Assembly: GCA_050084515.1 (NCBI GenBank)
Contig: CM114271.1
Coordinates: forward strand, 49,600,001 to 49,664,000
Length of the DNA stretch: 64,000 bases
From: Blasia pusilla
Taxonomy: Eukaryota
Direction: 5' to 3'
The notes under the pieces were generated by a model. That model worked only from the letters and a program-made list of their open reading frames with translations, had not been told where the DNA came from and ran no database searches. Shown here in pieces: positions 1-64,000 of this stretch (positions are counted from its first letter, which is position 1; each line of letters opens with the position of its first letter). The translations under genes and the position numbers were made by a program.

Positions 1-598
1 GCTGCCATGTGCAGAGCAGATCGACCTTGCCCATCCTGTGAATCTACCAGGACTCCTTGACCTAACAACGCCGCCACGTCCTCCAGGTCTCCATACCTTG
101 CTGCTTCTAGAAATTCAGCCGTGAGCGGTGCAGTGGATACGGCTTCCTGAAGCCCTTCTGCCGATGGTACCGCCATGGCAGCCAGCTATGGATCTTCGAA
201 GATCACAGCATGCACTGAGACGGTCTAATCAGTTACAGGGTAGGTCCTTATCTGCAATAGCTTATCTGCCTGAGTCGTCATAAGAAACACCAGAGCAGCC
301 CATGAGCAACAGCTTGCTTTACAAGACGAGCTGAGCACAACAGATTGCAAAACATTGAGGACCTGTCTGCAATGTAAAAAGCAAATTGCTCCGACGACTG
401 GGTAATGTCGTGGACACATCACATCACCCAGACTATTCATCCAGACATCCCCAATGCCCAGGTGATTTCGACTATAATGGGAGCGAGACAAGGTTAGTCA
501 AATCTTCCGCGCGGAGAGGTGGAGGTGCACGGATAAGAGTCTTCAAGTGGGCAGACTAGTAGAGCTCTGGGCGGGTCAAAGCGTTTATTCATACCCTC

Positions 599-602
<4 letters not shown>

Positions 603-629
<27 letters not shown>
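603..629. repeat. (GA)n microsatellite
   Basis: Direct GAGAGA run in the sequence. Confidence 0.95.
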
Positions 630-634
<5 letters not shown>

Positions 635-967
635 TGGAGATCATACTTATACTTTCAGTCGTGAATGTTCAAGAAGTTCCTGGACTCGTCTTCCATCCGA
701 CGACGGCAGCACAGATTTCAATCGATGGGGCGACGACAAGCTCCCTGTGGCACCCAGATCACACGGAGAGTTTACACTCTGTTCTCTCATCATAGTAGCT
801 CCCGTTGAAACCCACACGAAGGAAACCACATCTTTGTCCTTTTTGGCTCACTCTCGCGTTGGCATCCAAAGGGGCAAACCATAGCTGACTAAAACGGGAT
901 CGGAAATTGCATAACATGCCGCGATTAGAGCCGGATCCCATGAACGGGTGTTTGAGGTAGTGGCGAC

Positions 968-3900
968 TTTTTTTTTTTAACTTCGATACTAATATGTTCA
1001 TTTTATTATAGATTAAACCTCAAAAGAAGACAAAGAGAGGTAATAACATCTCAAAAGAGTAGTCAGAAAATGCATAATGGAATGCAAAAAATGGCAACTA
1101 GCCAACGCAAACACGACTCAACGAGCTACACGATTGATAGCTTCAAACAAATTTGACAAGAACACAAGTGGTTGGTCATTTGTGAATGGACGACGAGGTG
1201 AGCGACCCCCCACCATCTTAGCATGACGTATCAATGCCAAGGCATGTGCACATTGTAAGGCCACTGAGATGCATTGCCGAAAATAAGTAGTAACTACAGA
1301 GAGAGAAGGACTACTTGAAGGGGCAAGGTGATGATTCTAGAAGGAGTGATGAGCACATGTTTTCAGGAAAGTATCAAAAGATACATGTAAATGACCAAAT
1401 ACTTCCACTGCAAAAAGAATAAATCCATCAGTTGCATGTCTCATATCATAACTTAACTCCTTGATTCTTGCTGCAGCTTCAGCCGCCGAACCTTTGGTAT
1501 GTGCGACTGGAAACACCAAGTTAGAACGTGTTGGATCAGCAACCACCACATCACCTAATGTCCGAAAGCCACCTCGAGACATAACAAGATCCACTCTCCA
1601 ACGAGAGGTTGCTTGTGTGGTTGAAGGTAGGACATGGAGTTGCTCTTGCCCAACGGTGTATCCTGCAGTACGAGCCACCGATGCTACCGCCTCTCTAATG
1701 ACATCATGTATGGCCGTTCGTTCTCCACCATGTGCACATCGGAGAATATGGATACCCTTGGAATCAATGGGATTCCCGCGTACAAAATTCGGCACACCTA
1801 ACAAAGAAGGATGGGGAAGTTCAAGGCGAGACCGCAAAGCTATCGAGAATATACTCTGAGGAAGACGAAATGGAAGAATGAGAGGATTTGTAGTAAGCCA
1901 CGCCCCCGCTCCGCTACCTGCACATGAATGTAGACGAGCTCGTTGAGCGTCAGAGGATGCCTCAAAGAGAATGCTCGAAAAGTTGATTTGATGCAGATTC
2001 TCGGAGATATGCTCTTGAAGTCGATCAAGCCCTTCCGTAATCAATTGACTGAAAGGGGGTAGAATTGCTTGTGTAGCAAGAAGAAGAAGAGCTCGTGCAG
2101 ATTTCAATTGTCGTTGAAATAACAAGTCCCCCTCCTCTACATGGCTAATATGATCCATCAAGATAGGTGTATCTCCTTGGAGAAACCTTGAAGCATAATC
2201 GGTGCTACCAACGCGCAACTCCCCAAAAAGGCTGCGGGAGCAGATGAGATTTTGGAGGAAAGTCCCACTCCTCCAAAAGAAATAGGGAATATTGCTTGTC
2301 GTGAAGCAAAGACACCATCCTCTCCCTCAAAGGTATTCAGGCCAAGAAGTTGACCAAAATTTGCCAAGAAGTGTCAAAGAGGCCAACCAATGTAAGAACC
2401 TTGAAGTGGGAGGACAAGTGCAAAGAAGGTAGGAAGGACGTCGTAGAAAATATTGGGAGAGAATCCCATAAGCCACTTGGGGATCCCTTAGATGAGGTAA
2501 CAAATGAAGCCATTCCACGTCTTTCAAAAGGGCCTCATCCAAGAACTTTGAGATATAGTGGATGAAGCCAATTGGGACCCCAAGAACCCTAACCCCTTCA
2601 ATGTAGATGGGAAAATCAGGAGTAGGTGGGGTGAATGTTGAGGGAAGGCATGAAGGAGACCACACTCCACATTTACTAGGTTGTACTCTAAGGTTTAAGA
2701 AAGAGAGTCGCTCCACGAAATGGGTATAGGCAAGAACCACTTCAGATGAGGACCTATAATGTGAGTGTCATGAGGAATAGAAGGGAAAAGACGATATGGA
2801 AACGCTTGTGCTGATGCTCGAAGGGCACAAAAATGGGCAATGGCAAAGAGTAGGCCACCCATAGGATCACCTTGACGTGTGCCACAAGCCGATTGTAGAA
2901 TACTATATTCCCCGGAAGTAGCATGATGAGAATAGATAATGGGCGTATCGTAGGCATAGAAGGAGCCAATAAATGGAATGAGACTTGCAAGTTGTCCTTC
3001 TGCACAACGTAACTCCTCAAAGATGGCCGCACAAGAAACGAAATTGAATGGGTTAGCCACATGTACATCGACCTGAATTGCTACCCATTCTGGATGAATA
3101 TCAAGAGTGGAGCGAATCCCATGCACTACAACCTCACAACCTCAAGGAGTTGCCACTCCAAATTGATGAGGAAATAAGTGGGCACTAAAGTGAGGACGAA
3201 ATTGCAAGCATGGGGATCAACTAATCAAGCGGTATAAAACCTCTCCAATAGCCAAAGGGCGGATACCTGAAGGAGGCTTATCGATAGCCAACAAACAACA
3301 AGCCCCTTAGAGCCTAGAGATAGAGAATGGGAGACGACCTGCCGCAATATATGCACACACCTTATATAGAGAGACAAAGCCACTTGTTGAATCTGCCGGG
3401 ATAAAGCAATTTCGGAGATGCTCAAAAACCATCCCTGATAGTCCACTTGCTGATAAGCGAGGAATATGAAGAAAAGCCCTTGTGAAAACCTCCAAGTAAA
3501 TCTCCAAGTCAAGGTCCATTGTATAGTCTTCCACAAAAGGTGGAGCATCACCACTTGAAGGAGGGTCAAGAGCTTCTAAGAGAGTCATTATTTCTGCACT
3601 TGGAACCTTCGGAGAGAGAGGACCCAGTGCTTGACCTGCACGTGAAAACTCACCAACCGGCTCCAAAAGTAGACTTCTTCGAAGGCGTTGTTGTATTGAA
3701 GGCCTCCCATGATTGGCATGTTGAGTGGGATGAGCCGCAACTAAGCCCTCTGCTCGAAGTACATGCTCATTGTGAAGATTCTCCCAATCGCGAGATATAA
3801 AGCGTTGAATACATGTGGAGGTTTCACGATGACCCGTCGCACCATCCCTTGGAGGGAGGACTAAAACCCATTGTGGGAAGAGTAATAGGAGATACCAAAC

Positions 3901-5250
3901 ATTGAAATCTGTGGGATCACGCACTAACCTTTCTAATGGGAAAAGAAAAGCTTGTTGAAAGATGGAGCAAAGAGCAATAGGAATGCGAGTGTAGAGTCTA
4001 GGACGAGGAAGACCTGGTAAGAAAGAGCGAAGGAGATCAATTTGGCTCAACCAGGTCCAAGCAGTTGTTGTCGGGAGTGTAATAGGAGGTGGTATCAGGT
4101 TAGGGATTGATGGCCCATGCATGGATCCACAGTACCGCTGATGTCTTTTGATCCTATTAGGAGCAAACTCCTTACCACAAGGTATGCAACGAACCTTTGG
4201 CAAAAATGCGGAAGTAGAAGGATTACAAGGAGAGGAGATGGGAGGAGCAAGAGGTGGTGATGGACGACAATGAGGGGACAAGTAGGTTGGGGAAGGAGGA
4301 GGAGGAAGAGGGGAGATAAGGGTAGAATAGATGGGAGTTGGAAGCAAGGGCACATATGAGATATATGGGGATGGCAAAGTAGTAGGATTCGGTAATAATG
4401 GATCAAGATTAGGCTCAATAGGACAAGATGAAGAGGGGAGAAGAGGAGAATATGGAAGAAATATAATGAGTGTAATGGGTGTATTAGTATATGGAGGAAA
4501 ATGGCGAGATCTACGATGAGGAGGTGAACTAGGGGGAGAGGTTACGGCTGTAAGAGGGCGTGTAAAACCAGAGAAGCGAGTAGAAGGAGAATCCAACTCC
4601 ATCTCTGATGACATAGAAGCAAAGGTAGACAAGTCATGGAAGAAAAGGGAAGACATATAAAACGTGGTTTGGAGAAAGGATGAGGGTAACGAGCAAAAAG
4701 AAAGTAGTGGAATCCGTCCAAAAGAAATTTAGATGGAGAGAATAAGATTAGGCAATACTGAATTTATGATTGAAAGTTACTATAAGAAAAATATAAAAAG
4801 CCATTGAATAGGAAAAGTGATCTTAATGGTACCGGAAGAGGTGGCTCAAGAATATGAATTTCTAGTGTTCTTAAGGAGATAGCAAAATAATTTAGGGGCG
4901 AAAAAGCGAGGTAAAGAGTTGAAAGAGCAAGGAAGACGTTTGGAGGAATTGACCTAAAATAAACTCGTACACATATATAGGCGCCTACGGTTAAGGAAGA
5001 AAAACTAGAAAAATTTCTGGGAATGAAAAGAACGAGCTTGTGAAGACGATCGAAACAAGACCAAACATGTCCAAAACCGACACTCCAAGCGAAAGTTGTG
5101 AGAGAAATTGGAAATACCAAAAAAGAGGATGTGAGGAGAAAGTGAGCCACCCACCAATGATTGCTATGAGGGAATGAGTTTGTAATGTTGGGCCCAACTC
5201 GTATCAAAAGATCAAGAAAAGCAAGAGGAATCCCTTAAACCGATGGTAAC
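968..5250 (-). mobile_element. Decayed CRE-clade (RLE-type) non-LTR retrotransposon
   Basis: Frameshifted minus-strand ORFs 3307-4656, 2695-3126, 2327-2740, 2158-2367 and 1337-2218. They contain an N-terminal Zn finger (CIPCGKEF..KRHQRYC), RT motifs (QVD..N.FN, GTRQGDPMG, VLGVPIG), a Zn knuckle (HILRC..GGERTAIHD) and a restriction-like endonuclease (RVDLV..LGDVVVADPT..FAVEVFG). The T-run at 968-978 would be the poly(A) tail. The 5' end is approximate. Confidence 0.85.
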
Positions 5251-7385
5251 TCGATGTCACTATCACGTCTCTTAGGATAGATCGGTGAGATCTAGTAGAG
5301 CGCCTTCATGAGTAGCAGAGGACAGGCTCAATAGATCGAGGATGACCTGTTGAGGCCCTGGGAAACTTGAGAGAGCAGGTTTCCCCTTCGTTTCGGCTCA
5401 TTTGGAGCCATATTGAGGAACTTACTATTTTAGGTAAGTACCATTTTGAGTATGTGATCAAATTTCTATTTTAGGTAAGTGGCCCTTGGCTTCCTACATC
5501 AGGTCAAGAGCCACGGAGGTGACTTGGGAGCATAGGTTACCATGGAGAGAGTTTGGGAGAGGGGAGGGGTATACCTCAAGGAGAGAGAGCTTGAGAGCTT
5601 GATAGCTCATTCTCTCTTTGTTGAACCTCTTGGCATGAGGCGGCGGAGCTATGGTCTTGATTGTCTTGTATGTGTAACCCAAGCCTCTCATTAGGAGAGT
5701 GGGTTTGGTTTGACATTGAGAGAGACATGTGAGAGTGCACACATGTGAGAACTATGGTGTTGTGAGAGAGATTGGATCTTACTTTACAAAGAGAGAATGA
5801 GAGAGTGAGAGAGCTTCATGGGGGAGCTCGCTGGTCACTCGCTAATTTTTCAGGTTGGGGACAGTGTTCCTTGTTCAGCGACTCATGGGAGTGCTCACCG
5901 GAGCAAGGGCTGCTTTGATTGTTCTTTGCATTTGCCGATTTTTTGTGTGAAAGAGTGGCGCATGGAAGCGCTGCCCAATTTCTGATAGGGATTGATTATG
6001 TGGGCAGATTTCCCCATGCTGGTGCTCCTAGGAGCACCATGTTGCTTGCTGATTTGTATTTTTACAGGTTTGACATTTTCGTTGGGAGAAATCAGCGCGG
6101 AAGCGCTGCCAAATTTTGTGTAGGAGAAAGAGACATTGGGCTTTACGACAGTCCCTGTCTGTTTTTACTGGAATGTTTGATTCTAAATATTTTTTGATGT
6201 TGTCGTAGATCGTGAAGCTGTGCACGTTGTGCAACAAATAGCGCGCAATTTGGAGTTGAGAGCAAAAAGTTATGGTCAATCTTGCAAAATTGCCATTGCT
6301 AGACGATTTTTAGGGTTAAATTGTTCAAACCCTAAACCAGTCGCCACGCCGGTGGCGGCCGTCGCCATTATAGTCACCTTCAATGGTCCTCCGTTGATGT
6401 TCAACCGTCACCTTTAATGGTCAACCATCACCATCAATGATCAACCGTCATCGTCACCGGTCGGTCGTTACCATCAACGGTCAACCGTCACCGTCAACCG
6501 TCCATCGTCCGTTGTCCACCTTTTGGTTGCCATTGCCACCATTATGGAGTGGAGGGTCTTCCACGACGTTCGTTGATTCTCTGACTTGCCTCGCCACCAC
6601 GTACTTTATTTTGGCCGCCATCGTCATCGCAGTTTTGTCATCAATCAGTGATGGCACATGACCTCCGATTATGGTGTTTGAGTTTTGATTTCATGCTGCT
6701 ATGTTGTGATTGGTAGCCACTCGACGATTATTGAGTATCGTGCCGTGACGCTCGTAGCTGCAACGCGCCTCCGATTGCGCGACCGTGCCGCTCGTGGCCG
6801 CACCGCACCGTCTTGATCGCGGAACTGCTCCTTCACTAAGGAGCAGAGCGTGTGAATTGCTGATTGAGGAGGGTATGCCGTCGAGTGCCACACCCCATTC
6901 CCGAGTGTTGTGCTGTTTGTAGCCGTTCCGTGCCGCACCGGACCGCTCGACTTGCACCGCACATCGAAGAGGTTGAGCAGCGTCAGTACGAGAGGAATAC
7001 GACTTGCTGATTGGAGGAGTTGTCTTCACGCCCAAGTTGGGATCGAGATTTGCAGTTTCCGAGGAGTGACACCGACATTATTGTCAGGTTACCCATTTTG
7101 GTCTCTTACCCTGCCGTGTGAGGGATTTCGGAATATTGGGAAGTTATTTGGGATATTGGGTTTCGTGTTGATGCTAGGAGCATCGATGATGTATGGGTTT
7201 AGGGGACATAGACCTGTGTGGGATGTCCAAAGTTGAGGATGGTTTGTGGATGAGACGATAGATCAGTGATTTGCCGCACCACGCTGCTTATTGCCGCACA
7301 ACACACGTCTCAGTGAGAGAGTGTAGATTGAGTGCCACATGTTTAGTTTGAGTGATTGAGGGATTACTCGCGAGATTGAGAGTGA

Positions 7386-8890
7386 TTGTGTGAGAGGGGC
7401 ATGAGGGCCATCACGGCGTCCTTTCAGGATTTTGAGAGACGAGGTAGTGGATCTAAGAGTAGCTCTGGAGGGTTTACCTGGAGTGGTGCGAGGTTTCGAG
7501 GGTCTCCACGTGAGAGACTACATGGATCTCCTTCTACGTTATCTTCAGACAAGGGGGAGCGTATAGAGGAGTTTAGTGATCCACTGTACACATTGAGTGG
7601 TCCTACCAGTTGGGCGTACGAGATGGACGACCGGGGTAGAGGACGGCGTAGGTTTTCGGGTGTTGTAGGCACTATAGAGCTACACAACTTCATTGCGGAG
7701 TTTAGGAGTTGGTGTGACTCACAACGGGCTAGGAACTCTAGAGAGTTCAACCTATTTACAACATGGAACGGTATGTTCCAGCATTTAGAGGGGGCGCCCA
7801 TGGACGATTACTATGAGTTCTCCAATAGATATGCCCAGGAGATTGAGGCTTGGCGACTCTACTATGACCCACACTATGTGTCATGGACGGAGCCGTTCCC
7901 AGATGAGGAGGAGTCAAGAGAGGCTACTTCCTCTTCAACTAGTGATATTTTAGGAGGGGTCACTCGCACTGGAGCAGTTGCACCATCTAGTCGGGTTCGT
8001 CCTAGGTTCAACCTTGTGGTTGAGTTCTTTGCTGAGTTGAGGGCAAGCTACCAAGGGGTACGGACGGAGAAGTTTCAGAGCATCCACGACTTTCAGAGGC
8101 GCCCAGGTGAGAGTTTGCGTGAGGCTTACACTCGCTTGCGTCGGTGGATCAACGTCACTCAGGGGTTGACAGAGGCTCATCTATCCAGTCATGGTACGCG
8201 ATGCTGGATCGGACCTTGCGAACACTGGTACGGGAGGGGATGCTTCTTATGAACACCTCCCCTAGGTTGAGAGATGTTTTTAGGACCGGCGAGAACATTG
8301 AGCGCAACATGGCAGAGGAGAGCGTAGCCACCATAGGTTCTGGGCGAGAGCAGTCACGATTGTTTGCACCACTTGTGCAGCAACGTGGACTCTGAGATAG
8401 GTTGAATGTGGCACCACGAGATCAGGGAGGATACCGGGAGGCCTTACCACAGAGACCTGCACCTTCATATGCGGCTCAACAGCTGCCGCCTACTATTACT
8501 TGTTGGTCATGTGGTGGAGCCCATCATCAGCGAGATTGCATTTGTCAAGGTCACGGATGTGTGCCTCAACATGGAGGAGGAGATGGTACTGCACTAGGAG
8601 GTTATCAGTGTGACTATTGTGAGAGGTATGGTCATACACGTGCAAGGTGTTTCAATTTACATCCTGAGTTATGTCCGGACCGAGGGCGAGAGAGGGCACC
8701 AGAGCGAGTAGCCGGTCTGGGTGGGCCTAAAGATCGTGCACCAGGTGGTCCCGTTGGGGGACGAGGAGCTAGAGTTGCCCGACAGGGTGATGGAGCTTCC
8801 CGTGGAGGAGGTAGAGTCCCACCACCTACACGCGTTGAGGGAGATGCTGGACATGAGGCTAGGATGGCTGCTCAAATACATCAGCTATAA
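7386..8890 (+). pseudogene. Gypsy gag (retrotransposon gag domain + two CCHC knuckles), frameshifted
   Basis: FQRRPGESLREAYTRLRR gag motif; knuckles CWSCGGAHHQRDC and CDYCERYGHTRARC. Confidence 0.8.
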
Positions 8891-9579
8891 GAGCAGATTG
8901 CCGCTATGGCATTGAGATTACCCGATGCTGGATCCGTGGCATTGACATCATATGGAGCAACCAGAGATATGGAGAATCGTGGTTGGATGTACGGGGTTGC
9001 CCAAATGGAGGCCGCTGCAATTGTGACGCGTGGAGCAGCCACAGAGTGCGATCCACATCGAGGGGAAGCCAGGAAACAGACTAGGCTTCCTCAGTCTTTC
9101 ACGTTGTCAGAGGCGATGAGGACCCCATCAATGGGTCCTGATCAGATTTCTTGGAGGGTTGGTGATGTTGTTGGTGTCCAGGAACGGAGGGCAATAGGAG
9201 AAGCGAGTGCGACAACTCCTATTGTTGATGCTCAGGAGGGGCATGTGTCGAGCACGTTGTTGGGGGTGGCCACCGTTGTGTACCGCACTCTTTTACTTTT
9301 TGCTTCCGATGTTATGACGTTGGGAGGTATGCCCGCTGAGGTTTTTTGGCTGGCCGCTACGCTATGTGAGCATGGAGTTGGAGTTCTTGCATCACTTTCA
9401 GAGGTGATTGTAGAGAAGGTGATGGACCTGCCCTTGGAGCGGATGCTCGGGCCGTCCACGTCAGATTCATGGGAGGTTGCGACTGCTAGGATGGCGGAGA
9501 TGCCTGCTAGACCGGCGATAGAGCCTGCCATGGTTTCTCCTGATGTTAAGTTGATGGATAACCAGGGAGAGGTCTTCTA

Positions 9580-9990
9580 GTTGGTGAGTCCCGGAGGTAG
9601 AGCTTGTAGTCCGCAACGCGTCTTGTTGGATTCAGGAGCGCAACCCCTGATGTTGGCGAAAGCGTCATTCAGAGGATTGGGCTTGACGAGAGCCGATGTG
9701 GAGCGTTGTCCATTCCGGATACAAACATCCTTGGGTGGAGCGAGTACAACATAGTATATCACCCGACAGGAGGTCGTGGTGAGGATTCTCCCGGGACATC
9801 CTATAGATGAGTCCGTGGTGCGAGCCAAGACAATAGTGACTGATGTAGAGTCCTACGACGTCTTGGTTGGTGAAGCAGTGTTATACCCGATGGGTTTTTC
9901 CCTGGATTATTGGGAGGAGTCAGCGTCCTAAAGACCAGGATGGCAGTCAGGTGACGGGCGCCTTAGCTCATTACCCGTTCGATTCACGGG
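9580..9990 (+). pseudogene. Retroviral-type aspartic protease
   Basis: RVLLDSGAQPLML at ~9617-9655 and a downstream YDVLVG motif at ~9853. Confidence 0.75.
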
Positions 9991-10329
9991 TGCAATGATT
10001 GAGCGACGGCCAGGAGAGGTGGCGACCTTAGCAGCATTTAGCAGTGCCATCACTTGGCCTAGTGGTTTGATTGAGGGACATGTTCATGCAGAGGATACTC
10101 CCGTTCTTGACATTTCTATGGAGAGGAGTGTCATGGTAGGCGCATCAGTTCGTGGAGGAGAGGTGCCGCTTTGGGGCTCGACTGAGGATCTTTGACGCTT
10201 AGCCACTGAGCATGTACAGACCGCGTTGAGCAAGATATTTGCACTAGAGAGTGATGGGTCAGAGGAACCCAAGGTAGGCAGGAGTGCTGCTATGACCCCT
10301 TTGGACACCACCCCGATTGTGTGGTGCAT

Positions 10330-11290
10330 CCCAGAGAAGGGTATTCGGGTGTTGGATCTCTTTGGAGAGATCAACATTGGGTTAGCTGTTGTTTTGCACG
10401 CTGGAGTGTGCGTGCAACAATACTTGTATGTGGAGATTGATGATGTTGGGAGGCGCGCTTCACTTCACCATGTGGCGCTGTTACGCCTTCATTTTCCCGA
10501 CTGGTTGTCTGGGTCCACCATTAGGGTTACCAGAATTCCCTACCAAGGGACATTTCATTGTTGGGGGCGCAGGACTTGGAGTGGGTAAGGACCATAGGCT
10601 TGGTCATTGCTGGTTGGCCGTGTCAAGGCCAATCGAGTGCTGGACGAGGTAGCAGGTTATCTGACACTCGGTCCAGGTTTTTTTGGGAGATGATGCGGAT
10701 CTTGTAATATTTACATGAGCATCAGTCTCGTTCTCCATCATACATTTTGGAGAATGTGCCAATTTTGGGCGATTCGAGGTCCCGTGTGGTGACGAGTGCA
10801 CATCAGGTGTGCGCATGGATCGGCTCGGCATTGTTGTTAGATGTAGCGAGTGTGGGTTCATCGCCCACGTCTTTGGTGGACCAACTTGGTACCACATGAG
10901 GTATTGCGGAGGGCTTATGCGAGAGTGGAGCGTCCCTCCAATTTGTTGGTGGATTCTATATTGGATCCGGGCCGTCGATCACAGGCAGTGAGGCACGATG
11001 ATCGACCATCGTTGACTGTGGTCAACAGGATTGGCATGCCACAAGCCGCCTTTCCCACATTGGTGAGTTTCCCCGCTTCCTATGCATTCAAGGAGGCTGG
11101 ACCTGGCTTGGTTTGGGATGACCAGGTATAGGTTGATGGAGCCCAATGCCGATGAGCGAGAGTGAGCGATGGGATTCCCCACAAGAGTGACGGCATTATC
11201 GTCACTATCGGAGGCATCACGACGTCATGTCTTGGGTCAGGCGATGGACCTGAACTGCTTGACATGGATTTTTAGCTTAGGATTAGCTGA
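10330..11290 (+). pseudogene. C5-cytosine DNA methyltransferase domain (DNMT3-like) inside Gypsy pol
   Basis: Ordered motifs across frameshifts: I GIRVLDLFGEI (~10340), II YLYVEID, IV LVIAGWPCQG (~10600-10629), VI YILENVP (~10741), VIII HRPRLWWTNL (~10859), IX EPNADERE.AMGFP (~11139), X HVLGQAMD (~11226). Confidence 0.9.
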
Positions 11291-11599
11291 GCAACGTTGT
11301 TGAGGATGCGACAGATCACAGTTTTTGCGTTGGTGAGCCCCATGCCTATCGAGACGGTTGAGGCAGTGGCTGGGGGCGAGACCCGAGGAGATCGACACAC
11401 CAGGGGTGATCGGGAGAGACATCCTTGGACTTCTTGGGATGTTTTGCAAGTACGCCAGGAGATGATAGCCACAACATCAAGCGTGGTTTTGGGTACTGCA
11501 TGTGGAGATGGGAGTTTTATTGTCCGAGATGGGGTTGCACCATAGCAACCATTGACATCCGCGCTAGAGAGTCCTATCGTAGTCACGATGGAGACTTGG

Positions 11600-14300
11600 G
11601 AGCTAGATACGGGCCCTAAGTTGATAGGAGGAGAGCGGCGTCGGATACACCAGTTCCTTAGGAGTTATAGGAGTTGTTTTGCATTTAGTATGCATGATTT
11701 GGGTACACTGAAGGGTCCAGGATCCACATTGAGTTGTCGAGTGACACGCCGATCTTCCGATGATCCTATAGGTACAGTGACATGGAGAGGGCTCTGATTT
11801 AGAGTAGGATCCAAGACTTGGTTGGAGCAAGACTAGTGGAGATGTCGCATGGAGAGTATGCATCTACCATTGTCATGCCCGCCAAGAAGGATGTGCATGG
11901 CAACTGGATGGATAGGTGAATGTGTGGAGATTACTGACCTATCAATTGGCAGACAAAGGCCGATAGGTATGCCATGCCCACCCTTGAGGAGATCTTTGAT
12001 GCGATTGGGCAAGCAAAGATCTTCAATTTATTGGATTTGCGATGCGAATACCATCAACTGCCTATTAGATTGGAGGATAGGCAGAAGACGGCATTTTGGG
12101 GCATCGATCCTCACGGGAAGGATTGTTTGTACCAATGGTGGTTCTTACCATTCGAGTTAAAGAATGCCATGGATGAGTTTCAGAGGGTCATGGATAGGAT
12201 CTTGGCAGGTCCGGATTTTGCTAGGTGTTATATTGATGACATCGTAGTCTTTAGCGCCACGATTGAGGAGCATGAGCGACATCTAGAGGAGGTATTTTGA
12301 CGATTGCAGTTACATGGGCTGAAGCTACATCCAGGCAAGTGCAAGTTCTTCTACGACCAGATTGAGTACTTGGGTCATACGATATACCTTGGGAGCCTTG
12401 GTGTGCAACAGACGAAGGTAGAGGCTATTTCATGCATTCCACGCCCTACAGATGTGAGTCGAGTTCGTGCATTCATGGGATTGGAGAACTTCTATCGACG
12501 GTACGTCAAAGGTTTTAGTTCGATTGCAAAGCTGCTAACCTTAATGACCAAGGTGGATCAGGAGTGGCATTGGGGGGATGAGCAAGAGAGAGCATTTCAC
12601 ATGCTCAAGGACTGATTGACGTGCGCGCCCATATTGAGGAGACCGATCAAGGGTCGTCCTTTCTAGTTGCATACCGATTGGAGCATGTTGGGGCTTGGAG
12701 CCGTGCTTACCCAACATGATGATGATGGTTGAGAGTTCGTGGTGGCTTATGCTAGTCGCTCAAACAATGCTGCAGAGGCAAAGTGTAGCTCGTATGAGGG
12801 TGAGTGCTTGGCTGCAGTGTGGGCTGTCGCACATTTCAGATGTTATCTATTCGGCAATCCTTTTACCATCATTACTGATCATCAACCATTTAAGTGGTTG
12901 ATGGAGTTTGACAAGCTTACAGGGAAGCTTGCAAGATGGGCTCTTTTTTTGCCAGAGTATGACTTCCAGGTGATGCATAGACTTAGGATGCTCAACTAGG
13001 ATGCAGATGGTTTGAGACGTAACCCATGCCCCAGTCAGCGAGATGCACTTGGAGCTTGTTGGCATGATGAGAGTGATGAGGAGTTGGTGCCATGATGGCA
13101 TGCGTCAGCCTATTTGGGCTTGTTGGCTATCGAGCGCCAGATTGCGGAGTCTTCGATGGCGAGGTATGATGGAGAGTCCTTAGATATAGAGGCCGGTGAG
13201 GAGACGACAAATGGCCGAGACATTCACGACAATGGAGTGATCTTGGAGTACCTGAGTAGTGGGAGCGTTGCGAGCACAGTGGGTTCTAGAGAGCAGGATC
13301 GGATCCTACAACAAGCCAGACGGTTCTGGTGGGAGGGCACACATGTGTTGCGAGTGTGGGAGGATGGTAGAGTGCGTGTAGTGCCTCATCCTTCGCAGAG
13401 AGCACGTTTGGTGGGTTGGGTCATTTTGGAGTGAAGCGGACGTACAACTTGCTCTAGATTCAGTATTGGTGGCGAGGCATGCAGACTGACGTTCATCAGT
13501 TTGTTGCCAGATGCATGGTGTGTGATCGAGTCTGAGCATCGTTCAATGCTCCAACTCCACAATTGCATCCACTTTCGATCATGGGTTTAGGTAATAGATG
13601 GAGTTTGGATTTTGCAAGACCTTTGCCTTTGACGGAGCGCCATAGTCGTTATGTGTTGGTGATGGTCGAGCACTTCTCGGAGTGGATAGAGTTGGTTGCA
13701 TTGCGTGACAAAGCGAGTGAGGGAGTTGCGTATGCCTTCCTAGATCGAGTGTTGAGTCATTATGGCGCACTAACTAAGGTGTTGACAGACTAGGGTACAA
13801 AGTTCCGTGGGGAGTTTTAGGCCTTGTGTGATCAGGCACTGATCGACCACCGCACTACTTCGCGAGATCATCCTGAGGCGGATGGACTAGCGGAGCGGGT
13901 TGTGCAGATGGTGAAGAGAGGACTACACAAGTATGGCTTGTAGAGAGGTCACCTAGGAGATTGGGACCTTCAGTTGCCGTGGTTGGCAATGGGATACAGA
14001 TTCAGCAAGCAAGCATCCTTAGCGTCTTTCTCACCGTACTTGTTGCTTTAAGGCCGAGAGCCAGATTTACCAACGGCCATTCGTCAAGATACTGGTGAGG
14101 TATTGAACCTTGATGACCTTGATATATGGATGCGAGCATGTTCTGAGAGGGCTGAGTTGTTTCGGAGAGTGATGCCCATGGCGTTTGAGAACTTGGTGAT
14201 TGTCCAACATCGGGATACGTTGAGGTATGCGACTATTCGGGGAGGTGGTTATTGATCTACTATCCGGAGGTTTCATTAGGAAGACTATGTCTACTTGCAG
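11600..14300 (+). pseudogene. Gypsy RT - RNase H - integrase (multiple stops and frameshifts)
   Basis: LDLRCEYHQ, LPFELKNA and CYIDDIVVFS (RT); VAYASR, YEGECLA and TDHQP (RNase H); WSLDF..YVLVMVEHFSEWIE..VLTD (integrase). Confidence 0.92.
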
Positions 14301-14501
14301 CAGATGGCATCCACGATGTTGGATGTGTCTGCAGGGCGTACCATCTTGAGAGTGCGTAAGATTTTGCCATCCGGTCTTCTCTTATTGGAGGGACGTAATG
14401 GTATGATTTGGAAGGACCATGTGCGTAACTGTACGCCATGTCATCTTCTGAACATTGACGGTATAGTTGATCCGAGCTTAGCAATAGTTCCTACAGGCTT
14501 G

Positions 14502-14644
14502 CGGTGTATGTTGTGTGGTTCCGCCCGTGGTGCGCCACTATGCTAGTCTGTGATGGGTGTTCGAGAGGATGGCATATGGCATGTTTGACGCCACCTCTCA
14601 CTAGAGTTCCTCAGGGACGATGGATGTGTCCGAGATGCACATAG
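14502..14644 (+). pseudogene. PHD finger at C-terminus of Gypsy integrase
   Basis: CMLCGS..(frameshift)[33 protein letters not shown] matches the C4HC3 PHD consensus. Confidence 0.88.
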
Positions 14645-17600
14645 AGTAGGTAGTTCTACATTTTGACTTATGTTTGTGACATGGATGACAAGAAGGCGAC
14701 TAACGATGGGGCCACATGAGCACCCGGCCTTCTTGCTCTTAGCGTCCGAGAGATGTATGTCATGGTAGGTAGGGATAGATGGCTATCTGGAGTTAGAGGG
14801 ACCTAACCATCAGGTAGGGGGGCGATTGGAGATATTTGGTACTTCTTGTCTCGTTGTTTGGATGCCATGCGCTAGCATGGGATCGTACATGTTTGTGTGT
14901 GTGTGTTTGGTGACATCGATGTATGTTGTGTAGCAATATGTATGCACACGACATCACTCTATAAGGAAAGCGCTATGTGTGAAATTGCGTTTAGGAATCT
15001 ATGAGCACATTTAGGAGAGTCTCTGCTGTTGGTGAGTTTCGTCGTTAGGGGGGGGAATGCCCCCTTCTTCCTTTTCTGGTCCTGTTGTGGCCTTCAGGTT
15101 TTGACTCTTTGAGTCCCCCTCTTTTGTACTTCCGATGGGTTTTCCATCACTCGTTTTTATCGAAGTGCATCTTCGCCTGTTTAGGAGAGAAGGAGGTCCA
15201 AAAATCCAAAGAACTTTGGAAAACTCAATCTTAAGTGGAAAAAAGAAGACCCCAAATTAAGTTCAAGCTTGAGAAGATGAACACGTTGGGCCTTAGATTG
15301 AAAAGATTGGATCACCATAGAAATATTTCCAAGCAAAAGTCCAGACATCCCTCCATGTCCTCCGCCATAGTTTTCGTTAGAGATCAATTGCAAACTAGAC
15401 AATTTTCCAATGGCCAATGTGATAAAATGAATCGGTCTTTCACAACTATTTTTGGTTACTTGTTAGTCGAGGTCTCTAGGACGTTGGGCCATTTTCACTC
15501 CCAAAACTTTGGTCGTAGGAAAATTGGCGACTTGGCATGCATGGGATCCCGTCATTGGAGGTTTGTTTTGAGAGCTTGGGTCTAGATTGGATGATTAGGG
15601 AGGGGGAGGGAGGGTAATCGGTTTGGGTGTAGGAACTTAAAAGATTTATGTCCATATGGAAATGGTACAAGGGGACTAGCAATCGAGACTAATCAACTAG
15701 CATATGAGTTAGTTAACACAAGTCTATCTCAAGAGATGGCTACATCTAAGGGTTGGGAGAAACACTAGCTCATATGATGTGATGATATGGCCAACTAAAA
15801 AACTTGACAAGAGAAAGGAAAAACATTAAAATAGTCAACAAAATTCAAATCAAAAGCAAAAGAAAAGAGAGTTTATTTTCCACTAAGATAAGTTTTAATA
15901 GAAAAATTTTAAATATTTTTAGCAATAGTCATGGAGAAATAATTATTGGAAACATGTCACATCATAGTTAGGCAACATGTAAAATTCCATTATGTTGATG
16001 ACAAAGAGAGTCAATGGGTTGTTGGGGCTAAGTTCGTTTTAAGATGTTGGATGAGGTTGGAAACATTTCCGTTGCATTGAGATATTTTTTTACTACTTTT
16101 TCTTTTTTGCTATTTTGGACCATGTGACCCAGTGATTGAGTCAATAGTCACATGGAAACTTGTGTGCACAAGTTATCATTTTTCGACCATTTTTGGGGAA
16201 GAGCTCTTTTGGCTCTTCTTAGGGGTATAAAGGAGATGGGGATGTCTTTCCAAGCCATCTTTCTTATGTTAAGCCTTTGGAGCATTGTGATATCTTAGTT
16301 AGACAACATGTAGAGTTATACCGCGTCGACGGCACAGAGGTTCAGTTGGTTGTTCGGGTGTAACTTCGTCCTGAGATGTCAAATGAGGTTGGTGACAGGT
16401 CCGTTGCATCGAGAACATTGTTTCTAAATATTTTGCTATTTTGGTCTTTGTCAGCCACGTAATCTGTTGACGGAGTCAATGGACACCCGAAAGCATGTGC
16501 TCGCAAGTTACCATTTAGAGGTGGATGTGGCTCGATATGCCGATGTAGATTTAGGAGTGTAGTTTTACGCCATGTGAGCAATTTTTACTCTGATTTTACA
16601 TGAGAAAGATGTCCGGGGTCAGGGGGAATTTTATTGTATGCAGGTTGGCAAGCAAGTTTCCTCCTGTGGGGAGACTCTGGTTGGGTAATGTGTTGTTTTT
16701 TTTCCATACAAAAGACCGTGCGCGGAAGCGCTGCTCATTTTTCACAGATTTTGGCCGGTAAAGGACTAGGGTAGAGCAATAGCACAATGACGAGTAGGAG
16801 CGCTTGGACGTAACGTGTACATAGCAGCGTCAAGGTAGTGGCGCTTGTTGGGAGAAAGAGTTTTGAGTAGGTCTTGCAACCGTCGGAGGGCTGTCAAGTA
16901 AGGCCGCTAGCTAGGCATCTAGGGTTAGATCATAGCCGTATTCACAGGTAGGTACATACGCGTGTTATATGATAGGAGATGCAGATAGATGGGAGATGCT
17001 ATGTCCCTTCCTTCCTTGTTCCTTGAGAGAGGAATAAGGAAGGAAGGGATAGAGTCACATAGGGGTGGTTGAGTATTATCGGGTGACGTGGAGTCACGTA
17101 GTGTCCAACTTGAAAGGAAATCTCCAGAGCCTCATAGGGACATGTGCCCAAGGCATTAAGGCTAGTATAAGGGTTCCAAGAAGGAGGGGCCTAGGGCACA
17201 TGATTGCGAATGGAGCGTTGCGGGGTTGGGAGGTATGCAGGCTCTAGAATAGACGAGTTGTTGCATAGGGCCGCATGTTGGAAAGTGGCATGAGATGGGT
17301 AGATGTGGGAGTACATAGGGAAGTGTGTGGAAGGAGTTGGGAAGAGCTCCAATATTAGGGGAGTTTCTTTGGAAGCCGTATAGGCACACTAAATATAGAG
17401 GGAGGTGTGTGAACTCCAAGTAAGGTGATAGAGAGTTGAGGCCACTGTACATAAGGCTGGGGGCCCAAACGGAAAAATGGCTGTGGGCTGGACACTTGGA
17501 GCTAGAGCGCATAGGGATGCGCACGTGTGCAGAGTTGGGAGAGCTAAGTAACTAAGTTTGGAGGGAGTTTTGGGCTAGGAAGAGGTTTTCATGGTAGATG

Positions 17601-17969
17601 AGGTGTAGGGCGAGATAGAATCGACGCCTTAGAGGGATCTTGTACTTCCCTATTTTGAGAGGTCACATGTGACCTGCTCTTAGGAGGTGACCTACGAGTG
17701 TAAGTCACCCTTCCATTTATGAGGAGTGGGAACCTTAGAGAGGTTGACCCTCCCCGGCTAATAATACACGTCAACCAATCTTGCGTTTCCCAAGTCTTGG
17801 TCTCGGGCCATCTTTTAAACTCATCAAATCTAGAAGGGGTTAATGTTGACCTAACCCCTCACTCCCCAACATAAGCAAGTCATTCAAGATTTGGGAAAAA
17901 CTTTCTTGATAGTCCAAGAACTTGAAAAATTGCTAGCACATGTGGAAGTTCCTATTGCCTAATGGATCT

Positions 17970-20900
17970 TGTCACGTCTGTTAGGATAGATCGACGAGTT
18001 CTAGTAGAGCGCCTTCAAAAATACTGGAGGAAAACCTTGAGAGGTCAAGGATGACCTGCTAAGGATATAGGTAAGTTGAGAGAACACGTATCCCCTTTGT
18101 TTTGGCTCATTTGGAGCCATATTGAGGAACTTAAACGCCTGACTTCGTGGAGTCAGGCGTTTGCACCAGAGCGTGATGGATTAGAGGAACCCGAGGTAGC
18201 CAGGAGTGCTACTATGACCCCTTTGGACACCATCCCAATTGTGTGGTGAATCCCAGAGGAGGGTATTCGCGTGTTGATTCTCTTTGGAGGGATCATCATT
18301 GGCTTAGCCGTTGTTTTGCAGGCAGGAGTGGGTGTGCAGCAGTACTTATAGGTTGAGATTGATGATGTTGCAAGGCGCACTTCACTTCACCATGTGGCAC
18401 AATCACGCCTCCAATTTCCCGGTTTGTTGTCTGCATCCTCCATCCACGGGTACCAGAGTTCCCTAGCCTACCGAGGGACATTTCATTGTTGGGGGCGCAA
18501 GACTTGGAGCATGTAGGGACCATAGATTTGGTCATTGATGGTTGGCCGTATCAGGGCCAATCAAATGATGGATGAGGTAGCGGATTGGCTGACTCTCGAT
18601 CCAGGTTTTTTTGGGAGATGATTCGGATCTTGCGACACTTGCAGGAGAATCAGTCCCGTTCTCCAACATACATTATGGAGAATATGCCGATTTGGGGCAA
18701 TTCGAGGTGCACGTGGAGGAGATGATATGCAGTTGGCTGCAAGGGAGCAGTCCATTCATGTTTTTCGAAACAAGGTTGCACCCTAACAACCACCGATACC
18801 CTTGCCGGAGAGTCCTATCGTAGTCACCATGGAGACTTGGGGGCCAGATATGGGCCCTAAGTTGACAAGAGGAGAGCGATGCCAGATACATCAATTCCTT
18901 AGGAGTTATAAGAGTTTTTTTGCATTTAGTATGCATGATTGATACATTAATCTTGTTGTTGCGAAAGCGTGCGTTCAGTAGTTCACGCTCTCAATACTGA
19001 TCAACATCCAAACATGCACTCTTGTTAGTTGGGTCTTGGATAAATCAGCGGGCTAACTTTTTGAGTTCTCGTCTCGGTCTCTCATCAAGCTCAACCTTCC
19101 TTGTTTTGTGGTTTACAACACGAGCAAGTCTCAAAAGACTTGTAACAAACTTTCTTGTTGGTTCAGGAACCTTAAATGGCGTTTCGCGCCTAGCAGTTCC
19201 AACTATCCGATGGACATCCAATGAATTCCTAACCGAGACTCCCACAAAGTGAATCTCGGGTTGGAATCCAAGTGTGGCATACAAAGTCCACTTCCTTGGA
19301 TCACGTTTGGGTTTCGAGTTCCAGCGCCAAACTCCCGTTCCATCTCGTGCCTCTAAGATGCCTTTTGGTGCTCAAAGTGGGGATTCGTTCTCCAAGACAT
19401 CTTGGAAAGACTCCTCGCTTACTAGTACTTCTGGGAATCTCCAGGGTTCCCTACATTTAGGGAAAGACACCCGGGCCTCTCCAATTGGCCCTCAACCCGA
19501 TTGCTCTCACAATCATTTTTGGCCAATATCTCAGTCAGACGTTTGCTAAGATCTTTAGTGCATTAGAAGCATCTCAAGATAAGCTTACCAACTCGCCCTT
19601 AATTGTCCCAAACGCATCATGGGGCTAAACGTTATGGTCCAAAATACAATCAAATTCCCCAAACGCTAGCCGTGTTCCAAAACTGGTTCTCACCTCTTTG
19701 GCAACTAACCTTCCAAGTCTCAACTCATCTCAAGTCCTGGCTCGCCTTTGATCTAGGTTTCCTAGTCGTAATCACTAACGCATGAAACATACAACTCTAT
19801 TCCGCATTTCGTCTCTTGGACTTTTTCAAGAGACCTTTCCAAAAGCCTCTCCAAAGCGCGAACATCGCAGTGTGAGTCCACTTGAGTTCTAATGTTACGC
19901 TTGGCGCCTATTTGGTGTTGTTTGGTTATGAGGGTTGGAGCAGGTATGCTGAAGGGTCCCAGGATCCCCATTGAGTTATTGAGCGACATGCCGATCTTCC
20001 GATGACCCTACAGGTACAATGATATGGAGAGGGTTTTGATTTAGAGTAGGAGCTAGGACTTGGTTGGAGCAGGACTAGTGGAGATGTCGCATGGAGAGTA
20101 TTCATCTACTACTATCATGCCTGCCAAGAAGGATGTGCATGGCAACTAGACGGATAGGCGGATGTGTGGAGATTACCGACCTATCAATCGACACACGAAG
20201 TTTGATAGGTATGTCTACTTGCAAACCTGAGGAGATCTTTGATGCTATTGGGCATGCAAAGGTTGTCAGTTCATTAGATCTTCAAGCCAGATACCATCAG
20301 CTTGAAGGACAGGTAGAAGACGGCGTTTTGGGGCATCGATCCTCATAGGAAGGATTTCTTGTATTAGTGGCAATTCTTACCATTTGGGTTAAAGAACGTT
20401 GCGTCTAAGTTTCAAAGGGTCTTGGATAGGATCTTGGCAGGTCTGGATTTTGCTAGATGTTATATTGATGACATCGTAGTCTTTAGCGCCACGATTAAGG
20501 AGCATGAACGATATCTAGAGGAGGTATTTCGACGATTGCAGTTTCATGGGCTAAAGCTACATCAAGGAAAGTGCAAGTTCTTCTACAACCAGATTGAGTA
20601 CCTGGGTCATACAATATACCCAGGTGGCCTTGGTGTGTAGCAAGAGAAGATAGAGGCTATTCCATGCCCTACAAATGTGACTCGAGTTCGTGCATTCATG
20701 GGATTGGCGAACTTCTATCGACGGTATGTCAAGGGTTTCAATTCGATTGCAAAGCCGTTGACCTTGTTGACCATGGTGGATCAAGAGCGGCATAGGGGGA
20801 TGAGCAGGAGAGACTATTTTGAATTGCTAAAGGAACGATTGACGTCCGCCCATATTGAGGAGACCAATTAGGGGGCGTCCTTTCCAATTGCATATAGATT

Positions 20901-21529
20901 GGAGGATGTTGGAGCTTGGAGCCATGCTCATCCAACATGACGATGAGGATAGAGAGTTTGTGGTGGCTTACGCTAGTTGCTCGAACAATGGTGCAGAGGC
21001 GAAGTATAGCTCGTATGAGGTTGAGTGCTTGGCTGTAGTGTGGGTTGTCACGCATTTCAAGTGTTATTTATTCGATAACCCCTTGACCATTATTACTGAT
21101 CATTAGCCACTTAAGTGGATGATGGAGTCCAACAAGCTTATATGGAAGCTTGTGAGGTGGGCTCTATTGTTACATGAGTATGATTTCCAAGGGGTGCATA
21201 CACTTGGGACGCTCAACCAAGATGCAGATGGTTTGAACTGTAACCCATGCTCGAGTCAACCACATACGACTGGAGCTCAATGACATCGAGAGTGTGATGA
21301 GGAGTTAGTGCGAGGAGGACATGCGTCAGCCTATTGGGGCTTACTGGCTATGGAAAGCCACATTGTTCATACTTTGATGGCGAGGTGTGATGGAGAGTCC
21401 TTAGATCTAGAGGTTGGTGAGCAGACGACAGGTGGCCGAGATATTCACGAGGATGGAGTAGTCTTGGAGTACCTACATATTGGCAGCGTCACGAATACAG
21501 TGGGTGCTACAGAGTGGGATTGGATCTAG
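17970..21529 (+). mobile_element. Second, internally deleted copy of the DNMT-Gypsy family
   Basis: LTR-start homology at 17970-18133 to 5261-5424. DNMT fragment at 18140-18730 (GIRVLILFGGI, IDLVIDGWPYQG, YIMENMP). RT/RNase H at 19945-21529 is collinear with ~11700-13300. Confidence 0.85.
18940..19942 (+). mobile_element. ~1-kb solo-LTR-like insertion (copy 1)
   Basis: Interrupts otherwise contiguous gypsy sequence (..atgcatgatt | ggtatgctgaaggg..). Has TG...CA ends and is the reverse-complement homolog of 43690-44666. Confidence 0.7.
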
Positions 21530-24500
21530 GGGGGGACACTCTATGTATACCTCCTACATCACCTACCACATTTTGGGGTCGGAAACCCCTAACTTATAAG
21601 TGAATTTTTTTTCCTCCCCCTTACTTACTTTAAAACCATATTTAAAAAAATAATTTATGACCCCTATATTTTGTTAAGTAAATTTGTGTCCTTGATTTTT
21701 TCAGGGGCTTGAAAGTAAAGATAAGTACCCCTTCGCACAACGGTCTTGTATTGTTGCACTTGATAATAGGCTATTAAAAGCTTTCAGCAATACCCAAGCC
21801 ATTGCCAAACATAGTAATGATATGTAAGGTGGAATTATCTGCATGTTTCCATTGAATCAATATTTAGTGCAACTTCCACTTTCCCCATTACTTTGACACC
21901 TATGATGGAGAGGAATTGAACCTCAGTATCGGCCGGATGCTCATATGGCCATGCCGTCATCCCCCTAACCTATCCCCTCCCAAAACTAGCCTATCATAAA
22001 CTCAAAAAATGACTTCACACTATAACATGCACATCACTTGGGAAAAGACGATACGCTGCGGATGTAATCATTGATCACTCGTAAATCACAGTTATCCAAT
22101 TCATATATCCTGACTGTAAGACTTGGCTTCATGGGCAATCTCACATTTGAAATCACCATTTCAATGTCAATATATTGGCCATCACATGCATCATATGTGA
22201 ACAAGGTGTTGCTCTTACCTGTGCGCGAATACCAATTGCACAATATCTGACAAACACTGCCTATCTGTCCATCTTTTGGGACAGGTTGGTCCAAAAGATC
22301 AATAGGAGATCTACATCTATCCCATTGACTACCGTATTTTTGTTTGATGAATAGAATGCGACCTAATCAAAACTCTTTTGTAAGGACTATTCTGTTCTCA
22401 TCTAAGTCTTTTTTTTCTTCTCTTCTTTGACTTACTTGATCTAGTAGATGGTCCAACTTGTGTAGTAGACTAAAAAAAAACAGGGGGGCTGGTATTCTGG
22501 CAGGAGAGAGTAAGAGAGGAGAGGAAGAGAGGAAGAGAGGAGAGTCTCTCTTAAAGAAAAAGGGCCAAATCCGCCTCCTCTCTTCAAAACTTTTTGACAT
22601 ATTTGAAATTTTTTTTGGGCTTTCAAATTCATGAAATCTTTAGAAGAGAGTAGGTAGTGGTCCACATTTGGCCCTAAAAAAACCTCCTTTTTCCTGGGGG
22701 CCAAAAAAAAGTAGACATCATAAGACCACTACAAAATTTTTTCCATCACTCTCCATGTGAGCCTAAGTTTCTTAACATTACCTGTCTCGGTCTACAAAAA
22801 GCAGTGCCCATGGGTATTTTTGTTGGAGGACCACCCGGATGCCAACCTCTCTTTTTGCAGGGATTGTTTCCTGCATCATGGCCTCCCCTCAATTGCCCCA
22901 TAACCAACTTTTGTTGGTTATGAATCGTGTCTGCTCAAGACCAAAATTGTGAAATGTGAACACATGAGAGGATAATTGAACCAAAAGATTGTTAGTTGTT
23001 TGGAGTAAAGAGGAACTGATGTCCCTTCATTCAGATCCTAAGGCTGAGAAACCGAGAAGCTGCACCCCTCCCAACCCGTAAGAAAGCTCACCATAAGAAA
23101 GGAAAGATTTTTAGAAGTGATTTTCTTCCACCCTGCATCCACGACGATCTAACAGGTTGGGAATCCGAAATGGCAATCCGACAGGTAGTAGGAATCCTGC
23201 ACATCTTAGACAAGAAAAGAAGCCTACAACTGGTTTGACGAATGTAGGGGAACGAGCCAAACGTTAAGAAGCCCGCCACAATGCATCAGAAGTTGGTCTT
23301 ACAGGGAAAGAGTCCGATCACTCAAGCAGTCAACCTGTCGGAATCCGACAGCTTGCCTGGAAATGGTTGAAAAGTTGCAGTGGGCAAAAAGCAAAAAGTT
23401 GCAACCCGTCGGAATCATACAGGTTGCAAAATTGTAATTCTGAGTAGCTAAAAGAACACAATCCACAAGTCCAACAAAATATTCCAGCAAACTTTTACAA
23501 ACACCATTATGGGTTGAAAAAATCTCGTCCTTTATTACCTCCGAAGGAACCTCGGAAATGTACATTTGACCTAGTCTATGATTTCTTCAGCCTCGTCATC
23601 TACACATTTACTCCTAACTCTCCTCGGTGACAGTACAAAAGGAATGTCCTAGGATACAAGTGGCTCCTCTGGCCGATTGTAGACGGGGATAAAAAATGTT
23701 GGCGAATTCGAGAGCCTTGGCCCCCCCCTAGGTACGCCATAACGGTCCCATGTAACCTGATTTGAGTCCCACCACCTTCCTCAGCAGTATACCTTGTACG
23801 CTCTGCAATGTGACACCCATCCAGTATCAATATGTGCTCCGTCCTTGGTAATACCATGATGGCAATTGCACAGGTAGTAGGAATCCAACACGTCTGAGAG
23901 AAGAAAAGAAGCCTACGCTTTGCAATGCGAGTTGAGGGAAGGTGCCAAGGGAAGAAGCCCTCAGATCGCCTCTTAAGTTGGACCAACAGGAAAGAGTCAA
24001 TCAGCGACTGTCGGAATCCGGCTGGGTTGCGTGGAAGTGGTAAAAAGGTGCTGTCGTCAAAAAGTGAAAAGTTGCAAGCAGGAGAAATCCGACGGGTTGC
24101 AAAATAGAAGTCCGCGGAGTACATAGACGATCACATTTGAAAAGACATAAAAAATGTTCAGCAAACTTTTACAAGCACCACCATCATCGTTCGAAAAAAT
24201 CTTCTCCTTTATATCATCTGAAAAAAGCTCGAAACTGTACATTTGATCTATTCTATGAAATCTTTTGCCTCATCATCAAAAAACTCCCTACTCCAAACGC
24301 TGCAGTCAAGCTAGGTCGTTGAGTTCTTTGAACTCACTCGTCATCATCCGAGAGCTCTTGCAAAATTACTTTCGGCCTTGCCCTCCCAATTTTCGGAATC
24401 GTTGGAAGTGACGATGGAGTCACTACCAATGGTGGGTCTGGAACCGGAGCTCTCGGCTTCGGTGGAGAGTTGTACGTCCCAACGAGCCTTTCGTATTTTG

Positions 24501-24939
24501 CATTTTCCTCCTTGCAAAGGTCAAACAGTTCCTGCCTTCCCTTGAGGTAGAGAATGTTCCTGCCACTCTGCTAGGCGCCTTTGATACTTGCCCCTCAAAG
24601 TCCCACTAAGTCGAACACCAAGTCACCCGGCCTTGAGCAGAGCTCGATGAGCGTTTGCATAAGGGCTGGTGATATTTCCCTTCCTCCCAGAAGTGGGGTA
24701 CTGTCTTGCATGTAAATTCCCGGGGGGGAATTGTACAAACTATCTAAGCTGTACCCATCTGAGCATGCATCCACAGGATCCTGGATCTTGAACACCTGGA
24801 AATTGTGCTCGGGCCGAACGAAGCAGTACACGTAGGAGTGGTCCATCTGTAAAGAGGCACGTTGGAAACAATGTCAGCAACTAAAGAAGTCGACTTGACC
24901 CTAGAGAACTTTTTCAATTACTAACTTTGGATCAACCTG

Positions 24940-25310
24940 TCAGAGTCCGACGGGTTGTTTTGTCCCTGACCAACCCGTCGCCTTCTGATGGGTTGGTCGG
25001 GACAAAACAACTTTCCGTCGGGCTCTCCGTTGTTTTTGTCCGTGAGCAACCCGTCGGAAGGCGACGGATTGCTGGCCTAGAGCAGCCCATGCTCGGCTGA
25101 GAGCAACCCGTCGCTTTCCGGGAACACAAGGAAAAACCAAAAGCAACTGCAACCCGTCGGGTTCCGACGGGTTGCAGGTACACCATGGTTTTCCCTGTGT
25201 ATCTGGGAAAGATGCAACCCGTCGGAAACTGACGGGTTGCTCTCAACCGAGCATGGGCTGCTCTAAGCCAGCAACCCGTCGCCTTCCGACGGGTTGCTCA
25301 CGGACAAAAA
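24940..25310. repeat. Intronic palindrome cluster forming a long fold-back
   Basis: Multiple CAACCCGTCGGNNNCCGACGGGTTG units; 25030-25115 is an inverted copy of ~25225-25310. Confidence 0.9.
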
Positions 25311-26554
25311 AAACGGAGATATACTATCTGAAATTAACACTCATTGAGCCTTACCCGAATTTGAAAATATATTTGAGATTATACTACAGGAATTGAGCCT
25401 TACCCGAATCTGACTCGTCGCGAATCGGAGTGGGTACTCATTTTTTATGATCCACGATTGCGCCAAATGGGGCAATTCTCCACCTCCCAATCGGACATGT
25501 GCTGCCCCATCTCCATGTCGTACATGGAGAATGTCTCTCCATCAGGCGGCGAAGCCCACAATTTCAAGGCTGCCGGTAATTTTCCCCAGGTACTTGCATT
25601 CTTACACTAGACGAGGTACCTGAAGACCATCCGTTGGGCAGCTTTTACTCGAACTGAATCGGCCGTCTGCTCTTGTAGATCTCGCTTCTTCTTTGCTTGA
25701 TCCCGCTTGTTCCCCTCGATTTCTTTGTCAAGCTCTGCCTGAGGGAGGACGCAAACCTTGAACATTGTCTTGAATCCTGGGTTTTTGATTGGCTTGTCCC
25801 GGATGTCGTCGAGCCAAACCTCGAAATCTATAGAACTTTCCAGGTTTGCTTCATCCGAAATGGGCTCTAATCTTTTGAGCTCCGCTTGTAGACCATCCAG
25901 CACGGACTTCCCGATAACCCGCAACGCGTCCCAGAATGACCATTCGCGTAGTCAGTGGGAGATCACTGGATCGGACATACCCGGAGGATGGTGTGCCGCC
26001 CTCTTCTGGGCCTCTGTGCCCTCGAGACTGATTTTCATCAGTCGGATCCTCCTAAACTCCCTTATGCCGGACAACGCAAACCGATGCACGCGATCCGGGG
26101 AACACTTTCTCCCCAATCCGACCTTGCGGATCTTCATCCTTTTCGGGCGCTTGATAATCGCCTTCGGCTCCTTGTAAAACTCCACCAAGTTCGGGGTTGA
26201 GAATCTTGATGTATCGCGCATCTTGCTAGCCGTGTATTTCGTGGATGAGATATCTGCGGCTTGATGAATTTCGCGCTCGGCCGGATACTTTCTCCCTCGC
26301 TCCGGCTCGGTCGGCGCTCTTCTTCGGGCTTTGTATCTTTCAGCAAAGGATGGTTACGGTTGCATCTTGGGAAATAAACTTATTTGCCCAAGTTTTCTTT
26401 TTTATCGAGCACCCTTTGCAAGCATCGATTTTGGCGTCGCCAAGAACCCCTTGTACTCTCCCGGGTGCGTCGTAAGCACCTTCTTCACCCGGTCGCAGTC
26501 CTGGATCCAGTGGTGGGTGACATTCCCCTCCGATACAATCCTGCACATCCAAAC

Positions 26555-27185
26555 TCAACCCGTCAGAAAAATTTGTAAGTTACATGGGTTCCTGCAACCC
26601 GTCAGACTCTGACGTGTCGTCACAGGTCAAGGTCGGATTCTAGAAACGAGGTAAATGATGCAACCCGTCGGAGTCCGACGGGTTGCATTCAGATTTGCTA
26701 ATGCCTGGTTTCAACCCATCGGACTCTAATGGGTTGTGCAATTGAACATACTAACATCAACATAGCAACCCGTCGGAGTCCGATAGGTTGCGCAATTGAA
26801 TGGAAACTTGCAATTTGACGCAAAATTTGCTAAACCAACTTCCAAATGCAACCCGTCGGACTCCGACGAGTTAATTTCGGCCAAAAATAGTTTCGAGTCA
26901 AGCAACCCGTCGGACTCTGACGGGTTGCTTTGGGCAAAAAACATACTAAACCTGCGGTCAGTCAAACAACTCGTCGGAGTCCGACGAGTTGCTTTCTTCA
27001 AAAAACATCCTGAAAAAGCGTTGAGTCGAGCAACTCGTCAGAGTCCGACGAGTTACTTTCGGCAAAAAAAAACCTAACCCATTCATCAATCGAGCAACTC
27101 GTCGGAGTCCGACGAGTTGCGTTTGGCCAAACGCATCCCAAAAATAGTGCCGACCCAAACAACTCGTCGGAGTCCGACGGTTTGC
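26555..27185. repeat. Intronic array of ~27-bp palindromes with variable spacers (copy A)
   Basis: About ten GCAAC(C/T)CGTCGGA(G/C)TCCGACG(G/A)GTTGC units at ~50-85 bp period. Confidence 0.92.
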
Positions 27186-28485
27186 AGCAAGAAGATACTC
27201 ACGTGTTCATGGCATGCATTGCCATCTCCACCGTTGCCATGTGATGAGGGAATGGATGAAGGACCACTGCCTTCACGCAAAAATGTGCCTCCAAGGAGTT
27301 GGGCCGCTCCTCTGCAAACTTGGTCCACGCCATGAACGTGTGATTTCCATCCCAGATGAAGAAATACAGATTCCTCATCCAGCTGAATTCCGTGCCCTCT
27401 ACTTGCCTTCTAAAATCCTGGTCTCTCATCCTCCAGAATGTGTCAAGCTTATCCAACTCCTCCTCCGTAACCAAGGCTTGGGTTCCATGCTCATCGTAAG
27501 GCTGAACATAGAAGGGAGGAAAGCTGTCGACGTAGGATGCTGTCGCCGCCGATTGTTTAAGCTTCGCGATGTCCTCGTCGGAATGAATTTCGCGGACGTA
27601 TTCCATTGTCCGCAATCGGCAGAGTGGAATCCTCGCGGCGTTGTGGCCCTCCATGAGTGCCATTTGCTTTACCACTTGTCAAAACCGGGACAAGATCAAT
27701 AAGCTACACTGAATTCCCAATGAATTGCAATTCACATAATTCAAAAAACCCAGATCCTCTCTTACCCGCTCAAAAATTGGGTCGGTTTCTTGACCAACCA
27801 ACTTGTCTGAGACAGAAGCTGGCAAATCGATTGGGAAATCGTTGATCGGATAGAGGTCGATGTCTTCCACCGGGCTTGGAGACGAGAATGACCGCTCTCC
27901 GGCTTCTTCGGCAATGTCCACCATCTCCACGCTGGCGGTCCTCATGACCTCGTCGTCCGTGATTTGAACTTCTGGCGTTTCCGCTATGTTGATTGTGTTC
28001 CCGGACTTCATTGGGGACATTTCCCGCATCTCAACACTTTCGGTTGGATAGGCAGGGCTATCGTCAATGGCTATCGCTTTTTCCCTCCTCGCTTTAGCCA
28101 ATTCTGCTCTCCTCACTGACGCGTCTAGACGCTTCTTTTCTCTCTTTTCGTCGGCGATCCTTTTCTTCAAGGCCTGCGACGTCTTAGCCTCTGCGTTCTG
28201 TCTATCGAGCGCCTCTTGAACACGTCTCGCAAGAAGCTCCTGGTTGTGCATCTCCGCTTCCCTTTCCCGCTCCTCGATTTCCTGCTGCCTAATTTCATTT
28301 GCCAAACGAGGCCCTGGAGATGCAGACGCAGGAGTCCTAATGGACTTCGGAGTGAAGCTCCTAGACTTGTTTGCTTCTGATTTTTTCCTCGTCATTTTTT
28401 CCGGAAATGCCTCCACCTATGTCCACGATGAATCGCTTGATCAGTCGCCTTGCTGATGTCGAGATGAGTCGCCTTGATGGGTAGC

Positions 28486-28585
28486 TCGAATCGTCTCGCG
28501 ATCGTTCAGTCGAACCGTCTTGCTCTCGTTCGGTCAAACCGTCTCGCTCTCGTTCGGTCGAACCGTCTCGCTCTCGTTCCCTCGT
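28486..28585. repeat. 24-bp tandem repeat (~4 units) in putative 5' UTR
   Basis: tcgaaccgtctcgctctcgttcgg repeated; appears as SNRLALVR x4 in the ORF track. Confidence 0.85.
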
Positions 28586-28702
28586 ATCGACTCGCGATGA
28601 CTCGCCGTGTGAAACGCCCCTTGGTATCTGATCAGTTGCTGCGCGGGAGAGAGAGGAATGGAGATCGCGAAATGAGAAACCGGAAATGAGCGATTTCTGC
28701 CC

Positions 28703-28710
28703 TATTTATA
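28703..28710 (-). promoter_or_regulatory. Putative TATA box of ParB-MTase-like gene (copy A)
   Basis: TATAAATA on the minus strand ~290 bp upstream of the ORF start, conserved in copy B at 37199-37206. Confidence 0.55.
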
Positions 28711-28799
28711 CTTTTCTAGCCGTCGGGCTGACTGTTGGGTCCTGTTGTCCTTTCGACGGCGACGTGCCGCAGGTTACCGAAATCCGGACGTGAAAAAAT

Positions 28800-29420
28800 G
28801 GCAACCCGTCGGAGTCCGACAGGTTGCGCGCCTTCGCCGTCCTGGGTACATTGCCACGTGCGCGAGCAACCTGTCAAAGACCGACGGGTTGAGCGCCTCC
28901 GCCGTCTTTGGACAAGAACACGAGGTACCCACGCAACCCGTTGGAGACCGACATGTTGCGCGCCTCCGGCGTCTTCGGACAAGAACGGGACGTACCCGCA
29001 CAATCCGTCGGAGACCGTTGGGTTGCACGCTTCCCTCGTCAAGGGTTAACAACGCGGGCTTCCCACGCAACTCGTCGGAGTCCGACAGGTTGCACGCTTC
29101 CTTCATGTAAGCACCACAAGGCGAGGCCCTTGCGCAACCCCGTCGGAGGGCGACGGGTTGCACGCCTCGCCGTCTTTGGGCAAGTAAGTGCGGCATCCGC
29201 GGAACTCGTCGGGAACAAATGGTTTGCACGCCTCCGGCATCTTTGGGCAAGAAGGAGCGGTATCCGAGCAACTCGTCGGAGAGCGACGGGTTTCCAGCTT
29301 TGACCATGTTTGCGTTTGAAGGTAAGGCAGAAGCGTGCAACCCGTCCGAAGCCGATGGGTTGCAGGCTTCGCTTAGCTTGGGTTAATTGTTGACTTACTA
29401 GGACTCCGATGGGTTCCAAC
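28800..29420. repeat. Upstream (promoter-side) palindrome cluster, copy A
   Basis: Repeated GCAACCCGTCGGAG(T/A)CCGAC..GTTGC variants with related GC-rich spacers. Confidence 0.88.
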
Positions 29421-31819
29421 AAAATGAAGTGTGCTTCGCAACCCACGTCTCTGCTTCCCAAATCCGGTAACACATTGCAACAGAATTGAATGTGTTGCAA
29501 CAGAATTGGATCCATTGTGTCAGACAATGTCACCTACCGAATTCATCTTGTTAGTAAAAAAATCATCAGAGTATCTGTTTTCCTATTCACTATAAATTAA
29601 AAATTCTCATTCTCATTCTCATTCTTTTTCTCATTCTCACCCTCCTTCCGTACGAAATTTCTAGGAATGGATAATTATGTTAAGCTCACTTGTGGCAGTC
29701 ATCTGGCGGCCCTTCCTCAATCAGAAATCATTCGACCCCAAGCTCGTGAGTCTTTCATAGCAGTGGATGAAAATTTTCTCTCTGTTCGATTTCTTCTCCA
29801 AATTGGAACCATCTTTGTATCCAAAGATGTTAGGGTGGACGGTACGGAAGACATAATAGGTGAGACGGTCCAGCCAGTGACCTCAGACCGTAAAGTATGG
29901 AATCTCCTACCTCTAGCAAATGGTCAATATAGAGTTTACGGCCTGCCCCTGAATTCGTTTGTTTCCCAAGTAGACGGTCTAGAATTTCCTAGTGCTCCGA
30001 GCTCTACGTTTGCAACTCCAAGCTCTGCAGATCCGGGGGCTGGTATTCTGGCAGGAGAGAGTAAGAGAGGAGAGGAAGAGAGGAAGAGAGGAGAGTCTCT
30101 CTTAAAAAAAAAGGGCCAAATCCGCCTCCTCTTCTCAAAACTTTATGACATATTTGAAATTTTTGTTTGCTTTCAAATCCATGAAATCTTTAGAAGAGAG
30201 TAGGTAGTGGTCCACATTTGGCCCTAAAAAAACCTCCTTTTTCCTTGGGGCGAAAAAAAAATAGACATCATAAGACCACTACAAACATTTTGTGATCTCC
30301 TCATCTCGGTCAACAAAAAGCAGTGCCCTTGGTATTTTTGTTGGAGGACCACCCGGATGCTTACCCTAAGCATCTACTCCAAGGCATCTACTGCCTGAAA
30401 TTTCTACCTCATCTACTTCTGAACCTGCCCTAACTAAAGCCTCTTGAGCAACATTGATGGCATAGGATCGACTTGTCTCTTGGACATGCTTGAAGGTGAG
30501 ATCTACCACTATATTCTTCCCATGCTTGCTTCTTCTCAATCTGGTTCGAGCCCCGCCCTCAGTTCACACCTCCACTTAGCTCCACCTACACAAATCTTCC
30601 AGAAATCACTCCTTGGATCCTCTCAACTCCATAGATCTCTCCCTTGGATTCTCAAGCTTTATGGCCTTCAAATGAGGTCCTCTAGGCTTCCATGAGGAAT
30701 CTTCTAGCCCACAAGAGTCCAAGCATTTGAGCTCAGCCTCCATTGACCTCTTCTTAGCCCCTTATTCTTCATTTCTTGGCCCTAACAATCAGATCCACCC
30801 CCTTGGTTCAAACCCTCCTCTACAACAACAATCAAGCACTCTATCTCCTTCATTGGATACCCTGGAGACTCCCTAGTGCCTACACCATTTCCCTTGTCTC
30901 CTCTAGGCTTGAGGTCAATGGAGTGACTTGGCTGCATTATCACCTTGTACAATCTTCTTGACTTGTTCTTGGACAGCCTGCTGCTGGGCCTTTCTCTTGC
31001 ACCACCTCCACAAGTCCAAAAAACATATTCCAGAAAACTTTTACAAACACCATTATGGGTTCAAAAAATCTCGTCCTTTATTACCTCCGAAGGAACCTCG
31101 GAAATGTACATTGAACCTAGTCTATGATTTCTTCAACCTCGTCATCTACAAATTTACTCCTAACTCTCCTCGGTGACAGTACCAAAGGAATGTCCTGGGA
31201 TTCAAGTGGCTCCTCTGGCCGGTTGTAGACGGGGATCGAAAATGTTGGCGTCGAGAGCCTTGGGCCCCCCCTAGGTACACCATAACGGTCCCATGTAACC
31301 TGTCTCGAGTCCCACCGCCTTCCTCGGCAGTATACCTTGTACGCTCTGCAATGTGACACCCATCAAGTATCAATATGAGCTCCGTCCCCGGTAATACCAC
31401 TATGGCAACCGCACAGGTAGAAGGAATCCAACACGTCTGAGAGAAGAAAAGAAGCCTACGCCTGCCTTTACGAGTTGAGGGGAAGGTGCCAAGGGAAGAA
31501 GCCCGCCAAATTGCCTGATCCGAAAGGGTCCGATCAGGCAACCTGTCGGAATCAGACAGGTTGCCTGGAGGTGGTAAAAAGGGTCCAGTGGTCAAAAAGC
31601 GAAAAGTTGCAAGGAGGAGAAATCCGACGGGTTGCAGTGGTCATAAAGTGAAAATTGCAAGCAGGAGAAATCCGACGGGTTGCAAAGTAGAAGACCGTGG
31701 AGTACATAGACGATCACATTCGAAAAGACAAAATGATCACTAAACATTTACAAGCACCACCATCGATCGAAAAAGTCTTCTGCTTTATATCATCCGAAAA
31801 AAGCTCGGAACTGTACATT

Positions 31820-34800
31820 TGATCTATTCTATGAAATCTTTTGCCAAATTATCAAAAAAATCCCTACTCCAAACAAGCAGCTGCGGTCAAGCCGGTCGTT
31901 GAGTTCTTTGAACTCACTCGTCATCGTCGAGAGCTCTTGCAAAATTACTTTCGGCCTTGCCCTCCCGATTTTCGAATCGTTGGAAGTGACGATGGAGTCA
32001 CTACCAAGGGTGGCTGGAACCGAGCTCGGCTTCGTGGAGAGTTGTACGCCCAACGAGCCTTTCGTATTCTCCCTTTGCCTCCTTGCAAAGGTCAAAGCGA
32101 TTCGCCTTCCCTCGAGGCGAGAATGTTCTGCCCACTCGCCAAGCGCCCGATACTCGCCCGTGAAAGGCCCACTAAGTCGAACACCAAGTCACCCGGCCTT
32201 GAGCGAGCTCGATGAGCGTTGCATCGGTCGGGCGACTTTTCCTTCCTCCCGAAGCGGGTATCTTTGTCTTGCATGTAAATTCCGGGGAATTGTACAAACT
32301 ATCTAAGTTGTACCCATCGAGCATGGATCCACAGGATCCTGGATCTTGAACACTGGAAATTGTGCTCGGGCGAACGAAGCGATGAGACGTAGGAGTGGTC
32401 CATCCAAATCAAAGACGAAACAATGTCAGAAACTAAAGAAGTCGCCTTGAGAAGATTTTCAATAACTGACTTTGGATCAACCTGTCGGAGTCCGATGGGT
32501 TGTTTTGTCTCGGACCCACCCGTCGGAACCCGACGGATTGCAATTGCTTTTGGGTTTTCCAAGTTGATTTTGGTTTTCGGATGCAACCCGTCGGAAGGCG
32601 ACGGGTTGCTGGCCTAGACCAGCCCATGCTCGCCTGAGAGCAACCTGTCTGATAGCAACCCGTCGCTATTAGATGGGTTGCATCCAAAAACCAAAATCAA
32701 TTGCAACCCGTCGAGTTCCGACGGGTTGCAGGTACACCGCGGTTTTCCCTCTTTATGTGGGAAAGATGCAACCCGTCCGAAACCGACGGGTTGCTCTCAG
32801 CCCGAGCATGGGCGCTCTAAGAACCCGACAACCGTCGCCTTCCGACGGGTTGCTCACTGACAAAAAACCCAGGATCGACTCTCATTCTACACATCATTAT
32901 AAGATAATTGAAATTATTATACAGAATATAGCCTACCCGAATCGACTCGTTGCGGATCGGAGTGGGTACTCATTTTTATGATCCATGATTGTGCCGTCCT
33001 CCACTTTAGCGACCTCTTGACGACCTTTGGAGGTTGAAGATCTCATCCTCGCTCCCTCCGGTCAACACCAAGAAGCAGCCCCTGTCACTCGAGATAGGCG
33101 TCGCAAAGGAGAACAAAAGTGCAATCTGGTCATAAGTGAGCGGCGATTCCACTCGGTACCTCGTCCGCAGGATTTTCACCCCAAAGTCGCAACCCGAGGG
33201 CAGATCGGCGATCAAGAGATCCACCGCAACCTCTTCCACCACTCCATTCACCGCCCGGCAGCGTGCCCGTTTGTTGGAGCTTCCTTCCCAGCGTTGTCAA
33301 TTTTTCGATGGCGTTGTCGACGCTTGAGAAGCGAAAGTATTCGGCTCATCCAAGAAAGAGGTGTGGCGAAGGAGGACGCTTGTCCGGTCGTTGTTTTTCT
33401 GTGTCTTCCCAAGGATGATGGGCTGTATTCTCCTTGGGACAACCGGGCACCTCTCGCTTCCGCTTCTCTCTAGTCTGGGGACGGCTTGTCGGGGTTTCGA
33501 TGACCTCGGATTCTGGTGGCGTTTTTCTCGCCGAGGACCTGGTCCGACCCTCTCTTCCCGCTCGTCCGGACGATTCCGCCTCTGGCCTCTCATCTTCAGG
33601 CTCTCTTTGGGAAGTCTCGGCCTCTGAATTTTTCCCTCCCCTCGCCTTGCCTTTGAGACCATTTGTGGATTTGTCTTTGCTGTCCAGGACCTTGAAGCCA
33701 ACTCAACTGTCTCGTGGGCCCGCTCTTCTGCATCTCCTCCGAAGAAGTCTTCAGTGGACAAAATTGGGGATGTCGTCTTGTCGAGCCCCATCGCATCATG
33801 AAGCACTCGTAAGTCCTTATCCGCAATGTCTTCTGGTGCGTTGAAGTCGAGCCAAATGGGGCAATTCTCCACCTCCCAATCGGACATGTCTTTGCCCCAT
33901 CTCCACGTCGTACATGGAGAATGTCTCGCATCCGGCGAAGCCCACAATTTCAAGGCTACCGGCAATTTTCCCCACGCACTGTGTTCTTACACTAATGGGA
34001 CGAGGTACTGAATACCATCCGTTGGCGCTTTTAGTCGAACATTATCGGCCGTCGCTCTGTAGATCTCGCTTCTTCTTCTTGATCCCGTTTGTTACCCTCT
34101 ACTTCTTCGTCAAGCTCTGCGAGGAGGGCGCAAACCTTGAACATGGTCTTGAATCCGGGGTTCTTGGTTGGCTTGTCGGATGTCGTCGAGCCAAACCTCG
34201 TAATCTCCGAACTTTCAAGGTTTGCTTCGGCGAATGGGCTCTAATCTTCGAGCTCCGCTTGCGGCACCGTCCCAAAGACAAACTTCCCGATTACCCAACG
34301 CGCCCGGTAACGACCATTCGCGTAGCCAATGCGAGATCACTGGATCGGACACACCTGGAGGATGGTGTGCCGCCCTCTTCTGGGCCTTTGAGCCCTCGAG
34401 ATTGATTTTCATCAGTCGTATCCTCCTGAACTCACTAATCCCGGATAACGCAAAACGATGCACGCGATCCAGCGACACTTTCTCCCCAATCCGACCATGC
34501 GGATCTTCATCCCTCTTCGACGCTTGATAATCGCCTTGAGCTCCTTGTAGAACTCCGGACCAACTTCGGGGTTGAGAATGCTGATGTATCGCTGCATCTT
34601 GCTCGCCGTGTATTTTGTTGCAGCAGATACAGCAGCTTGGATGAATTTGGCGCGTTCAGACGCAGATACCTTCTCCCTCCGCTCCAGCTCTAGTGCAGCG
34701 CTTTTCTTCGCGGCCTGTATCTTCGACCAGCAAAGGATGGTTACGGCTGCATCTTGAGAAATAAACTTGTTTGCCCAAGTTTTCTTCTTAATTTGAGCAC

Positions 34801-36950
34801 CCTTTGCAAGCATCTGATTGACGAGGGCATCACCCAAGAACCCCCTGTACTCTCCCGGGTGCGTCGTAAGCACCTTCCTCACCCGATCGCAGTCTTGGAT
34901 CCAATGGTGGGTAACATTTCCCTCCGATACAATCCTGCACATCCAAACTCAACCCGTCAGGAAATTACATGGGTTCTTGCAACCCGTCGGACTCCGACGG
35001 GTCGTCACAGCTCAGCAACGGATTCTAGCAACAAGCTAAATGATGCAACCCGTCGGAGTCCGACGGGTTGCATTCAGATTTGCTAATGCCAGGTAAGCAA
35101 CTCGTCGGACTCCGACGGGTTGCTGGACTGCACGCTTTTTCGGATGTTTTTTTAAGATTGCAACTCGTCGGACGCCGACGACTTGTATGATTGAACATAG
35201 ATTTAACTAGTTGTTGGCCCAAAGCAAACCGTCGGAGTCCGATGGGTTGCTCGATAGGCCGCCTTGTGAGGTTGTTTTTTTAAGAATGCAACTCGTCGGA
35301 CTCCGACGACTTGTATGATTGAACATAGATTTAACTAGTTGTTGGCCCAAAGCAAACCGTCGGAGTCCGATGGGTTGCTCGATAGGCCGCCTTGTGAGGT
35401 TGTTTTTTTAAGAATGCAACTCGTCGGACTCCGACAAGTTGCTCGAGTGACTGCAGGTTTAGAAGGTTTTTGCCCAAAAGCAACCCGTCGGAGTCCGACG
35501 GGTTGCTTGCCTCGAATCTATTTTTCCCTAATCAACCCGTCGGAGTCCGACGGGTTGATTTCGGCCAAAAACAGTTTCGAGGCAAGCAACCCGTCGGACT
35601 CCGACGGTTTGCTTTGGGCCAAAAACTAGTTAAATCTATGTTCCATCAAACAAGTCGTCGTAGTCCGACGAGTATCAATCTTAAAAAGACATTCGGAAAA
35701 CCGTGCAGTCTAGCAACCCGTCGGAGTCCGACGAGTTGCGAAAGTGTTAAAGATACTTACGTGTTCATGGCATGCATTGCCATCTCCACCGTCGCCATAT
35801 GATGAGGGTATGGGTGAAGGACCACTGCCTTCACGCAGAAATGTGCCTCCAATGAGTTGGGGCGCTCCTTCGCAAACTTGGTCCACGCCATGAACCTGTG
35901 ATTTCCATCCCAGATGAAGAAATGCAGATTCCTCATCCAGCTGAATTCCGTGCCCTCAACTTGCCCTTCAAGTCCTGGTCTCGCATCCTCCGAATGTGTC
36001 AAGATTTTCCAAGTCCTCCTCGGTAACGAGCTTGGGTTCCATGCTCGTCGTAAGGCTGAACATAGAAGGGAGGAAAAAAGCGTCCACGAGGATGTTGTCG
36101 CTGCCGATTGTTTTAGCTTTGCGATGTCCTCGTCGGATCAGATTTGCGGACGTATTCCATTGTCCTTGCAGAGTGGAATCCTCGGGCGTTGTGGCCCTCC
36201 ATGAGTGCCATCTCGCTTTACCACCGTCGAACGGGACAAGAGGAATAAGCTACACTGAAATCCCAATGAATTGCAATTCACATAATTAAAAAACCAGAAC
36301 CTCTCTTACCAAATCGAAAATAGAGTCGGTTTCTTGACCAGCTAACTTGTGCGAGACAGGGGTGGCAAATCGACCGGGAACTCGTCGATCCGATAGAGGT
36401 TGATGTCCTCCGCCGGGCTTGAGTCGAGAATGACCGCTCTCCGGCTTCTTCGCCATGTCCACCATCTCCACGCTGGCGGTCCTCATGACCTCGTCGTCAT
36501 CGAGTTGAAGCGGTGTTGTTTCCACTATGTTGATTGTGTCCCGGACCGTGGGGACATTTCCGCATCTCAACACTTGCGGTTGGACGGCTGGGCTATCGTC
36601 AATGGCTATCGCTTTTTCCGCTCGCTTTAGCCAATTCCGCCCTCCTCACCGACGCGCCCAGGCGCTTCTTTTCTCTCTTTTCGTCGGCGATCCTTTTCTT
36701 CAAGGCCTCGACGTCTCGGCCTCTTCGTTCGTTTATCTAGCGCCGCTTGAACACGCGTCTCGCCGAAGCACTTGGTTGTGCATCTCCGCTTCCCTTTCCC
36801 GCTCCTCGATTTCCTGCTTTGCCTAATTTCATTCGCGAACGTGGCGCAGAGAGAAGTCGACGCAAGAGTCCTAATGGACTTGGGAGTGAAGCCCGGACTT
36901 GTTGGCTTGTGTTTTTTTCCTCGTCATTTTTGCGAAAATGCCTCGCCTAT
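31820..36950 (-). pseudogene. ParB/Srx-like + beta-class amino-MTase-like gene (copy B, heavily frameshifted)
   Basis: FFIWDGNHRFMAW; VDLLIADLPS (~33195-33224, motif IV-like); RPGDLVFDLVGLSRASIGRLASGQNIL (motif I-like). Intron 34935-35760 has a GTAAGT donor and TGCAG acceptor. Confidence 0.7.
34950..35740. repeat. Intronic array of ~27-bp palindromes (copy B)
   Basis: About 13 units. Includes a direct duplication (~35150-35280 vs ~35280-35410) and inverted spacer copies. Confidence 0.92.
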
Positions 36951-38573
36951 GTCCACGATTTAATCCCTTGATCGATCGCCTTGCTGATGTCGAGATGGGA
37001 GCTCGTCTCGCCTCGGTGGTTAGCTCGAATCGTCCTCGATATCGCCGGTCGAACCGTCTCGCTCTCGTTCCGTCCCTATCGACTCGCGATGTGTCGCCGC
37101 GTGAAATGCCCCTTCAGATCGATCGCTCTCTGGCGGGAGAGTGAGGAGTGAGGAATGAAGATCGCAAAATGAGAAACCGGAAATGAGCGACTTCGCCCTA
37201 TTTATACTTTTCTAGCCGTTGGGTGACCGTTGGGTCCGTCGTCCCTTCGACGGCGGCGTGCGAATGTTACGGAAGTCCGGACGTGAAAAATCGCAACCCG
37301 CCGGAGTCCGACAGTTGCGCGGCCCGCCATCTCCTGGGTGCGCCGCCACGTCGCGCGAAAGCAACCCGTCGGAGCCCGACGGGTTGAGCGCCTCCGTCGT
37401 CTTCGGAAAAGAACGCGAGGTACCCACGCAACCCGTCGGAGACCGACATGTTGCGTGCCTCCGCCATCTTGCGAACGTCGCCACGTGTGCGAGCAACCCA
37501 TCGGAGACCGACGGGTTGAGCGCCTTCGTCGTCTTCGGAAAACAACACGAGGTACCCGCGCAAGCCGTCGGAGACCGACATGTTGCGCGCCTCCGCCATG
37601 TTTGGGACGGGAACGGGACGTATTTTGGGCAATCCGTCGAAGATTGTTGGGTTGCACGCTTCCCTTATCAAGGGTAAGGAACGATGGCTTCCCGTGCAAG
37701 TCGTCGGAGTCTGGCTGGCTGCTCCCGACTATTTGACTACTCGGAAAAACTAGGGTTTTTACCTATTTTTCTTCGTTTCTATTAATTGAAAAAAAATTCC
37801 CGCACCATGATGCAATATAGGGTAAGATAAACCTAGTAACACTACTCCTAAAACCACCTACGTCATATTACTATGACTCCTCCGACGTCTAAGTCGGAAC
37901 CATCAATCTAGGCTTCTCCTCATACAAGGGGGCCGATCAGATTAATGGTGCTTAGAGAAGTGGATGTTGAGAATCCAACATAGTCTGGCATTCATTCCCA
38001 CTCCACCGCCCTTAATTCAAGATGGCAAGGGACTTCTCGATAGCCTCCATTCTTCAGCCAATAGGCCTTTAAACTTGACCTCTCAATTTTTAATAGTTGG
38101 GCAATTTTCTTTCTTAAGAACTCAGGATCCAAAACAGGTGCACCAACATAGATATAGGATTTATTTATGTAGTTGGTAACCATTGCCATACTCATAGGGT
38201 CTTGTCTACTTATCTCAATACATGACAAATCAAGATAACGCATGACTTATACTTTGAGATCACTCAACCAAGGCTCATAACCATGAAACTTGTTTTCACG
38301 ACACCCATTTGGTTTTAACTCGCATCGAGGTTTCAAATTCAGATCCTTATGTTTATTAACTTCATTTGTCCATACATCATGCTTGGATCTACTTTCCCTA
38401 CCCCTTGCATAAGTAGTAACAGTGGGACAATATGGAAATCTGAGTAAAATCACAAAATCAGAAAAACTTAAATTGCACTTTAGCAAAGTGGGAGCCCTTA
38501 AAAATTTTACTGACCAGAATTCTAGCTTTGGACAATTAATGTAGGCTAGTAAACGTGTTGAAAATTGTGGTAT

Positions 38574-38577
<4 letters not shown>

Positions 38578-38623
<46 letters not shown>
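38578..38623. repeat. (GA)n microsatellite
   Basis: Direct repeat run. Confidence 0.95.
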
Positions 38624-38627
<4 letters not shown>

Positions 38628-40756
38628 TCCAACTTTACCTATACTTTGGCCTCCATCAGTAGGACTTAGAGTCATCCTAGGCAAGGGACATGATTGACTC
38701 GCGCTGGGAGGTAGCTCAGATCCTCCTCTATACATAAGCTGGGGTGGACCTCTTTGATAGGGATGTGGAGGATCTCATCCCCCACGCTAAGTTCATTGCC
38801 ACATGAAAATTAAACACAAGTTATGAGTGAATAGTGATACAAAACAAAGAAAATTAACCAAATATATGAAATCTATGAACATATACTTACAAATGAAACC
38901 CATGGTTGTTGTGAGGACACACTACTACCAGCCCACTGTTTGTGTGCTCCATAAGGCCATGAACCATATCCTTGCCGCGGGGTGCCGGGGAAAACCACCC
39001 ATCTAGTGTGGGATTCCATTGCATCTCACTAGATGGCCATGCCTCACTAGGATATGGTGGTGGAGGACCACATCGTCTAGATCTTCCCAAGGAAAAGTCT
39101 TTATTTGATTCTCTTAGTGCATTCCAACGTTGAGGTTGAAAAGGAGGACTTTCTCTAGCATAGTTCCCTCCGTGCATTTAGGGGGATTTTGGAAGAGATA
39201 CAAGATAATCAAGTAATCAAAAACAATGGAATTAAACTATTACCTAGTCAACCTTAACAATATTACCAAAATTTCTTGGACATTTCCATTGGAGAAAAGA
39301 AACATGCATAACCTACCCATGAATCTTGTAAGTGATCGTGATAAGGCAAATCTTCCTCTTGCCTATCATAATCATCCTCCTTGTTAGAGGACATAACGGA
39401 AATCTGATTTTGTGCAAAAGGAGTCAACGTGCACTCTTGTGAACTTACAACACTCTTAGTATCTCCCAATTCGCTTATCTCCTTTAAGCAAAGACTTTGC
39501 CTTGGTGGCTGTTCTTTTGCCTCTACAAGTATAGAATGATGTCTCTTTCTCCTACCAGACCCTATTACATTTGACAAACTTAAAAAAAAACCAACCATGT
39601 CAATTTTGAGATTTCACTCAATAAGGAAATGACACTACTATTCATGGTCTCCTTGTACTAATAAATATTCTTATTCACACTTACTATAGCAAACGATCAG
39701 TACTACCAAAGATGGCATCTTTGCAAGCCTTGATCGCCAAAATTTGTTGCTTTTCGCATCTCTTCATAAGGATTTGGTAACACTTTCTTCTCTTGGTCTT
39801 GTTGAGATTCACTCATGGAATTTGAGTAACTTGGGACACCTAAGTCTGGCCCTTCCATCACACAAAGCTCCATCTCTCGATGTAGGCTTAATGGCTTCCC
39901 TTGCAAACCTTGCTCAAGTTCATTTTGGGAAGTTAATGAAACCTTGAAGCAATGAATCACTTAGATCCACCCTATTAAGATCCTCCGCATCACTTGGATT
40001 CATGCTCTTAAGATCAACCTCATTTTTTTGCCCTTTTCCATCTTGGCAGTAAGTTTCCTCTGCAACCACTACCATATCTATGTCCAATGGACAGCGTGGA
40101 AGAATGTCATTATATCCCACTTTCCTCGTTGCTATATCTACAGCGATATTATCTAAGCTAGAATATGGAAGTTTCTCTTGAAATGGTTGCTTTGGCTCTT
40201 CTTCCACATACACACTTATAGGAATTATACTCCAATCATTATCAATCACATCATCATATATACCAATCCTATCCACCTGTATCTCACTAAAAGTGGATCT
40301 TCTTCTTCTTTTTAAGGACCACAATTGCCACTCTACACCATCTAATAACTCACCACTCCTCTCACATCTGCCTTCATTGGAGAGAAGTGCTTCTATATGA
40401 GCTCGGCTCCCTTTTAGATTGTGTGAGAACATGTCCACAATCAACTCTGGAAAAAAATAGAGCAGCCCTCATTGTCAAGGTTGTCAATAAAGAAACAACC
40501 TACATCAACCTTCAGAACTATGTACTCTTCAGTCAAAGCTTTCATGTTCAGACTCATCACTTGATGAGGTATCTTCCATACAAACCTGCACTGGAATTGC
40601 ATTTGCAAAATCCCTACGTGCTACTACGCGCAGCATGGGATAATGTTGTGGATCCAAATGCTGCCAACTATGCTTCTTTGATGTTGGCCCCAACACCTCT
40701 CAATTAGAACAGACAAGATCAAGATCTGCGTGATTGGATGAAGGAAATTTCAGTAG

Positions 40757-40960
40757 TTGAAGGAGGGGCCAAAACACATGCCCAAATATATGATATACTT
40801 CAACCCTATTTCCGCTAAGGGTTGCTACGCGACAGGCACATGTAAAGCATGTTATTGCCATTCATATTGTCTTCAAAAGGCCATGTTACTATCTCACAAG
40901 TGTCGAACTTGTAGACAAGCTTGGTCACAAAGACTATATCATCTCTTTGGCATGTCTTTC
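40757..40960 (+). pseudogene. Degenerate RING-finger-like fragment
   Basis: GCY..GTCKACYCHSYCLQKAM..HKCRTCRQAW Cys/His spacing, with surrounding frames broken. Confidence 0.35.
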
Positions 40961-42099
40961 CGTGCTCCTAATAGTAATGCACCACCAACGTATCGCAAAC
41001 GGACCCAAGAGCAAGATAATTTCACTTTCAGCTTGGGAAGTCGCAGCCCCCGATCAAATTACAACCCCGAAGTCAACATAGATGGGGTGGTTCGCGTTGA
41101 AATCCCATATCAGCAAAAGATCGATCAGGCTAGGCGAGCGTGGCTAGTCCGCTTCATTGACATGTACAATTGAGGGGAGTTTATTCACGGAACTGCCATA
41201 GATATCCAAGATCGAGAGGCGAAAAACTTCTTCTTTGCTCAAGCGTTGAATACATAAGAAGTTCAAGATTCCCTCAACACTACTCAACAACTTGTGCACA
41301 ACAATTACCAAAATCCATTGGTGGATGATATTGTCTTGAGGAGACTCGAAGATAATTTGGCTGGAAATACTATCTTGCTAGCTTTCTTATGGCAAGATAT
41401 TCCTCTAAGGACGGAAGGGGGATATCCTCAAACATACTATTACCCCCGTTATATGCAGGGAGGATCTTTTGGATTTTTGAGAGGGAGTGGGAGATGTTTC
41501 CAACATAGCCAATACAAGAAACAGATGATGGTGAAGCCGATCGTGAGTTGGAGAGGGTTGTTCCTCGTGAAGGGGAAACGCGCATGACTAGAGCTAGGGG
41601 AAGAGATGGAAGAGTTGGTGAGATATCTACACTAGTGTTACATATATCTCATGATGAATCAGATTAGATAGGGTGATTTCATATATAAATTTTGGTAATG
41701 TACATAAGTATGAGGTTCCTCTCAAAGCAATGAAAATGTGGTGTACCATTCATTTTTTTGTAAGAAATACTTCAAAAATTTTCACACCGACTCACATTCA
41801 CAAGTCTCCAAAGTGAAAAATTTTCAAGTCATCAACTTGTGAATATAAGTCAGTCATGAAGTGAGTTGGTGAAATGGATCAAAGTTTTCTCTAGGGTTCT
41901 AAGTCTATGGGTAAGGTGGAAGATACAATCATTGAAATGTTTGTTTGATATAAATTTAATTCTTGTGTTTATTCTATTAAAAAAATAGTTTACATATTTT
42001 ATAATATTTTTACTTCTACTTGATAAGGATATTTCATAAATTATTTTAGAAAAATCATACTATTAAGGGAGTAAGCCCTCACTAAGAAGCTACCCATAA

Positions 42100-45000
42100 A
42101 CTTTTGACCGGCGTTGTTAAACCTCTAATGAAAATGGAGTCCTTTTATTCCTTTCATTGACAGTTTCAATTATCATGTTCAATTGAAACTTTGTAAAAAT
42201 GATCCCTAGGGTGAAGCTTCCTTGCAAAGCTTCAAGTCTGATGGAGTTGTGACCAAAACCTAAAAAAATATTATACCATTTTTTGACCCGCGCCGTTAAA
42301 CCTCCAATGAAAATGAAGTCCTTTCATTTTTCATCTTGTCCGAGTAAGTCATCTTTAATTCAAAATTGGTAAAAAAATATCCTCTGGGTGCATGTAGCCA
42401 CCTTGCAAAGTTTCACGTAAAATGGACCAAAACCTAAAAATTTATTAACTCATTTTTTGACTCGCGCCCTTAAACCTCCAATGAGAATGGGGTCTTTTCA
42501 TTTTTCATCTTGTTCAAGTATCTCATCTTCAATTAAGACTTGGTGGGCATGATACCCAGGATGTATTTAGCTCCTTAGCAAAGTTTCAAGTCCAAGGGAG
42601 TTATGACCAAGACCTCAAAATGTATTCACTCATCTTTTGACCCGCGCCCTTAAACCTCCAATTCGAAATGGGTTCTTTCCATTTTTCATCTTGTCCAAGT
42701 ATGTCAAGATTCAAAATGGGTCCTTTCCACTTTTCATCTTGTCCAAGTATGTCATCTTGAATTGAAACTTCGTAAAAATTATTCCTAGGGTGTATTTAGA
42801 TCCTTAGAAAAGTTTCAAGTCCAATGGAGTTGTGAACAAAACCTCAAAATTTATTTACTCATCTTCTGACCCGCGCCCTTAAACCTTTACTTCAAAATGG
42901 CTTCTTTTGATTCTCCATCTTGTCCAAGTATGTCATCTTGAATTGAAACTGGGTAGAAATGATTCTCAGGGTGTATTTGGATCTTTAAGAAGTTTCAACC
43001 CCAATGGAGTTGTGACCAAAACCTCAAAATTTATTAACTCATCTTTTGACCCGCGCCCTTAAACCTCCAATTCAAAATGGGTTCTTTCCATTTTTCATCT
43101 TGTCCAAGTATGTCATCTTAAATTGAAACTTTTTGTAATGATTCTTAGGGTGTATGAAGATTCCTTACAAAGTTCCGAGTCCAATGGAGCTGTGAAAAAA
43201 ACCTCAAAATCTATTAACTCATTTTTGCACCCGTGCCCTTAAACCTCCAATGAGAATGGAGACTTTTGATTTTTCATCTTGTTCAAGTATGTCATCTTGA
43301 TGTGAAACTTGGTATACATGATCCCTTGGGTTAATTTAACTCCATCACAAAGTTTCAGGTCCAATGGATTTGTGACCAAAACCTCACAAGTTATTAACTC
43401 ATTTTTGACCCGCGCCCTTAAACCTCCAATGGGAATGGAATCTCTTGATTTTTCATCTTGTCCAAGTATCTCATCATCAATTGAAACTTGGTGGGCATGA
43501 TTATTAGGATGTATGTAGATTCCTAGCAAAGTTCAAGTCTAATGGAGTTGTGACCAAAACCTCAAAATTAATTAACTCATTTTTTGACCTGCGCCGTTAA
43601 ACCTCCAATGAAAATGGAGTCCTTTCAGTTCTCATCTTGCCCAAGTAATTCATCTTGAATTGAAAATTTTAAGACATCATCCCTACTATTGTGACCCTCA
43701 CAACCAAACAAACACAAAATAGGTACCAAGCGGAATATCAAAACTCAAGTGGACTCATGCTGCGATGATCGCGCTTTGGAAAGGCTTTTGGAAGGTCTCT
43801 TGGAAAAGTCCAAGAGACGAAACGCGGAACAAAGTTGTGCATTTCATGCATGAGTGGTCGCAACCAGGAAACCTACACCAAACGCAAACCAAGACTTTAG
43901 ATGAGTTGAGTCTTTGAAGGTTGGTTGCCAAAGAGGTGAGAACCAGTTTTGGAACACGACTAGCGGTTGGGGAATTTGACTATTTTTTGGACCATAGCAT
44001 TTAACCTTTAAGATGAATTTGAGACAAGTAAGGGCGCGTTGGAAAGCTTATCTTGAGACGCTTCCAACGCACCAAAGATCTCAGCAAACACATAAGTACA
44101 AGCTGAGATATTGGCCGAAAATAATTGTGAGAGCAATTGGGTTTAGGGCCAATTTGAGGGGCCCGGCTGTCTTTCCCTAAAGTTAGGGGGACCCCGGAGA
44201 TCCCTTGAAGTACTAGTAAGGGGGAGTCTCTCTGTGGATTCTCAGAACATGAATCCCACTTTGAGCACCAAACAACGTCTTAAGGGCACGGGACGGAACG
44301 AGAGTTTGGCGTTAGAACTCAAAACCCAAACCTGATCCAAGGGAGTGGAATTTGTACGCTACACTTGGATTTTGACCCGTAATTCATTTTGTGTGAGTTT
44401 TGGTTAGGGACTCATTGGATGTCCATTGGAAATTTGGAACCGCCCGACGCGAAATGCCGTTTGAGGTTCCTCAATCGACCAGAAAGTCTGTCCCAAGACT
44501 TTCAAGACTTGCTTGTGTTGTAGACCGCAAAACTAGGAAGGTTGAGCTTGATGAGAGACCGAGACGAGAACTCGGAAAGCTAGCAAATGCATGTTTGGAT
44601 GCAGATCAGGGTTGAGAGCATGACCTACTTAACGCATGCTTCCGCACCAACAAAGATTAACGTTCAAGGAGAGTAGGCGCATGACACCTAAGGTGTATGT
44701 AGATTCCTTGCAAAGTTTCAAGTCCAATGGAGTTATGACCAAAACCTCAAAATTTATTAACTCATTTTTGACCCGCGCCCTTAAACCTCCAATGACAATG
44801 AGGTCTTTTCATTTTTCTTCTTGTTCAAGTATGTCATATTGAGTTGAAACTTGGTAGACATGATCCTTAAGGTGTATGTAGATTCCTTGAAAAGTTTCAA
44901 GTCCAATGGAGTTGTGACCAAAACCTCAAAAGTTATTAACTCATTTTTGACCCATGCCCTTAAACCTCAAATGACAATGGGGTCTTTTCATTCTTCATCT

Positions 45001-46140
45001 TGTTCAAGTATGTTATCTTGAGTTGCCACTTGGTAAACATGATTCTCTAGCTGCATGTAGCTCGCTTGCAAAGTTTCAACAAAATATAGCTGTGACCAAA
45101 ACCTCAAAATTTATTAACTCATTTTTTGACCCGCTCTTAAACTTCCAATTAAAATAGACTCTCATGATTTTTCATCTTGTCCATATATCTCATCTTCAAT
45201 TGAAACTTGGTAGGCATGATCCCCAGGGTGTATTTAGCTCTTTCAAAAACTTGCAAGTCCAATGGAGTTGTGACCAAAACCTTAAAATTTATTAACTCAT
45301 TTTTTGACCCACGCTCTTTAACCTCCAATTAAAATGGAGTCTTTTGATTTTTCATCTTATCCAAGTATCTCATCATCAATTGAAACTTGGTGGGCATGAT
45401 CCCCAAGGTGTATGTAGAGTCCTAGAAAAGTTTCAAGTCCAATGGAGTTGCGACCAAAACCTCAAAATTTATGATATCATTTTTTGATGCACGCCCTTAC
45501 ACTTGCAATGAAAATGGAGTCCTTTCATTTTTCATCTTCTCCAAGTATGTCATATTGATTTGAAAATTTGTAGACATGATTCCCTAAGTGAATTTAGCTC
45601 CCTTGAAAATTTTCAACAAAAATAGAGCTGTGATAAAAATCTCAAATTTTATTAACCCATTTTTTTACCCGCGTCCTTAAACCTCCCATGAAAATGAGGT
45701 CTTTTCATTTTTCATCTTGTTTGAGTATGTCATCTTGAGTTGAAACTTGGTAGACATGATCCCCAGGATGTATGTAGCTCCCTCAAAAAGTTTCAAGTCC
45801 AATTGAGTTGTGACCAAAACCTCAAAAGTTTTCATATCATTTTGTGACATGTGCCCTTAAACCTCCATCTTGAATTGAAACTCAGTAGATATGATTATGA
45901 GGGTGTATGTAACTCCCTTGAAAAGTTTCAAGTCCAATGGAGTTGTGACCAAAACCTCAAAATTTATTAACTCAGTTTTTGATCCGCGCCCTTAAACCTC
46001 CAATTCAAAATGGGTTCTTTTGATTTTTCATCTTTTTCAAGTATGTCATCTTGAGTTGAAACTTGGTAGACATGATCCCCTAGGTGTATTTAGCTTCGTT
46101 GCAAAGTTTCGCATAAAATGGAGTTGTGACCAAAACCTAA
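42100..46140. repeat. ~180-bp tandem repeat array (~17 units), interrupted by solo-LTR-like insert
   Basis: Landmark ttttgacccgcgcccttaaacctccaat recurs every ~179-180 bp (e.g. near 42640, 43045, 43405, 44770). Confidence 0.95.
43690..44666 (-). mobile_element. ~1-kb solo-LTR-like insertion (copy 2)
   Basis: TG...CA ends; reverse-complement homolog of 18940-19942; interrupts the 180-bp array. Confidence 0.7.
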
Positions 46141-47049
46141 AAAATAAATTCACTCCACAAATTTATACTTTCCAATTTGACCATCAATATCAAAAACATT
46201 GCTTTATTAGCTAAAATGTTACAAAAAGGGATTCTTTGAAAATGACATTGGTAAAATAATCTTTGGAAAAGAAGTTTTGCTATGACTATTTACTAATATG
46301 TTTTACTAAAGTCATAAATTACTCTACTAATCTAGGTCTAAGGTTGGGTCTGGTGGATTAAGATGTAGGCGGTAATTTGGCGGCTCAAGAGTTTGAAGTC
46401 CGATGGATCGGCAACGATTTCCTATAGAAATTGTTTCATTATCGGAGGAAATGTATGAACTATCCATGCTATGATTGATGGGTTGAGAGTTTGGAACAAC
46501 ACGCATGAGAACATCATTATCATTAGGCTCATCAACTAAGTCCACTCTTTGAACGTTCAAAGATTGTGGAGGAGCATCTTGCATAGGTTTACAAGACTCG
46601 ATGGAATAATTTTGAATTCCTACTTGTGCAAAAATCTGAGGGTGTTGGTTGTGTTAGCTGAAGCGCTAGGTAGATTCACTTCTCTCAAAGTCCTCCGTTG
46701 TTGCTCTTGGGCGTGCTCTCGAATCCAATGTTCCATTACATTATCATCTTCGTCTCTTCCAGGCCCGTCGGAGTCAACATTTTGAGTGTTGCCGATATGA
46801 GTATCCTGATTCCCTTTGATGCCAACGTGCCATAATTTCCAGATAGCAGATCCACATCCTCTAGGTCCTCATCTTGCAAGTTGAGGTTATCTTCATGATT
46901 ACCATCACGGTTTCGTGCATGTAAGCTAGACTCACTACTATCTTCTACAACCCTTCTAGCTTGTTCTTGTCCATCCCTTTCAAAAATTATTTCTCGTACA
47001 TGAGTCCTTGTCTTGATTTCTGAGAAACAACCTTGTCTCCAAACCTTGA

Positions 47050-47262
47050 GTTTATGTAGATGTACACCAAATCTCTAGCACGCTCATTGGTCAATTTATT
47101 CCTATGCTTGTTGTGGATAAAACCATAACTACTCCAATTTCTCTTTGATGAAGAGGAAGAAACCACTTATGCTAATACAAACTTAGCCACATAGCGCAAT
47201 GTTGGTACACCTTGACCGTGCATGCTCCACCAATCAAAGGGACTAAGTGAATCGACGACTTC
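47050..47262 (-). pseudogene. hAT transposase C-terminal dimerisation domain remnant
   Basis: Minus-strand translation SPFDWWSMHGQGVPTLRYVAKFVLA*VVSSSSSKRNWSSYGFIHNKHRNKLTNERARDLVY. Confidence 0.85.
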
Positions 47263-47264
47263 CT

Positions 47265-47640
47265 GACAGATTTTTACTGACAAGATGAATTCGGTGGGGG
47301 AGATTGTCTGACACAATGGATCCAATTCTGTAACACATTCAATTGTGTTGCAATATGTTCCCGGATTTGGGAAGCAGAGGGTTGCGCATCACTTGAAACC
47401 CGTCGGAGTCCTGGTAACTCAGAAATTACCCGAAGCTTACCGAAGCCTGCAACCCGTCGGCATTGGACGGGTTGCACGCTTCTGCTAAACATTGTCGAAG
47501 CGAGAAACCCGTCGCTCTCCGACGACTTGCTGGGATACCGCTCCTTCTTGCTCGAAGATGCCGGAGGCGTGCAAACCGTCTGTTCCCGGCGAGGCGTGCA
47601 ACCCGTCGCCGTCCAACGGGTTGCGCAAGGGCGGATTGTG
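47265..47640 (+). mobile_element. Terminal fragment of the palindrome-rich element (third copy, opposite orientation)
   Basis: Reverse complement of ~29130-29560 (tttttact.acaagatgaattcgg...acacaatggatccaattctg), with palindromes. Confidence 0.8.
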
Positions 47641-47649
47641 GAAGAAACA

Positions 47650-50090
47650 CTTATGCTCAACAGGGATATGAAGTGGAAAGAGACCAGAACCTGTTACATT
47701 TGTGCAGAGAAGGGACATCTTGCTCGCAATTGTCCAAAGAAGTGGAAAAAGGAGGAGAATATACAAGTAAAGACTTTCAAGCATATCTCTAGGCCAAGGG
47801 GATATTAAAAGATGTTACGACACGTGACAGCCCCTACCAAAATGGAGTAGCTGAAAGGTTGAATAAAACCTTGGAAGAGAAAGCATTGAGCATGTTGCAA
47901 CATGCCAAGCTTGGTCAAGAATTCTGGGGAGCAGCTATCATGACAGCGAATTATGTGAGGAACATCAATCCCACTGCGGCCTTGAAGAATGTAACTCCAT
48001 AAGAGTGCTGGTCTGGTAAGAAACCTCACATTTCTAGATTGAAAGTGTTTGGTTGTGTTGGCTATGCCCTCACCTCTGATACACAAAGGAGGAAACTAGA
48101 TGCAAAGGCTGAAAAGTACATATTTGTTGGGTATGAAGAAGGGCTGAAAAGATACATGTTGTATAATCCTAGAACCTGCAAGGCAATTCGAAGCAATGAT
48201 GTGACTTTTGATGAGAAGAGTTTTTGGAAAGACTCTGAGCACAAAGAGTCAATGGTCACCAGAGTGGTGCCAGTAATCACTTTTTTTGTCACTCTTGTAA
48301 TCATCCCTATAGTGTCAAACTCACATCAAAATGCTAATAAGGAAGAAGTATCAAAGGATACACTTGCAGAATGTAGTGGAGGATTAGATATTTGCACCCA
48401 AGGTGTAAGAGAGGAAGATCATGTTGAAAATGGTCAGCCTATGAAGGTGTATAAAGGAGAAGTGCAACCAAGCAAGTTATAGAGGCACATGAGTCCACAG
48501 AGGGAGTGATCAAGGAGATCTCAGAGCAAAGGAGATCCAGAAAAATTTCCAAACCTGTAGAAAGGTTGGGGATAAATGAAGCTCATGCTATTGAAGAAGG
48601 AGTTGTAGAGCCCAACTCTTGAGTGAGGCTATGAGGAGGAATGATTCGAAACAGTGGGAGCAGGCTGTGGCAGAAGAAAAGGTCTCATTAGAGAAAAATG
48701 AGACATGGGAGTTTGTATATTTGCCACCTGGTAGAAAGACCATTGGTTGCAAATGGGTCTTAGAATAAAAAGGGGACCAAAGAATGAGATCTTGAAGTAC
48801 AAGGCACGTGTGGTTGCAAAAGGATTCAATCAAGAGGGTGGCTTAGACTATCACGAGACCTTTGCTCTTGTTGCAAGGTATGGATCCATTAGAGTTCTCT
48901 TGGCATTAGCAGCTCAACAAAAGTGGGAGGTGGAACAGATGGATGTGAATACTGCATTCTTAAATGGAGAACTCAAATAGGAGATCTACATGGAGGTACC
49001 AGATGGATATACTCATCCAAGTAAGGTGTGTCTCTTGAAGAAAGCCCTTTATGGCCTAAAGCAAGCACCAAGATGCTGGTATGAGAAGATGGATGCTTAC
49101 CTGATCAGGAAAGGATTCCAACGTAGCAATGCAGATCAAGGAGTGTACTCCTTAGACTCCACTATGTACATAGCATAGTATGTTGATGATCTTCTGATGC
49201 TAGGAGGGAGCTTAGACACTGTAAAGAGTGTGAAGAAAGACCTTTGTCACAACTTTGAGATGGTTGATATGGGTCCAGCAAAGTGGCTATTGGGGATTCA
49301 GATTGAGAGAAATCGGGAAGAGAGCTGGATTCGATTGATTCAAGAAAATTATATAGAGAATATCTTGATCAGGTACAACATGCAAGATTTTAAGCCTGTA
49401 TCAACACCCCTAGATCCTGGCTGCAAACTCACCAAAGATATGGGAACTTCAAGTGACAAGGTTGACAATTTACAAGCACTATATCAAAGTGCTGTAGGAT
49501 CATTGGTGTTTGCTATGGTCTATACCAGAGAAGATTTAGCATACCCAGTTGGTGTCTTAGCGAGGTACACCAGAAAACCTACAATAGAACATTGGAAATG
49601 TCTGAAGAGAGTACTCAGATATTTGCGTGGCACAACAAGAACATACTTGGAATACAGGCATCAAGAAAATGGACCAATCTTGGAAGGGTTCTCAGATGCA
49701 AGTTGGGGAGATGATACTGATGAAAGAAAATCAACAAGTGGATATGTCTTCTTGTTAAGTGGAGGGATGATCAACTGGTGAAGTAAGAAACAAAGAACTA
49801 TTGCACTCTCTACAACTGAAGCAGAGTACATGGCACTTTCTCTTGTGGCTCAGGAGGTGATCTGGTTGAGGAACTTATTGAATGATCTTGGATATGAACA
49901 GATGACTCCTACATCCCTACAGGTTGACAACAAAGTAAGTATTTCATTAAGCAAAAATCCTGTTTATCATCATAGAAAAAAACTCATTGACATCAAACAT
50001 CACTTTATAAGAGAAATGATAGGAAGAGAAATCTCCTTGGTTTACTGTCCAACAGAGAATATGGCAGCTGATGTCCTAACCAAACTCTCT
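47650..50090 (+). mobile_element. Ty1/copia retrotransposon remnant (Zn knuckle, integrase end, RT, RNase H)
   Basis: [97 protein letters not shown]. Confidence 0.93.
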
Positions 50091-51544
50091 CTCGCCATGA
50101 TCATCGCCAACCAGCAAAAATTGCAGATTAAACCTATCGGATTGCTCTTCGTTGCTCCGTAGGCAAGTAAGCAAGAAACCCAAGGCGTTGAGTTCGTCAA
50201 TTTGTTTGTCCATATTCGTCTATCTTTCCATGTAGTTCACAGGTCGATAGAATCTACCAGCCCTCGAGAGGAAGAAGAAGAAACGGAAGAAGAGAGAGGA
50301 GTGCTTCCATATGACAGGATCTGCGGCCTGCTTACGAGCTTTGTTGCTTGAAACGGAGCCCGAAAGAGAAAGGGACGGACCACGAAGCCTGGAAGGAACT
50401 TGCTTGCTTGTAATAAAGTCTGCACAAGGTTTGAATACATGAAGAGAAAAAATCTCATTCCTTCCGCTTTCAAGTCAGCAAACCCACATAGCGCAAATGT
50501 AGATTTCTCAAACTCTTAACTCAAACTACAAACATTGGCGGAAACTCACCTCCAAGCTCCAAGCTCTTTCGTTTCTCGTTTGGAGGGGGATCAGCAAACT
50601 TTGGTAGAAATCCTCGCCTGCGAGAGAGAGAGCAAGAGAGGGGCGGGTGAAGGCAAGCTCGACGTTAGCAACGGCGAGGTAGACGAGGGAGCAGTAAAGC
50701 GGTGTTGTATAGTAAAATCAGCCAGTGTGTAAACTCCTTCCTCGTTAAGTGTTAGATAGAGTTTTATTAGTATTAAGTAAATTAGCTTAGGAAAGGAAAT
50801 TCCCATGTTTAAACCTCTTTATGGTGCCTCTTTTATGCGGGCCCAACTTTAGGAAAAGAGATAATAAATAAAGGACGACTTTATAAAAGTAAAGTAGTGA
50901 GGTTGGTGCTTTAATGAAAAACAAAAGTAGGCTTGGTTGGTGGCTAGGTTAGTTGGGGTAATTTGGAAAATATCAAGTGGGTAAAAGAGGATATTTTGGA
51001 AGAGATAAGAGGAAATCTACTTGTGTCAAAATGTGATTGGCCATACCAAACCCATCTTAGGGCTAGTCGATATGACCTCAAACATGAAGAACCCCCACTC
51101 AATCAAGTTCTAAGCAAGGTTGCAGTCCCTTTGGTGCCCAACTCCAAGGTTGTACCAAAAGATATGAGCGAGTCCATGAGATGGACATGTCCATGAACAT
51201 ACCAAACCAGGCATCGGAACAGGTTTTTTTTGGCAATGGAGTCACCTGTGCGGACTCTTTTCAACTTGGGAGACTCAACTTGTTTGACCCTAAACTTGTT
51301 TGCGAACTCATCTAGATCTATTTGATGGGCAATTTAGACAGCCCTCACAAGTATGCAAATGCCCATGGAATAGCATATACTTGGATGACACACATTATTT
51401 TCAATTCAAGTCTAACTTTCCCAAAATTCTAGGTCAATCCCCTTCCCATGTAAAACTGGTACTCAAATGTTCCTTGGAAAAAAATCTCATCTTATTGACT
51501 AGATTGACATTTAGCAACTATTAAGGAGGGCACGCAAGAGAGTC

Positions 51545-52232
51545 TGTCATATCACCGTGCATCATCCCCTAATCGTCCTCACCATGCTAACGAGTTCTAG
51601 ATGCATTGTGTTGATTTGGGCAAGGGTTACAACTCAAACCATATGCATCTTGGCTGAGTCTTCCAAGTTGATGTACCATTTACAAATAATATTCTACAAC
51701 AAAAAAATCCAGATAATAAGCTTTCTTCTAAGTTTGTCAAACTCTATGAACCATTTTGGTGACTAATGATCAATGATGAGGGTGACGGGGTTTCCCAACA
51801 AATAACACTTAAAATACATGAGAATGCATAATACAACCAATCACTCTCCCTCATATGAGTTATATTTCACCTTTGCAACATTGTTTGAGCGGCTAGCATA
51901 AGCCACTAAAAATTCTCTATCCTTGTTATCATGGTGGGTAGGTAATGCTCCAAGATCCAATATATCCCAATCAATATGCATCATGGAAAGACACCACTTT
52001 GTAAGCCTCATTAATAGAGGCGCAGACATCAATATGTCCTTCTGTAGTCGAATTTTTTCTCTTGCTCATCCCCCTACTGCCACTTCGGACCCATCTTCAT
52101 CAACATACACCGTGGCTTTGCACTTGTACAAAAATCCATTGATATATTGTCGATGAAAGTTTGCCAATCCCATAAAAGCGCGAACTTGACTCACACCCGT
52201 AGGGCGTGGAATGCATGACATAACCTCTACCT
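51545..52232 (-). pseudogene. Gypsy RT-end/RNase H fragment related to the DNMT-Gypsy family
   Basis: EFLVAYASRSNNVAKVKYNSYEGE and VRAFMGLANF on the minus strand. Confidence 0.8.
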
Positions 52233-52339
52233 TTTAACCCAAATGGTAAGAATTGCCATTATTATAGAAAATCCTTTCCGTGAAGTTCAATGCCTTTCAA
52301 GGAAAATGAAGTTCTGGCCCAAAGGTAAAAAATATTGAA

Positions 52340-52790
52340 GTTTTTGGACTCGCGCCATTAAGCCTTCTTGGAAAAGGGTCTTTCCAATTTCCATCTTCTT
52401 CAAGGATCTCATCTTGATCTGAAATTTGGGACACTTAATACTTAAAGTGTATTTAGACTTTCTAAAAAGTTTCGAGGAAAATTGAGTTGTGACCAAAAGC
52501 CCAAAAATATTTATGTGGTTTTTTTATTCGTGCAATAAGACCCTCTAGCAAAAGAGGGTCTTCCCAATTTCCATCTTGTTCAAGAACCTCATCTTGACCT
52601 AAAATTTGGGAAACTTGATCCTGAAGGTGTACCTAGACTTTCAACAAAGTTTCAAGAAAAATGGAATTGTGACCCAAAATCCAAAAATATTTAAGTGCTT
52701 TTGGGCGCAATTAAACCTACTTGGAAAAGAGGATCTTTTCGATTTCCATCGTGTTCAAAGATCTCAACTTGACCTGAAATTTGGGATATT
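52340..52790 (+). repeat. 2-3 diverged units of the ~180-bp repeat
   Basis: ttccatcttgttcaag..ctcatcttga..aagtttc..gagttgtgaccaaaa recurring at ~180 bp spacing. Confidence 0.65.
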
Positions 52791-54116
52791 ATTTCTAAAC
52801 CATTTCCACCAATCACCATTTAGCAAATCTGGTTTTATTCTTCTAATCCCAAACCTTTTTCAACTATCCTAACTTCTTTACCACTTTAAATTGCATTTAC
52901 TCTATTTTCTAATAAAACCACTCTATTCAATTATATTTTAACATTCTCCCTTCCTCTTTCCATCTATACTATTCTCAATTCTTTAACCACTTTTATTTGC
53001 AACTAACTTTTTCTTTAATACAATCACCTTATGCAACTATATTTTAATTTTCTCCATTCGTAAGTGCCTTCAATAGTAATCAAAATTTTCCCCTATCCGT
53101 ACACGACGAAACCATTTTTACATGGGAAGGGGATTGACCTAGAATTGCGGGGAAGTTAGACTTGAATTGAAAATAATGTGTCATCCAAGCATATTCTATT
53201 CCATGGGCATTTGCATACTTGTGAGGGCTGTCTAAATTGCCCATCAAATAGATCCACATGATTTCGTAAACAATGGATACAAACATGATGTTATGATTCA
53301 AGACCTCACATTGTTGGGTTCAGCTCCCAAGAACTTCAGCAAAGGTAGTAGTAAATGCTTCCCAAGGAGGTTTTCACCCAATTGGCAATGATCATTGACA
53401 AAGAGAGTAACTAGAACGGACAATTCACACCATATAGAGGAGCTTTTAGAAGTGTGTAATTAGGTCCATGATGCAGATCATTGCTTAAAGGGCCCATGGG
53501 ACAATTGTGTTGCTTAGTAAGGCCTCCAAGGCAAAACAAGGTGAATTAAAAAGGGAAATCTGGTCCATACCCCTTTGAAATTACAACTTTATCTGATCCC
53601 AAGAACCTTTACATTTCACTAGGCCACACCTTACCACGTTACCTTCTCAGATGAGGACAGAAACCACATTCCCATGAGGCAATTTCTTTTGGGGCTAAAA
53701 TGCCCATTGGCAAATGTTTGCATGTGGTGCTAGGCTGGAAAATTACATGATGCACACACCTCAGATGGTACCAATTAATCCAGCACTGGACTGATTTTTC
53801 TAGAATGCAGTGCAAAAACTACCTTAGGCTTGAACAGAAGGACAAGGGCACGGCTGAACCACTCAGATATCAATTTCTGAGTTAGTGGTAATAGATACAC
53901 AACGAAGGAATTGCGGCCCAATGCCGTAAGTGTATTTGAGATGTAGCACCAAAAACTGTCTACCTAGGTCTACATGCTGAAGAATTCGCCGTACGATGGT
54001 TAAAAACTTCAAATTTATAGTATTGGCACAGTTGTTGGAGTTCCACCGCTAAACATCTGCATACTCCCCAGTTGCCCTGCAGCCACAGCAAAAGCATTTC
54101 AGAATTCTCAATGAAG

Positions 54117-57100
54117 TTATTTGATCAACCTCATAATCTCATTAGAATTTGAGCAGTCTGATTTCCACAATTCGAACACCTGCTGCACGGGCATTGAATG
54201 TGGAAAAAGCAAGCGACTGATGCCTGTCTTCAGGAAATCTGATCCAAAGAGCGAAAATGCAACAGCCCTATAAGTTCTAGAAAATTCTGCACCATTCAAA
54301 TATCTGCATGAAAGCTATCAAGGATCAAGAGAGTACATCTTTTGAAAAACAGATTCAAGATTACGTCACCAAATGCTCAATCAAATAAGGGAAGAGTCAA
54401 AAACCTATCATATCGAAGGGTTGCTTCACCGATGGTGCCTGCTGCCTTGTTACGAACCTTCCGCACAAGCACCTTCATGACCAGAATGTGGTGTTAAATT
54501 TATTGCAGAGTGACATTTAAAGATTTCCCCTACTTGCAATCATGCTGACTAGAAAAAAATGATAGAAACAGAACATGTTCAGAGGCATCCCACCTGTACT
54601 TGATCCAGAGGGCCTGCATCTGGATCACGATTTCGATGGATCACCACACCATTGTCACATTTGTTAATGAAGTGTGCACTTCCACTGATGTCATAGAGCC
54701 CTGGAGCCTCACCCCTCCACACTTGTAGCTACACAAAACAACAGCAGCCCTAGCTCTCAGATGCTGATCCTCACCATACAGAAAACACTCCATCATAAAT
54801 TAGCTTGAGATCATAGAGTGCAGTAACAACCCACTTGGACTACAAGGGCATAAAAACAGGTAAGGAGGTACAGCAGCAATGCTGAGAATATGTAAAAAAA
54901 TTCAGTAAATCATTACAAACCTGTTTTGGATGGGCCACAAACCAGACATGACAATCATGGTGTTGAGCAAAGCGCTTTACACGAGTTAACATTTGACTCA
55001 CATACTCCGTCTCCGTCCTTCAAACTCAAGGCAACAGAAACTCCAGTCAGACACTCTCTAATCTAGAAAAACAACCTAAACATGCATGAACCTCATTGAA
55101 TCAAATGATAAAAAGAAGGTTTGTTGACCAGAATTCAAGCGTATGAATTTATACGCACTGACTACTTGGCCGTTGATGATCAAGCTCATTGTAAGGGTCA
55201 ATCACCAGTCCCCGAACTCCATGCCTCAACACTGCAGCCTTAGCAAGGTCTAGAACCCAATCAACAGATGGCAGTTCGTCATCTTCACATCTGAAATTGA
55301 ATGAATGAATGAACATACTGGATTAGAGTCCAGGGAGACCCCAAGAAGGTAATAGCTCTTAAAATTCCAATCTTTGCAGTACATCAGTGGGTAAAATACT
55401 GTTAAACCAGGAAACCACAACAAAAGAAGCTAGCATGTCCTAAGAGGCTCAACCTTCAACATGTTCTACTGTAGTAGCCACATTGATGTAAAGATTTAGC
55501 TATTGGAATCAAGTTTCTAGTCAACATGCAGTCACAGTCAGGAGAGCTGGTAGAATTCAGGGAGGTTACTTTTTGTTCCCTATGCACATCTACGTTTGAT
55601 AATGTGTTGATCTTCATCACCAAGTTCCTCTGGACTGCCAAGTCTATTTCGTCTGTTTTCCCTCCCAATGAGTTACCACTCTCCCCACTTCTGCTTGTAA
55701 GTCTAATGAGCCACATCTGAATCTGGCCAGCCCCTGATGGTTAGACACAGGGTCTAGACCTAAACCAACGAATTTCAGGCAACACGATATTGAATGACCC
55801 ACAGATCAGGTCAAAGAAGATATAGCAAAGCTGAACAACTCACCTGATAAGGAAAAAATTCTGGTTGAGCCATGATTTTCCACGCTCAAGAGCACCTCGG
55901 TCCATTCTTGTTATTGAGTTTGCATATCTGTCAAAGTAAACAGCAAGGGTTAACATTTCCGTTTGCAAAGTTGTGAAGTCATATCAGGGGAACAGCTAAG
56001 CCTTAAACCCTAAGGAGTTATGACAGAGATGTGAACGAATGTTGACATGGAGCTACAATAAAAGACGAGGAATATCCTTGGTGCTTTCTTCGAGTATTAC
56101 TTACGGTGCATCAAAGAAAGGCTTCTTCAGGTGTTTCTCTAACAACTTCCGTGCATGCTCACGTACCTGTACGAAAGGATATATAAAAGATGAGTTCTGG
56201 TCGTTTCCTGACCGACAAACTTTACAAGTAACAGCTGGTAATAGTGACTTCGAAAATAGTAGTAAAAGGGGGAAAACGGAATAGGGCGCACCTTATTCTC
56301 CATGGAGCACAGAGCAAATGTCCAACTGTAGTCACGACTCAGATTACAAAGAAGAGCATCAATCCACTCGCTTTTGCCAGAGTTTGGTACTCCTGTCACT
56401 ACAGTAAGTTCACCTGGAACCACCTGCTCCAGTTGCTCAACACAAAATCCAATCGTGAGCACATGTTCAGCAAAGTGCACGTTGGTCAACTTGCTGAAAC
56501 GACTGCACATAGAGAAGAATATACATAAGCTGGCTGCCTAACTTCAAACCCTTATGGACTATTACTCGCCTCTTCCAAAAATAGCACATTTTTCATGAAT
56601 CTAGCAAGATTCCGGACAAGAACTTGAATAGTTGAAAGACTAAATTCTCTCTGTTGGGCTTGGCTCACAACATAGTTCCACCTTCACAAATTTTCTTTCT
56701 TCTGGAACTATGAACTCTTTTAAATGAGTCGTTGCAAGGATATGGCCAATGTGAACAGGTCACAAGGTGTGTGGGATACCCGATAGATGCCATCAAGACC
56801 AGCCCAGCCAGTGGATACTCCTCGCTCGTCTCCCATCCTCAAATGATAATAGTCATCTATCTCTTTGAAAAATTGGGAGAACTGAAAGAGCCCACGAATG
56901 GGATATAATTCTGATGTCTCAATGACATTGCGCACAGCCTCAACTCCCAGACTTTGGAGAACCTGTGCAAAACTACAATTATTAAAGGTCTACATAAGTG
57001 GTACAAGAGACGTATTACTCATCAAGCTTCAATTCTCTCCCTCAGCTTCATGAAAAGAATGAGTCTGCGGGGATCATATCCATTTGAACACATGTCCGAT

Positions 57101-60100
57101 TCAGAATCCTCGAGAATTACACATGGTTTCAAAACTGATGAGAAGATAACCACCAGTAAAGGGTGGCGCATCCTCTGATTAACTGTTACGACGCTGTCAA
57201 AGACATACAATTTAGAACTGAAAGGATTTCTTTATCAGTTTGGAAATGCAGAACAGTGTTAGTTGCAAATTCAACTGTCATTAATCATGCTAAATATGCC
57301 CAACTTAGAGACAAACAGCATTTTACCTCATTGGCATCCTTACAAATTGTATTTTCACCTTCACGTTTTGGCCACTTCACACGCCAGCACCTAAGCTCCG
57401 AGCCACGAAAACGAGGTGATTTCAAAATCTTGCAACTAAACCTAAATGCTCAAGAGCCGGAGTCAACCTTCATCACCAACAAGACATCTACTATGTCTGA
57501 AATTTAATTGTACTCATTTCCAGTTTTCTACCCTACCTTCGTATGCCTCTTGGATAATCAATAGAGAGGGCTTTCATAGGGAGTGGCAGTAAGCTGACCG
57601 TTCACGACCAAGTCGACGCGCTAACTCTTCTGCAAGTGCTTGTCCAGGTTCATCTGAATCCGTTGCTAGCACAATACGAGTCGCCTGCAATGAACCAGGT
57701 GATGCAAACAACAATGCAACTCTTACACAAAGTTCAAATGATGATGGTATTTATAGCATATGGGACTTCCTTTGCAACCTGAATTGTGAGAGAAATATTA
57801 AGTCTGAGTCTAAGGATCTATTGGACCAATACTTGATACAGGTAATCACGTGAAATTTGTACCTGCTTGAAGTACTCACGGCAATTATAGAGATATTCAA
57901 ACTTCTTATCCTGAAAAAAACCAGTCTTGTCAGAATAGAGTGATAAATTACCTAGTGAAGTTTAACAACAAGAATCTCACTTTAATCGATGAAATTTCCT
58001 ACTTCTTGATCATTCTGTTCAAACTCACGACTAGTTGGATAAAAAGTCTAGATGCTTCACAGTCTGCCTGTCACTTATGATAAAACGAAAACCCGCATCT
58101 CATCATGCAACTTTGACCAACACCAAAATGAAGTGCATCTAGAAACCTGTGTTGTCTGAGTGAAAGCTCCATCAGAGCCTTTCGGGGAGGACCCTTCTGT
58201 CGATACCTTTGAAACATTTACATCTGCTGATACCTTTGGAGGAGCTCCATCTGGTACACTAACACAGTTTGTATATCCTGCTTCGTACAAGGTCAGTTTA
58301 TCAATTTCCCCCTCAACCTGCGCATCATCAACACTTCATAAATATCACATAAACATATGACCAAACCATACCTGCTCAATCTATTTCTTCATAGCTAAAA
58401 GAAAAATGATAGCGTTTACTTCAGTTTGACTTAAAATCACTTGATTGGACTTACAATTATAATTTCTTTAGAATTCTTTACATCATCCAATCCATAAAGC
58501 ACCTTCTCTGCACCCTTCACCTGCAAAAAGGCCCACTTGGATCCTTACTCAAAGACACCTAAACTGAAAAATACTCACGACTTTAGTCGATAGAGCTTCT
58601 GACCTTGTGAAGTTTCTGGACTCCACTTATCGCCTAAACTTTCTGACAAATTTGCCGAGACTCTAGGTACTCTTGAAAGCAATCTTTCCACAGTAGAAGG
58701 TGAAAAACAGCTACTGGCAAGCACAACAATTCTACCAACATTGACTACACAGAATCTGCACCGAGGGAAAAGTGCTAAATAGTAAATTTTAGTATCATTT
58801 GTATCGGTGATAGAAGCAAATATAATTTTTTCCAGACTGGGGCTGAGCTGCAACCAGAAGAAAGTCACTGCCTACGCACTTGCCAAAATCTCTTGTCAAC
58901 ACTGCGGAACTTGCAGTTGACAATCTCACCATCACGTGTGTAAGGAAATGCAATAACAACCTGACAAGATAAGGTACAAAATATTAGGGACATTTAGATG
59001 CATCAATAACTGGTAGAAGAGGATATAATAAAAATCTGGAATACCAAAATTTGAAAAGTAAAGTCCATCTATTCATTTTGAAGATGAAGCTTGTATACTT
59101 ACATCTCCAGTCGAGGTTATGCATCCAACTTTATTCTTTTCAAGAGTATCAGCTGAGATGCCACGTTCAAAGAACCACTCCACAACCTACAAAAGTTAAA
59201 AGAAGGCTTCAGTTTCTGAGCCCTCATCACAACAATCATTTATTAACATTTTTATAGATGTCAAAAATGCAGAATCGATCAATATAGAAAGAACCACAGG
59301 AAATTGTGGGGAAACACACATGTGTGAACAAACCACAGGAAATTGTGAGGAACTGACTTTCTTTTTATATGAGATATGAAGCAACCCAACTAATTAAGCA
59401 CAGGCACTAAATCTTACTGACCTCTTTTGGAGGAGGCTTTATTGCAAAACTCTCAATGGACACAGGCTGAAACTTTGTAGCTTGTTTTTTCTCCTTAGAC
59501 GGCCTGGTAGTACCGTTCACATTAGATTCATCTCTAGCACCAGAGCCCTGAAATTTTTGCCATCCAAGAATGTCAAAACATTAAGCAACACATTCACACG
59601 TGCATGACAAACTGAATGGCTAAACGGATTTGTGAGATGTGCTCCCTACACATTTGTTTACTTAACATCATCTGACCACCTCCGACTATGCGCCAATCTT
59701 GTAACCTGGACAGAGGGAGCAAGCATGGAGGTCATACTGAACTGGGATATTTTGTTAGCCCTCTGTAAACCAAAAAAAAAAAAGAGATGGCGTAGTTGGC
59801 CTCACAGACATAATTCCAAGGGAGACAAACAATGAAAATTATTGACTTCAATACACATTTCCCGAAATGATACCTTGGAAGTTCCACCTTTCCATCCACA
59901 GTTTCCTCTGTGGCATATCCATACACCAGCTCTGAAAAGTTCACCAACAATATACAATGAAATAAGCAAGAGAGACAGAGCAAACAAAGATTCTAATCAC
60001 TACAAGGGCCCTTGTAAGAAGAGTGTTAAGCCAATAAAATAAGGTAGTGGATGTGGAAAGTCCCACAACTCTCAATTTCAAGGTGAAATTGATGCCATGG

Positions 60101-61502
60101 TGAAAAGTGGAACATATCCAAAACCTCACTTGCAATGCAACAGACATACCCTTTCTCATCAACTAACACGGCAAGGCTCTTCTCCCGCTGGCTGCCTCCG
60201 TCACACTGCAAGAAATTGAAATTACTCAAAAGGCAAAGAACAATAGATCTAACTTCCAGGGGGGACTAGTGAGATCCAATCATTATCGCCTGAATCAACT
60301 CTCAGCAATCCACAGGAAGTACTTTACTCTGGAGATACCAACATAAAAGTACACTTCAAGTTGCATCGTGTGGAGCAAGTGAAGCCTCCTGGCTAGCATG
60401 AAACATCATCTAGATACAGAAATTTAGTGAGTGCTACCATGAGTATTCCTTTGTGAGTTGGACAGTTCAAACCATGTTTACCTCTGGGCAAACAATTCGA
60501 TATTGCCCTGGAGTATACGAAGGGAGAAAGATTTTGTGCTTTGAAAGCTGATCCTTCACAATCTGTTCCCGAGCAGGTTTTCCATTGTCCCTGGAAAGGT
60601 GTTCTCTCTCTCGAGCCGCTGAAGTTCCAAGGAGAGATGAGAGGTTGAGAGTTTCACCCAGGTATGGGTAGGTAGACACAAATATCAGATATGGAGCAGA
60701 ATCAAGAGTCCTGAAATTCAAGGATTCGTTCAAATTTATCAATATTCAAGAACTGCAGTTTACACACTCATTGCTTAGACCAGGACTTTTACTCCAGGAA
60801 GATGAATGAAAATCTACCTTTCGTTGCCCGCACTATCTTGGCTTTCCTGAAAGCAGAGTCGAGAATCTCATTCGAGGGAGATACTGAAGGAAAGTGCGGA
60901 AATCCACCCAACTTCTGTTCCTTGTTAGGCTGTAGGGCAAAGGTCGGAAGCACATGGAAGTCAGGGCAGCGCATTGACCGGCTTCCTCCTAAACCCCTTC
61001 TTTAACTGTGTGACAATTCTAAACCGTACCGATGTTTTCCTTTCACACAAAAAAATTGGAACTTACACTATTGGAACTTTGGCATTTGTACGTTGCGGAG
61101 CAGGAATTCACTAACATTTTGAGAGGAATCAGCTGCAACCGAAAAATCCAGCACACCCTCCCGTAATCCATCTTTGTTCTCTCTTTCTGAACCTTGCTCT
61201 TCTTGCTCAGGTGCCAAACGCTCAGCAGCCGTACTCCAGCACTTCACTCGATCTCCTCTACTGCCCCAAGTCCATGCTGCCGACACCCCGCGTTGCTCCT
61301 GCCTCCTCGATTCAGCTCCTTCACAGCGCTGCCTGTACAGGAGCTTAGAGAAACGCGGGTCCGATGACCCAGCAAGCGCTGATTGCAGAACAGAAGGACA
61401 CGGTCGAGAGCAAGAAGACGTAAAGAATCTCTGCAGCAGTGGGCGCGAAGAAGAAGACAGCGAGCGGGGCAAAGCCAGCACACCCGCGGCCATATCCATC
61501 AA
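54117..61502 (-). CDS. TWINKLE: Organellar (plastid/mitochondrial) Twinkle primase-helicase, multi-exon
   Basis: GT-AG exons give a Zn finger (IVCPE/CDGG..WICHRGNCGWKG), TOPRIM (IIIVEGEIDKL..SVPDGAP; LATDSDEPGQALAEELARRLG; CWRVKWP..KDANE) and SF4 helicase (GELTVVTGVPNSGKSEW; LVIDPYNELDHQ; WFVAHPKQ; YDISGSAHFINKCDNG; VRKVRNK). Exon 1 is a Ser/Arg-rich transit-peptide-like sequence. The last exon (below 54406) is uncertain. Confidence 0.93.
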
Positions 61503-64000
61503 AAACTCCTGCTATTTTGGCGAAGTCGCCCTGTGTAAACCTCTGCACGCTCTCACTGAACATTCCTCTGTTCTGTCACACTAGACAATTGCCATGGAGA
61601 TCTCTAAAACCCCAACCCCCTTCCACGAAAACTCGACGTCCAGGTTTACATCTTCAACGCCACTACTGTAAAACCCGTCTTCTCCAATTTCAGCCACGTT
61701 CTTTCAGCCAAGAGCCTTCGGCACGAGTTCACCTACAAGACCCTGCCCCTCATTGATAGTTAGGACCAGCAATCTTACCACCCGAATTATCCGGAACAAA
61801 CTGTGCTGAAACGTCCGACTAAAACATATACTCACCCCTCCACTCTGGAACCAGAGAACAAACTCGCTATGTTCTCAGACTTGCGAGTCTCAAAAGCTTC
61901 GTTTACACAGACTGCAGACTGCGGCGGACTAGAAATGGATGTGGCATTGCTATTGGACGAAGTGAAATCTGCATGTGGTCTCGCAAATTCACCACTTTCT
62001 GAACCTCAAAGACAGTTCTGCGCCAATCCTCACAAACCTAAACCAAACTGCAGATCCCTAATAGCGATCGTCCACTATTAAAATTCGAACGCACATCTAA
62101 GTGGCAAGGAAATAATAGTAGGGCACCTATGTAAGCTTGTTTTGCGCTCCGGAAGACTCCACTCCAACCGCAGTCCCATGTGTTGACGCATTCCCCAGGC
62201 ACCTAACGACATCGCTCCATGGTATTCTCGACCAGAGAATTGTAAGACTAGATCTTTGTCTCGGTCATAGTGGAGAGCAGTCGCCACAAAGCCATAGGCA
62301 TCGACTATGTTGCAATCCAATCAACTAATTAAGGGAGCTCTTAGTCACCGGCACGTGGCAATGTTTGGATGATTAGACGTATTTACTTGAACTTAGTTTA
62401 GGTTATGTCCACTCTTGTGTGGGGCCAAATGATCATTTCTACTTTACCTCAATCCATTTTCACCAACTAGTGGGTGGCCTAGAAGAGATAGATGAAGAGA
62501 AGGATTCATCGAGCTCTAGGATAGGGGGGGACGACGGGCTATGTCCAATGGACCTTTATCGGAGTTTACTCGTAGCCAATTGTTAATAAGTGAGTAACCA
62601 AGTGTAATCATGAGGCTTAAAAAGAGTTATTCGTTATGTATTGGCCGAAAGTGTGTGTTGGGTGCAAAGGCTAGGCAGGAATAGATGAAGAAAAGGGCTT
62701 TCGGACCATAAATTTGGTGTAGCACATGACTAAATTGAACTTTAGGGAGAGAAACATCTTACTATGAGATTTCCATATGAGCAAAAAACGAAAATTGCAT
62801 ATGGTTTGATAGGTTTGATGGAGTGAAGTTGATAAAATGAATTGTGGCAAGTGGTTCCGCTGATAAAAACATATCTCATGAACAATATTCATCTCAAGAG
62901 CTCGATGCAAACAAAATCATGATAGGTTCTTTTCATCCAAAGCATATTAAGTAGTATCTTGATATTAGATAAGGGGAACGCATAGCCTGTTTTGAAGTCT
63001 AACAAGTCTATAAACGAGTATGAGAGTGTGGTGTAAAATTGTGAGATAGCATGATTGTACTAAACTAAGATATATAAGGCTGAGAATTCCCATTAAAAAG
63101 CATCAAAATCTGGTGCATAATTTTGACATAACAAAAGTACAAAAAACTGAAAAATAGAGAGGTGATGGAATCACTAAGCATGCAAGAGGGACTCTATTAT
63201 GCAAGCTTGCAGAACAAGCTTAGGGTCACTCTGAATGTAGTTGTCAACATCTTTTAGGAAATCTTTAAAGTGATCCATGGCCTGCTTCAATTGCTTCTTT
63301 GTATCATTTAACTTAGTTGCAAGATCTACACGGGCATCCTGCTCAAGCTGCAACACGTCAGTGAAAACTGTTATCTTAGTTGTAGGTTGGATTGTGCGTT
63401 CCTCGGCCTCATCTAGAGCTGAACGGATAGAATCATAAACTTTGATAGGAAAGGTATGTGTGTGGTCGTCCCAATTTGCAGAATCACCAATGTATCCTTG
63501 TTGGAAACGGTTGCATTCGTCAATATCACTCCATCTTTTCCCATCAGAAGTTCCACTTGCATATGCAAAGGAATACAGTTGCAGTTGTACAAAACGAGAT
63601 TAGATTATGTGTCTATGTCATATAGAAGGTCTTTGTAGTATATACAACAGAGAAATTCAATAGATGGTAGTTACTAAAGCTCCCTCTTTTTTGTTACACC
63701 CCCTTCACTTTTCCAAGCTCTCTCCATGGTAATTTATGTTCACAGGTCACCTCCTTGGCTCTTGACCTATTGTAGGGGGTCAAAGCCCATTTCCCAAAGT
63801 GAAAAGTCAAATATATTTCTTATAGAAACTTACCCAAAATAGCAAGTTTCTCTACATAGCTTGAAATGAGCCAAAATAGAAGGGAAACTTGCTCTTTAAG
63901 CAACTCATACTCCAACTCATGAGAATGTCTTCCAATCCCCCATAAAAGAGCTCTATACATACTCATCAATCCATCCTAAAAGATGTGACAAAGACATAGT

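What the first reader, a model, noticed from the sequence alone, without database searches (positions are those of the whole stretch)
10330..11290. Gypsy retrotransposon carrying a full C5-cytosine methyltransferase within pol
Seen: all major DNMT motifs in order, including the catalytic PCQ, between protease and RT. The second copy has the domain too (18140-18730), so it is a family trait rather than a one-off capture. Known: DNMT-bearing retrotransposons have been reported in dinoflagellates and charophyte algae, and RPRLWWTNL resembles DNMT3-type motif VIII. Inference: a land-plant lineage of self-methylating retroelements that could methylate its cDNA or insertion site.
Basis: partly seen in the sequence, partly recalled or inferred. 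Interest (0 to 1): 0.8.

Follow-up and report, generated by a model that had tools for sequence, protein, structure and literature searches.

The report
Dead copy of DNMT3-carrying Gypsy retrotransposon
The window holds two decayed copies of a jumping gene that carries its own DNA cytosine methyltransferase, a kind known from a charophyte alga and here traced to liverworts and a moss, where it had apparently not been described.

Summary
Window 10289-11300 encodes a full-length C5 DNA methyltransferase domain with motifs in canonical order, between protease and reverse transcriptase. It is broken by three frameshifts and three stops. Copy 2 (18145-18722) keeps only the N-terminal ~45%, and its catalytic Cys is Tyr.

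The domain is a family trait. Collinear gag-PR-DNMT proteins occur in Marchantia, Calypogeia, Sphagnum, Closterium and Klebsormidium nitens. A clade with DNMT between RNase H and integrase fills chlorophyte algae.

Profile and predicted fold both rank DNMT3A/B/C first. dN/dS between the two copies is 0.40 for DNMT and 0.34 for RT-RH. In reads of the same species label, DNMT depth is 85% of gag-PR depth. About 3% of DNA letters lie on the element, and stranded RNA covers it.

Added features: a PHD finger after the integrase, and a conserved in-frame stop (TAG-CAA-CCA) between DNMT and RT.

Verdict: a dead land-plant member of the known Gypsy-DNMT3 kind. Methylation activity is untested.

The parts
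5263..7652 (+). Upstream non-coding part of copy 1 (5' terminal or leader region). The true 5' end is not determined.
   Evidence: 5263-5424 is 81% like 17972-18133, which abuts copy 2. Family DNA depth is still ~4,600 at 6000-6316. A 20-bp tandem repeat lies at 6401-6502.
7653..9283 (+). gag, with two CCHC-like zinc knuckles at about 8501-8653. Frame broken near 8162-8180.
   Evidence: tblastn with Marchantia Mp_4g09160 (P0006): 7653-8180 at 50% identity, then continuing from 8162. Pfam zinc-knuckle hits are weak and below cut-off.
9284..10120 (+). Aspartic protease region, active-site DSG at 9629-9637, with in-frame stops.
   Evidence: tblastn alignment to P0007 at 47% identity over 415 columns. 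P0007 has a weak Asp_protease_2 hit, E 0.0012, below cut-off.
10289..11300 (+). DNMT3-type C5 cytosine methyltransferase domain with motifs I, IV (PCQ), VI (ENV), VIII (RPRLWWTN), IX and X in order. Pseudogenised by 3 frame changes and 3 stops.
   Evidence: DNMT3 likeness of the family.
11543..11551 (+). In-frame stop TAG followed by CAA CCA, between the DNMT and RT parts. The same frame runs on both sides.
   Evidence: Copy 2 has TAA CAA CCA at 18784-18792. 7 liverwort-subclade proteins end at this place. UAG-CAR-YYA is the tobamovirus readthrough consensus (PMC3159437, passage read).
11698..13353 (+). Reverse transcriptase and RNase H.
   Evidence: Pfam RVT_1 on 11938-12300 (E 5.8e-11) and RT_RNaseH on 12733-12999 (E 1.1e-24). 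tblastn with P0018 covers 11698-13353 at 57%.
13380..14470 (+). Integrase (zinc-binding part and catalytic core), frame broken.
   Evidence: rve hit on 13536-13793, E 1.5e-6, 28.8 bits, below the 32.6 cut-off. tblastn with several relatives covers 13419-14522 at 38-47%.
14471..14641 (+). PHD finger at the C-terminal end of pol.
   Evidence: PF00628, E 9.7e-10, 38.8 bits against cut-off 24. Nearest solved PHDs are listed. Relatives L001, L002 and L004 show the same position.
14642..15190 (+). 3' terminal region of copy 1. Family read depth ends near 15190.
   Evidence: DNA depth falls from ~4,700 (14876-15192) to ~510 (15193-15500). No internal or terminal repeat was detected.
17972..18133 (+). 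Copy 2: a piece like copy 1's 5263-5424, joined directly to the DNMT. gag and PR are missing.
   Evidence: 81% over 162 nt.
18145..18722 (+). Copy 2: N-terminal ~45% of the DNMT domain (motifs I-VI), catalytic Cys replaced by Tyr, frames broken.
18774..21526 (+). Copy 2: linker with TAA stop (18784-18786) and RT-RNase H, interrupted by a ~1-kb foreign insertion at 18939-19935. Truncated after 21526.
   Evidence: blastn against copy 1: 11533-11699 matches 18774-18940 (86%), and 11702-13305 matches 19943-21526 (82%). 18939-19935 matches 44667-43694 (80%).

Best explanation
Window 5263-15190 is an old, dead copy of a Ty3/Gypsy-type retrotransposon. Its layout is gag - protease - DNMT3-type methyltransferase - (in-frame stop) - RT - RNase H - integrase - PHD finger. 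Window 17972-21526 is a second, more damaged copy.

The element belongs to the streptophyte Gypsy-DNMT3 lineage first described in Klebsormidium nitens. Relatives occur in Closterium, Sphagnum and the liverworts Marchantia and Calypogeia. The window's DNMT clusters with the two liverworts.

Shown here: homology, domain order, DNMT3 likeness, conservation of catalytic residues across the clade, purifying selection on the DNMT comparable to that on RT, high copy number, and sense transcription of the family in the source species.

Inferred mechanism (about 40% likely). In live copies the DNMT is made as the C-terminal part of the abundant Gag-PR polyprotein. RT-RH-IN-PHD is made by occasional readthrough of the stop in UAG-CAR-YYA context. 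The DNMT methylates the element's newly made cDNA, or the DNA around the new insertion, de novo. The PHD finger on the integrase steers insertion to a particular chromatin state. New copies would then enter or create silent chromatin with little cost to the host.
For: Collinearity. tblastn with Marchantia Mp_4g09160 covers window 7653-11443 in order.

Family trait. Of 315 DNMT-bearing relatives classified, 58 have PR-DNMT-RT, 197 have RT-RH-DNMT-INT(-PHD), and 60 are DNMT-only fragments. Named hosts with the PR-DNMT layout are Marchantia, Calypogeia, Sphagnum fallax, four Closterium strains and K. nitens GAQ93235.1.

DNMT tree (86 rows). Window + Marchantia + Calypogeia form one group at SH-aLRT 100.

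DNMT3 type. The profile against PDB gives DNMT3A 3e-22, 3C 1e-19, 3B 9e-19, tobacco DRM 2e-15, AtDRM2 5e-11, HhaI 2e-9, DNMT2 1e-3, and no DNMT1 or CMT. The AlphaFold model has pLDDT 90.9. Every Foldseek match listed (to rank 50) is DNMT3A/B/C, best E 6e-17, TM 0.67/0.77.

Selection. dN/dS between copy 1 and copy 2 is 0.40 for the DNMT (174 codons; shifted-frame controls 1.62 and 1.29). For RT-RH it is 0.34 (297 codons; controls 0.60 and 1.11). Marchantia P0006 keeps 14 of 14 invariant positions.

Reads at 80% likeness or more. Mean DNA depth is 6,020 over gag-PR, 5,119 over DNMT, 8,444 over RT-INT-PHD and 510 over the flank. 3.0% of the letters read from the DNA run lie on the stretch. All three RNA runs cover the DNMT at 43-64, about ten times more on one strand than on the other.

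Stop. TAG-CAA-CCA in copy 1 and TAA-CAA-CCA in copy 2, in frame. 7 relatives' proteins end at that place.

PHD..

Terminal repeats. Relatives L001 and L004 have A...B-A-B repeats right after the PHD. That arrangement is described for KnitGypsy-Dnmt3 in PMC5890265 (figure legend read).
Against: No enzymatic activity, methylome or insertion-site data were available, so the mechanism is inference only. In PMC5890265 the authors themselves call the role of such DNMTs unclear (Discussion read).

Both window copies are dead. Copy 1 has lost the motif I Gly and 2 other invariant positions.

No terminal repeats, and no tRNA-iMet-type primer site, were found for copy 1.

No host DNMT3 or DRM sequence could be put in the tree, and its root rests on 8 prokaryote-type enzymes, 6 of them with about a third of the columns filled. 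Common descent with the Klebsormidium elements, as opposed to repeated capture, is therefore not proven.

DNMT depth is only 61% of RT-INT-PHD depth, so some family members lack the domain or have diverged in it.

The strand of the RNA rests on the usual library convention, not on a record.

Readthrough is inferred from sequence context alone.

The window's organism is coded, not named.
Confidence: 0.85

Rival explanations
1. Independent capture. Bryophyte Gypsy elements took a host DNMT3 on their own, separately from the Klebsormidium elements, so the likeness is convergent.
For: DNMT capture by retrotransposons is recurrent (PMC5890265, abstract and passages; preprint 10.64898/2026.05.21.726589, passages). 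Two different DNMT positions exist within the clade. No host DNMT3 was in the tree.
Against: The same PR-DNMT-RT position is seen in Closterium, Sphagnum, the liverworts and the window; the partial K. nitens protein has its DNMT at the C-terminal end with no RT on it, so it is consistent only. All element DNMTs share clade-specific conserved blocks such as AGWxCQ..S.AG and AHRxRxxWTN. The relatives also share the C-terminal PHD and the A...B-A-B repeats.
Confidence: 0.1
2. The DNMT domain is a non-catalytic structural or nucleic-acid-binding module of the polyprotein (a pseudo-enzyme), or it acts on RNA rather than DNA.
For: PMC5890265 reports that a SymbioLINE DNMT did not methylate DNA in yeast and suggests an RNA role (Discussion). 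An earlier scan note, not checked here, describes a catalytically dead C5-MTase-like fold in a diatom Gypsy.
Against: The catalytic Cys-Gln, the ENV Glu and the motif VIII Arg residues are invariant in the 14-sequence alignment and at least 80% conserved across 184 relatives. Marchantia P0006 and P0007 keep 14 of 14 invariant positions. The fold matches DNA-bound DNMT3A/B best.
Confidence: 0.15
3. Chance juxtaposition. A host DNMT3 pseudogene happens to lie next to, or was interrupted by, an unrelated Gypsy insertion in this window.
For: No terminal repeats delimit copy 1.
Against: Window 7653-11443 is collinear with single predicted proteins of Marchantia. Copy 2 repeats the same DNMT-linker-RT junction. 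DNMT read depth is thousands-fold and tracks gag-PR. Hundreds of polyproteins carry the domain.
Confidence: 0.01

Closest known systems
KnitGypsy-Dnmt3 of Klebsormidium nitens (de Mendoza et al. 2018, PMC5890265)
   Same: A Gypsy-type element with an unrearranged DNMT3-type domain in its polyprotein. The DNMT is under purifying selection. A K. nitens protein (GAQ93235.1) matches the window's DNMT in four collinear pieces, E 2e-28, and sits in the same element clade. The A...B-A-B repeats described for it are present in window relatives L001 and L004.
   Different: The hosts here are land plants (liverworts, Sphagnum). Identity to the K. nitens DNMT is only 23-49%. The window copy shows no terminal repeats. 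The PHD finger and the conserved in-frame stop after the DNMT do not occur in the paper's main text (0 occurrences of 'PHD'; figures and supplements not seen). Whether GAQ93235.1 is one of the published copies was not checked.
Chlorophyte Gypsy elements with RT-RH-DNMT-INT-PHD (Haematococcus, Monoraphidium, Chromochloris, Chlamydomonas eustigma, Scenedesmus proteins)
   Same: Homologous DNMT at 33-44% identity, and the same C-terminal PHD finger.
   Different: The DNMT sits between RNase H and integrase, not between protease and RT. These elements form a separate group in the DNMT tree (SH-aLRT 94).
Host DNMT3A/3B/3C and plant DRM
   Same: Best sequence-profile and fold matches. Motif VIII AHRxRxxW aligns with that of DNMT3A.
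   Different: About 22% identity. Pfam finds no PWWP or ADD domain in the same protein. The motif order is canonical, unlike the rearranged DRM (motif order in DRM is recalled knowledge). It is encoded inside a mobile element.
SymbioDIRS-Dnmt3 of Symbiodinium
   Same: A DNMT3-type domain inside a retrotransposon polyprotein, with A...B-A-B repeats (PMC5890265).
   Different: Those elements use a tyrosine recombinase (DIRS), not a DDE integrase, and the host lineage is unrelated.
Chromoviruses (Gypsy elements with a chromodomain after the integrase)
   Same: A chromatin-reader module at the C-terminal end of the integrase. The targeting role is stated for chromoviruses in preprint 10.64898/2026.05.21.726589 (introduction passage).

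Membership tests
Ty3/Gypsy LTR retrotransposon | pol order protease - RT - RNase H - integrase | tested here: met
   DSG protease at 9629-9637. RVT_1 and RT_RNaseH. rve and tblastn over 13419-14522.
Ty3/Gypsy LTR retrotransposon | gag with a CCHC zinc knuckle | tested here: inconclusive
   Cys-His spacing is visible at about 8501-8653 and is collinear with Marchantia proteins named 'CCHC-type domain'. Pfam hits are below cut-off.
Ty3/Gypsy LTR retrotransposon | flanking long terminal repeats | tested here: not met
   No direct repeat links the regions upstream and downstream of copy 1. Relatives L001 and L004 have A...B-A-B repeats instead of plain LTRs.
Ty3/Gypsy LTR retrotransposon | primer binding site next to the 5' repeat | tested here: inconclusive
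   A 12-nt tRNA-iMet-type motif (recalled) gave 0 matches at up to 1 mismatch. Other primers were not tried.
C5 cytosine DNA methyltransferase (PF00145) | motifs I, IV (Pro-Cys), VI (ENV), VIII, IX and X in canonical order | tested here: met
   Five collinear profile matches covering positions 5-353 of 376. PF00145 is above its cut-off on the motif IV piece. 11 of 14 invariant positions are kept.
C5 cytosine DNA methyltransferase (PF00145) | intact reading frame and catalytic activity | tested here: not met
   Three frame changes and three stops in copy 1, and Cys to Tyr plus a deletion in copy 2. Activity of intact relatives cannot be tested with these tools.
DNMT3 subfamily | closest to DNMT3 by sequence profile and by fold | tested here: met
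DNMT3 subfamily | placement inside the eukaryotic DNMT3 clade in a tree with DNMT1, CMT, DRM and DNMT5 | not tested
   No host DNMT sequences could be obtained. Only prokaryote-type outgroups were used.
DNMT3 subfamily | N-terminal PWWP and ADD reader domains | tested here: not met
   Pfam finds only PF00145 (plus a weak protease hit) in P0006 and P0007. A PHD finger exists, but at the far end of pol.
Gypsy-DNMT3 lineage (KnitGypsy-Dnmt3) | DNMT homologous to that of K. nitens elements, inside a Gypsy polyprotein | tested here: met
   GAQ93235.1 (P0153) aligns to window 10292-11276, E 2e-28, and lies in the same element clade.
Gypsy-DNMT3 lineage (KnitGypsy-Dnmt3) | DIRS-like A - coding - B-A-B repeats | tested here: not met
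   Absent from window copy 1. Present in relatives L001 and L004.
Gypsy-DNMT3 lineage (KnitGypsy-Dnmt3) | purifying selection on the DNMT | tested here: met
   dN/dS 0.40 between the two window copies, with shifted-frame controls of 1.3-1.6.

The most novel reading that the evidence does not exclude
Gypsy-DNMT3 elements may not be a Klebsormidium oddity. They may form an ancient clade persisting across green plants, from chlorophytes to liverworts and moss. Each element pairs a DNMT3-type 5mC writer with a PHD chromatin reader.

In the liverwort branch the writer is made in Gag-like amounts, upstream of a leaky stop. The elements would methylate their own cDNA or insertion sites, and could add to de novo methylation in bryophyte genomes. 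In one species they make up about 3% of the DNA and are transcribed.
Probability: 0.3. Interest if true: 0.75.

Novelty: new member of a known kind. Interest (0 to 1): 0.5.

Why it matters
DNMT-carrying retrotransposons raise a paradox: a parasite carries the host's own silencing enzyme. The published streptophyte case is one alga, and its authors read it as a capture in that lineage.

The same element type now appears in Closterium, Sphagnum and liverworts, including the genetic model Marchantia. It also appears as a major, transcribed family in the window's species. This suggests long persistence rather than a local accident. It also makes the function testable in a tractable plant.

The PHD finger and the stop-codon arrangement give concrete handles on how writer, reader and integrase are dosed and targeted.

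In six literature searches I found no paper describing these elements in liverworts or other land plants. Supplements of the survey papers could not be seen, so they may already list them.

Tried and rejected
- Whole genome of the window: none is held.
- Viral contigs scanned with P0007: 0 relatives.
- Metagenome scan: of the 80 loci kept (445 stretches passed tblastn), only L001-L004 are element relatives (E 5e-42 or lower). The other 76 match at 24-36% over about the first two thirds of the query. I took them as prokaryote or phage methylases without checking each one, and used 8 of them as the outgroup.
- Terminal repeats of copy 1: blastn at word 11 and word 7, plus Smith-Waterman. The best score was 31, against 23-27 for 10 shuffles.
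- tRNA genes: none found.
- tRNA-iMet primer motif: none found.
- ESM Atlas with P0001: it returned only generic PF00145 clusters, and no structure search was possible.
- Earlier scan notes: none for this genome or for look-alike sequence. One unrelated diatom note turned up.
- Sequencing-run index: no RNA holder listed for the 1,105-nt DNMT stretch.
- Gene-identifier search (six Marchantia ids): 0 papers.
- Long ORFs in 22-40 kb: 0 Pfam families in 8 of 8 tested.
- Rejected reading, host DNMT3 pseudogene beside a Gypsy element: contradicted by collinearity and read depth.
- Rejected reading, one-off capture: contradicted by hundreds of relatives.
- Complex prediction was not used, because no binding claim is made.

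Full report
**What is in the window**

Stop-to-stop frames and three-frame translations show a run of retroelement coding pieces on the + strand from about 7650 to 14650. tblastn with the Marchantia polymorpha protein Mp_4g09160 (P0006, 1,278 aa) covers 7653-11443 in order, at 39-64% identity. That protein reads gag, then protease, then methyltransferase.

Downstream, Pfam finds RVT_1 (11938-12300, E 5.8e-11) and RT_RNaseH (12733-12999, E 1.1e-24). It also finds an integrase core (13536-13793, E 1.5e-6, below cut-off) and a PHD finger (14471-14641, E 9.7e-10). The protease active site, VLLDSGAQPLML, lies at about 9620-9655.

Copy 1 therefore reads gag - PR - DNMT - RT - RH - INT - PHD.

**Checking the methyltransferase**

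I built a profile from the DNMT parts of 184 relatives, with no window sequence in it. I searched it against all 2,640 six-frame pieces of the window.

Copy 1 gives five collinear matches covering profile positions 5-353 of 376, with E-values from 1e-11 to 3e-35. The frame changes near 10524, 10858 and 11128. In-frame stops lie at 10705, 11129 and 11163. Pfam's own model passes its cut-off only on the motif IV piece; the other three pieces gave nothing.

With X placed at each break, copy 1 keeps 11 of 14 invariant and 21 of 23 near-invariant clade positions. These include the catalytic Cys-Gln, the ENV Glu and the motif VIII arginines. The motif I Gly is Glu.

Copy 2 (18145-18722) matches only profile positions 23-176 and has Tyr for the catalytic Cys. 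It lacks the part equivalent to about 10780-11520 of copy 1. It also lacks gag-PR and carries a 1-kb foreign insertion.

Nothing else in the window matches the profile.

**A family trait, and in which hosts**

- A 60-aa piece of the window found 14 proteins, among them several from Marchantia polymorpha and Calypogeia fissa.
- The DNMT part of P0006 found 60 proteins, including one from Sphagnum fallax.
- An exhaustive search with the Calypogeia DNMT (P0001) found 3,619 representatives at E 1e-3 or lower, and 198 at E 1e-30 or lower.
- Exact look-ups named further hosts: Closterium strains, Klebsormidium nitens (GAQ93235.1) and Scenedesmus.
- A search with a more distant member named Haematococcus, Monoraphidium, Chromochloris and Chlamydomonas eustigma.

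I classified 315 DNMT-bearing proteins by the order of their domains. 58 have the window's layout (PR-DNMT-RT), 197 have RT-RH-DNMT-INT, mostly with a PHD, and 60 are DNMT-only fragments. All named streptophytes have the first layout. All named chlorophytes have the second.

In a quick maximum-likelihood tree of 86 DNMT rows, the window groups with Marchantia and Calypogeia (SH-aLRT 100). The second layout forms one group (SH-aLRT 94). The root rests on prokaryote-type enzymes that are poorly covered, and no host DNMT3 could be included.

**DNMT3 type**

By sequence, P0001 matches DNMT3A best (9e-9), then DRM, then bacterial enzymes. Its motif VIII aligns with AHRARYFW of DNMT3A.

A 14-sequence profile gives DNMT3A 3e-22, DNMT3C 1e-19, DNMT3B 9e-19, tobacco DRM 2e-15, AtDRM2 5e-11, HhaI 2e-9 and DNMT2 1e-3. 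DNMT1 and CMT do not appear.

An AlphaFold model (pLDDT 90.9) finds only DNMT3A/B/C among the Foldseek matches listed (to rank 50), with best E 6e-17 and TM 0.67/0.77.

**Selection and abundance**

Between the two window copies, dN/dS is 0.40 over 174 DNMT codons. Out-of-frame controls give 1.62 and 1.29. Over 297 RT-RH codons it is 0.34, with controls of 0.60 and 1.11. The DNMT was therefore constrained about as much as RT while these lineages diverged.

I laid reads of the same species label on 6000-15500 at 80% likeness or more.

| Segment | DNA run, mean depth | RNA runs, commoner direction |
|---|---|---|
| gag-PR | 6,020 | 39-60 |
| DNMT | 5,119 | 43-64 |
| RT-INT-PHD | 8,444 | 152-179 |
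| flank beyond 15192 | 510 | about 0 |

About 3.0% of all letters read from the DNA run lie on the stretch.

All three RNA runs cover the whole element with about a tenfold strand bias. Under the usual library convention this direction means sense transcripts. Most reads are under 90% alike, so they come from other copies.

That test fails to refute the reading. The lower DNMT depth relative to RT leaves room for a minority of copies without it.

**Added anatomy**

- *A conserved stop.* A single in-frame stop separates the DNMT from RT. It is TAG-CAA-CCA in copy 1 (11543-11551) and TAA-CAA-CCA in copy 2 (18784-18792). Seven proteins of the liverwort subclade end at this same place, 70-95 aa after motif X. 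UAG-CAR-YYA is the consensus for efficient readthrough in tobacco mosaic virus (PMC3159437, introduction passage). More distant relatives have DNMT and RT fused in one frame.
- *The PHD finger.* It is nearest in sequence to CHD4, KAT6A, PHF12, KDM5/lid, PHF21A, ATXR5, AIRE and UHRF1 fingers. From recalled knowledge, several of these read unmodified H3K4. That is a lead, not a test.
- *Terminal repeats.* Metagenome relatives L001, L002 and L004 have PR-DNMT-RT-RH-INT-PHD. L001 and L004 carry A...B-A-B repeats directly after the PHD. This is the arrangement given for KnitGypsy-Dnmt3 (PMC5890265, legend).
- *What is missing.* The window copy shows no such repeats. Its 5' end was not reached.

**Mechanism**

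Everything above concerns identity and constraint. Nothing here measures methylation.

My preferred reading, at about 40%, follows the cDNA-methylation idea in the Discussion of PMC5890265. The DNMT, made with Gag-PR, methylates the new cDNA or the insertion neighbourhood. The PHD on the integrase chooses the chromatin.

Rivals are an RNA-directed or non-catalytic role (about 15%) and independent capture rather than shared descent (about 10%).

**Comparison and novelty**

The kind is known: Gypsy-DNMT3 in K. nitens. A 2026 preprint lists the previously described cases as 'streptophytes (Gypsy-DNMT3)'.

Six literature searches and passage reads of the Marchantia and liverwort papers they turned up found no description in liverworts or other land plants. 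Supplements were closed.

I file this as a new member of a known kind, of moderate interest. The window's copies themselves are relics.

Noticed in passing
window 11543-11551 and 18784-18792: A conserved in-frame stop between DNMT and RT, with the CAA CCA context that fits the UAG-CAR-YYA readthrough consensus. Relatives' predicted proteins end at the same place.
   Followed up: partly
window 14471-14641: A PHD finger after the integrase, in the position where chromoviruses carry a chromodomain. It is also present in relatives L001, L002 and L004 and in most chlorophyte relatives.
   Followed up: partly
window 42212-46160 and 52372-52702: Arrays of a satellite of about 180 bp (families D1-D4), interrupted at 43.7-44.7 kb by a sequence 80% like the insertion in copy 2.
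   Followed up: no
window 18939-19935: A foreign insertion of about 1 kb inside copy 2, 80% identical in reverse orientation to 43694-44667. Its nature is unknown.
   Followed up: no
window 22484-38000: Two copies of another long repeat unit, spaced 7.5-8.6 kb apart and 66-94% identical. None of the seven long ORFs tested inside this span had a Pfam family.
   Followed up: partly
window 47281-47808 and 49179-49781: A Copia-type fragment: a zf-CCHC knuckle and RVT_2.
   Followed up: no
window 51559-52294 (- strand): A third, truncated RT-RNase H fragment of a related Gypsy family, about 71% identical in nucleotides to copies 1 and 2. It has no DNMT match nearby.
   Followed up: no
window 7318-7372 and 11713-12787: RNA reads skip 53 nt (37 reads in three runs, 0 DNA reads) and 1,073 nt (45 RNA reads, 3 DNA reads). 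These could be spliced or deleted transcript forms of family copies.
   Followed up: no
window 6002-6116: 139 DNA reads 'go back' from 6116 to 6002 with about 20 extra letters, as if this piece were tandemly duplicated in other family copies. A 20-bp tandem repeat lies at 6401-6502.
   Followed up: no
relatives (proteins P0039, P0250, P0269 and others): A large chlorophyte clade has the homologous DNMT moved to between RNase H and integrase. 197 of 315 classified proteins have this layout. An earlier scan note reports a dead C5-MTase-like fold at that same position in a diatom Gypsy.
   Followed up: partly

What the first reader, a model, noticed from the sequence alone, without database searches (positions are those of the whole stretch)
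22480..37730. Multi-copy element encoding a spliced ParB/Srx-like + beta-class N4/N6 DNA-methyltransferase-like protein embedded in its own palindrome arrays
Seen: two collinear copies of a minus-strand GT-AG spliced gene with a TATA box. Domains run charged coiled-coil, IWDGNH(R/T)FMAW, helical region, VDLLIADLP, then EKSP/EISPALMQTLIELCSRPGDLVFDLVGLxGAS...SGRNIL. Known: DGxHR is the ParB/Sulfiredoxin signature, and motif IV (DPPY-type) preceding motif I (DPFxGSG) defines beta-class amino-MTases (N6_N4_Mtase). ParB-MTase fusions are typical of phages and prokaryotes. Bacteria-derived N4C MTases are known in Marchantia and bdelloid rotifers. Inference: a prokaryote-derived, intron-gaining ParB-MTase module is spreading as a repeat in a plant genome with no transposase visible here. 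Both catalytic motifs are non-canonical (DLPS, LVGLxG), so the family may be an inactive DNA-binding version or these copies may simply be decayed.
Basis: partly seen in the sequence, partly recalled or inferred. Interest (0 to 1): 0.9.

Follow-up and report, generated by a model that had tools for sequence, protein, structure and literature searches.

The report
Decayed ParB-methyltransferase repeat units in plant
Two broken neighbouring copies of a plant genomic repeat whose single gene joins a bacterial-style ParB DNA-binding domain to a DNA-methylase-like domain and lies among arrays of its own palindromes, a kind of transposon passenger gene so far described in algae.

Summary
Window 22484-29560 (copy A) and 30035-37722 (copy B) are collinear direct copies, 81-86% identical. 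A third end fragment lies at 47271-47632. Each copy carries one minus-strand gene with a TATA box and GT-AG introns. RNA reads confirm intron 26541-27202.

The domain reading also holds. Structure models of liverwort homologues give a ParB/Srx fold for the GNHR domain and a beta-class N6/N4 DNA-methyltransferase fold for the C-terminus. Motif IV is D-[LMV]-P-x across the family, not DPPY.

A 25-nt palindrome occurs 39 times in the window, only inside these units, with 0 expected by chance. Some relatives on other contigs carry arrays of different palindromes upstream of the same gene.

Both window copies are dead: frameshifts, in-frame stops and an 850-bp deletion. Yet A and B diverged at dN/dS of about 0.28, so the family was once under selection.

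No transposase was found. ParB-like plus N4/N6-methyltransferase accessory proteins, and inverted-repeat arrays beside ParB-like genes, are already reported in brown and red algal giant transposons. I file this as a new, land-plant member of that kind. Mobility, DNA binding and methylation remain inferred.

The parts
22484..29560 (-). Copy A of the repeat unit (7,077 bp; lacks about 850 bp present in B)
   Evidence: Self-BLAST blocks. Sharp ends with unlike flanks.
30035..37722 (-). Copy B of the repeat unit. Its right end is cut short relative to A.
47271..47632 (+). Third, inverted fragment. It holds only the upstream end of a unit and abuts a Copia-like element.
   Evidence: 81% identity to 29205-29560. 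Two palindrome matches. RVT_2, SH3_retrovirus and zf-CCHC matches in neighbouring ORFs.
28705..28710 (-). TATA box of copy A. The same GTATAAATAGGG is at 37201-37206 in B.
27767..28395 (-). Copy A exon 1: ATG and a charged, low-complexity N-terminus. Open frame.
   Evidence: Sequence. 0 stops in frame. Donor CGG|GTAAGA. The exon-1/intron-1 border is predicted only.
27203..27667 (-). Copy A exon 2: ParB/Srx-like domain (IPLCR ... WDGNHT ... AMHAMNT). Open frame.
   Evidence: phmmer gave 123 relatives. The homologue model gives a ParB/Srx fold. Motif coordinates.
26541..27202 (-). Copy A intron 2, holding 7 palindrome matches
   Evidence: RNA-read joint 26539/27202 in three runs. Splice sites. 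Palindromes.
25463..26540 (-). Copy A exon 3: helical middle region. It has frameshifts, and its 3' part with motif IV is deleted.
   Evidence: tblastn of P0015/P0126. At least 4 stops in the best frame. Deletion seen.
24851..25462 (-). Copy A remnant of intron 3, with 5 palindrome matches
24334..24850 (-). Copy A last exon: C-terminal half of the methyltransferase-like domain with motif I (DLVFDLVGL*GAS). Two in-frame stops.
22484..24333 (-). Copy A 3' region: an internal duplication (23170-23621 / 23859-24301) and 2 palindrome matches. It has the highest RNA depth of the unit.
28716..29400 (.). Copy A upstream array of about 66-bp units carrying the palindrome
35761..36215 (-). Copy B exon 2 (WDGNHR at 35895-35912), with frameshifts. 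The upper border is approximate.
34935..35760 (-). Copy B intron 2, with 11 palindrome matches
   Evidence: Splice sites. Palindromes. Not seen in reads.
33006..34934 (-). Copy B exon 3 (approximate 3' border): helical middle, linker, and motif IV-like DLPSG at 33192-33206
31913..32407 (-). Copy B last exon (approximate borders), motif I region DLVFDLVGLSRAS at 32152-32190, with frameshifts
37290..37722 (.). Copy B upstream array, with 3 palindrome matches

Best explanation
The region holds two adjacent dead copies, and the end of a third, of a repeat unit of about 7-8 kb in a land-plant genome.

Each unit carries one spliced gene for a protein that is about 1,100-1,200 aa in full-length relatives. 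Its parts run in this order:
- a charged N-terminus
- a ParB/Srx-fold domain with the GNHR loop
- a helical region of about 330 aa
- a charged linker
- a permuted (motif IV before motif I) beta-class amino-methyltransferase-fold domain

The unit is studded with arrays of one 25-27-nt palindrome (GCAACCCGTCGGA-S-TCCGACGGGTTGC). The arrays lie upstream, in two introns and downstream.

Proposed mechanism. The protein is not the transposase. It is a passenger (accessory) protein of a mobile element.
- Its ParB-like part, with the helical region, binds the element's own palindrome arrays, as bacterial ParB binds parS.
- This brings the methyltransferase-like domain onto the element's DNA, to mark it with 6mA or 4mC or otherwise set its chromatin state.
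- The unit is moved in trans by an enzyme encoded elsewhere.

Shown: the copies, the gene model, homology, both folds, element-specific arrays, arrays with other palindromes in some relatives, past purifying selection, and transcription and splicing of family members.

Inferred: DNA binding, methylation, and how the unit moves.
For: Copies and ends.

Gene model:
-.
- The spliced reading continues the homology to the liverwort proteins.
- Intron 2 is confirmed by reads.
- 26 of 123 relatives end one residue after the position aligned with the window's exon-2 end, as expected if this phase-2 GT(A/G)AGT intron is shared.

Family:
- 123 relatives at E<=1e-3, and 37 at E<=1e-10.
- Of 30 looked up, 15 are Riccia sorocarpa, 3 are Adiantum nelumboides and 12 are unnamed contigs.
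- There are 26 short and 23 long Riccia paralogues.
- 61 metagenome loci.

ParB/Srx fold:
- The P0016 model has pLDDT 80-98 over residues 150-330.
- The top 5 of 48,161 chains are KorB (Z 7.7), PadC (Z 7.2, 99 aligned, rmsd 3.3), pNOB8 ParB-N (Z 6.6), Arabidopsis sulfiredoxin (Z 6.0, 89 of 89 aligned) and serine kinase SerK (Z 5.3).
- G, N and H of WDGNHR are nearly invariant in 126 sequences.

Methyltransferase fold:
- Foldseek's top hits are all beta-class N6/N4 DNA methyltransferases. M1.HpyAVI scores E 1.8e-10, and 128 matches reach E<=1e-3.
- VIA gives Z 14.4-11.7 with 166-198 residues aligned.
- Pfam N6_N4_Mtase is above its cut-off in 2 of 10 Riccia paralogues: 31.7 and 27.0 bits against 26.7.
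- PHROG phage DNA methyltransferase families score down to E 4.2e-9.
- Window exons align to this domain.

Arrays:
- 39 palindrome matches, all in the units.
- L062, an intact relative, has at least 4 upstream units of a different palindrome.
- L046, L052, L032 and L045 also have upstream arrays or long palindromes.

Selection: dN/dS between A and B is 0.28 overall and 0.11 in the ParB exon.

Precedent:
- Ectocarpus Sola1-1_Ec32 carries a 1104-aa ParB-like + N4C/N6A methyltransferase gene (PMC12477816, passages).
- Bostrychia Plavaka elements carry PAG2 and PAG3, with inverted-repeat arrays next to the ParB-like gene (10.1101/2025.02.11.637652, passages).
Against: - No transposase, terminal inverted repeats or target-site duplications were found for the unit. 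That it is a transposon is therefore inferred only from its sharp ends, copy number and the algal precedent.
- Motif IV lacks the second proline and the aromatic residue of DPPY in every member seen: DLPSG in the window, DLP[ST]G or DMP[ST]G in Riccia, DVPF in Adiantum, DVPE in L062. Methyl transfer to a flipped base is therefore doubtful.
- No Pfam ParBc match in 0 of 126 members. There are only weak DndB (6 members) and DUF1015 (5 members) matches.
- Foldseek on the whole 901-aa model gave no match at E<=1e-3. The ParB Z-scores are middling (under 8).
- The methyltransferase model has low confidence (mean pLDDT 51.6).
- Both models are of Riccia homologues, not of the window's own broken genes.
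- In a TRF control, only 8 of 55 relatives with at least 400 bp upstream had an array within 1.5 kb upstream. That is 0.158 arrays per kb against 0.049 elsewhere. The four loci were picked by me, for intact ORFs or palindromes.
- The Riccia-based methyltransferase profile found nothing in the 61 metagenome loci, and it also missed L062, which does have the domain.
- RNA reads are few and mostly 90-95% alike, so they come from other copies or another genotype.
Confidence: 0.55

Rival explanations
1. Same element and the same binding to its own palindromes, but the methyltransferase-like domain is a pseudo-enzyme. The protein then acts only as a ParB-like DNA clamp or bridge that shapes the element's chromatin or holds transposition intermediates. 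It writes no base modification.
For: Motif IV is D-[LMV]-P-[S/T/F/E] in all members seen. It lacks the aromatic residue and the second proline. The motif I loop varies: DFAGGWGAT, DITASTG-GAS, DLVGL*GAS. Pfam scores sit at or under the cut-off. L062's domain gets no Pfam or PHROG match.
Against: The domain was kept under purifying selection: dN/dS is 0.40 in the last exon. It is retained from liverwort to fern. The D and P of motif IV and a glycine-bearing motif I loop are kept. Amino-methyltransferases tolerate some motif IV variation (recalled, not tested here).
Confidence: 0.2
2. Not a mobile element. It is a host gene family of non-seed plants, expanded by segmental and tandem duplication. 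The palindrome arrays are its own regulatory or insulator sequences. The two window copies are a local tandem duplicate that decayed.
For: The copies are adjacent and in the same orientation. No transposase, TIR or TSD was found. The gene has introns, a TATA box and a conserved intron position.
Against: - dN/dS of 0.28 between A and B means most of their divergence arose while both lineages were functional, not after a local duplication of a dying gene.
- The left flanks of A and B are unlike, and a third end lies inverted 17.7 kb away next to a Copia element.
- There are dozens of Riccia paralogues on contigs of at least 8 different lengths, many of them truncated.
- RNA reads 90-95% alike imply further copies.
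Confidence: 0.12
3. A self-contained mobile unit. The ParB-like domain is a nuclease, as some ParB-fold proteins are. It nicks the palindromes and so drives copying of the unit without a classical transposase.
For: No other enzyme is encoded in the unit. The palindromes lie near both ends and inside. The ends are sharp but have no TIRs.
Against: No evidence for nuclease activity. The closest folds are CTP-binding or partition-type ParB, KorB, PadC and sulfiredoxin. In algae the same kind of protein rides in elements that have their own transposase (PMC12477816, passages).
Confidence: 0.06
4. Remnant of an endogenised virus, from a phage-like or giant-virus lineage that carries ParB-methyltransferase genes.
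For: The viral structure library's best matches are phage and giant-virus N4/N6 methyltransferases, one of them named ParB/Sulfiredoxin. ESM Atlas neighbours at 0.83-0.84 are phage ParB_N+N6_N4_Mtase clusters, which is a lead only.
Against: No other viral gene was found in the unit or window. None of the 23 pattern matches in viral contigs encodes a relative. The introns are conserved across plants.
Confidence: 0.03

Closest known systems
ParB-like + N4C/N6A DNA-methyltransferase accessory protein of the giant transposon Sola1-1_Ec32 of Ectocarpus. [quoted passage not shown]
   Same: One long protein (1104 aa there, up to 1207-1244 aa in the Riccia relatives here) that joins a ParB-like domain to an N4/N6 methyltransferase domain. 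It is encoded in a repeated element. The authors propose that it binds and modifies its own element.
   Different: Here the hosts are land plants (liverwort, fern and the window's species). The unit is only 7-8 kb and no transposase is found in it or near it. Motif IV is not DPPY. Sequence relatedness to the algal proteins was not tested, because their sequences were not on hand.
Plavaka accessory genes PAG2 (PF01555 methylase + SET) and PAG3 (ParB-like + 2OG oxygenase) of the red alga Bostrychia, with tandem arrays of inverted repeats next to PAG3 (10.1101/2025.02.11.637652, passages read).
   Same: A ParB-like domain and an N6_N4 methylase domain ride on transposons. Arrays of inverted repeats lie beside the ParB-like gene and are read there as its binding sites.
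   Different: There the two domains sit in two separate proteins with other partner domains, inside elements that have a DDE transposase. Here they are fused, and the arrays also lie inside introns.
Phage and plasmid ParB_N + N6_N4_Mtase fusion methyltransferases
   Same: Same two-domain order and the same beta-class permuted methyltransferase fold. Atlas neighbours carry both Pfam families (lead only).
   Different: The phage proteins are about 400-530 aa, have no introns and no 330-aa helical insert, and carry a canonical DPPY-type motif (the last point is recalled). No sequence-level link to the ParB part was found.
Bacterial ParB/KorB with parS-type palindromes
   Same: ParB/Srx fold with a GxxR loop. 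Clustered palindromic sites on the same DNA molecule that encodes the protein.
   Different: No Pfam ParBc match. The palindromes number in the dozens and lie in tandem arrays. CTP binding, sliding and partition are untested.
Eukaryotic N4C methyltransferases of bacterial origin: Marchantia MpDN4MT1a/b (10.1101/2021.02.12.428880, passages) and the rotifer N4CMT (PMC8885841, passages)
   Same: Permuted N6_N4_Mtase-fold enzymes in eukaryotic nuclear genomes. The rotifer enzyme is among the structural matches (8s9m, Z 12.3).
   Different: Those are single- or two-copy host genes with proven 4mC activity and no ParB domain (the word ParB occurs 0 times in either paper). This is a multi-copy repeat-borne family with a non-canonical motif IV.

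Membership tests
ParB/Srx-fold superfamily | ParB/sulfiredoxin fold of the N-terminal domain | tested here: met
   Model of homologue P0016, pLDDT 80-98 over residues 150-330. The 5 best of 48,161 chains are all of this fold, Z 7.7-5.3. The Z values are middling. Foldseek on the whole model gave only weak ParB/Noc/Srx rows, E 1-2.5.
ParB/Srx-fold superfamily | Conserved G-x-x-R (DGxHR-type) loop | tested here: met
   WDGNHR in copy B and WDGNHT in copy A. G, N and H are nearly invariant in 126 sequences.
Pfam ParBc (PF02195) | Profile match at or above the curated cut-off | tested here: not met
   0 of 126 members match at E<=1. DndB matches 6 members (best E 0.028) and DUF1015 matches 5 (best E 0.0041). 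A profile of A2 against PDB sequences found no ParB.
ParB/Srx-fold superfamily | CTP binding, nuclease activity or parS binding | not testable with these tools
   Needs biochemistry.
N6_N4_Mtase (PF01555), beta-class amino-methyltransferases | Profile match at or above the gathering score | tested here: inconclusive
   The window exon scores 15.6 bits against 26.7. Among Riccia paralogues, 2 of 10 are above the cut-off (31.7, 27.0), 5 more lie between 19.1 and 26.6 bits, and 3 have no match. PHROG DNA methyltransferase families score down to E 4.2e-9. L062 has no match.
N6_N4_Mtase (PF01555), beta-class amino-methyltransferases | Rossmann-type fold with motif IV before motif I (permuted order) | tested here: met
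   Foldseek's top rows are all beta-class enzymes, best E 1.8e-10. VIA gives Z 14.4 to M.BceJIV, M.MboIIA and CcrM. The order DLPSG then DLVGL*GAS is seen on the minus strand. The model's confidence is low (pLDDT 51.6).
N6_N4_Mtase (PF01555), beta-class amino-methyltransferases | Catalytic motif IV (D/N/S)PP(Y/F/W/H) | tested here: not met
   DLPSG in the window. DLP[ST]G, DMP[ST]G or DLSSR in Riccia. DVPF in Adiantum P0073. DVPE in L062.
N6_N4_Mtase (PF01555), beta-class amino-methyltransferases | Motif I glycine-rich SAM loop (FxGxG type) | tested here: inconclusive
   DFAGGWGAT in Riccia. DITASTG|GAS in L062. DLVGL*GAS in A and DLVGLSRAS in B. The stop in A is TGA, at the place where Riccia has Trp.
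Algal transposon ParB-methyltransferase accessory proteins | ParB-like and N4/N6 methyltransferase domains in one long repeat-borne protein | tested here: met
Algal transposon ParB-methyltransferase accessory proteins | Carried inside an element that also encodes a transposase (Sola1, Plavaka, Zisupton ...) | tested here: inconclusive
   No DNA-transposase Pfam family in 65 window ORFs of at least 95 aa outside the units, nor in 141 ORFs of at least 100 aa from 19 of the 61 metagenome loci. Split, decayed or Pfam-less transposases would be missed, and the genome is not held.
Algal transposon ParB-methyltransferase accessory proteins | Sequence homology to the algal proteins | not tested
   The algal sequences were not on hand. 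Word-indexed searches returned only Riccia proteins.

The most novel reading that the evidence does not exclude
Land plants of the bryophyte and fern grade carry a selfish module that writes its own epigenetic mark. It is a repeat-borne ParB clamp that loads on the element's private, fast-evolving palindrome arrays. Through its unusual D-L-P-S methyltransferase domain it deposits 6mA or 4mC, or another modification, on the element, for example to escape or redirect host 5mC silencing. Each lineage would have a matched protein-palindrome pair, as plasmids do with ParB and parS.
Probability: 0.2. Interest if true: 0.85.

Novelty: new member of a known kind. Interest (0 to 1): 0.55.

Why it matters
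If the reading is right, passenger genes that let a transposon recognise and mark its own DNA are not confined to algae. They also occur, as a diverged and once-selected family, in land plants: a liverwort, a fern and the window's species.

The family offers matched pairs of a ParB-like protein and a private palindrome array in several lineages. This makes the proposed self-recognition directly testable by binding assays, and by 6mA/4mC calling on native long reads.

The family-wide loss of the DPPY motif also raises a question. Is this an amino-methyltransferase with a new catalytic loop, or a pseudo-enzyme kept for binding?

The two copies in this window are themselves dead and of no functional weight.

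Tried and rejected
Searches that gave nothing useful:
- The word-indexed search for longer relatives of the ParB exon found none.
- Pfam on 10 exon-sized ORFs gave only one weak N6_N4_Mtase match.
- Pfam on 10 long relatives gave nothing useful.
- A profile of A2 against PDB sequences found nothing relevant.
- Foldseek with the whole 901-aa model gave no match at E<=1e-3. The helical middle (about residues 330-660) matched only generic helical pieces, so I leave its fold open.
- No whole genome is held, so copy number, empty sites and a linked transposase could not be sought in the source genome.
- No RNA holder was listed for the stretch.
- Reads did not show the introns at 24847-25403 and 34935-35760.
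- The reads' joint 23848 to 24325, and its counterpart 23848 to 31905, has non-canonical ends. I read it as paralogues lacking 476 bp, not as an intron.
- Viral contigs: 23 pattern matches, none a relative.
- Earlier findings of the scan: nothing.
- Iyer et al. 2011 is not held. Supplements of the algal papers could not be seen; they may hold the accessory-protein sequences and element maps.

Ideas tested and dropped:
- TIRs, TSDs and Helitron-type ends were looked for by eye at three ends. None was convincing.
- The inverted 1-kb pair 18939-19935 / 43694-44667 was considered as TIRs of a larger element. I rejected this because it is a separate 1-kb insertion in two other repeats.
- The methyltransferase profile from A3 found nothing in the 61 metagenome loci. 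It also misses L062, which has the domain, so this blank says little.
- A strict scan for repeated perfect palindromes found none in the metagenome loci.
- The first try of the search for related loci with the 126-row alignment had no conserved stretch to search with.

Literature: the search for ParB-like + DNA methyltransferase + transposon + liverwort, fern or moss listed no paper holding 'ParB-like' among the 15 shown. I found no land-plant report.

Full report
**What is there**

The window is repeat-rich eukaryotic DNA. Outside the finding, 65 ORFs of at least 95 aa give only retroelement domains (RVT_1, RVT_2, SH3_retrovirus, zf-CCHC). No whole genome is held for the window.

Self-BLAST shows two collinear direct copies. 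Copy A is 22484-29560 and copy B is 30035-37722. They are 81-86% identical over four blocks. B carries about 850 bp (32995-33851) that A lacks.

The unit has sharp ends.
- The left ends of A and B both begin GGGGGCTGGTATTCTGG behind unlike flanks.
- The right end of A (...CATCTTGTTAGTAAAAA, 29560) is shared with an inverted fragment at 47271-47593. Homology stops there at the same base.
- That fragment abuts a Copia-like element.
- I found no terminal inverted repeats and no convincing target-site duplication.
- A 1-kb inverted pair that brackets the region (18939-19935 / 43694-44667) is a separate small insertion in two other repeats, not a pair of ends.

**Gene model**

The gene is on the minus strand. 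Both copies have GTATAAATAGGG (28710 in A, 37206 in B), about 315 nt upstream of the ATG. The ATG is at 28395 in A, and MTRKK lies at 36913-36927 in B.

- Exon 1 of A (28395-27767) and exon 2 (about 27667-27203) are open.
- Exon 2 ends AACAC|GTGAGT in A and AACAC|GTAAGT in B. Exon 3 starts after TGTGCAG| in both.
- Three RNA runs of the same species label show the joint 26539/27202 with GT..AG on the minus strand: 2, 3 and 2 reads.
- Depth is low: 240, 354 and 233 reads were laid, most of them 90-95% alike. Most reads have the first mate on the + strand, which in common stranded libraries means RNA from the minus strand. The reads therefore show expression of the family rather than of these two copies.
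- The spliced reading (AMHAMN-T-IVSEGNVTHHWIQD...) continues the alignment to the liverwort proteins.
- 26 of the 123 database relatives end one residue after the position aligned with the window's exon-2 end. This is what a prokaryote-style gene caller gives at a shared phase-2 GT(A/G)AGT intron.

**Relatives**

The word-indexed search found nothing. phmmer against 1.84 billion representatives, using A's exon 2, found 123 proteins at E<=1e-3 and 37 at E<=1e-10. The best scored 2.6e-21 at 35-38% identity.

Of 30 proteins looked up, 15 are Riccia sorocarpa (liverwort) hypothetical proteins, 3 are from Adiantum nelumboides (fern) and 12 are unnamed contigs.

Riccia has at least 23 long paralogues (663 aa or more) and 26 of 150-478 aa. 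The 1207-aa P0126 aligns collinearly with both window copies and nowhere else in the window:
- ParB part: 27633-27205
- middle: 26155-25463 and 34915-33495
- C-terminus: 24840-24457

One scan of metagenome contigs gave 61 loci. In many of them the ParB-like exon is broken.

One scan of prokaryote genomes gave a single contig, L062. It is filed under a cyanobacterial MAG but has GT-AG introns at the family's positions, so I read it as plant DNA. It holds an apparently intact gene with the same layout.

**Domains**

*The GNHR domain.* Pfam does not see it. ParBc matches 0 of 126 members. DndB matches 6 and DUF1015 matches 5, all weakly.

An AlphaFold model of Riccia P0016 (126-row alignment that includes the window exon) is confident over residues 150-660. 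Foldseek with the whole model gave no match at E<=1e-3, though ParB, Noc and sulfiredoxin recur among the weak rows.

The Foldseek-independent search puts five ParB/Srx-fold chains first among 48,161, all on model residues of about 150-330:
- KorB: Z 7.7
- PadC: Z 7.2, 99 aligned, rmsd 3.3
- pNOB8 ParB-N: Z 6.6
- Arabidopsis sulfiredoxin: Z 6.0, 89 of 89 aligned
- SerK: Z 5.3

The Z values are middling, but the top of the list is uniform. The WDGNHR loop is nearly invariant. I accept the fold, not membership of Pfam ParBc.

*The middle.* Residues of about 330-660 are helical, with no specific match.

*The C-terminal domain.* The evidence has several layers.
- Riccia paralogues reach Pfam N6_N4_Mtase at or around the cut-off: 2 of 10 above it, 5 below, 3 with no match.
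- They reach phage DNA methyltransferase PHROGs down to E 4.2e-9.
- A family profile finds M1.HpyAVI in the PDB at E 0.016.
- The model of P0134 has low confidence (pLDDT 51.6). Even so, its best structural matches are all beta-class N6/N4 DNA methyltransferases: Foldseek E 1.8e-10, and VIA Z 14.4-11.7 with 166-198 residues aligned. MT-A70 enzymes follow at Z 9-11.
- Viral matches are phage and giant-virus N4/N6 methylases.
- The window's exons align to this domain.

Motif IV is DLPSG in the window and D-[LMV]-P-[S/T/F/E] in every member seen. The departure from DPPY is therefore a family trait, not decay. Motif I is DFAGGWGAT in Riccia. In the window it is DLVGL*GAS in A, where the stop is TGA at Riccia's Trp position, and DLVGLSRAS in B.

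**State of the copies**

Both copies are dead.
- A and B differ by 61 indels inside exons, 58 of them not multiples of three.
- A has at least 4 stops in exon 3, two in-frame stops in the last exon, and the 850-bp deletion that removes motif IV.
- B is frameshifted throughout.
- Some 1-2-nt deletions in B might be assembly errors. Reads carry an extra base at 31928 and 33192.

Even so, substitutions between A and B are concentrated at synonymous sites: dN/dS is 0.28 overall, 0.11 in exon 2 and 0.38 in exon 1 (rough Nei-Gojobori in A's frame). Most of their divergence therefore arose while the lineages were functional. This argues against a simple local duplication of a dying gene. It argues for two insertions of a family under selection.

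**Palindromes**

The commonest 12-mers of the units make up GCAACCCGTCGGA-S-TCCGACGGGTTGC. The 25-nt core at up to 3 mismatches occurs 39 times, against 0 in all 100 shuffles.

| Where | Downstream | Last intron | Intron 2 | Upstream | Total |
|---|---|---|---|---|---|
| Copy A | 2 | 5 | 7 | 3 | 17 |
| Copy B | 1 | 5 | 11 | 3 | 20 |
| Third fragment | - | - | - | - | 2 |
| Rest of window | - | - | - | - | 0 |

Relatives also carry arrays.
- L062 has, right upstream of its gene, at least 4 units (period about 107) of a different long palindrome centred on GGGTCTCGGATCCGAGACCC.
- Four more loci have upstream arrays or long palindromes, each with its own sequence. I picked L046, L052 and L032 for intact ParB ORFs, and L045 for palindromes.

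An unselected TRF control is weaker. 8 of 55 loci with at least 400 bp upstream have an array within 1.5 kb. That is 0.158 arrays per kb against 0.049 elsewhere. Many of those loci are decayed or duplicated across samples.

**Known precedent**

- A Genome Biology paper on Ectocarpus describes, in the 21.5-kb Sola1-1_Ec32 family, a 1104-aa protein with a ParB-like domain and an N4C/N6A methyltransferase domain. [quoted passage not shown]
- The Bostrychia preprint describes Plavaka accessory genes PAG2 (PF01555 + SET) and PAG3 (ParB-like + 2OG oxygenase), with tandem arrays of inverted repeats next to PAG3 (10.1101/2025.02.11.637652, passages read).
- Iyer et al. 2016 describe chlorophyte Dam-type enzymes fused to a ParB-type HTH, and say land plants show few N6A methyltransferases (PMC4738411, passages read).
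- My five searches found no report of such a family in land plants. The library is partial, and supplements were closed.

**Verdict**

The thing is best filed as a land-plant member of the algal class of transposon-borne ParB-methyltransferase passenger genes, with element-private palindrome arrays as the likely binding sites.

Four things are not shown: that it binds them, that it methylates (the catalytic motif argues for caution), how the unit moves, and whether it came straight from prokaryotes.

Noticed in passing
L062:1-4691: A 4.7-kb contig filed in a cyanobacterial MAG carries GT-AG introns and an apparently intact copy of this plant gene family. It is probably eukaryotic contamination of the MAG.
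   Followed up: partly
window 42101-46155 and 52295-52786: Tandem satellite with self-matches offset by about 180 bp. It is interrupted at 43694-44667 by a 1-kb element whose inverted copy lies at 18939-19935.
   Followed up: no
window 10238-13305 and 18160-21526: Direct repeat of about 3.3 kb at 82-86% identity, about 8 kb apart. It could be a pair of LTRs or another duplicated repeat. Related inverted pieces lie at 51559-52294.
   Followed up: no
window 23848-24325 (and 23848-31905): RNA reads join these points with non-canonical ends. Expressed paralogues seem to lack the 476 bp that hold the internal duplicate 23859-24301.
   Followed up: partly
window 37746-37900: The stretch just beyond copy B has the highest RNA depth of the region laid (8-12x). 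All reads replace 42 bases (37800-37841) with 11 other letters. This is another expressed repeat or an allele difference.
   Followed up: no
window 56142-56537 (-): An ORF with a Walker-A-like GVPNSGKS stretch. It looks like an exon of a DnaB/Twinkle-type helicase. The resemblance is recalled, and no Pfam family reported fits it.
   Followed up: no
window 1340-4728 (-): Long ORFs of a non-LTR-type retroelement. RVT_1 matched 2 of the 65 ORFs, and the earlier scan of single ORFs gave nothing at E<=0.01.
   Followed up: no

Follow-up and report, generated by a model that had tools for sequence, protein, structure and literature searches.

A 27-bp palindrome arrayed in the non-coding parts of a decayed ParB-methyltransferase repeat of Blasia pusilla: putative docking sites for the element's own protein

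Dozens of similar palindromes crowd the introns and the promoter side of a gene in a 64-kb stretch of Blasia pusilla DNA (the window), and the question is what they are for. The first-pass annotation had proposed that the encoded protein binds or marks its own element. Our tentative answer, to which we give a probability of roughly 45%, is that they are parS/sopC-like putative docking sites for that protein. The palindrome unit is 27 bp long and consists of two 12-nt arms in inverted order with a 3-nt gap between them. A strict scan with GCAACCCGTCGGASTCCGACGGGTTGC, allowing at most 3 mismatches, gave 29 matches in the window and none in any of 100 dinucleotide shuffles; 28 of the 29 lay inside 25149-37519 and the remaining one at 47598. 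A looser scan (11-nt arms, at most 3 mismatches per arm, 3-nt centre) found 53 palindromes, all of them within two copies of one repeat unit, A and B, or within a 360-bp fragment of the same unit, and none in the other 48 kb. The claim of dozens of 27-bp palindromes was thus confirmed, as was, within the scope of the window, their restriction to the ParB-methyltransferase element. The proposed extent, 24940-37700, holds the bulk of them, but they run past it on both sides, from 23331 and to 47623.

The two copies were delimited by self-BLAST, tblastn and DNA reads.
22484..29560, possibly to about 30036, minus strand: copy A, a decayed gene copy
30035..37711, minus strand: copy B

They lie in tandem, are about 85% identical and represent one unit of 7-8 kb, copy A being colinear with 30035-37711 at 82-95% in self-BLAST. 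Copy A carries an 856-bp deletion within exon 3 (at 25462/25464, corresponding to 32995-33851 of copy B) and in-frame stops in the tblastn alignment of its methyltransferase exon; copy B is frameshifted and breaks off upstream at about 37711-37721. At the edge of copy A, 698 DNA reads diverge past 30036, and at that of copy B, 403 diverge ahead of 37721. Copies A and B are dead: rather than the two working genes first pictured, they are decayed representatives of a very numerous family, and activity, if any, would have to come from intact copies elsewhere. The family is a high-copy repeat of 7-8 kb that probably is, or once was, mobile. The only recognisable gene in the unit is the ParB-methyltransferase gene, whose introns were inferred via homology and GT..AG boundaries; no splice junctions of the gene were found among the RNA reads. 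Its parts are as follows.
27766..28400, minus strand: exon 1 of copy A (ORF 27679-28416, ATG start, predicted GT donor), a charged, low-complexity N-terminal region
27199..27678, minus strand: exon 2 of copy A, ParB/Srx-fold domain (homologues, AlphaFold2, Foldseek)
25463..26540, minus strand: exon 3 of copy A, helical middle, shortened by the deletion and frameshifted (tblastn, P0015 residues 303-644)
24457..24873, minus strand: exon 4 of copy A, which carries two in-frame stops and encodes the C-terminal half of the methyltransferase-like domain, the motif I region (tblastn, P0126 residues 1057-1175, E 1e-9)
33051..33275, minus strand: N-terminal half of the methyltransferase-like domain, only in copy B (tblastn alignment to P0126)

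The encoded protein runs from a ParB/Srx-fold domain through a helical middle to a beta-class methyltransferase-like end. Exon 2 has 123 relatives at E<=1e-3, and its AlphaFold2 model reached a pLDDT of 88.3. The best 12 Foldseek matches of this model in the PDB were all ParB, Noc or KorB proteins, 6sdk_A having a probability of 1.0 with a weak E-value (1.4e-3) and TM (0.46). The exon contains the motif DGNHT in copy A and DGNHR in copy B, and G111 and R114 of the GxxRxxA-like GNHRxxA were at least 90% conserved among 20 sequences. Fold model and Foldseek thus bear out the ParB-like domain of the first-pass annotation; Pfam did not recognise this part. The 178-aa middle block is predicted to be helical (pLDDT 72.6), had no PDB match better than E 0.94 and gave nothing in Pfam. 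No helix-turn-helix or other DNA-binding fold was found beside the ParB domain; this, the blindness of Pfam to the ParB part and the weak E-value and TM of the fold match are points against a docking role. The assignment of a beta-class methyltransferase held in part: tblastn and Pfam N6_N4_Mtase PF01555 on exon 4 of copy A (E 0.017, under its cutoff) indicate a methyltransferase-like end, but motif IV, which reads DLPSG in copy B and DLPTG or DMPSG in the liverwort, departs from the canonical (D/N/S)PP(Y/F/W).

Within the unit, the palindromes form arrays in every class of non-coding sequence.
28802..29362: promoter side of copy A, upstream array of 8 palindromes, spacing mostly 65-69 bp, centres mostly GAGAC/GAGTC
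26595..27185: intron-2 array of copy A, 10 palindromes, spacing 51-83 bp, last four gaps 64-65 bp, centres all GAGTC or GACTC
24933..25297: intron-3 array of copy A, 6 palindromes, irregular spacing, varied centres, a long foldback as its core
23331..23427: 3' region of copy A, 2 GAATC-centred palindromes
37362..37586: upstream array of copy B, 4 palindromes, spacing 65-67 bp
34980..35739: intron 2 of copy B, array of 13 palindromes, spacing mostly 64 bp
32478..32794: intron-3 array of copy B, 6 palindromes
31539..31564: 3' region of copy B, 1 GAATC-centred palindrome
47271..47632, plus strand: inverted fragment of an upstream array (third copy), 360 bp, 82% identical to 29205-29560 reversed

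The last of these holds three palindromes, at 47450, 47505 and 47599 (span 47450-47623), and adjoins retrotransposon gag/pol sequence with a zinc knuckle at 47281-47805. A TATA-like TATAAATA lies on the minus strand at about 28703-28710, between the upstream array and exon 1 of copy A. Measured from start to start, the palindromes lie 64 bp apart over most of the intron-2 arrays and 65-69 bp apart upstream of the gene, which bears out the claimed spacers of about 25-55 bp. In copy A the array occupies about 590 of the roughly 658 bases of intron 2, and intron-2 arrays end 13-17 nt from the predicted donor and begin about 55 nt from the predicted acceptor. None of the 50 palindromes of copies A and B overlapped blocks aligning to liverwort or moss proteins, so that their placement in (predicted) introns and upstream sequence, outside exons, also stood.

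Such arrays could be neutral foldback minisatellites, that is, a hairpin-prone unit seeded in non-coding parts that grew by slippage, unequal exchange and hairpin-templated repair and has no function, an explanation that we regard as unlikely. Exons would then lack arrays only because, in the family's active days, an array there would have destroyed the gene. The tandem periods of 64/128 bp and 67 bp agree with this, GAGTC and GACTC centres alternating in a higher-order unit of 128 bp in intron 2 of copy B, and so do the inverted blocks (35097-35251 versus 35739-35585 in the same array, 91.6% in self-BLAST), the 296-nt foldback and the rearranged content of intron 2, with 10 units in copy A and 13 in copy B. 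In addition, the arrays are the most variable part of the unit, as judged from their lower DNA read depth (about 166-393 in array bins versus 613-763 over exons), and the two copies decay almost neutrally, differences being near uniform over codon positions except in exon 2 (12/10/25). What neutral growth fits less well is that one 27-mer recurs in four arrays with unrelated spacers. When the palindromes were masked, none of the 6 pairwise comparisons of the four copy A arrays gave a match at E<=0.01; the palindrome is the only sequence common to them. Either four separate seedings or spacers decaying faster than arms would be needed.

Arm positions were 79-100% conserved, the centre base just 51%, and the 3-nt gap was identical in all 53 palindromes of a scan that accepted no other gap. 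Between copies A and B, arms were 84.9% identical (314/370) and spacers 72.1% (413/573), a comparison skewed by the fact that arms align with one another indiscriminately. Symmetric arm changes numbered 28 cells, versus 16.5 +/- 2.8 in shuffles. The inverted repeat in intron 3 of copy A has arms of 97 nt (25024-25120 and 25223-25319) that are 94% complementary, and the 296-nt foldback, folded as DNA, gave -148.4 kcal/mol (z = -23.6). Symmetric changes and foldback would be equally expected from a protein dimer, from constraint at the level of the hairpin and from hairpin-templated copying. Arm substitutions were mostly C>T or G>A at CG or CCG, a pattern shared by any plant repeat that decays under cytosine methylation. 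The hairpin-fitting changes, the foldback and this CG-type decay of the arms are further points against docking sites. The arrays might alternatively be transcribed and fold into a source of small RNAs that silence the family, which seems improbable to us. The long hairpin of the intron-3 array would suit such a source, array sequence from other copies is covered by low-level RNA reads (for example 16 reads of X20, with loose ends at 27010 and variant letters at 26979 and 27004), and the proposal made for the palindrome-rich region of maize Sirevirus LTRs offers a precedent (PMC4728375). Single units, however, yield merely 12-bp stems.

Relatives of the gene occur in a moss, a liverwort and a fern, and tblastn with the moss protein P0129 located the ParB-methyltransferase family at 47 metagenome loci. 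A palindrome family with at least 3 members was present at 7 of 36 non-redundant loci, versus 0 in shuffles. Furthermore, 26 of 52 repeated palindromes, over 8 loci, lay at most 2 kb upstream of the ParB exon, in 18% of the bases (binomial p 1.3e-7). At one locus (L020) a 26-bp palindrome of unrelated sequence is spaced at 61-69 bp (about 64 bp). Such upstream palindromes of the relatives' own are what a model of cognate sites predicts; similar in size and new in sequence, they are left unexplained by a small-RNA source, and they also speak against neutral minisatellites. Of the 23 relatives whose upstream sequence extended to 1 kb or more, 7 had repeated palindromes in it, and none of these relatives had an array in the intron following the ParB exon, which is about 70-100 nt long. 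This limited occurrence is likewise a point against docking.

The palindromes had also been said to be centred in many cases on GANTC, and a link to CcrM had been drawn. GANTC does lie at the centre of 28 of the 53, many but short of a general rule, and the unit contains 88 GANTC against 59 expected from base composition, in keeping with palindromes that exist to present GANTC to a CcrM/HinfI-like methyltransferase of the element. By class, however, it centres 21 of 23 palindromes in intron 2, 2 of 12 in intron 3, 2 of 12 upstream and none of the 3 in the fragment, and none of the repeated palindromes inspected in relatives (GGGTATTGGCGGCACCGCCAATACCC, AGCATTCGGCGCCGAATGCT and the TTGGCACCAA type) is GANTC-centred; a separate 35-bp palindrome in five related loci has GAGTC within its arms. 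Since the centre letters are not conserved, the GANTC idea fails; with the non-canonical motif IV counted as well, it is very improbable, and the CcrM link is not sustained.

A transposase supplied in trans might instead bind the palindromes as subterminal or internal sites, the ParB-methyltransferase gene being no more than cargo or an accessory. The 12-bp TnpA motifs of En/Spm are a likeness for such sites. The family is high-copy, some palindromes lie towards either end of the unit (28802-29362 and 23331-23427), and algal counterpart genes are accessory to Sola1 and Plavaka DDE transposons. On the other hand, 23 of the 50 sites of copies A and B lie deep within the unit, in intron 2; no terminal inverted repeats of the unit were found, all 9 inverted pairs of at least 40 nt being palindrome-centred or internal; and Pfam found no DNA transposase among the 43 ORFs (110 aa or longer) that the window holds beyond the unit or among 52 ORFs of 13 related loci. 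We therefore consider transposition sites doubtful.

We thus return to docking by the element's own protein. Each 27-bp unit would be a docking site for it. Phased arrays of such units have built up wherever the element is non-coding, on the promoter side, in two introns and in the 3' region, and docking there would place the enzyme-like domain, or a complex that represses or spreads, on the element. The ParB fold, the restriction of the palindromes to the element, their being the sole shared sequence, the conservation of arms over centres and spacers, the relatives' own palindromes and the published idea for algal transposon ParB-domain genes favour this part of the original proposal, whereas its GANTC link falls away. 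Binding of the palindromes by the protein, a nucleotide requirement for it and methylation of any kind are steps we infer.

Bacterial ParB proteins use parS palindromes, KorB of RK2 uses promoter-proximal operator palindromes, and in sopC of the F plasmid SopB binds an inverted repeat that is present in every one of the tandem 43-bp repeats. As in these systems, dyad-symmetric sites are here repeated on the replicon that encodes a ParB-fold protein, tandem as in sopC and promoter-proximal as for KorB. Unlike them, the Blasia element is eukaryotic, nuclear and spliced, its site, at 27 bp, is longer than theirs (13-16 bp), neither a ParA partner nor an HTH was seen, and a methyltransferase-like domain is present.

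Maize Sirevirus LTRs have a palindrome-rich cis-regulatory region proposed as a siRNA hotspot (PMC4728375). They share conserved, hairpin-forming palindrome clusters on the promoter side of a plant repeat that evolve fast between loci, but are LTR retrotransposons without a ParB gene, whereas one long 27-mer forms phased arrays here. An Ectocarpus Sola1 transposon holds an accessory gene with ParB-like and DNA methyltransferase parts. Algal mobile-element genes likewise join a ParB-like part to an N6A/N4C methyltransferase part (1104 aa there, 1147-1207 aa in moss and liverwort relatives); the passages on them mention no palindrome arrays, the chlorophyte family is described as Dam-type (group 2) while Pfam indicates N6_N4_Mtase PF01555 here, and the hosts here are land plants, with moss, liverwort and fern relatives.

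Closest by description is PAG3 in the Plavaka (KDZ-type) giant transposons of the red alga Bostrychia moritziana, which has adjacent tandem inverted-repeat arrays and is proposed by its authors to bind and modify its own element (bioRxiv 10.1101/2025.02.11.637652). In both, inverted-repeat arrays adjoin a repeat-borne gene whose product joins a ParB-like N-terminal domain to an enzyme domain of a kind that modifies nucleic acids. The enzyme domain is a 2OG oxygenase there and methyltransferase-like here, the element there has a DDE transposase whereas none was found in the 64 kb here, and the arrays here also fill two introns. Since the 2025 preprint already has arrays beside transposon ParB-domain genes, the Blasia case is a land-plant variant of that arrangement.

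The palindrome GCAACCCGTCGGA[G/C]TCCGACGGGTTGC, 27 bp long, had 29 matches at no more than 3 mismatches in the window, whereas none was found in 100 dinucleotide shuffles, and a looser rule (11-nt arms with no more than 3 mismatches per arm around a 3-nt centre; in two-arm form, CAACCCGTCGG-N3-CCGACGGGTTG) yielded 53 palindrome units. The palindrome arrays described in the first-pass annotation were thereby borne out, but the feature runs past the interval drawn there, to 23331 and 47623. The palindromes occupy four blocks (upstream, intron 2, intron 3 and the 3' region) of each of two head-to-tail tandem copies of a repeat unit, and three further ones lie in a 360-bp inverted fragment of the unit at 47271-47632; palindrome scans detected the motif nowhere else in the window. 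Gene blocks were mapped by tblastn with proteins of Riccia sorocarpa (liverwort) and Ceratodon purpureus (moss) taken from the homology search, and the gene was placed on the minus strand.

Features of the repeat unit
22484-29560: copy A of the unit, colinear with copy B at 82-95% identity
30035-37711: copy B of the unit, colinear with copy A at 82-95% identity
~28400-27766, minus strand: exon 1 of copy A, charged N-terminus
27678-27199, minus strand: exon 2 of copy A, conserved DGNHR domain
from ~26540, minus strand: exon 3 of copy A, helical middle region
24873-24457, minus strand: exon 4 of copy A, motif-I half of the methyltransferase-like domain
~33275-33051, minus strand: N-terminal half of the methyltransferase-like domain (DLPSG), surviving in copy B only

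Both copies are damaged. Copy A has lost 856 bp at the N-terminal half of the methyltransferase-like domain and carries in-frame stops, and copy B is frameshifted. Differences between the copies are distributed nearly evenly over codon positions except in exon 2 (12/10/25), indicating that the two mostly diverged as dead DNA. Introns are predicted from homology, from GT..AG borders and from the many database relatives that end exactly at the exon-2 boundary; of the 15 read joints listed out of 265, none was an RNA splice joint. A TATA-like box lies ~90 bp from the upstream array, on the exon 1 side. In the 3' region of copy A, 23170-23600 and 23859-24277 form an internal direct duplication (73%). 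RNA reads accumulate at ~23724-23848 and have loose ends to either side, the pattern that an exon in some other copy would give. An AG-rich 21-bp repeat is present at the 3' boundary of both copies (22505-22544 and 30056-30095), and a poly-T/A run at 22466-22476 flanks copy A.

The unit is a high-copy repeat family. When a DNA run labelled with the same species, sampled at ~1 part in 100, was mapped to 16 kb at 90% likeness, 45,785 reads were placed, with 946 at least 99% alike, 15,027 at 95-99% and 29,812 at 90-95%. Summed depth was ~140-760 across the unit, and many reads were mosaics of A-like and B-like sequence. Copies A and B are relics of this very abundant family. Depth was ~166-393 in array bins versus 613-763 in exon bins, indicating that the arrays are the most variable part of the unit and not an independently amplified satellite at 90% likeness. 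Three RNA runs contributed 279, 437 and 275 reads at 90% likeness, mostly 90-95% alike and mostly from other copies, with the first mate mostly on the plus strand. Flanking the copies, at 29476-30036 and 37721-38000, are two further high-copy sequences (DNA depth ~760 and 560); 698 DNA reads diverge after 30036 and 403 before 37721, and 37721-38000 is the best RNA-covered stretch (depth 15-30).

The conserved exon 2 is predicted to adopt a fold like that of the ParB N-terminal (nucleotide-binding) domain. A homology search of 1.84 billion representatives returned 123 relatives at E ≤ 1e-3, with identities of 35-38% for the best. Relatives of named source include proteins of Riccia, which has many paralogues of up to 1207 aa, of Ceratodon (1147 aa) and of the fern Adiantum nelumboides. 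The AlphaFold2 model of exon 2 (pLDDT 88.3, pTM 0.83) matched ParB, Noc or KorB structures at all of ranks 1-12 in a Foldseek search of the PDB, followed by sulfiredoxins; the best match, 6sdk_A (probability 1.0, TM 0.46), has a weak E-value of 1.4e-3 within a consistent ranking. The GxxRxxA-type arginine motif of the ParB/Srx-fold N-terminal domain is present as DGNHRFMAW in copy B, the corresponding stretch of copy A being DGNHTFMAW; in 20 sequences D110, N112 and H113 were invariant, and G111 and R114 were conserved in at least 90%. Pfam ParB_N gave no match, with no Pfam family for exon 2 at E ≤ 0.1 or for 14 relatives at E ≤ 0.01, and a ParB-domain profile run against sequences of solved structures returned a chance match alone (E 0.71). 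The Atlas offered a lead only, ParB_N being annotated on 11% of the members of one neighbouring cluster. The 178-aa middle region after the intron is modelled as all-helical (pLDDT 72.6); no HTH or other fold was recognised in it, with no PDB match better than E 0.94, and a word-indexed homologue search at "near" lengths returned nothing. Pfam gave a weak Brinker-HTH match further on in the protein (E 0.048), and the fold search of the middle block identified no DNA-binding domain.

The C-terminal part fits the beta-class N6A/N4C DNA methyltransferase family as judged from its sequence, the decayed window copy lying under the cutoff of Pfam PF01555. Scores rise from 15.6 bits for window exon 4, well short of the cutoff of 26.7, through 23.7-26.2 bits in liverwort relatives, just under it, to 30.4 bits over model positions 2-217 in the moss protein, which passes. 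Alignment to the related protein P0126 placed motif IV before motif I, in the beta-class order, with DLPSG at ~33200 (copy B) and the motif-I-like GDLVFDLVG downstream at ~24640 (copy A). The canonical catalytic motif IV has the consensus (D/N/S)PP(Y/F/W); by this generally known consensus motif IV is non-canonical here, being DLPSG in copy B, DLPTG or DMPSG in the liverwort and DTPF in the moss.

All 53 palindromes lie on the unit or its fragment and 85.1% of their arm cells are paired, as for a dyad-symmetric site on an element predicted to encode a ParB fold. Arm positions are conserved at 79-100% and the centre base at 51%; the 3-nt gap is found in 53/53 units, though the scan accepted that gap alone. 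Spacing in intron 2 is 64 bp for most palindromes, with a 128-bp higher-order unit in which GAGTC and GACTC centres alternate, and in the upstream arrays it is 65-69 bp. With the palindromes masked, six pairwise comparisons of the four arrays of copy A gave no similarity at E ≤ 0.01, indicating that what the arrays share is the 27-mer and not the spacer. Identity between copies A and B is 84.9% in arms and 72.1% in spacers, though arms can align with one another wherever they lie, which biases the comparison. The first-pass annotation had further, and tentatively, linked the palindromes to GANTC methylation. GANTC is central in 28/53 palindromes, including 21/23 in intron 2 and 3/3 in the 3' regions, but in only 2/12 in intron 3, 2/12 upstream and 0/3 in the fragment, and this link is not supported. 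Exact palindrome scans gave 0 matches in viral contigs and 0 in metagenome contigs. Rfam recognised 0 families over 20000-40000.

Self-complementarity on a larger scale bears on two alternatives. The intron-3 array is a 296-nt foldback with 97-nt arms that are 94% complementary (-148 kcal/mol, z = -23.6). Mirror-image changes in the two arms of a palindrome exceeded shuffles (28 cells versus 16.5 ± 2.8; 0/500 shuffles reach it), a count that comes mostly from two pairs, involves C>T and G>A at CG or CCG, and includes single events multiplied by tandem copying; one-sided arm changes are far commoner. The arrays could be a purely structural foldback minisatellite, to which the intron-3 foldback would conform and which we consider unlikely alongside the palindromes found beside related genes; they would then be an ordinary feature of a decaying repeat. 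A hairpin-siRNA role would also draw on the foldback, and palindrome-rich promoter regions of maize Sirevirus LTRs are proposed siRNA sources in the available part of the report on them (PMC4728375). We regard this role as very improbable.

The first-pass annotation had also allowed that the palindromes might be cis sites for mobilisation. Recognition of such repeated sites by a transposase appears quite unlikely: Pfam identified no DNA transposase in 43 window ORFs or in 52 ORFs of 13 related loci, where it matched retroelement pieces, one bacterial SBP, zinc fingers and nothing else, and none of the 9 inverted repeats ≥ 40 nt long was a terminal pair, the unit ends being only loosely defined. 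Membership among En/Spm-like subterminal-repeat transposons is not supported, as these scans found neither terminal inverted repeats nor a cognate transposase. Retrotransposon pieces lie at 10238-13305, 18160-21526 and 47281-50159. The first two intervals are copies of one element (83-86% similar), with an RVT_1 match at 11938-12297; in the third, a zinc knuckle, SH3_retrovirus and RVT_2 were matched (47281-49778), and the palindrome fragment at 47271-47632 adjoins a gag-like ORF. A long tandem satellite whose period is ~180 bp occupies 42100-46150, with many self-matches of 75-88% offset by multiples of ~180 bp. Two long open frames of 329 and 473 aa at 1340-4728 (minus strand) have no Pfam family, and an Atlas look-up of the 473-aa ORF (3310-4728) gave no usable neighbour (score 0.81).

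Palindromes also accompany related genes. A protein-pattern scan of metagenome contigs with four closer sequences gave 47 loci, which the moss protein matches in the ParB and middle regions (46% at most) and, in one locus, in the methyltransferase part too; 11 near-duplicates were removed by eye and 36 loci were analysed. Families of at least 3 related palindromes were present in 7/36 loci, whereas none occurred in shuffles or in the remaining 48 kb of window sequence beyond the unit, and in 8/36 loci differing palindromes were found upstream of the related gene. Half of the repeated palindromes (26/52) fall in the 2 kb that precede the ParB exon, a zone holding 18% of bases (binomial p 1.3e-7, with the palindromes clustered in 8 loci), at 0.53 per kb versus 0.05-0.08 per kb downstream. 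Under the rule used here, 16 of the 23 loci with at least 1 kb of upstream sequence have no repeated palindromes. Locus L020 carries GGGTATTGGCGGCACCGCCAATACCC six times; five of these are consecutive, at intervals of 61-69 bp and with spacers that alternate, and stand 1.7-1.9 kb upstream of the exon. Other loci carry AGCATTCGGCGCCGAATGCT, or a set built on TTGGCACCAA with varying, complementary outer arms. Compensatory change in the TTGGCACCAA-type palindromes (33 cells versus 12.8 ± 2.8; 18 sequences) was discounted as partly circular because the sequences had been picked as palindromes. The density of palindromes of any kind is mildly raised near the relatives' ParB exon (1.26 per kb in the upstream kb nearest to it versus ~0.3-1.0 elsewhere), so the argument rests on the repeated palindromes. 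In the relatives, a short intron without any array follows the ParB exon. These results suggest that upstream arrays recur, while arrays that fill introns are special to the lineage of the window. Among these loci, a 35-bp palindrome, GGTCGGGAGTCAAACTGCCAGTTTGACTCCCGGCC, recurs in L023, L026 (for example at 6808-6842 and 11598-11632), L027, L028 and L030, all with a ParB-like gene, and might represent a distinct short repeat of the host. The L020 palindrome at 2-281 contains TTGGC-N5-GCCAA, the shape of an NFI-type site, and a second at 1251-1578 is centred on GATC.

Arrays restricted to the unit, relatives with palindromes of their own and a predicted ParB fold together point to cognate sites for the element's own ParB-like protein, as the first-pass annotation had proposed. 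This is the best-supported mechanism, and from the sequence evidence we infer it with a probability of roughly 45%. A fuller joint reading, which we hold to be doubtful, is that these are land-plant selfish repeats with a ParB/parS-like system in a eukaryote. The ParB-fold protein, made from a spliced gene, would be loaded at palindromes of 26-27 bp that are specific to each lineage and phased at ~64 bp in its own promoter and introns, and would spread over the element; the rebuilt methyltransferase-like domain might then write a mark on the element's own DNA, or block one, and the palindrome sequence would be a specificity code co-evolving with the protein. If the palindromes are docking sites, the repeat would be self-recognising, in that its protein would locate copies of this plant element by their sequence. 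Transposons that bind and epigenetically modify themselves, an idea so far raised from algal genome annotation only, would then become directly testable. Such testing would be simple, as the site is defined and only 27 bp long, and mosses and liverworts supply natural variants in specificity. The docking reading, if true, would also show how nuclear genomes came to reuse the site recognition of bacterial ParB-type proteins.

Comparable genes have been described outside land plants. As far as the available text of each source goes, a paper on Ectocarpus transposons reports a 1104-aa ParB-like and DNA methyltransferase accessory gene in a Sola1 element, a preprint on Bostrychia (bioRxiv 10.1101/2025.02.11.637652) presents an accessory gene of a Plavaka element that joins a ParB domain to a 2OG oxygenase, and a review describes a ParB-HTH-Dam family in chlorophytes and chytrids. 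Neither land-plant members nor arrays inside introns were found in the literature searched, outside which most subscription journals lie. Like the algal Plavaka PAG3 and Sola1 genes, in the text available for them, the Blasia unit combines a ParB-like domain with a domain of DNA-modifying type, and, like PAG3, it bears inverted-repeat arrays beside the gene. The algal genes lie inside DDE-transposase elements; Pfam recognised no transposase in the 64-kb window, though a giant element could exceed the window. Our finding is a land-plant variant of the kind of element recently described in algae.
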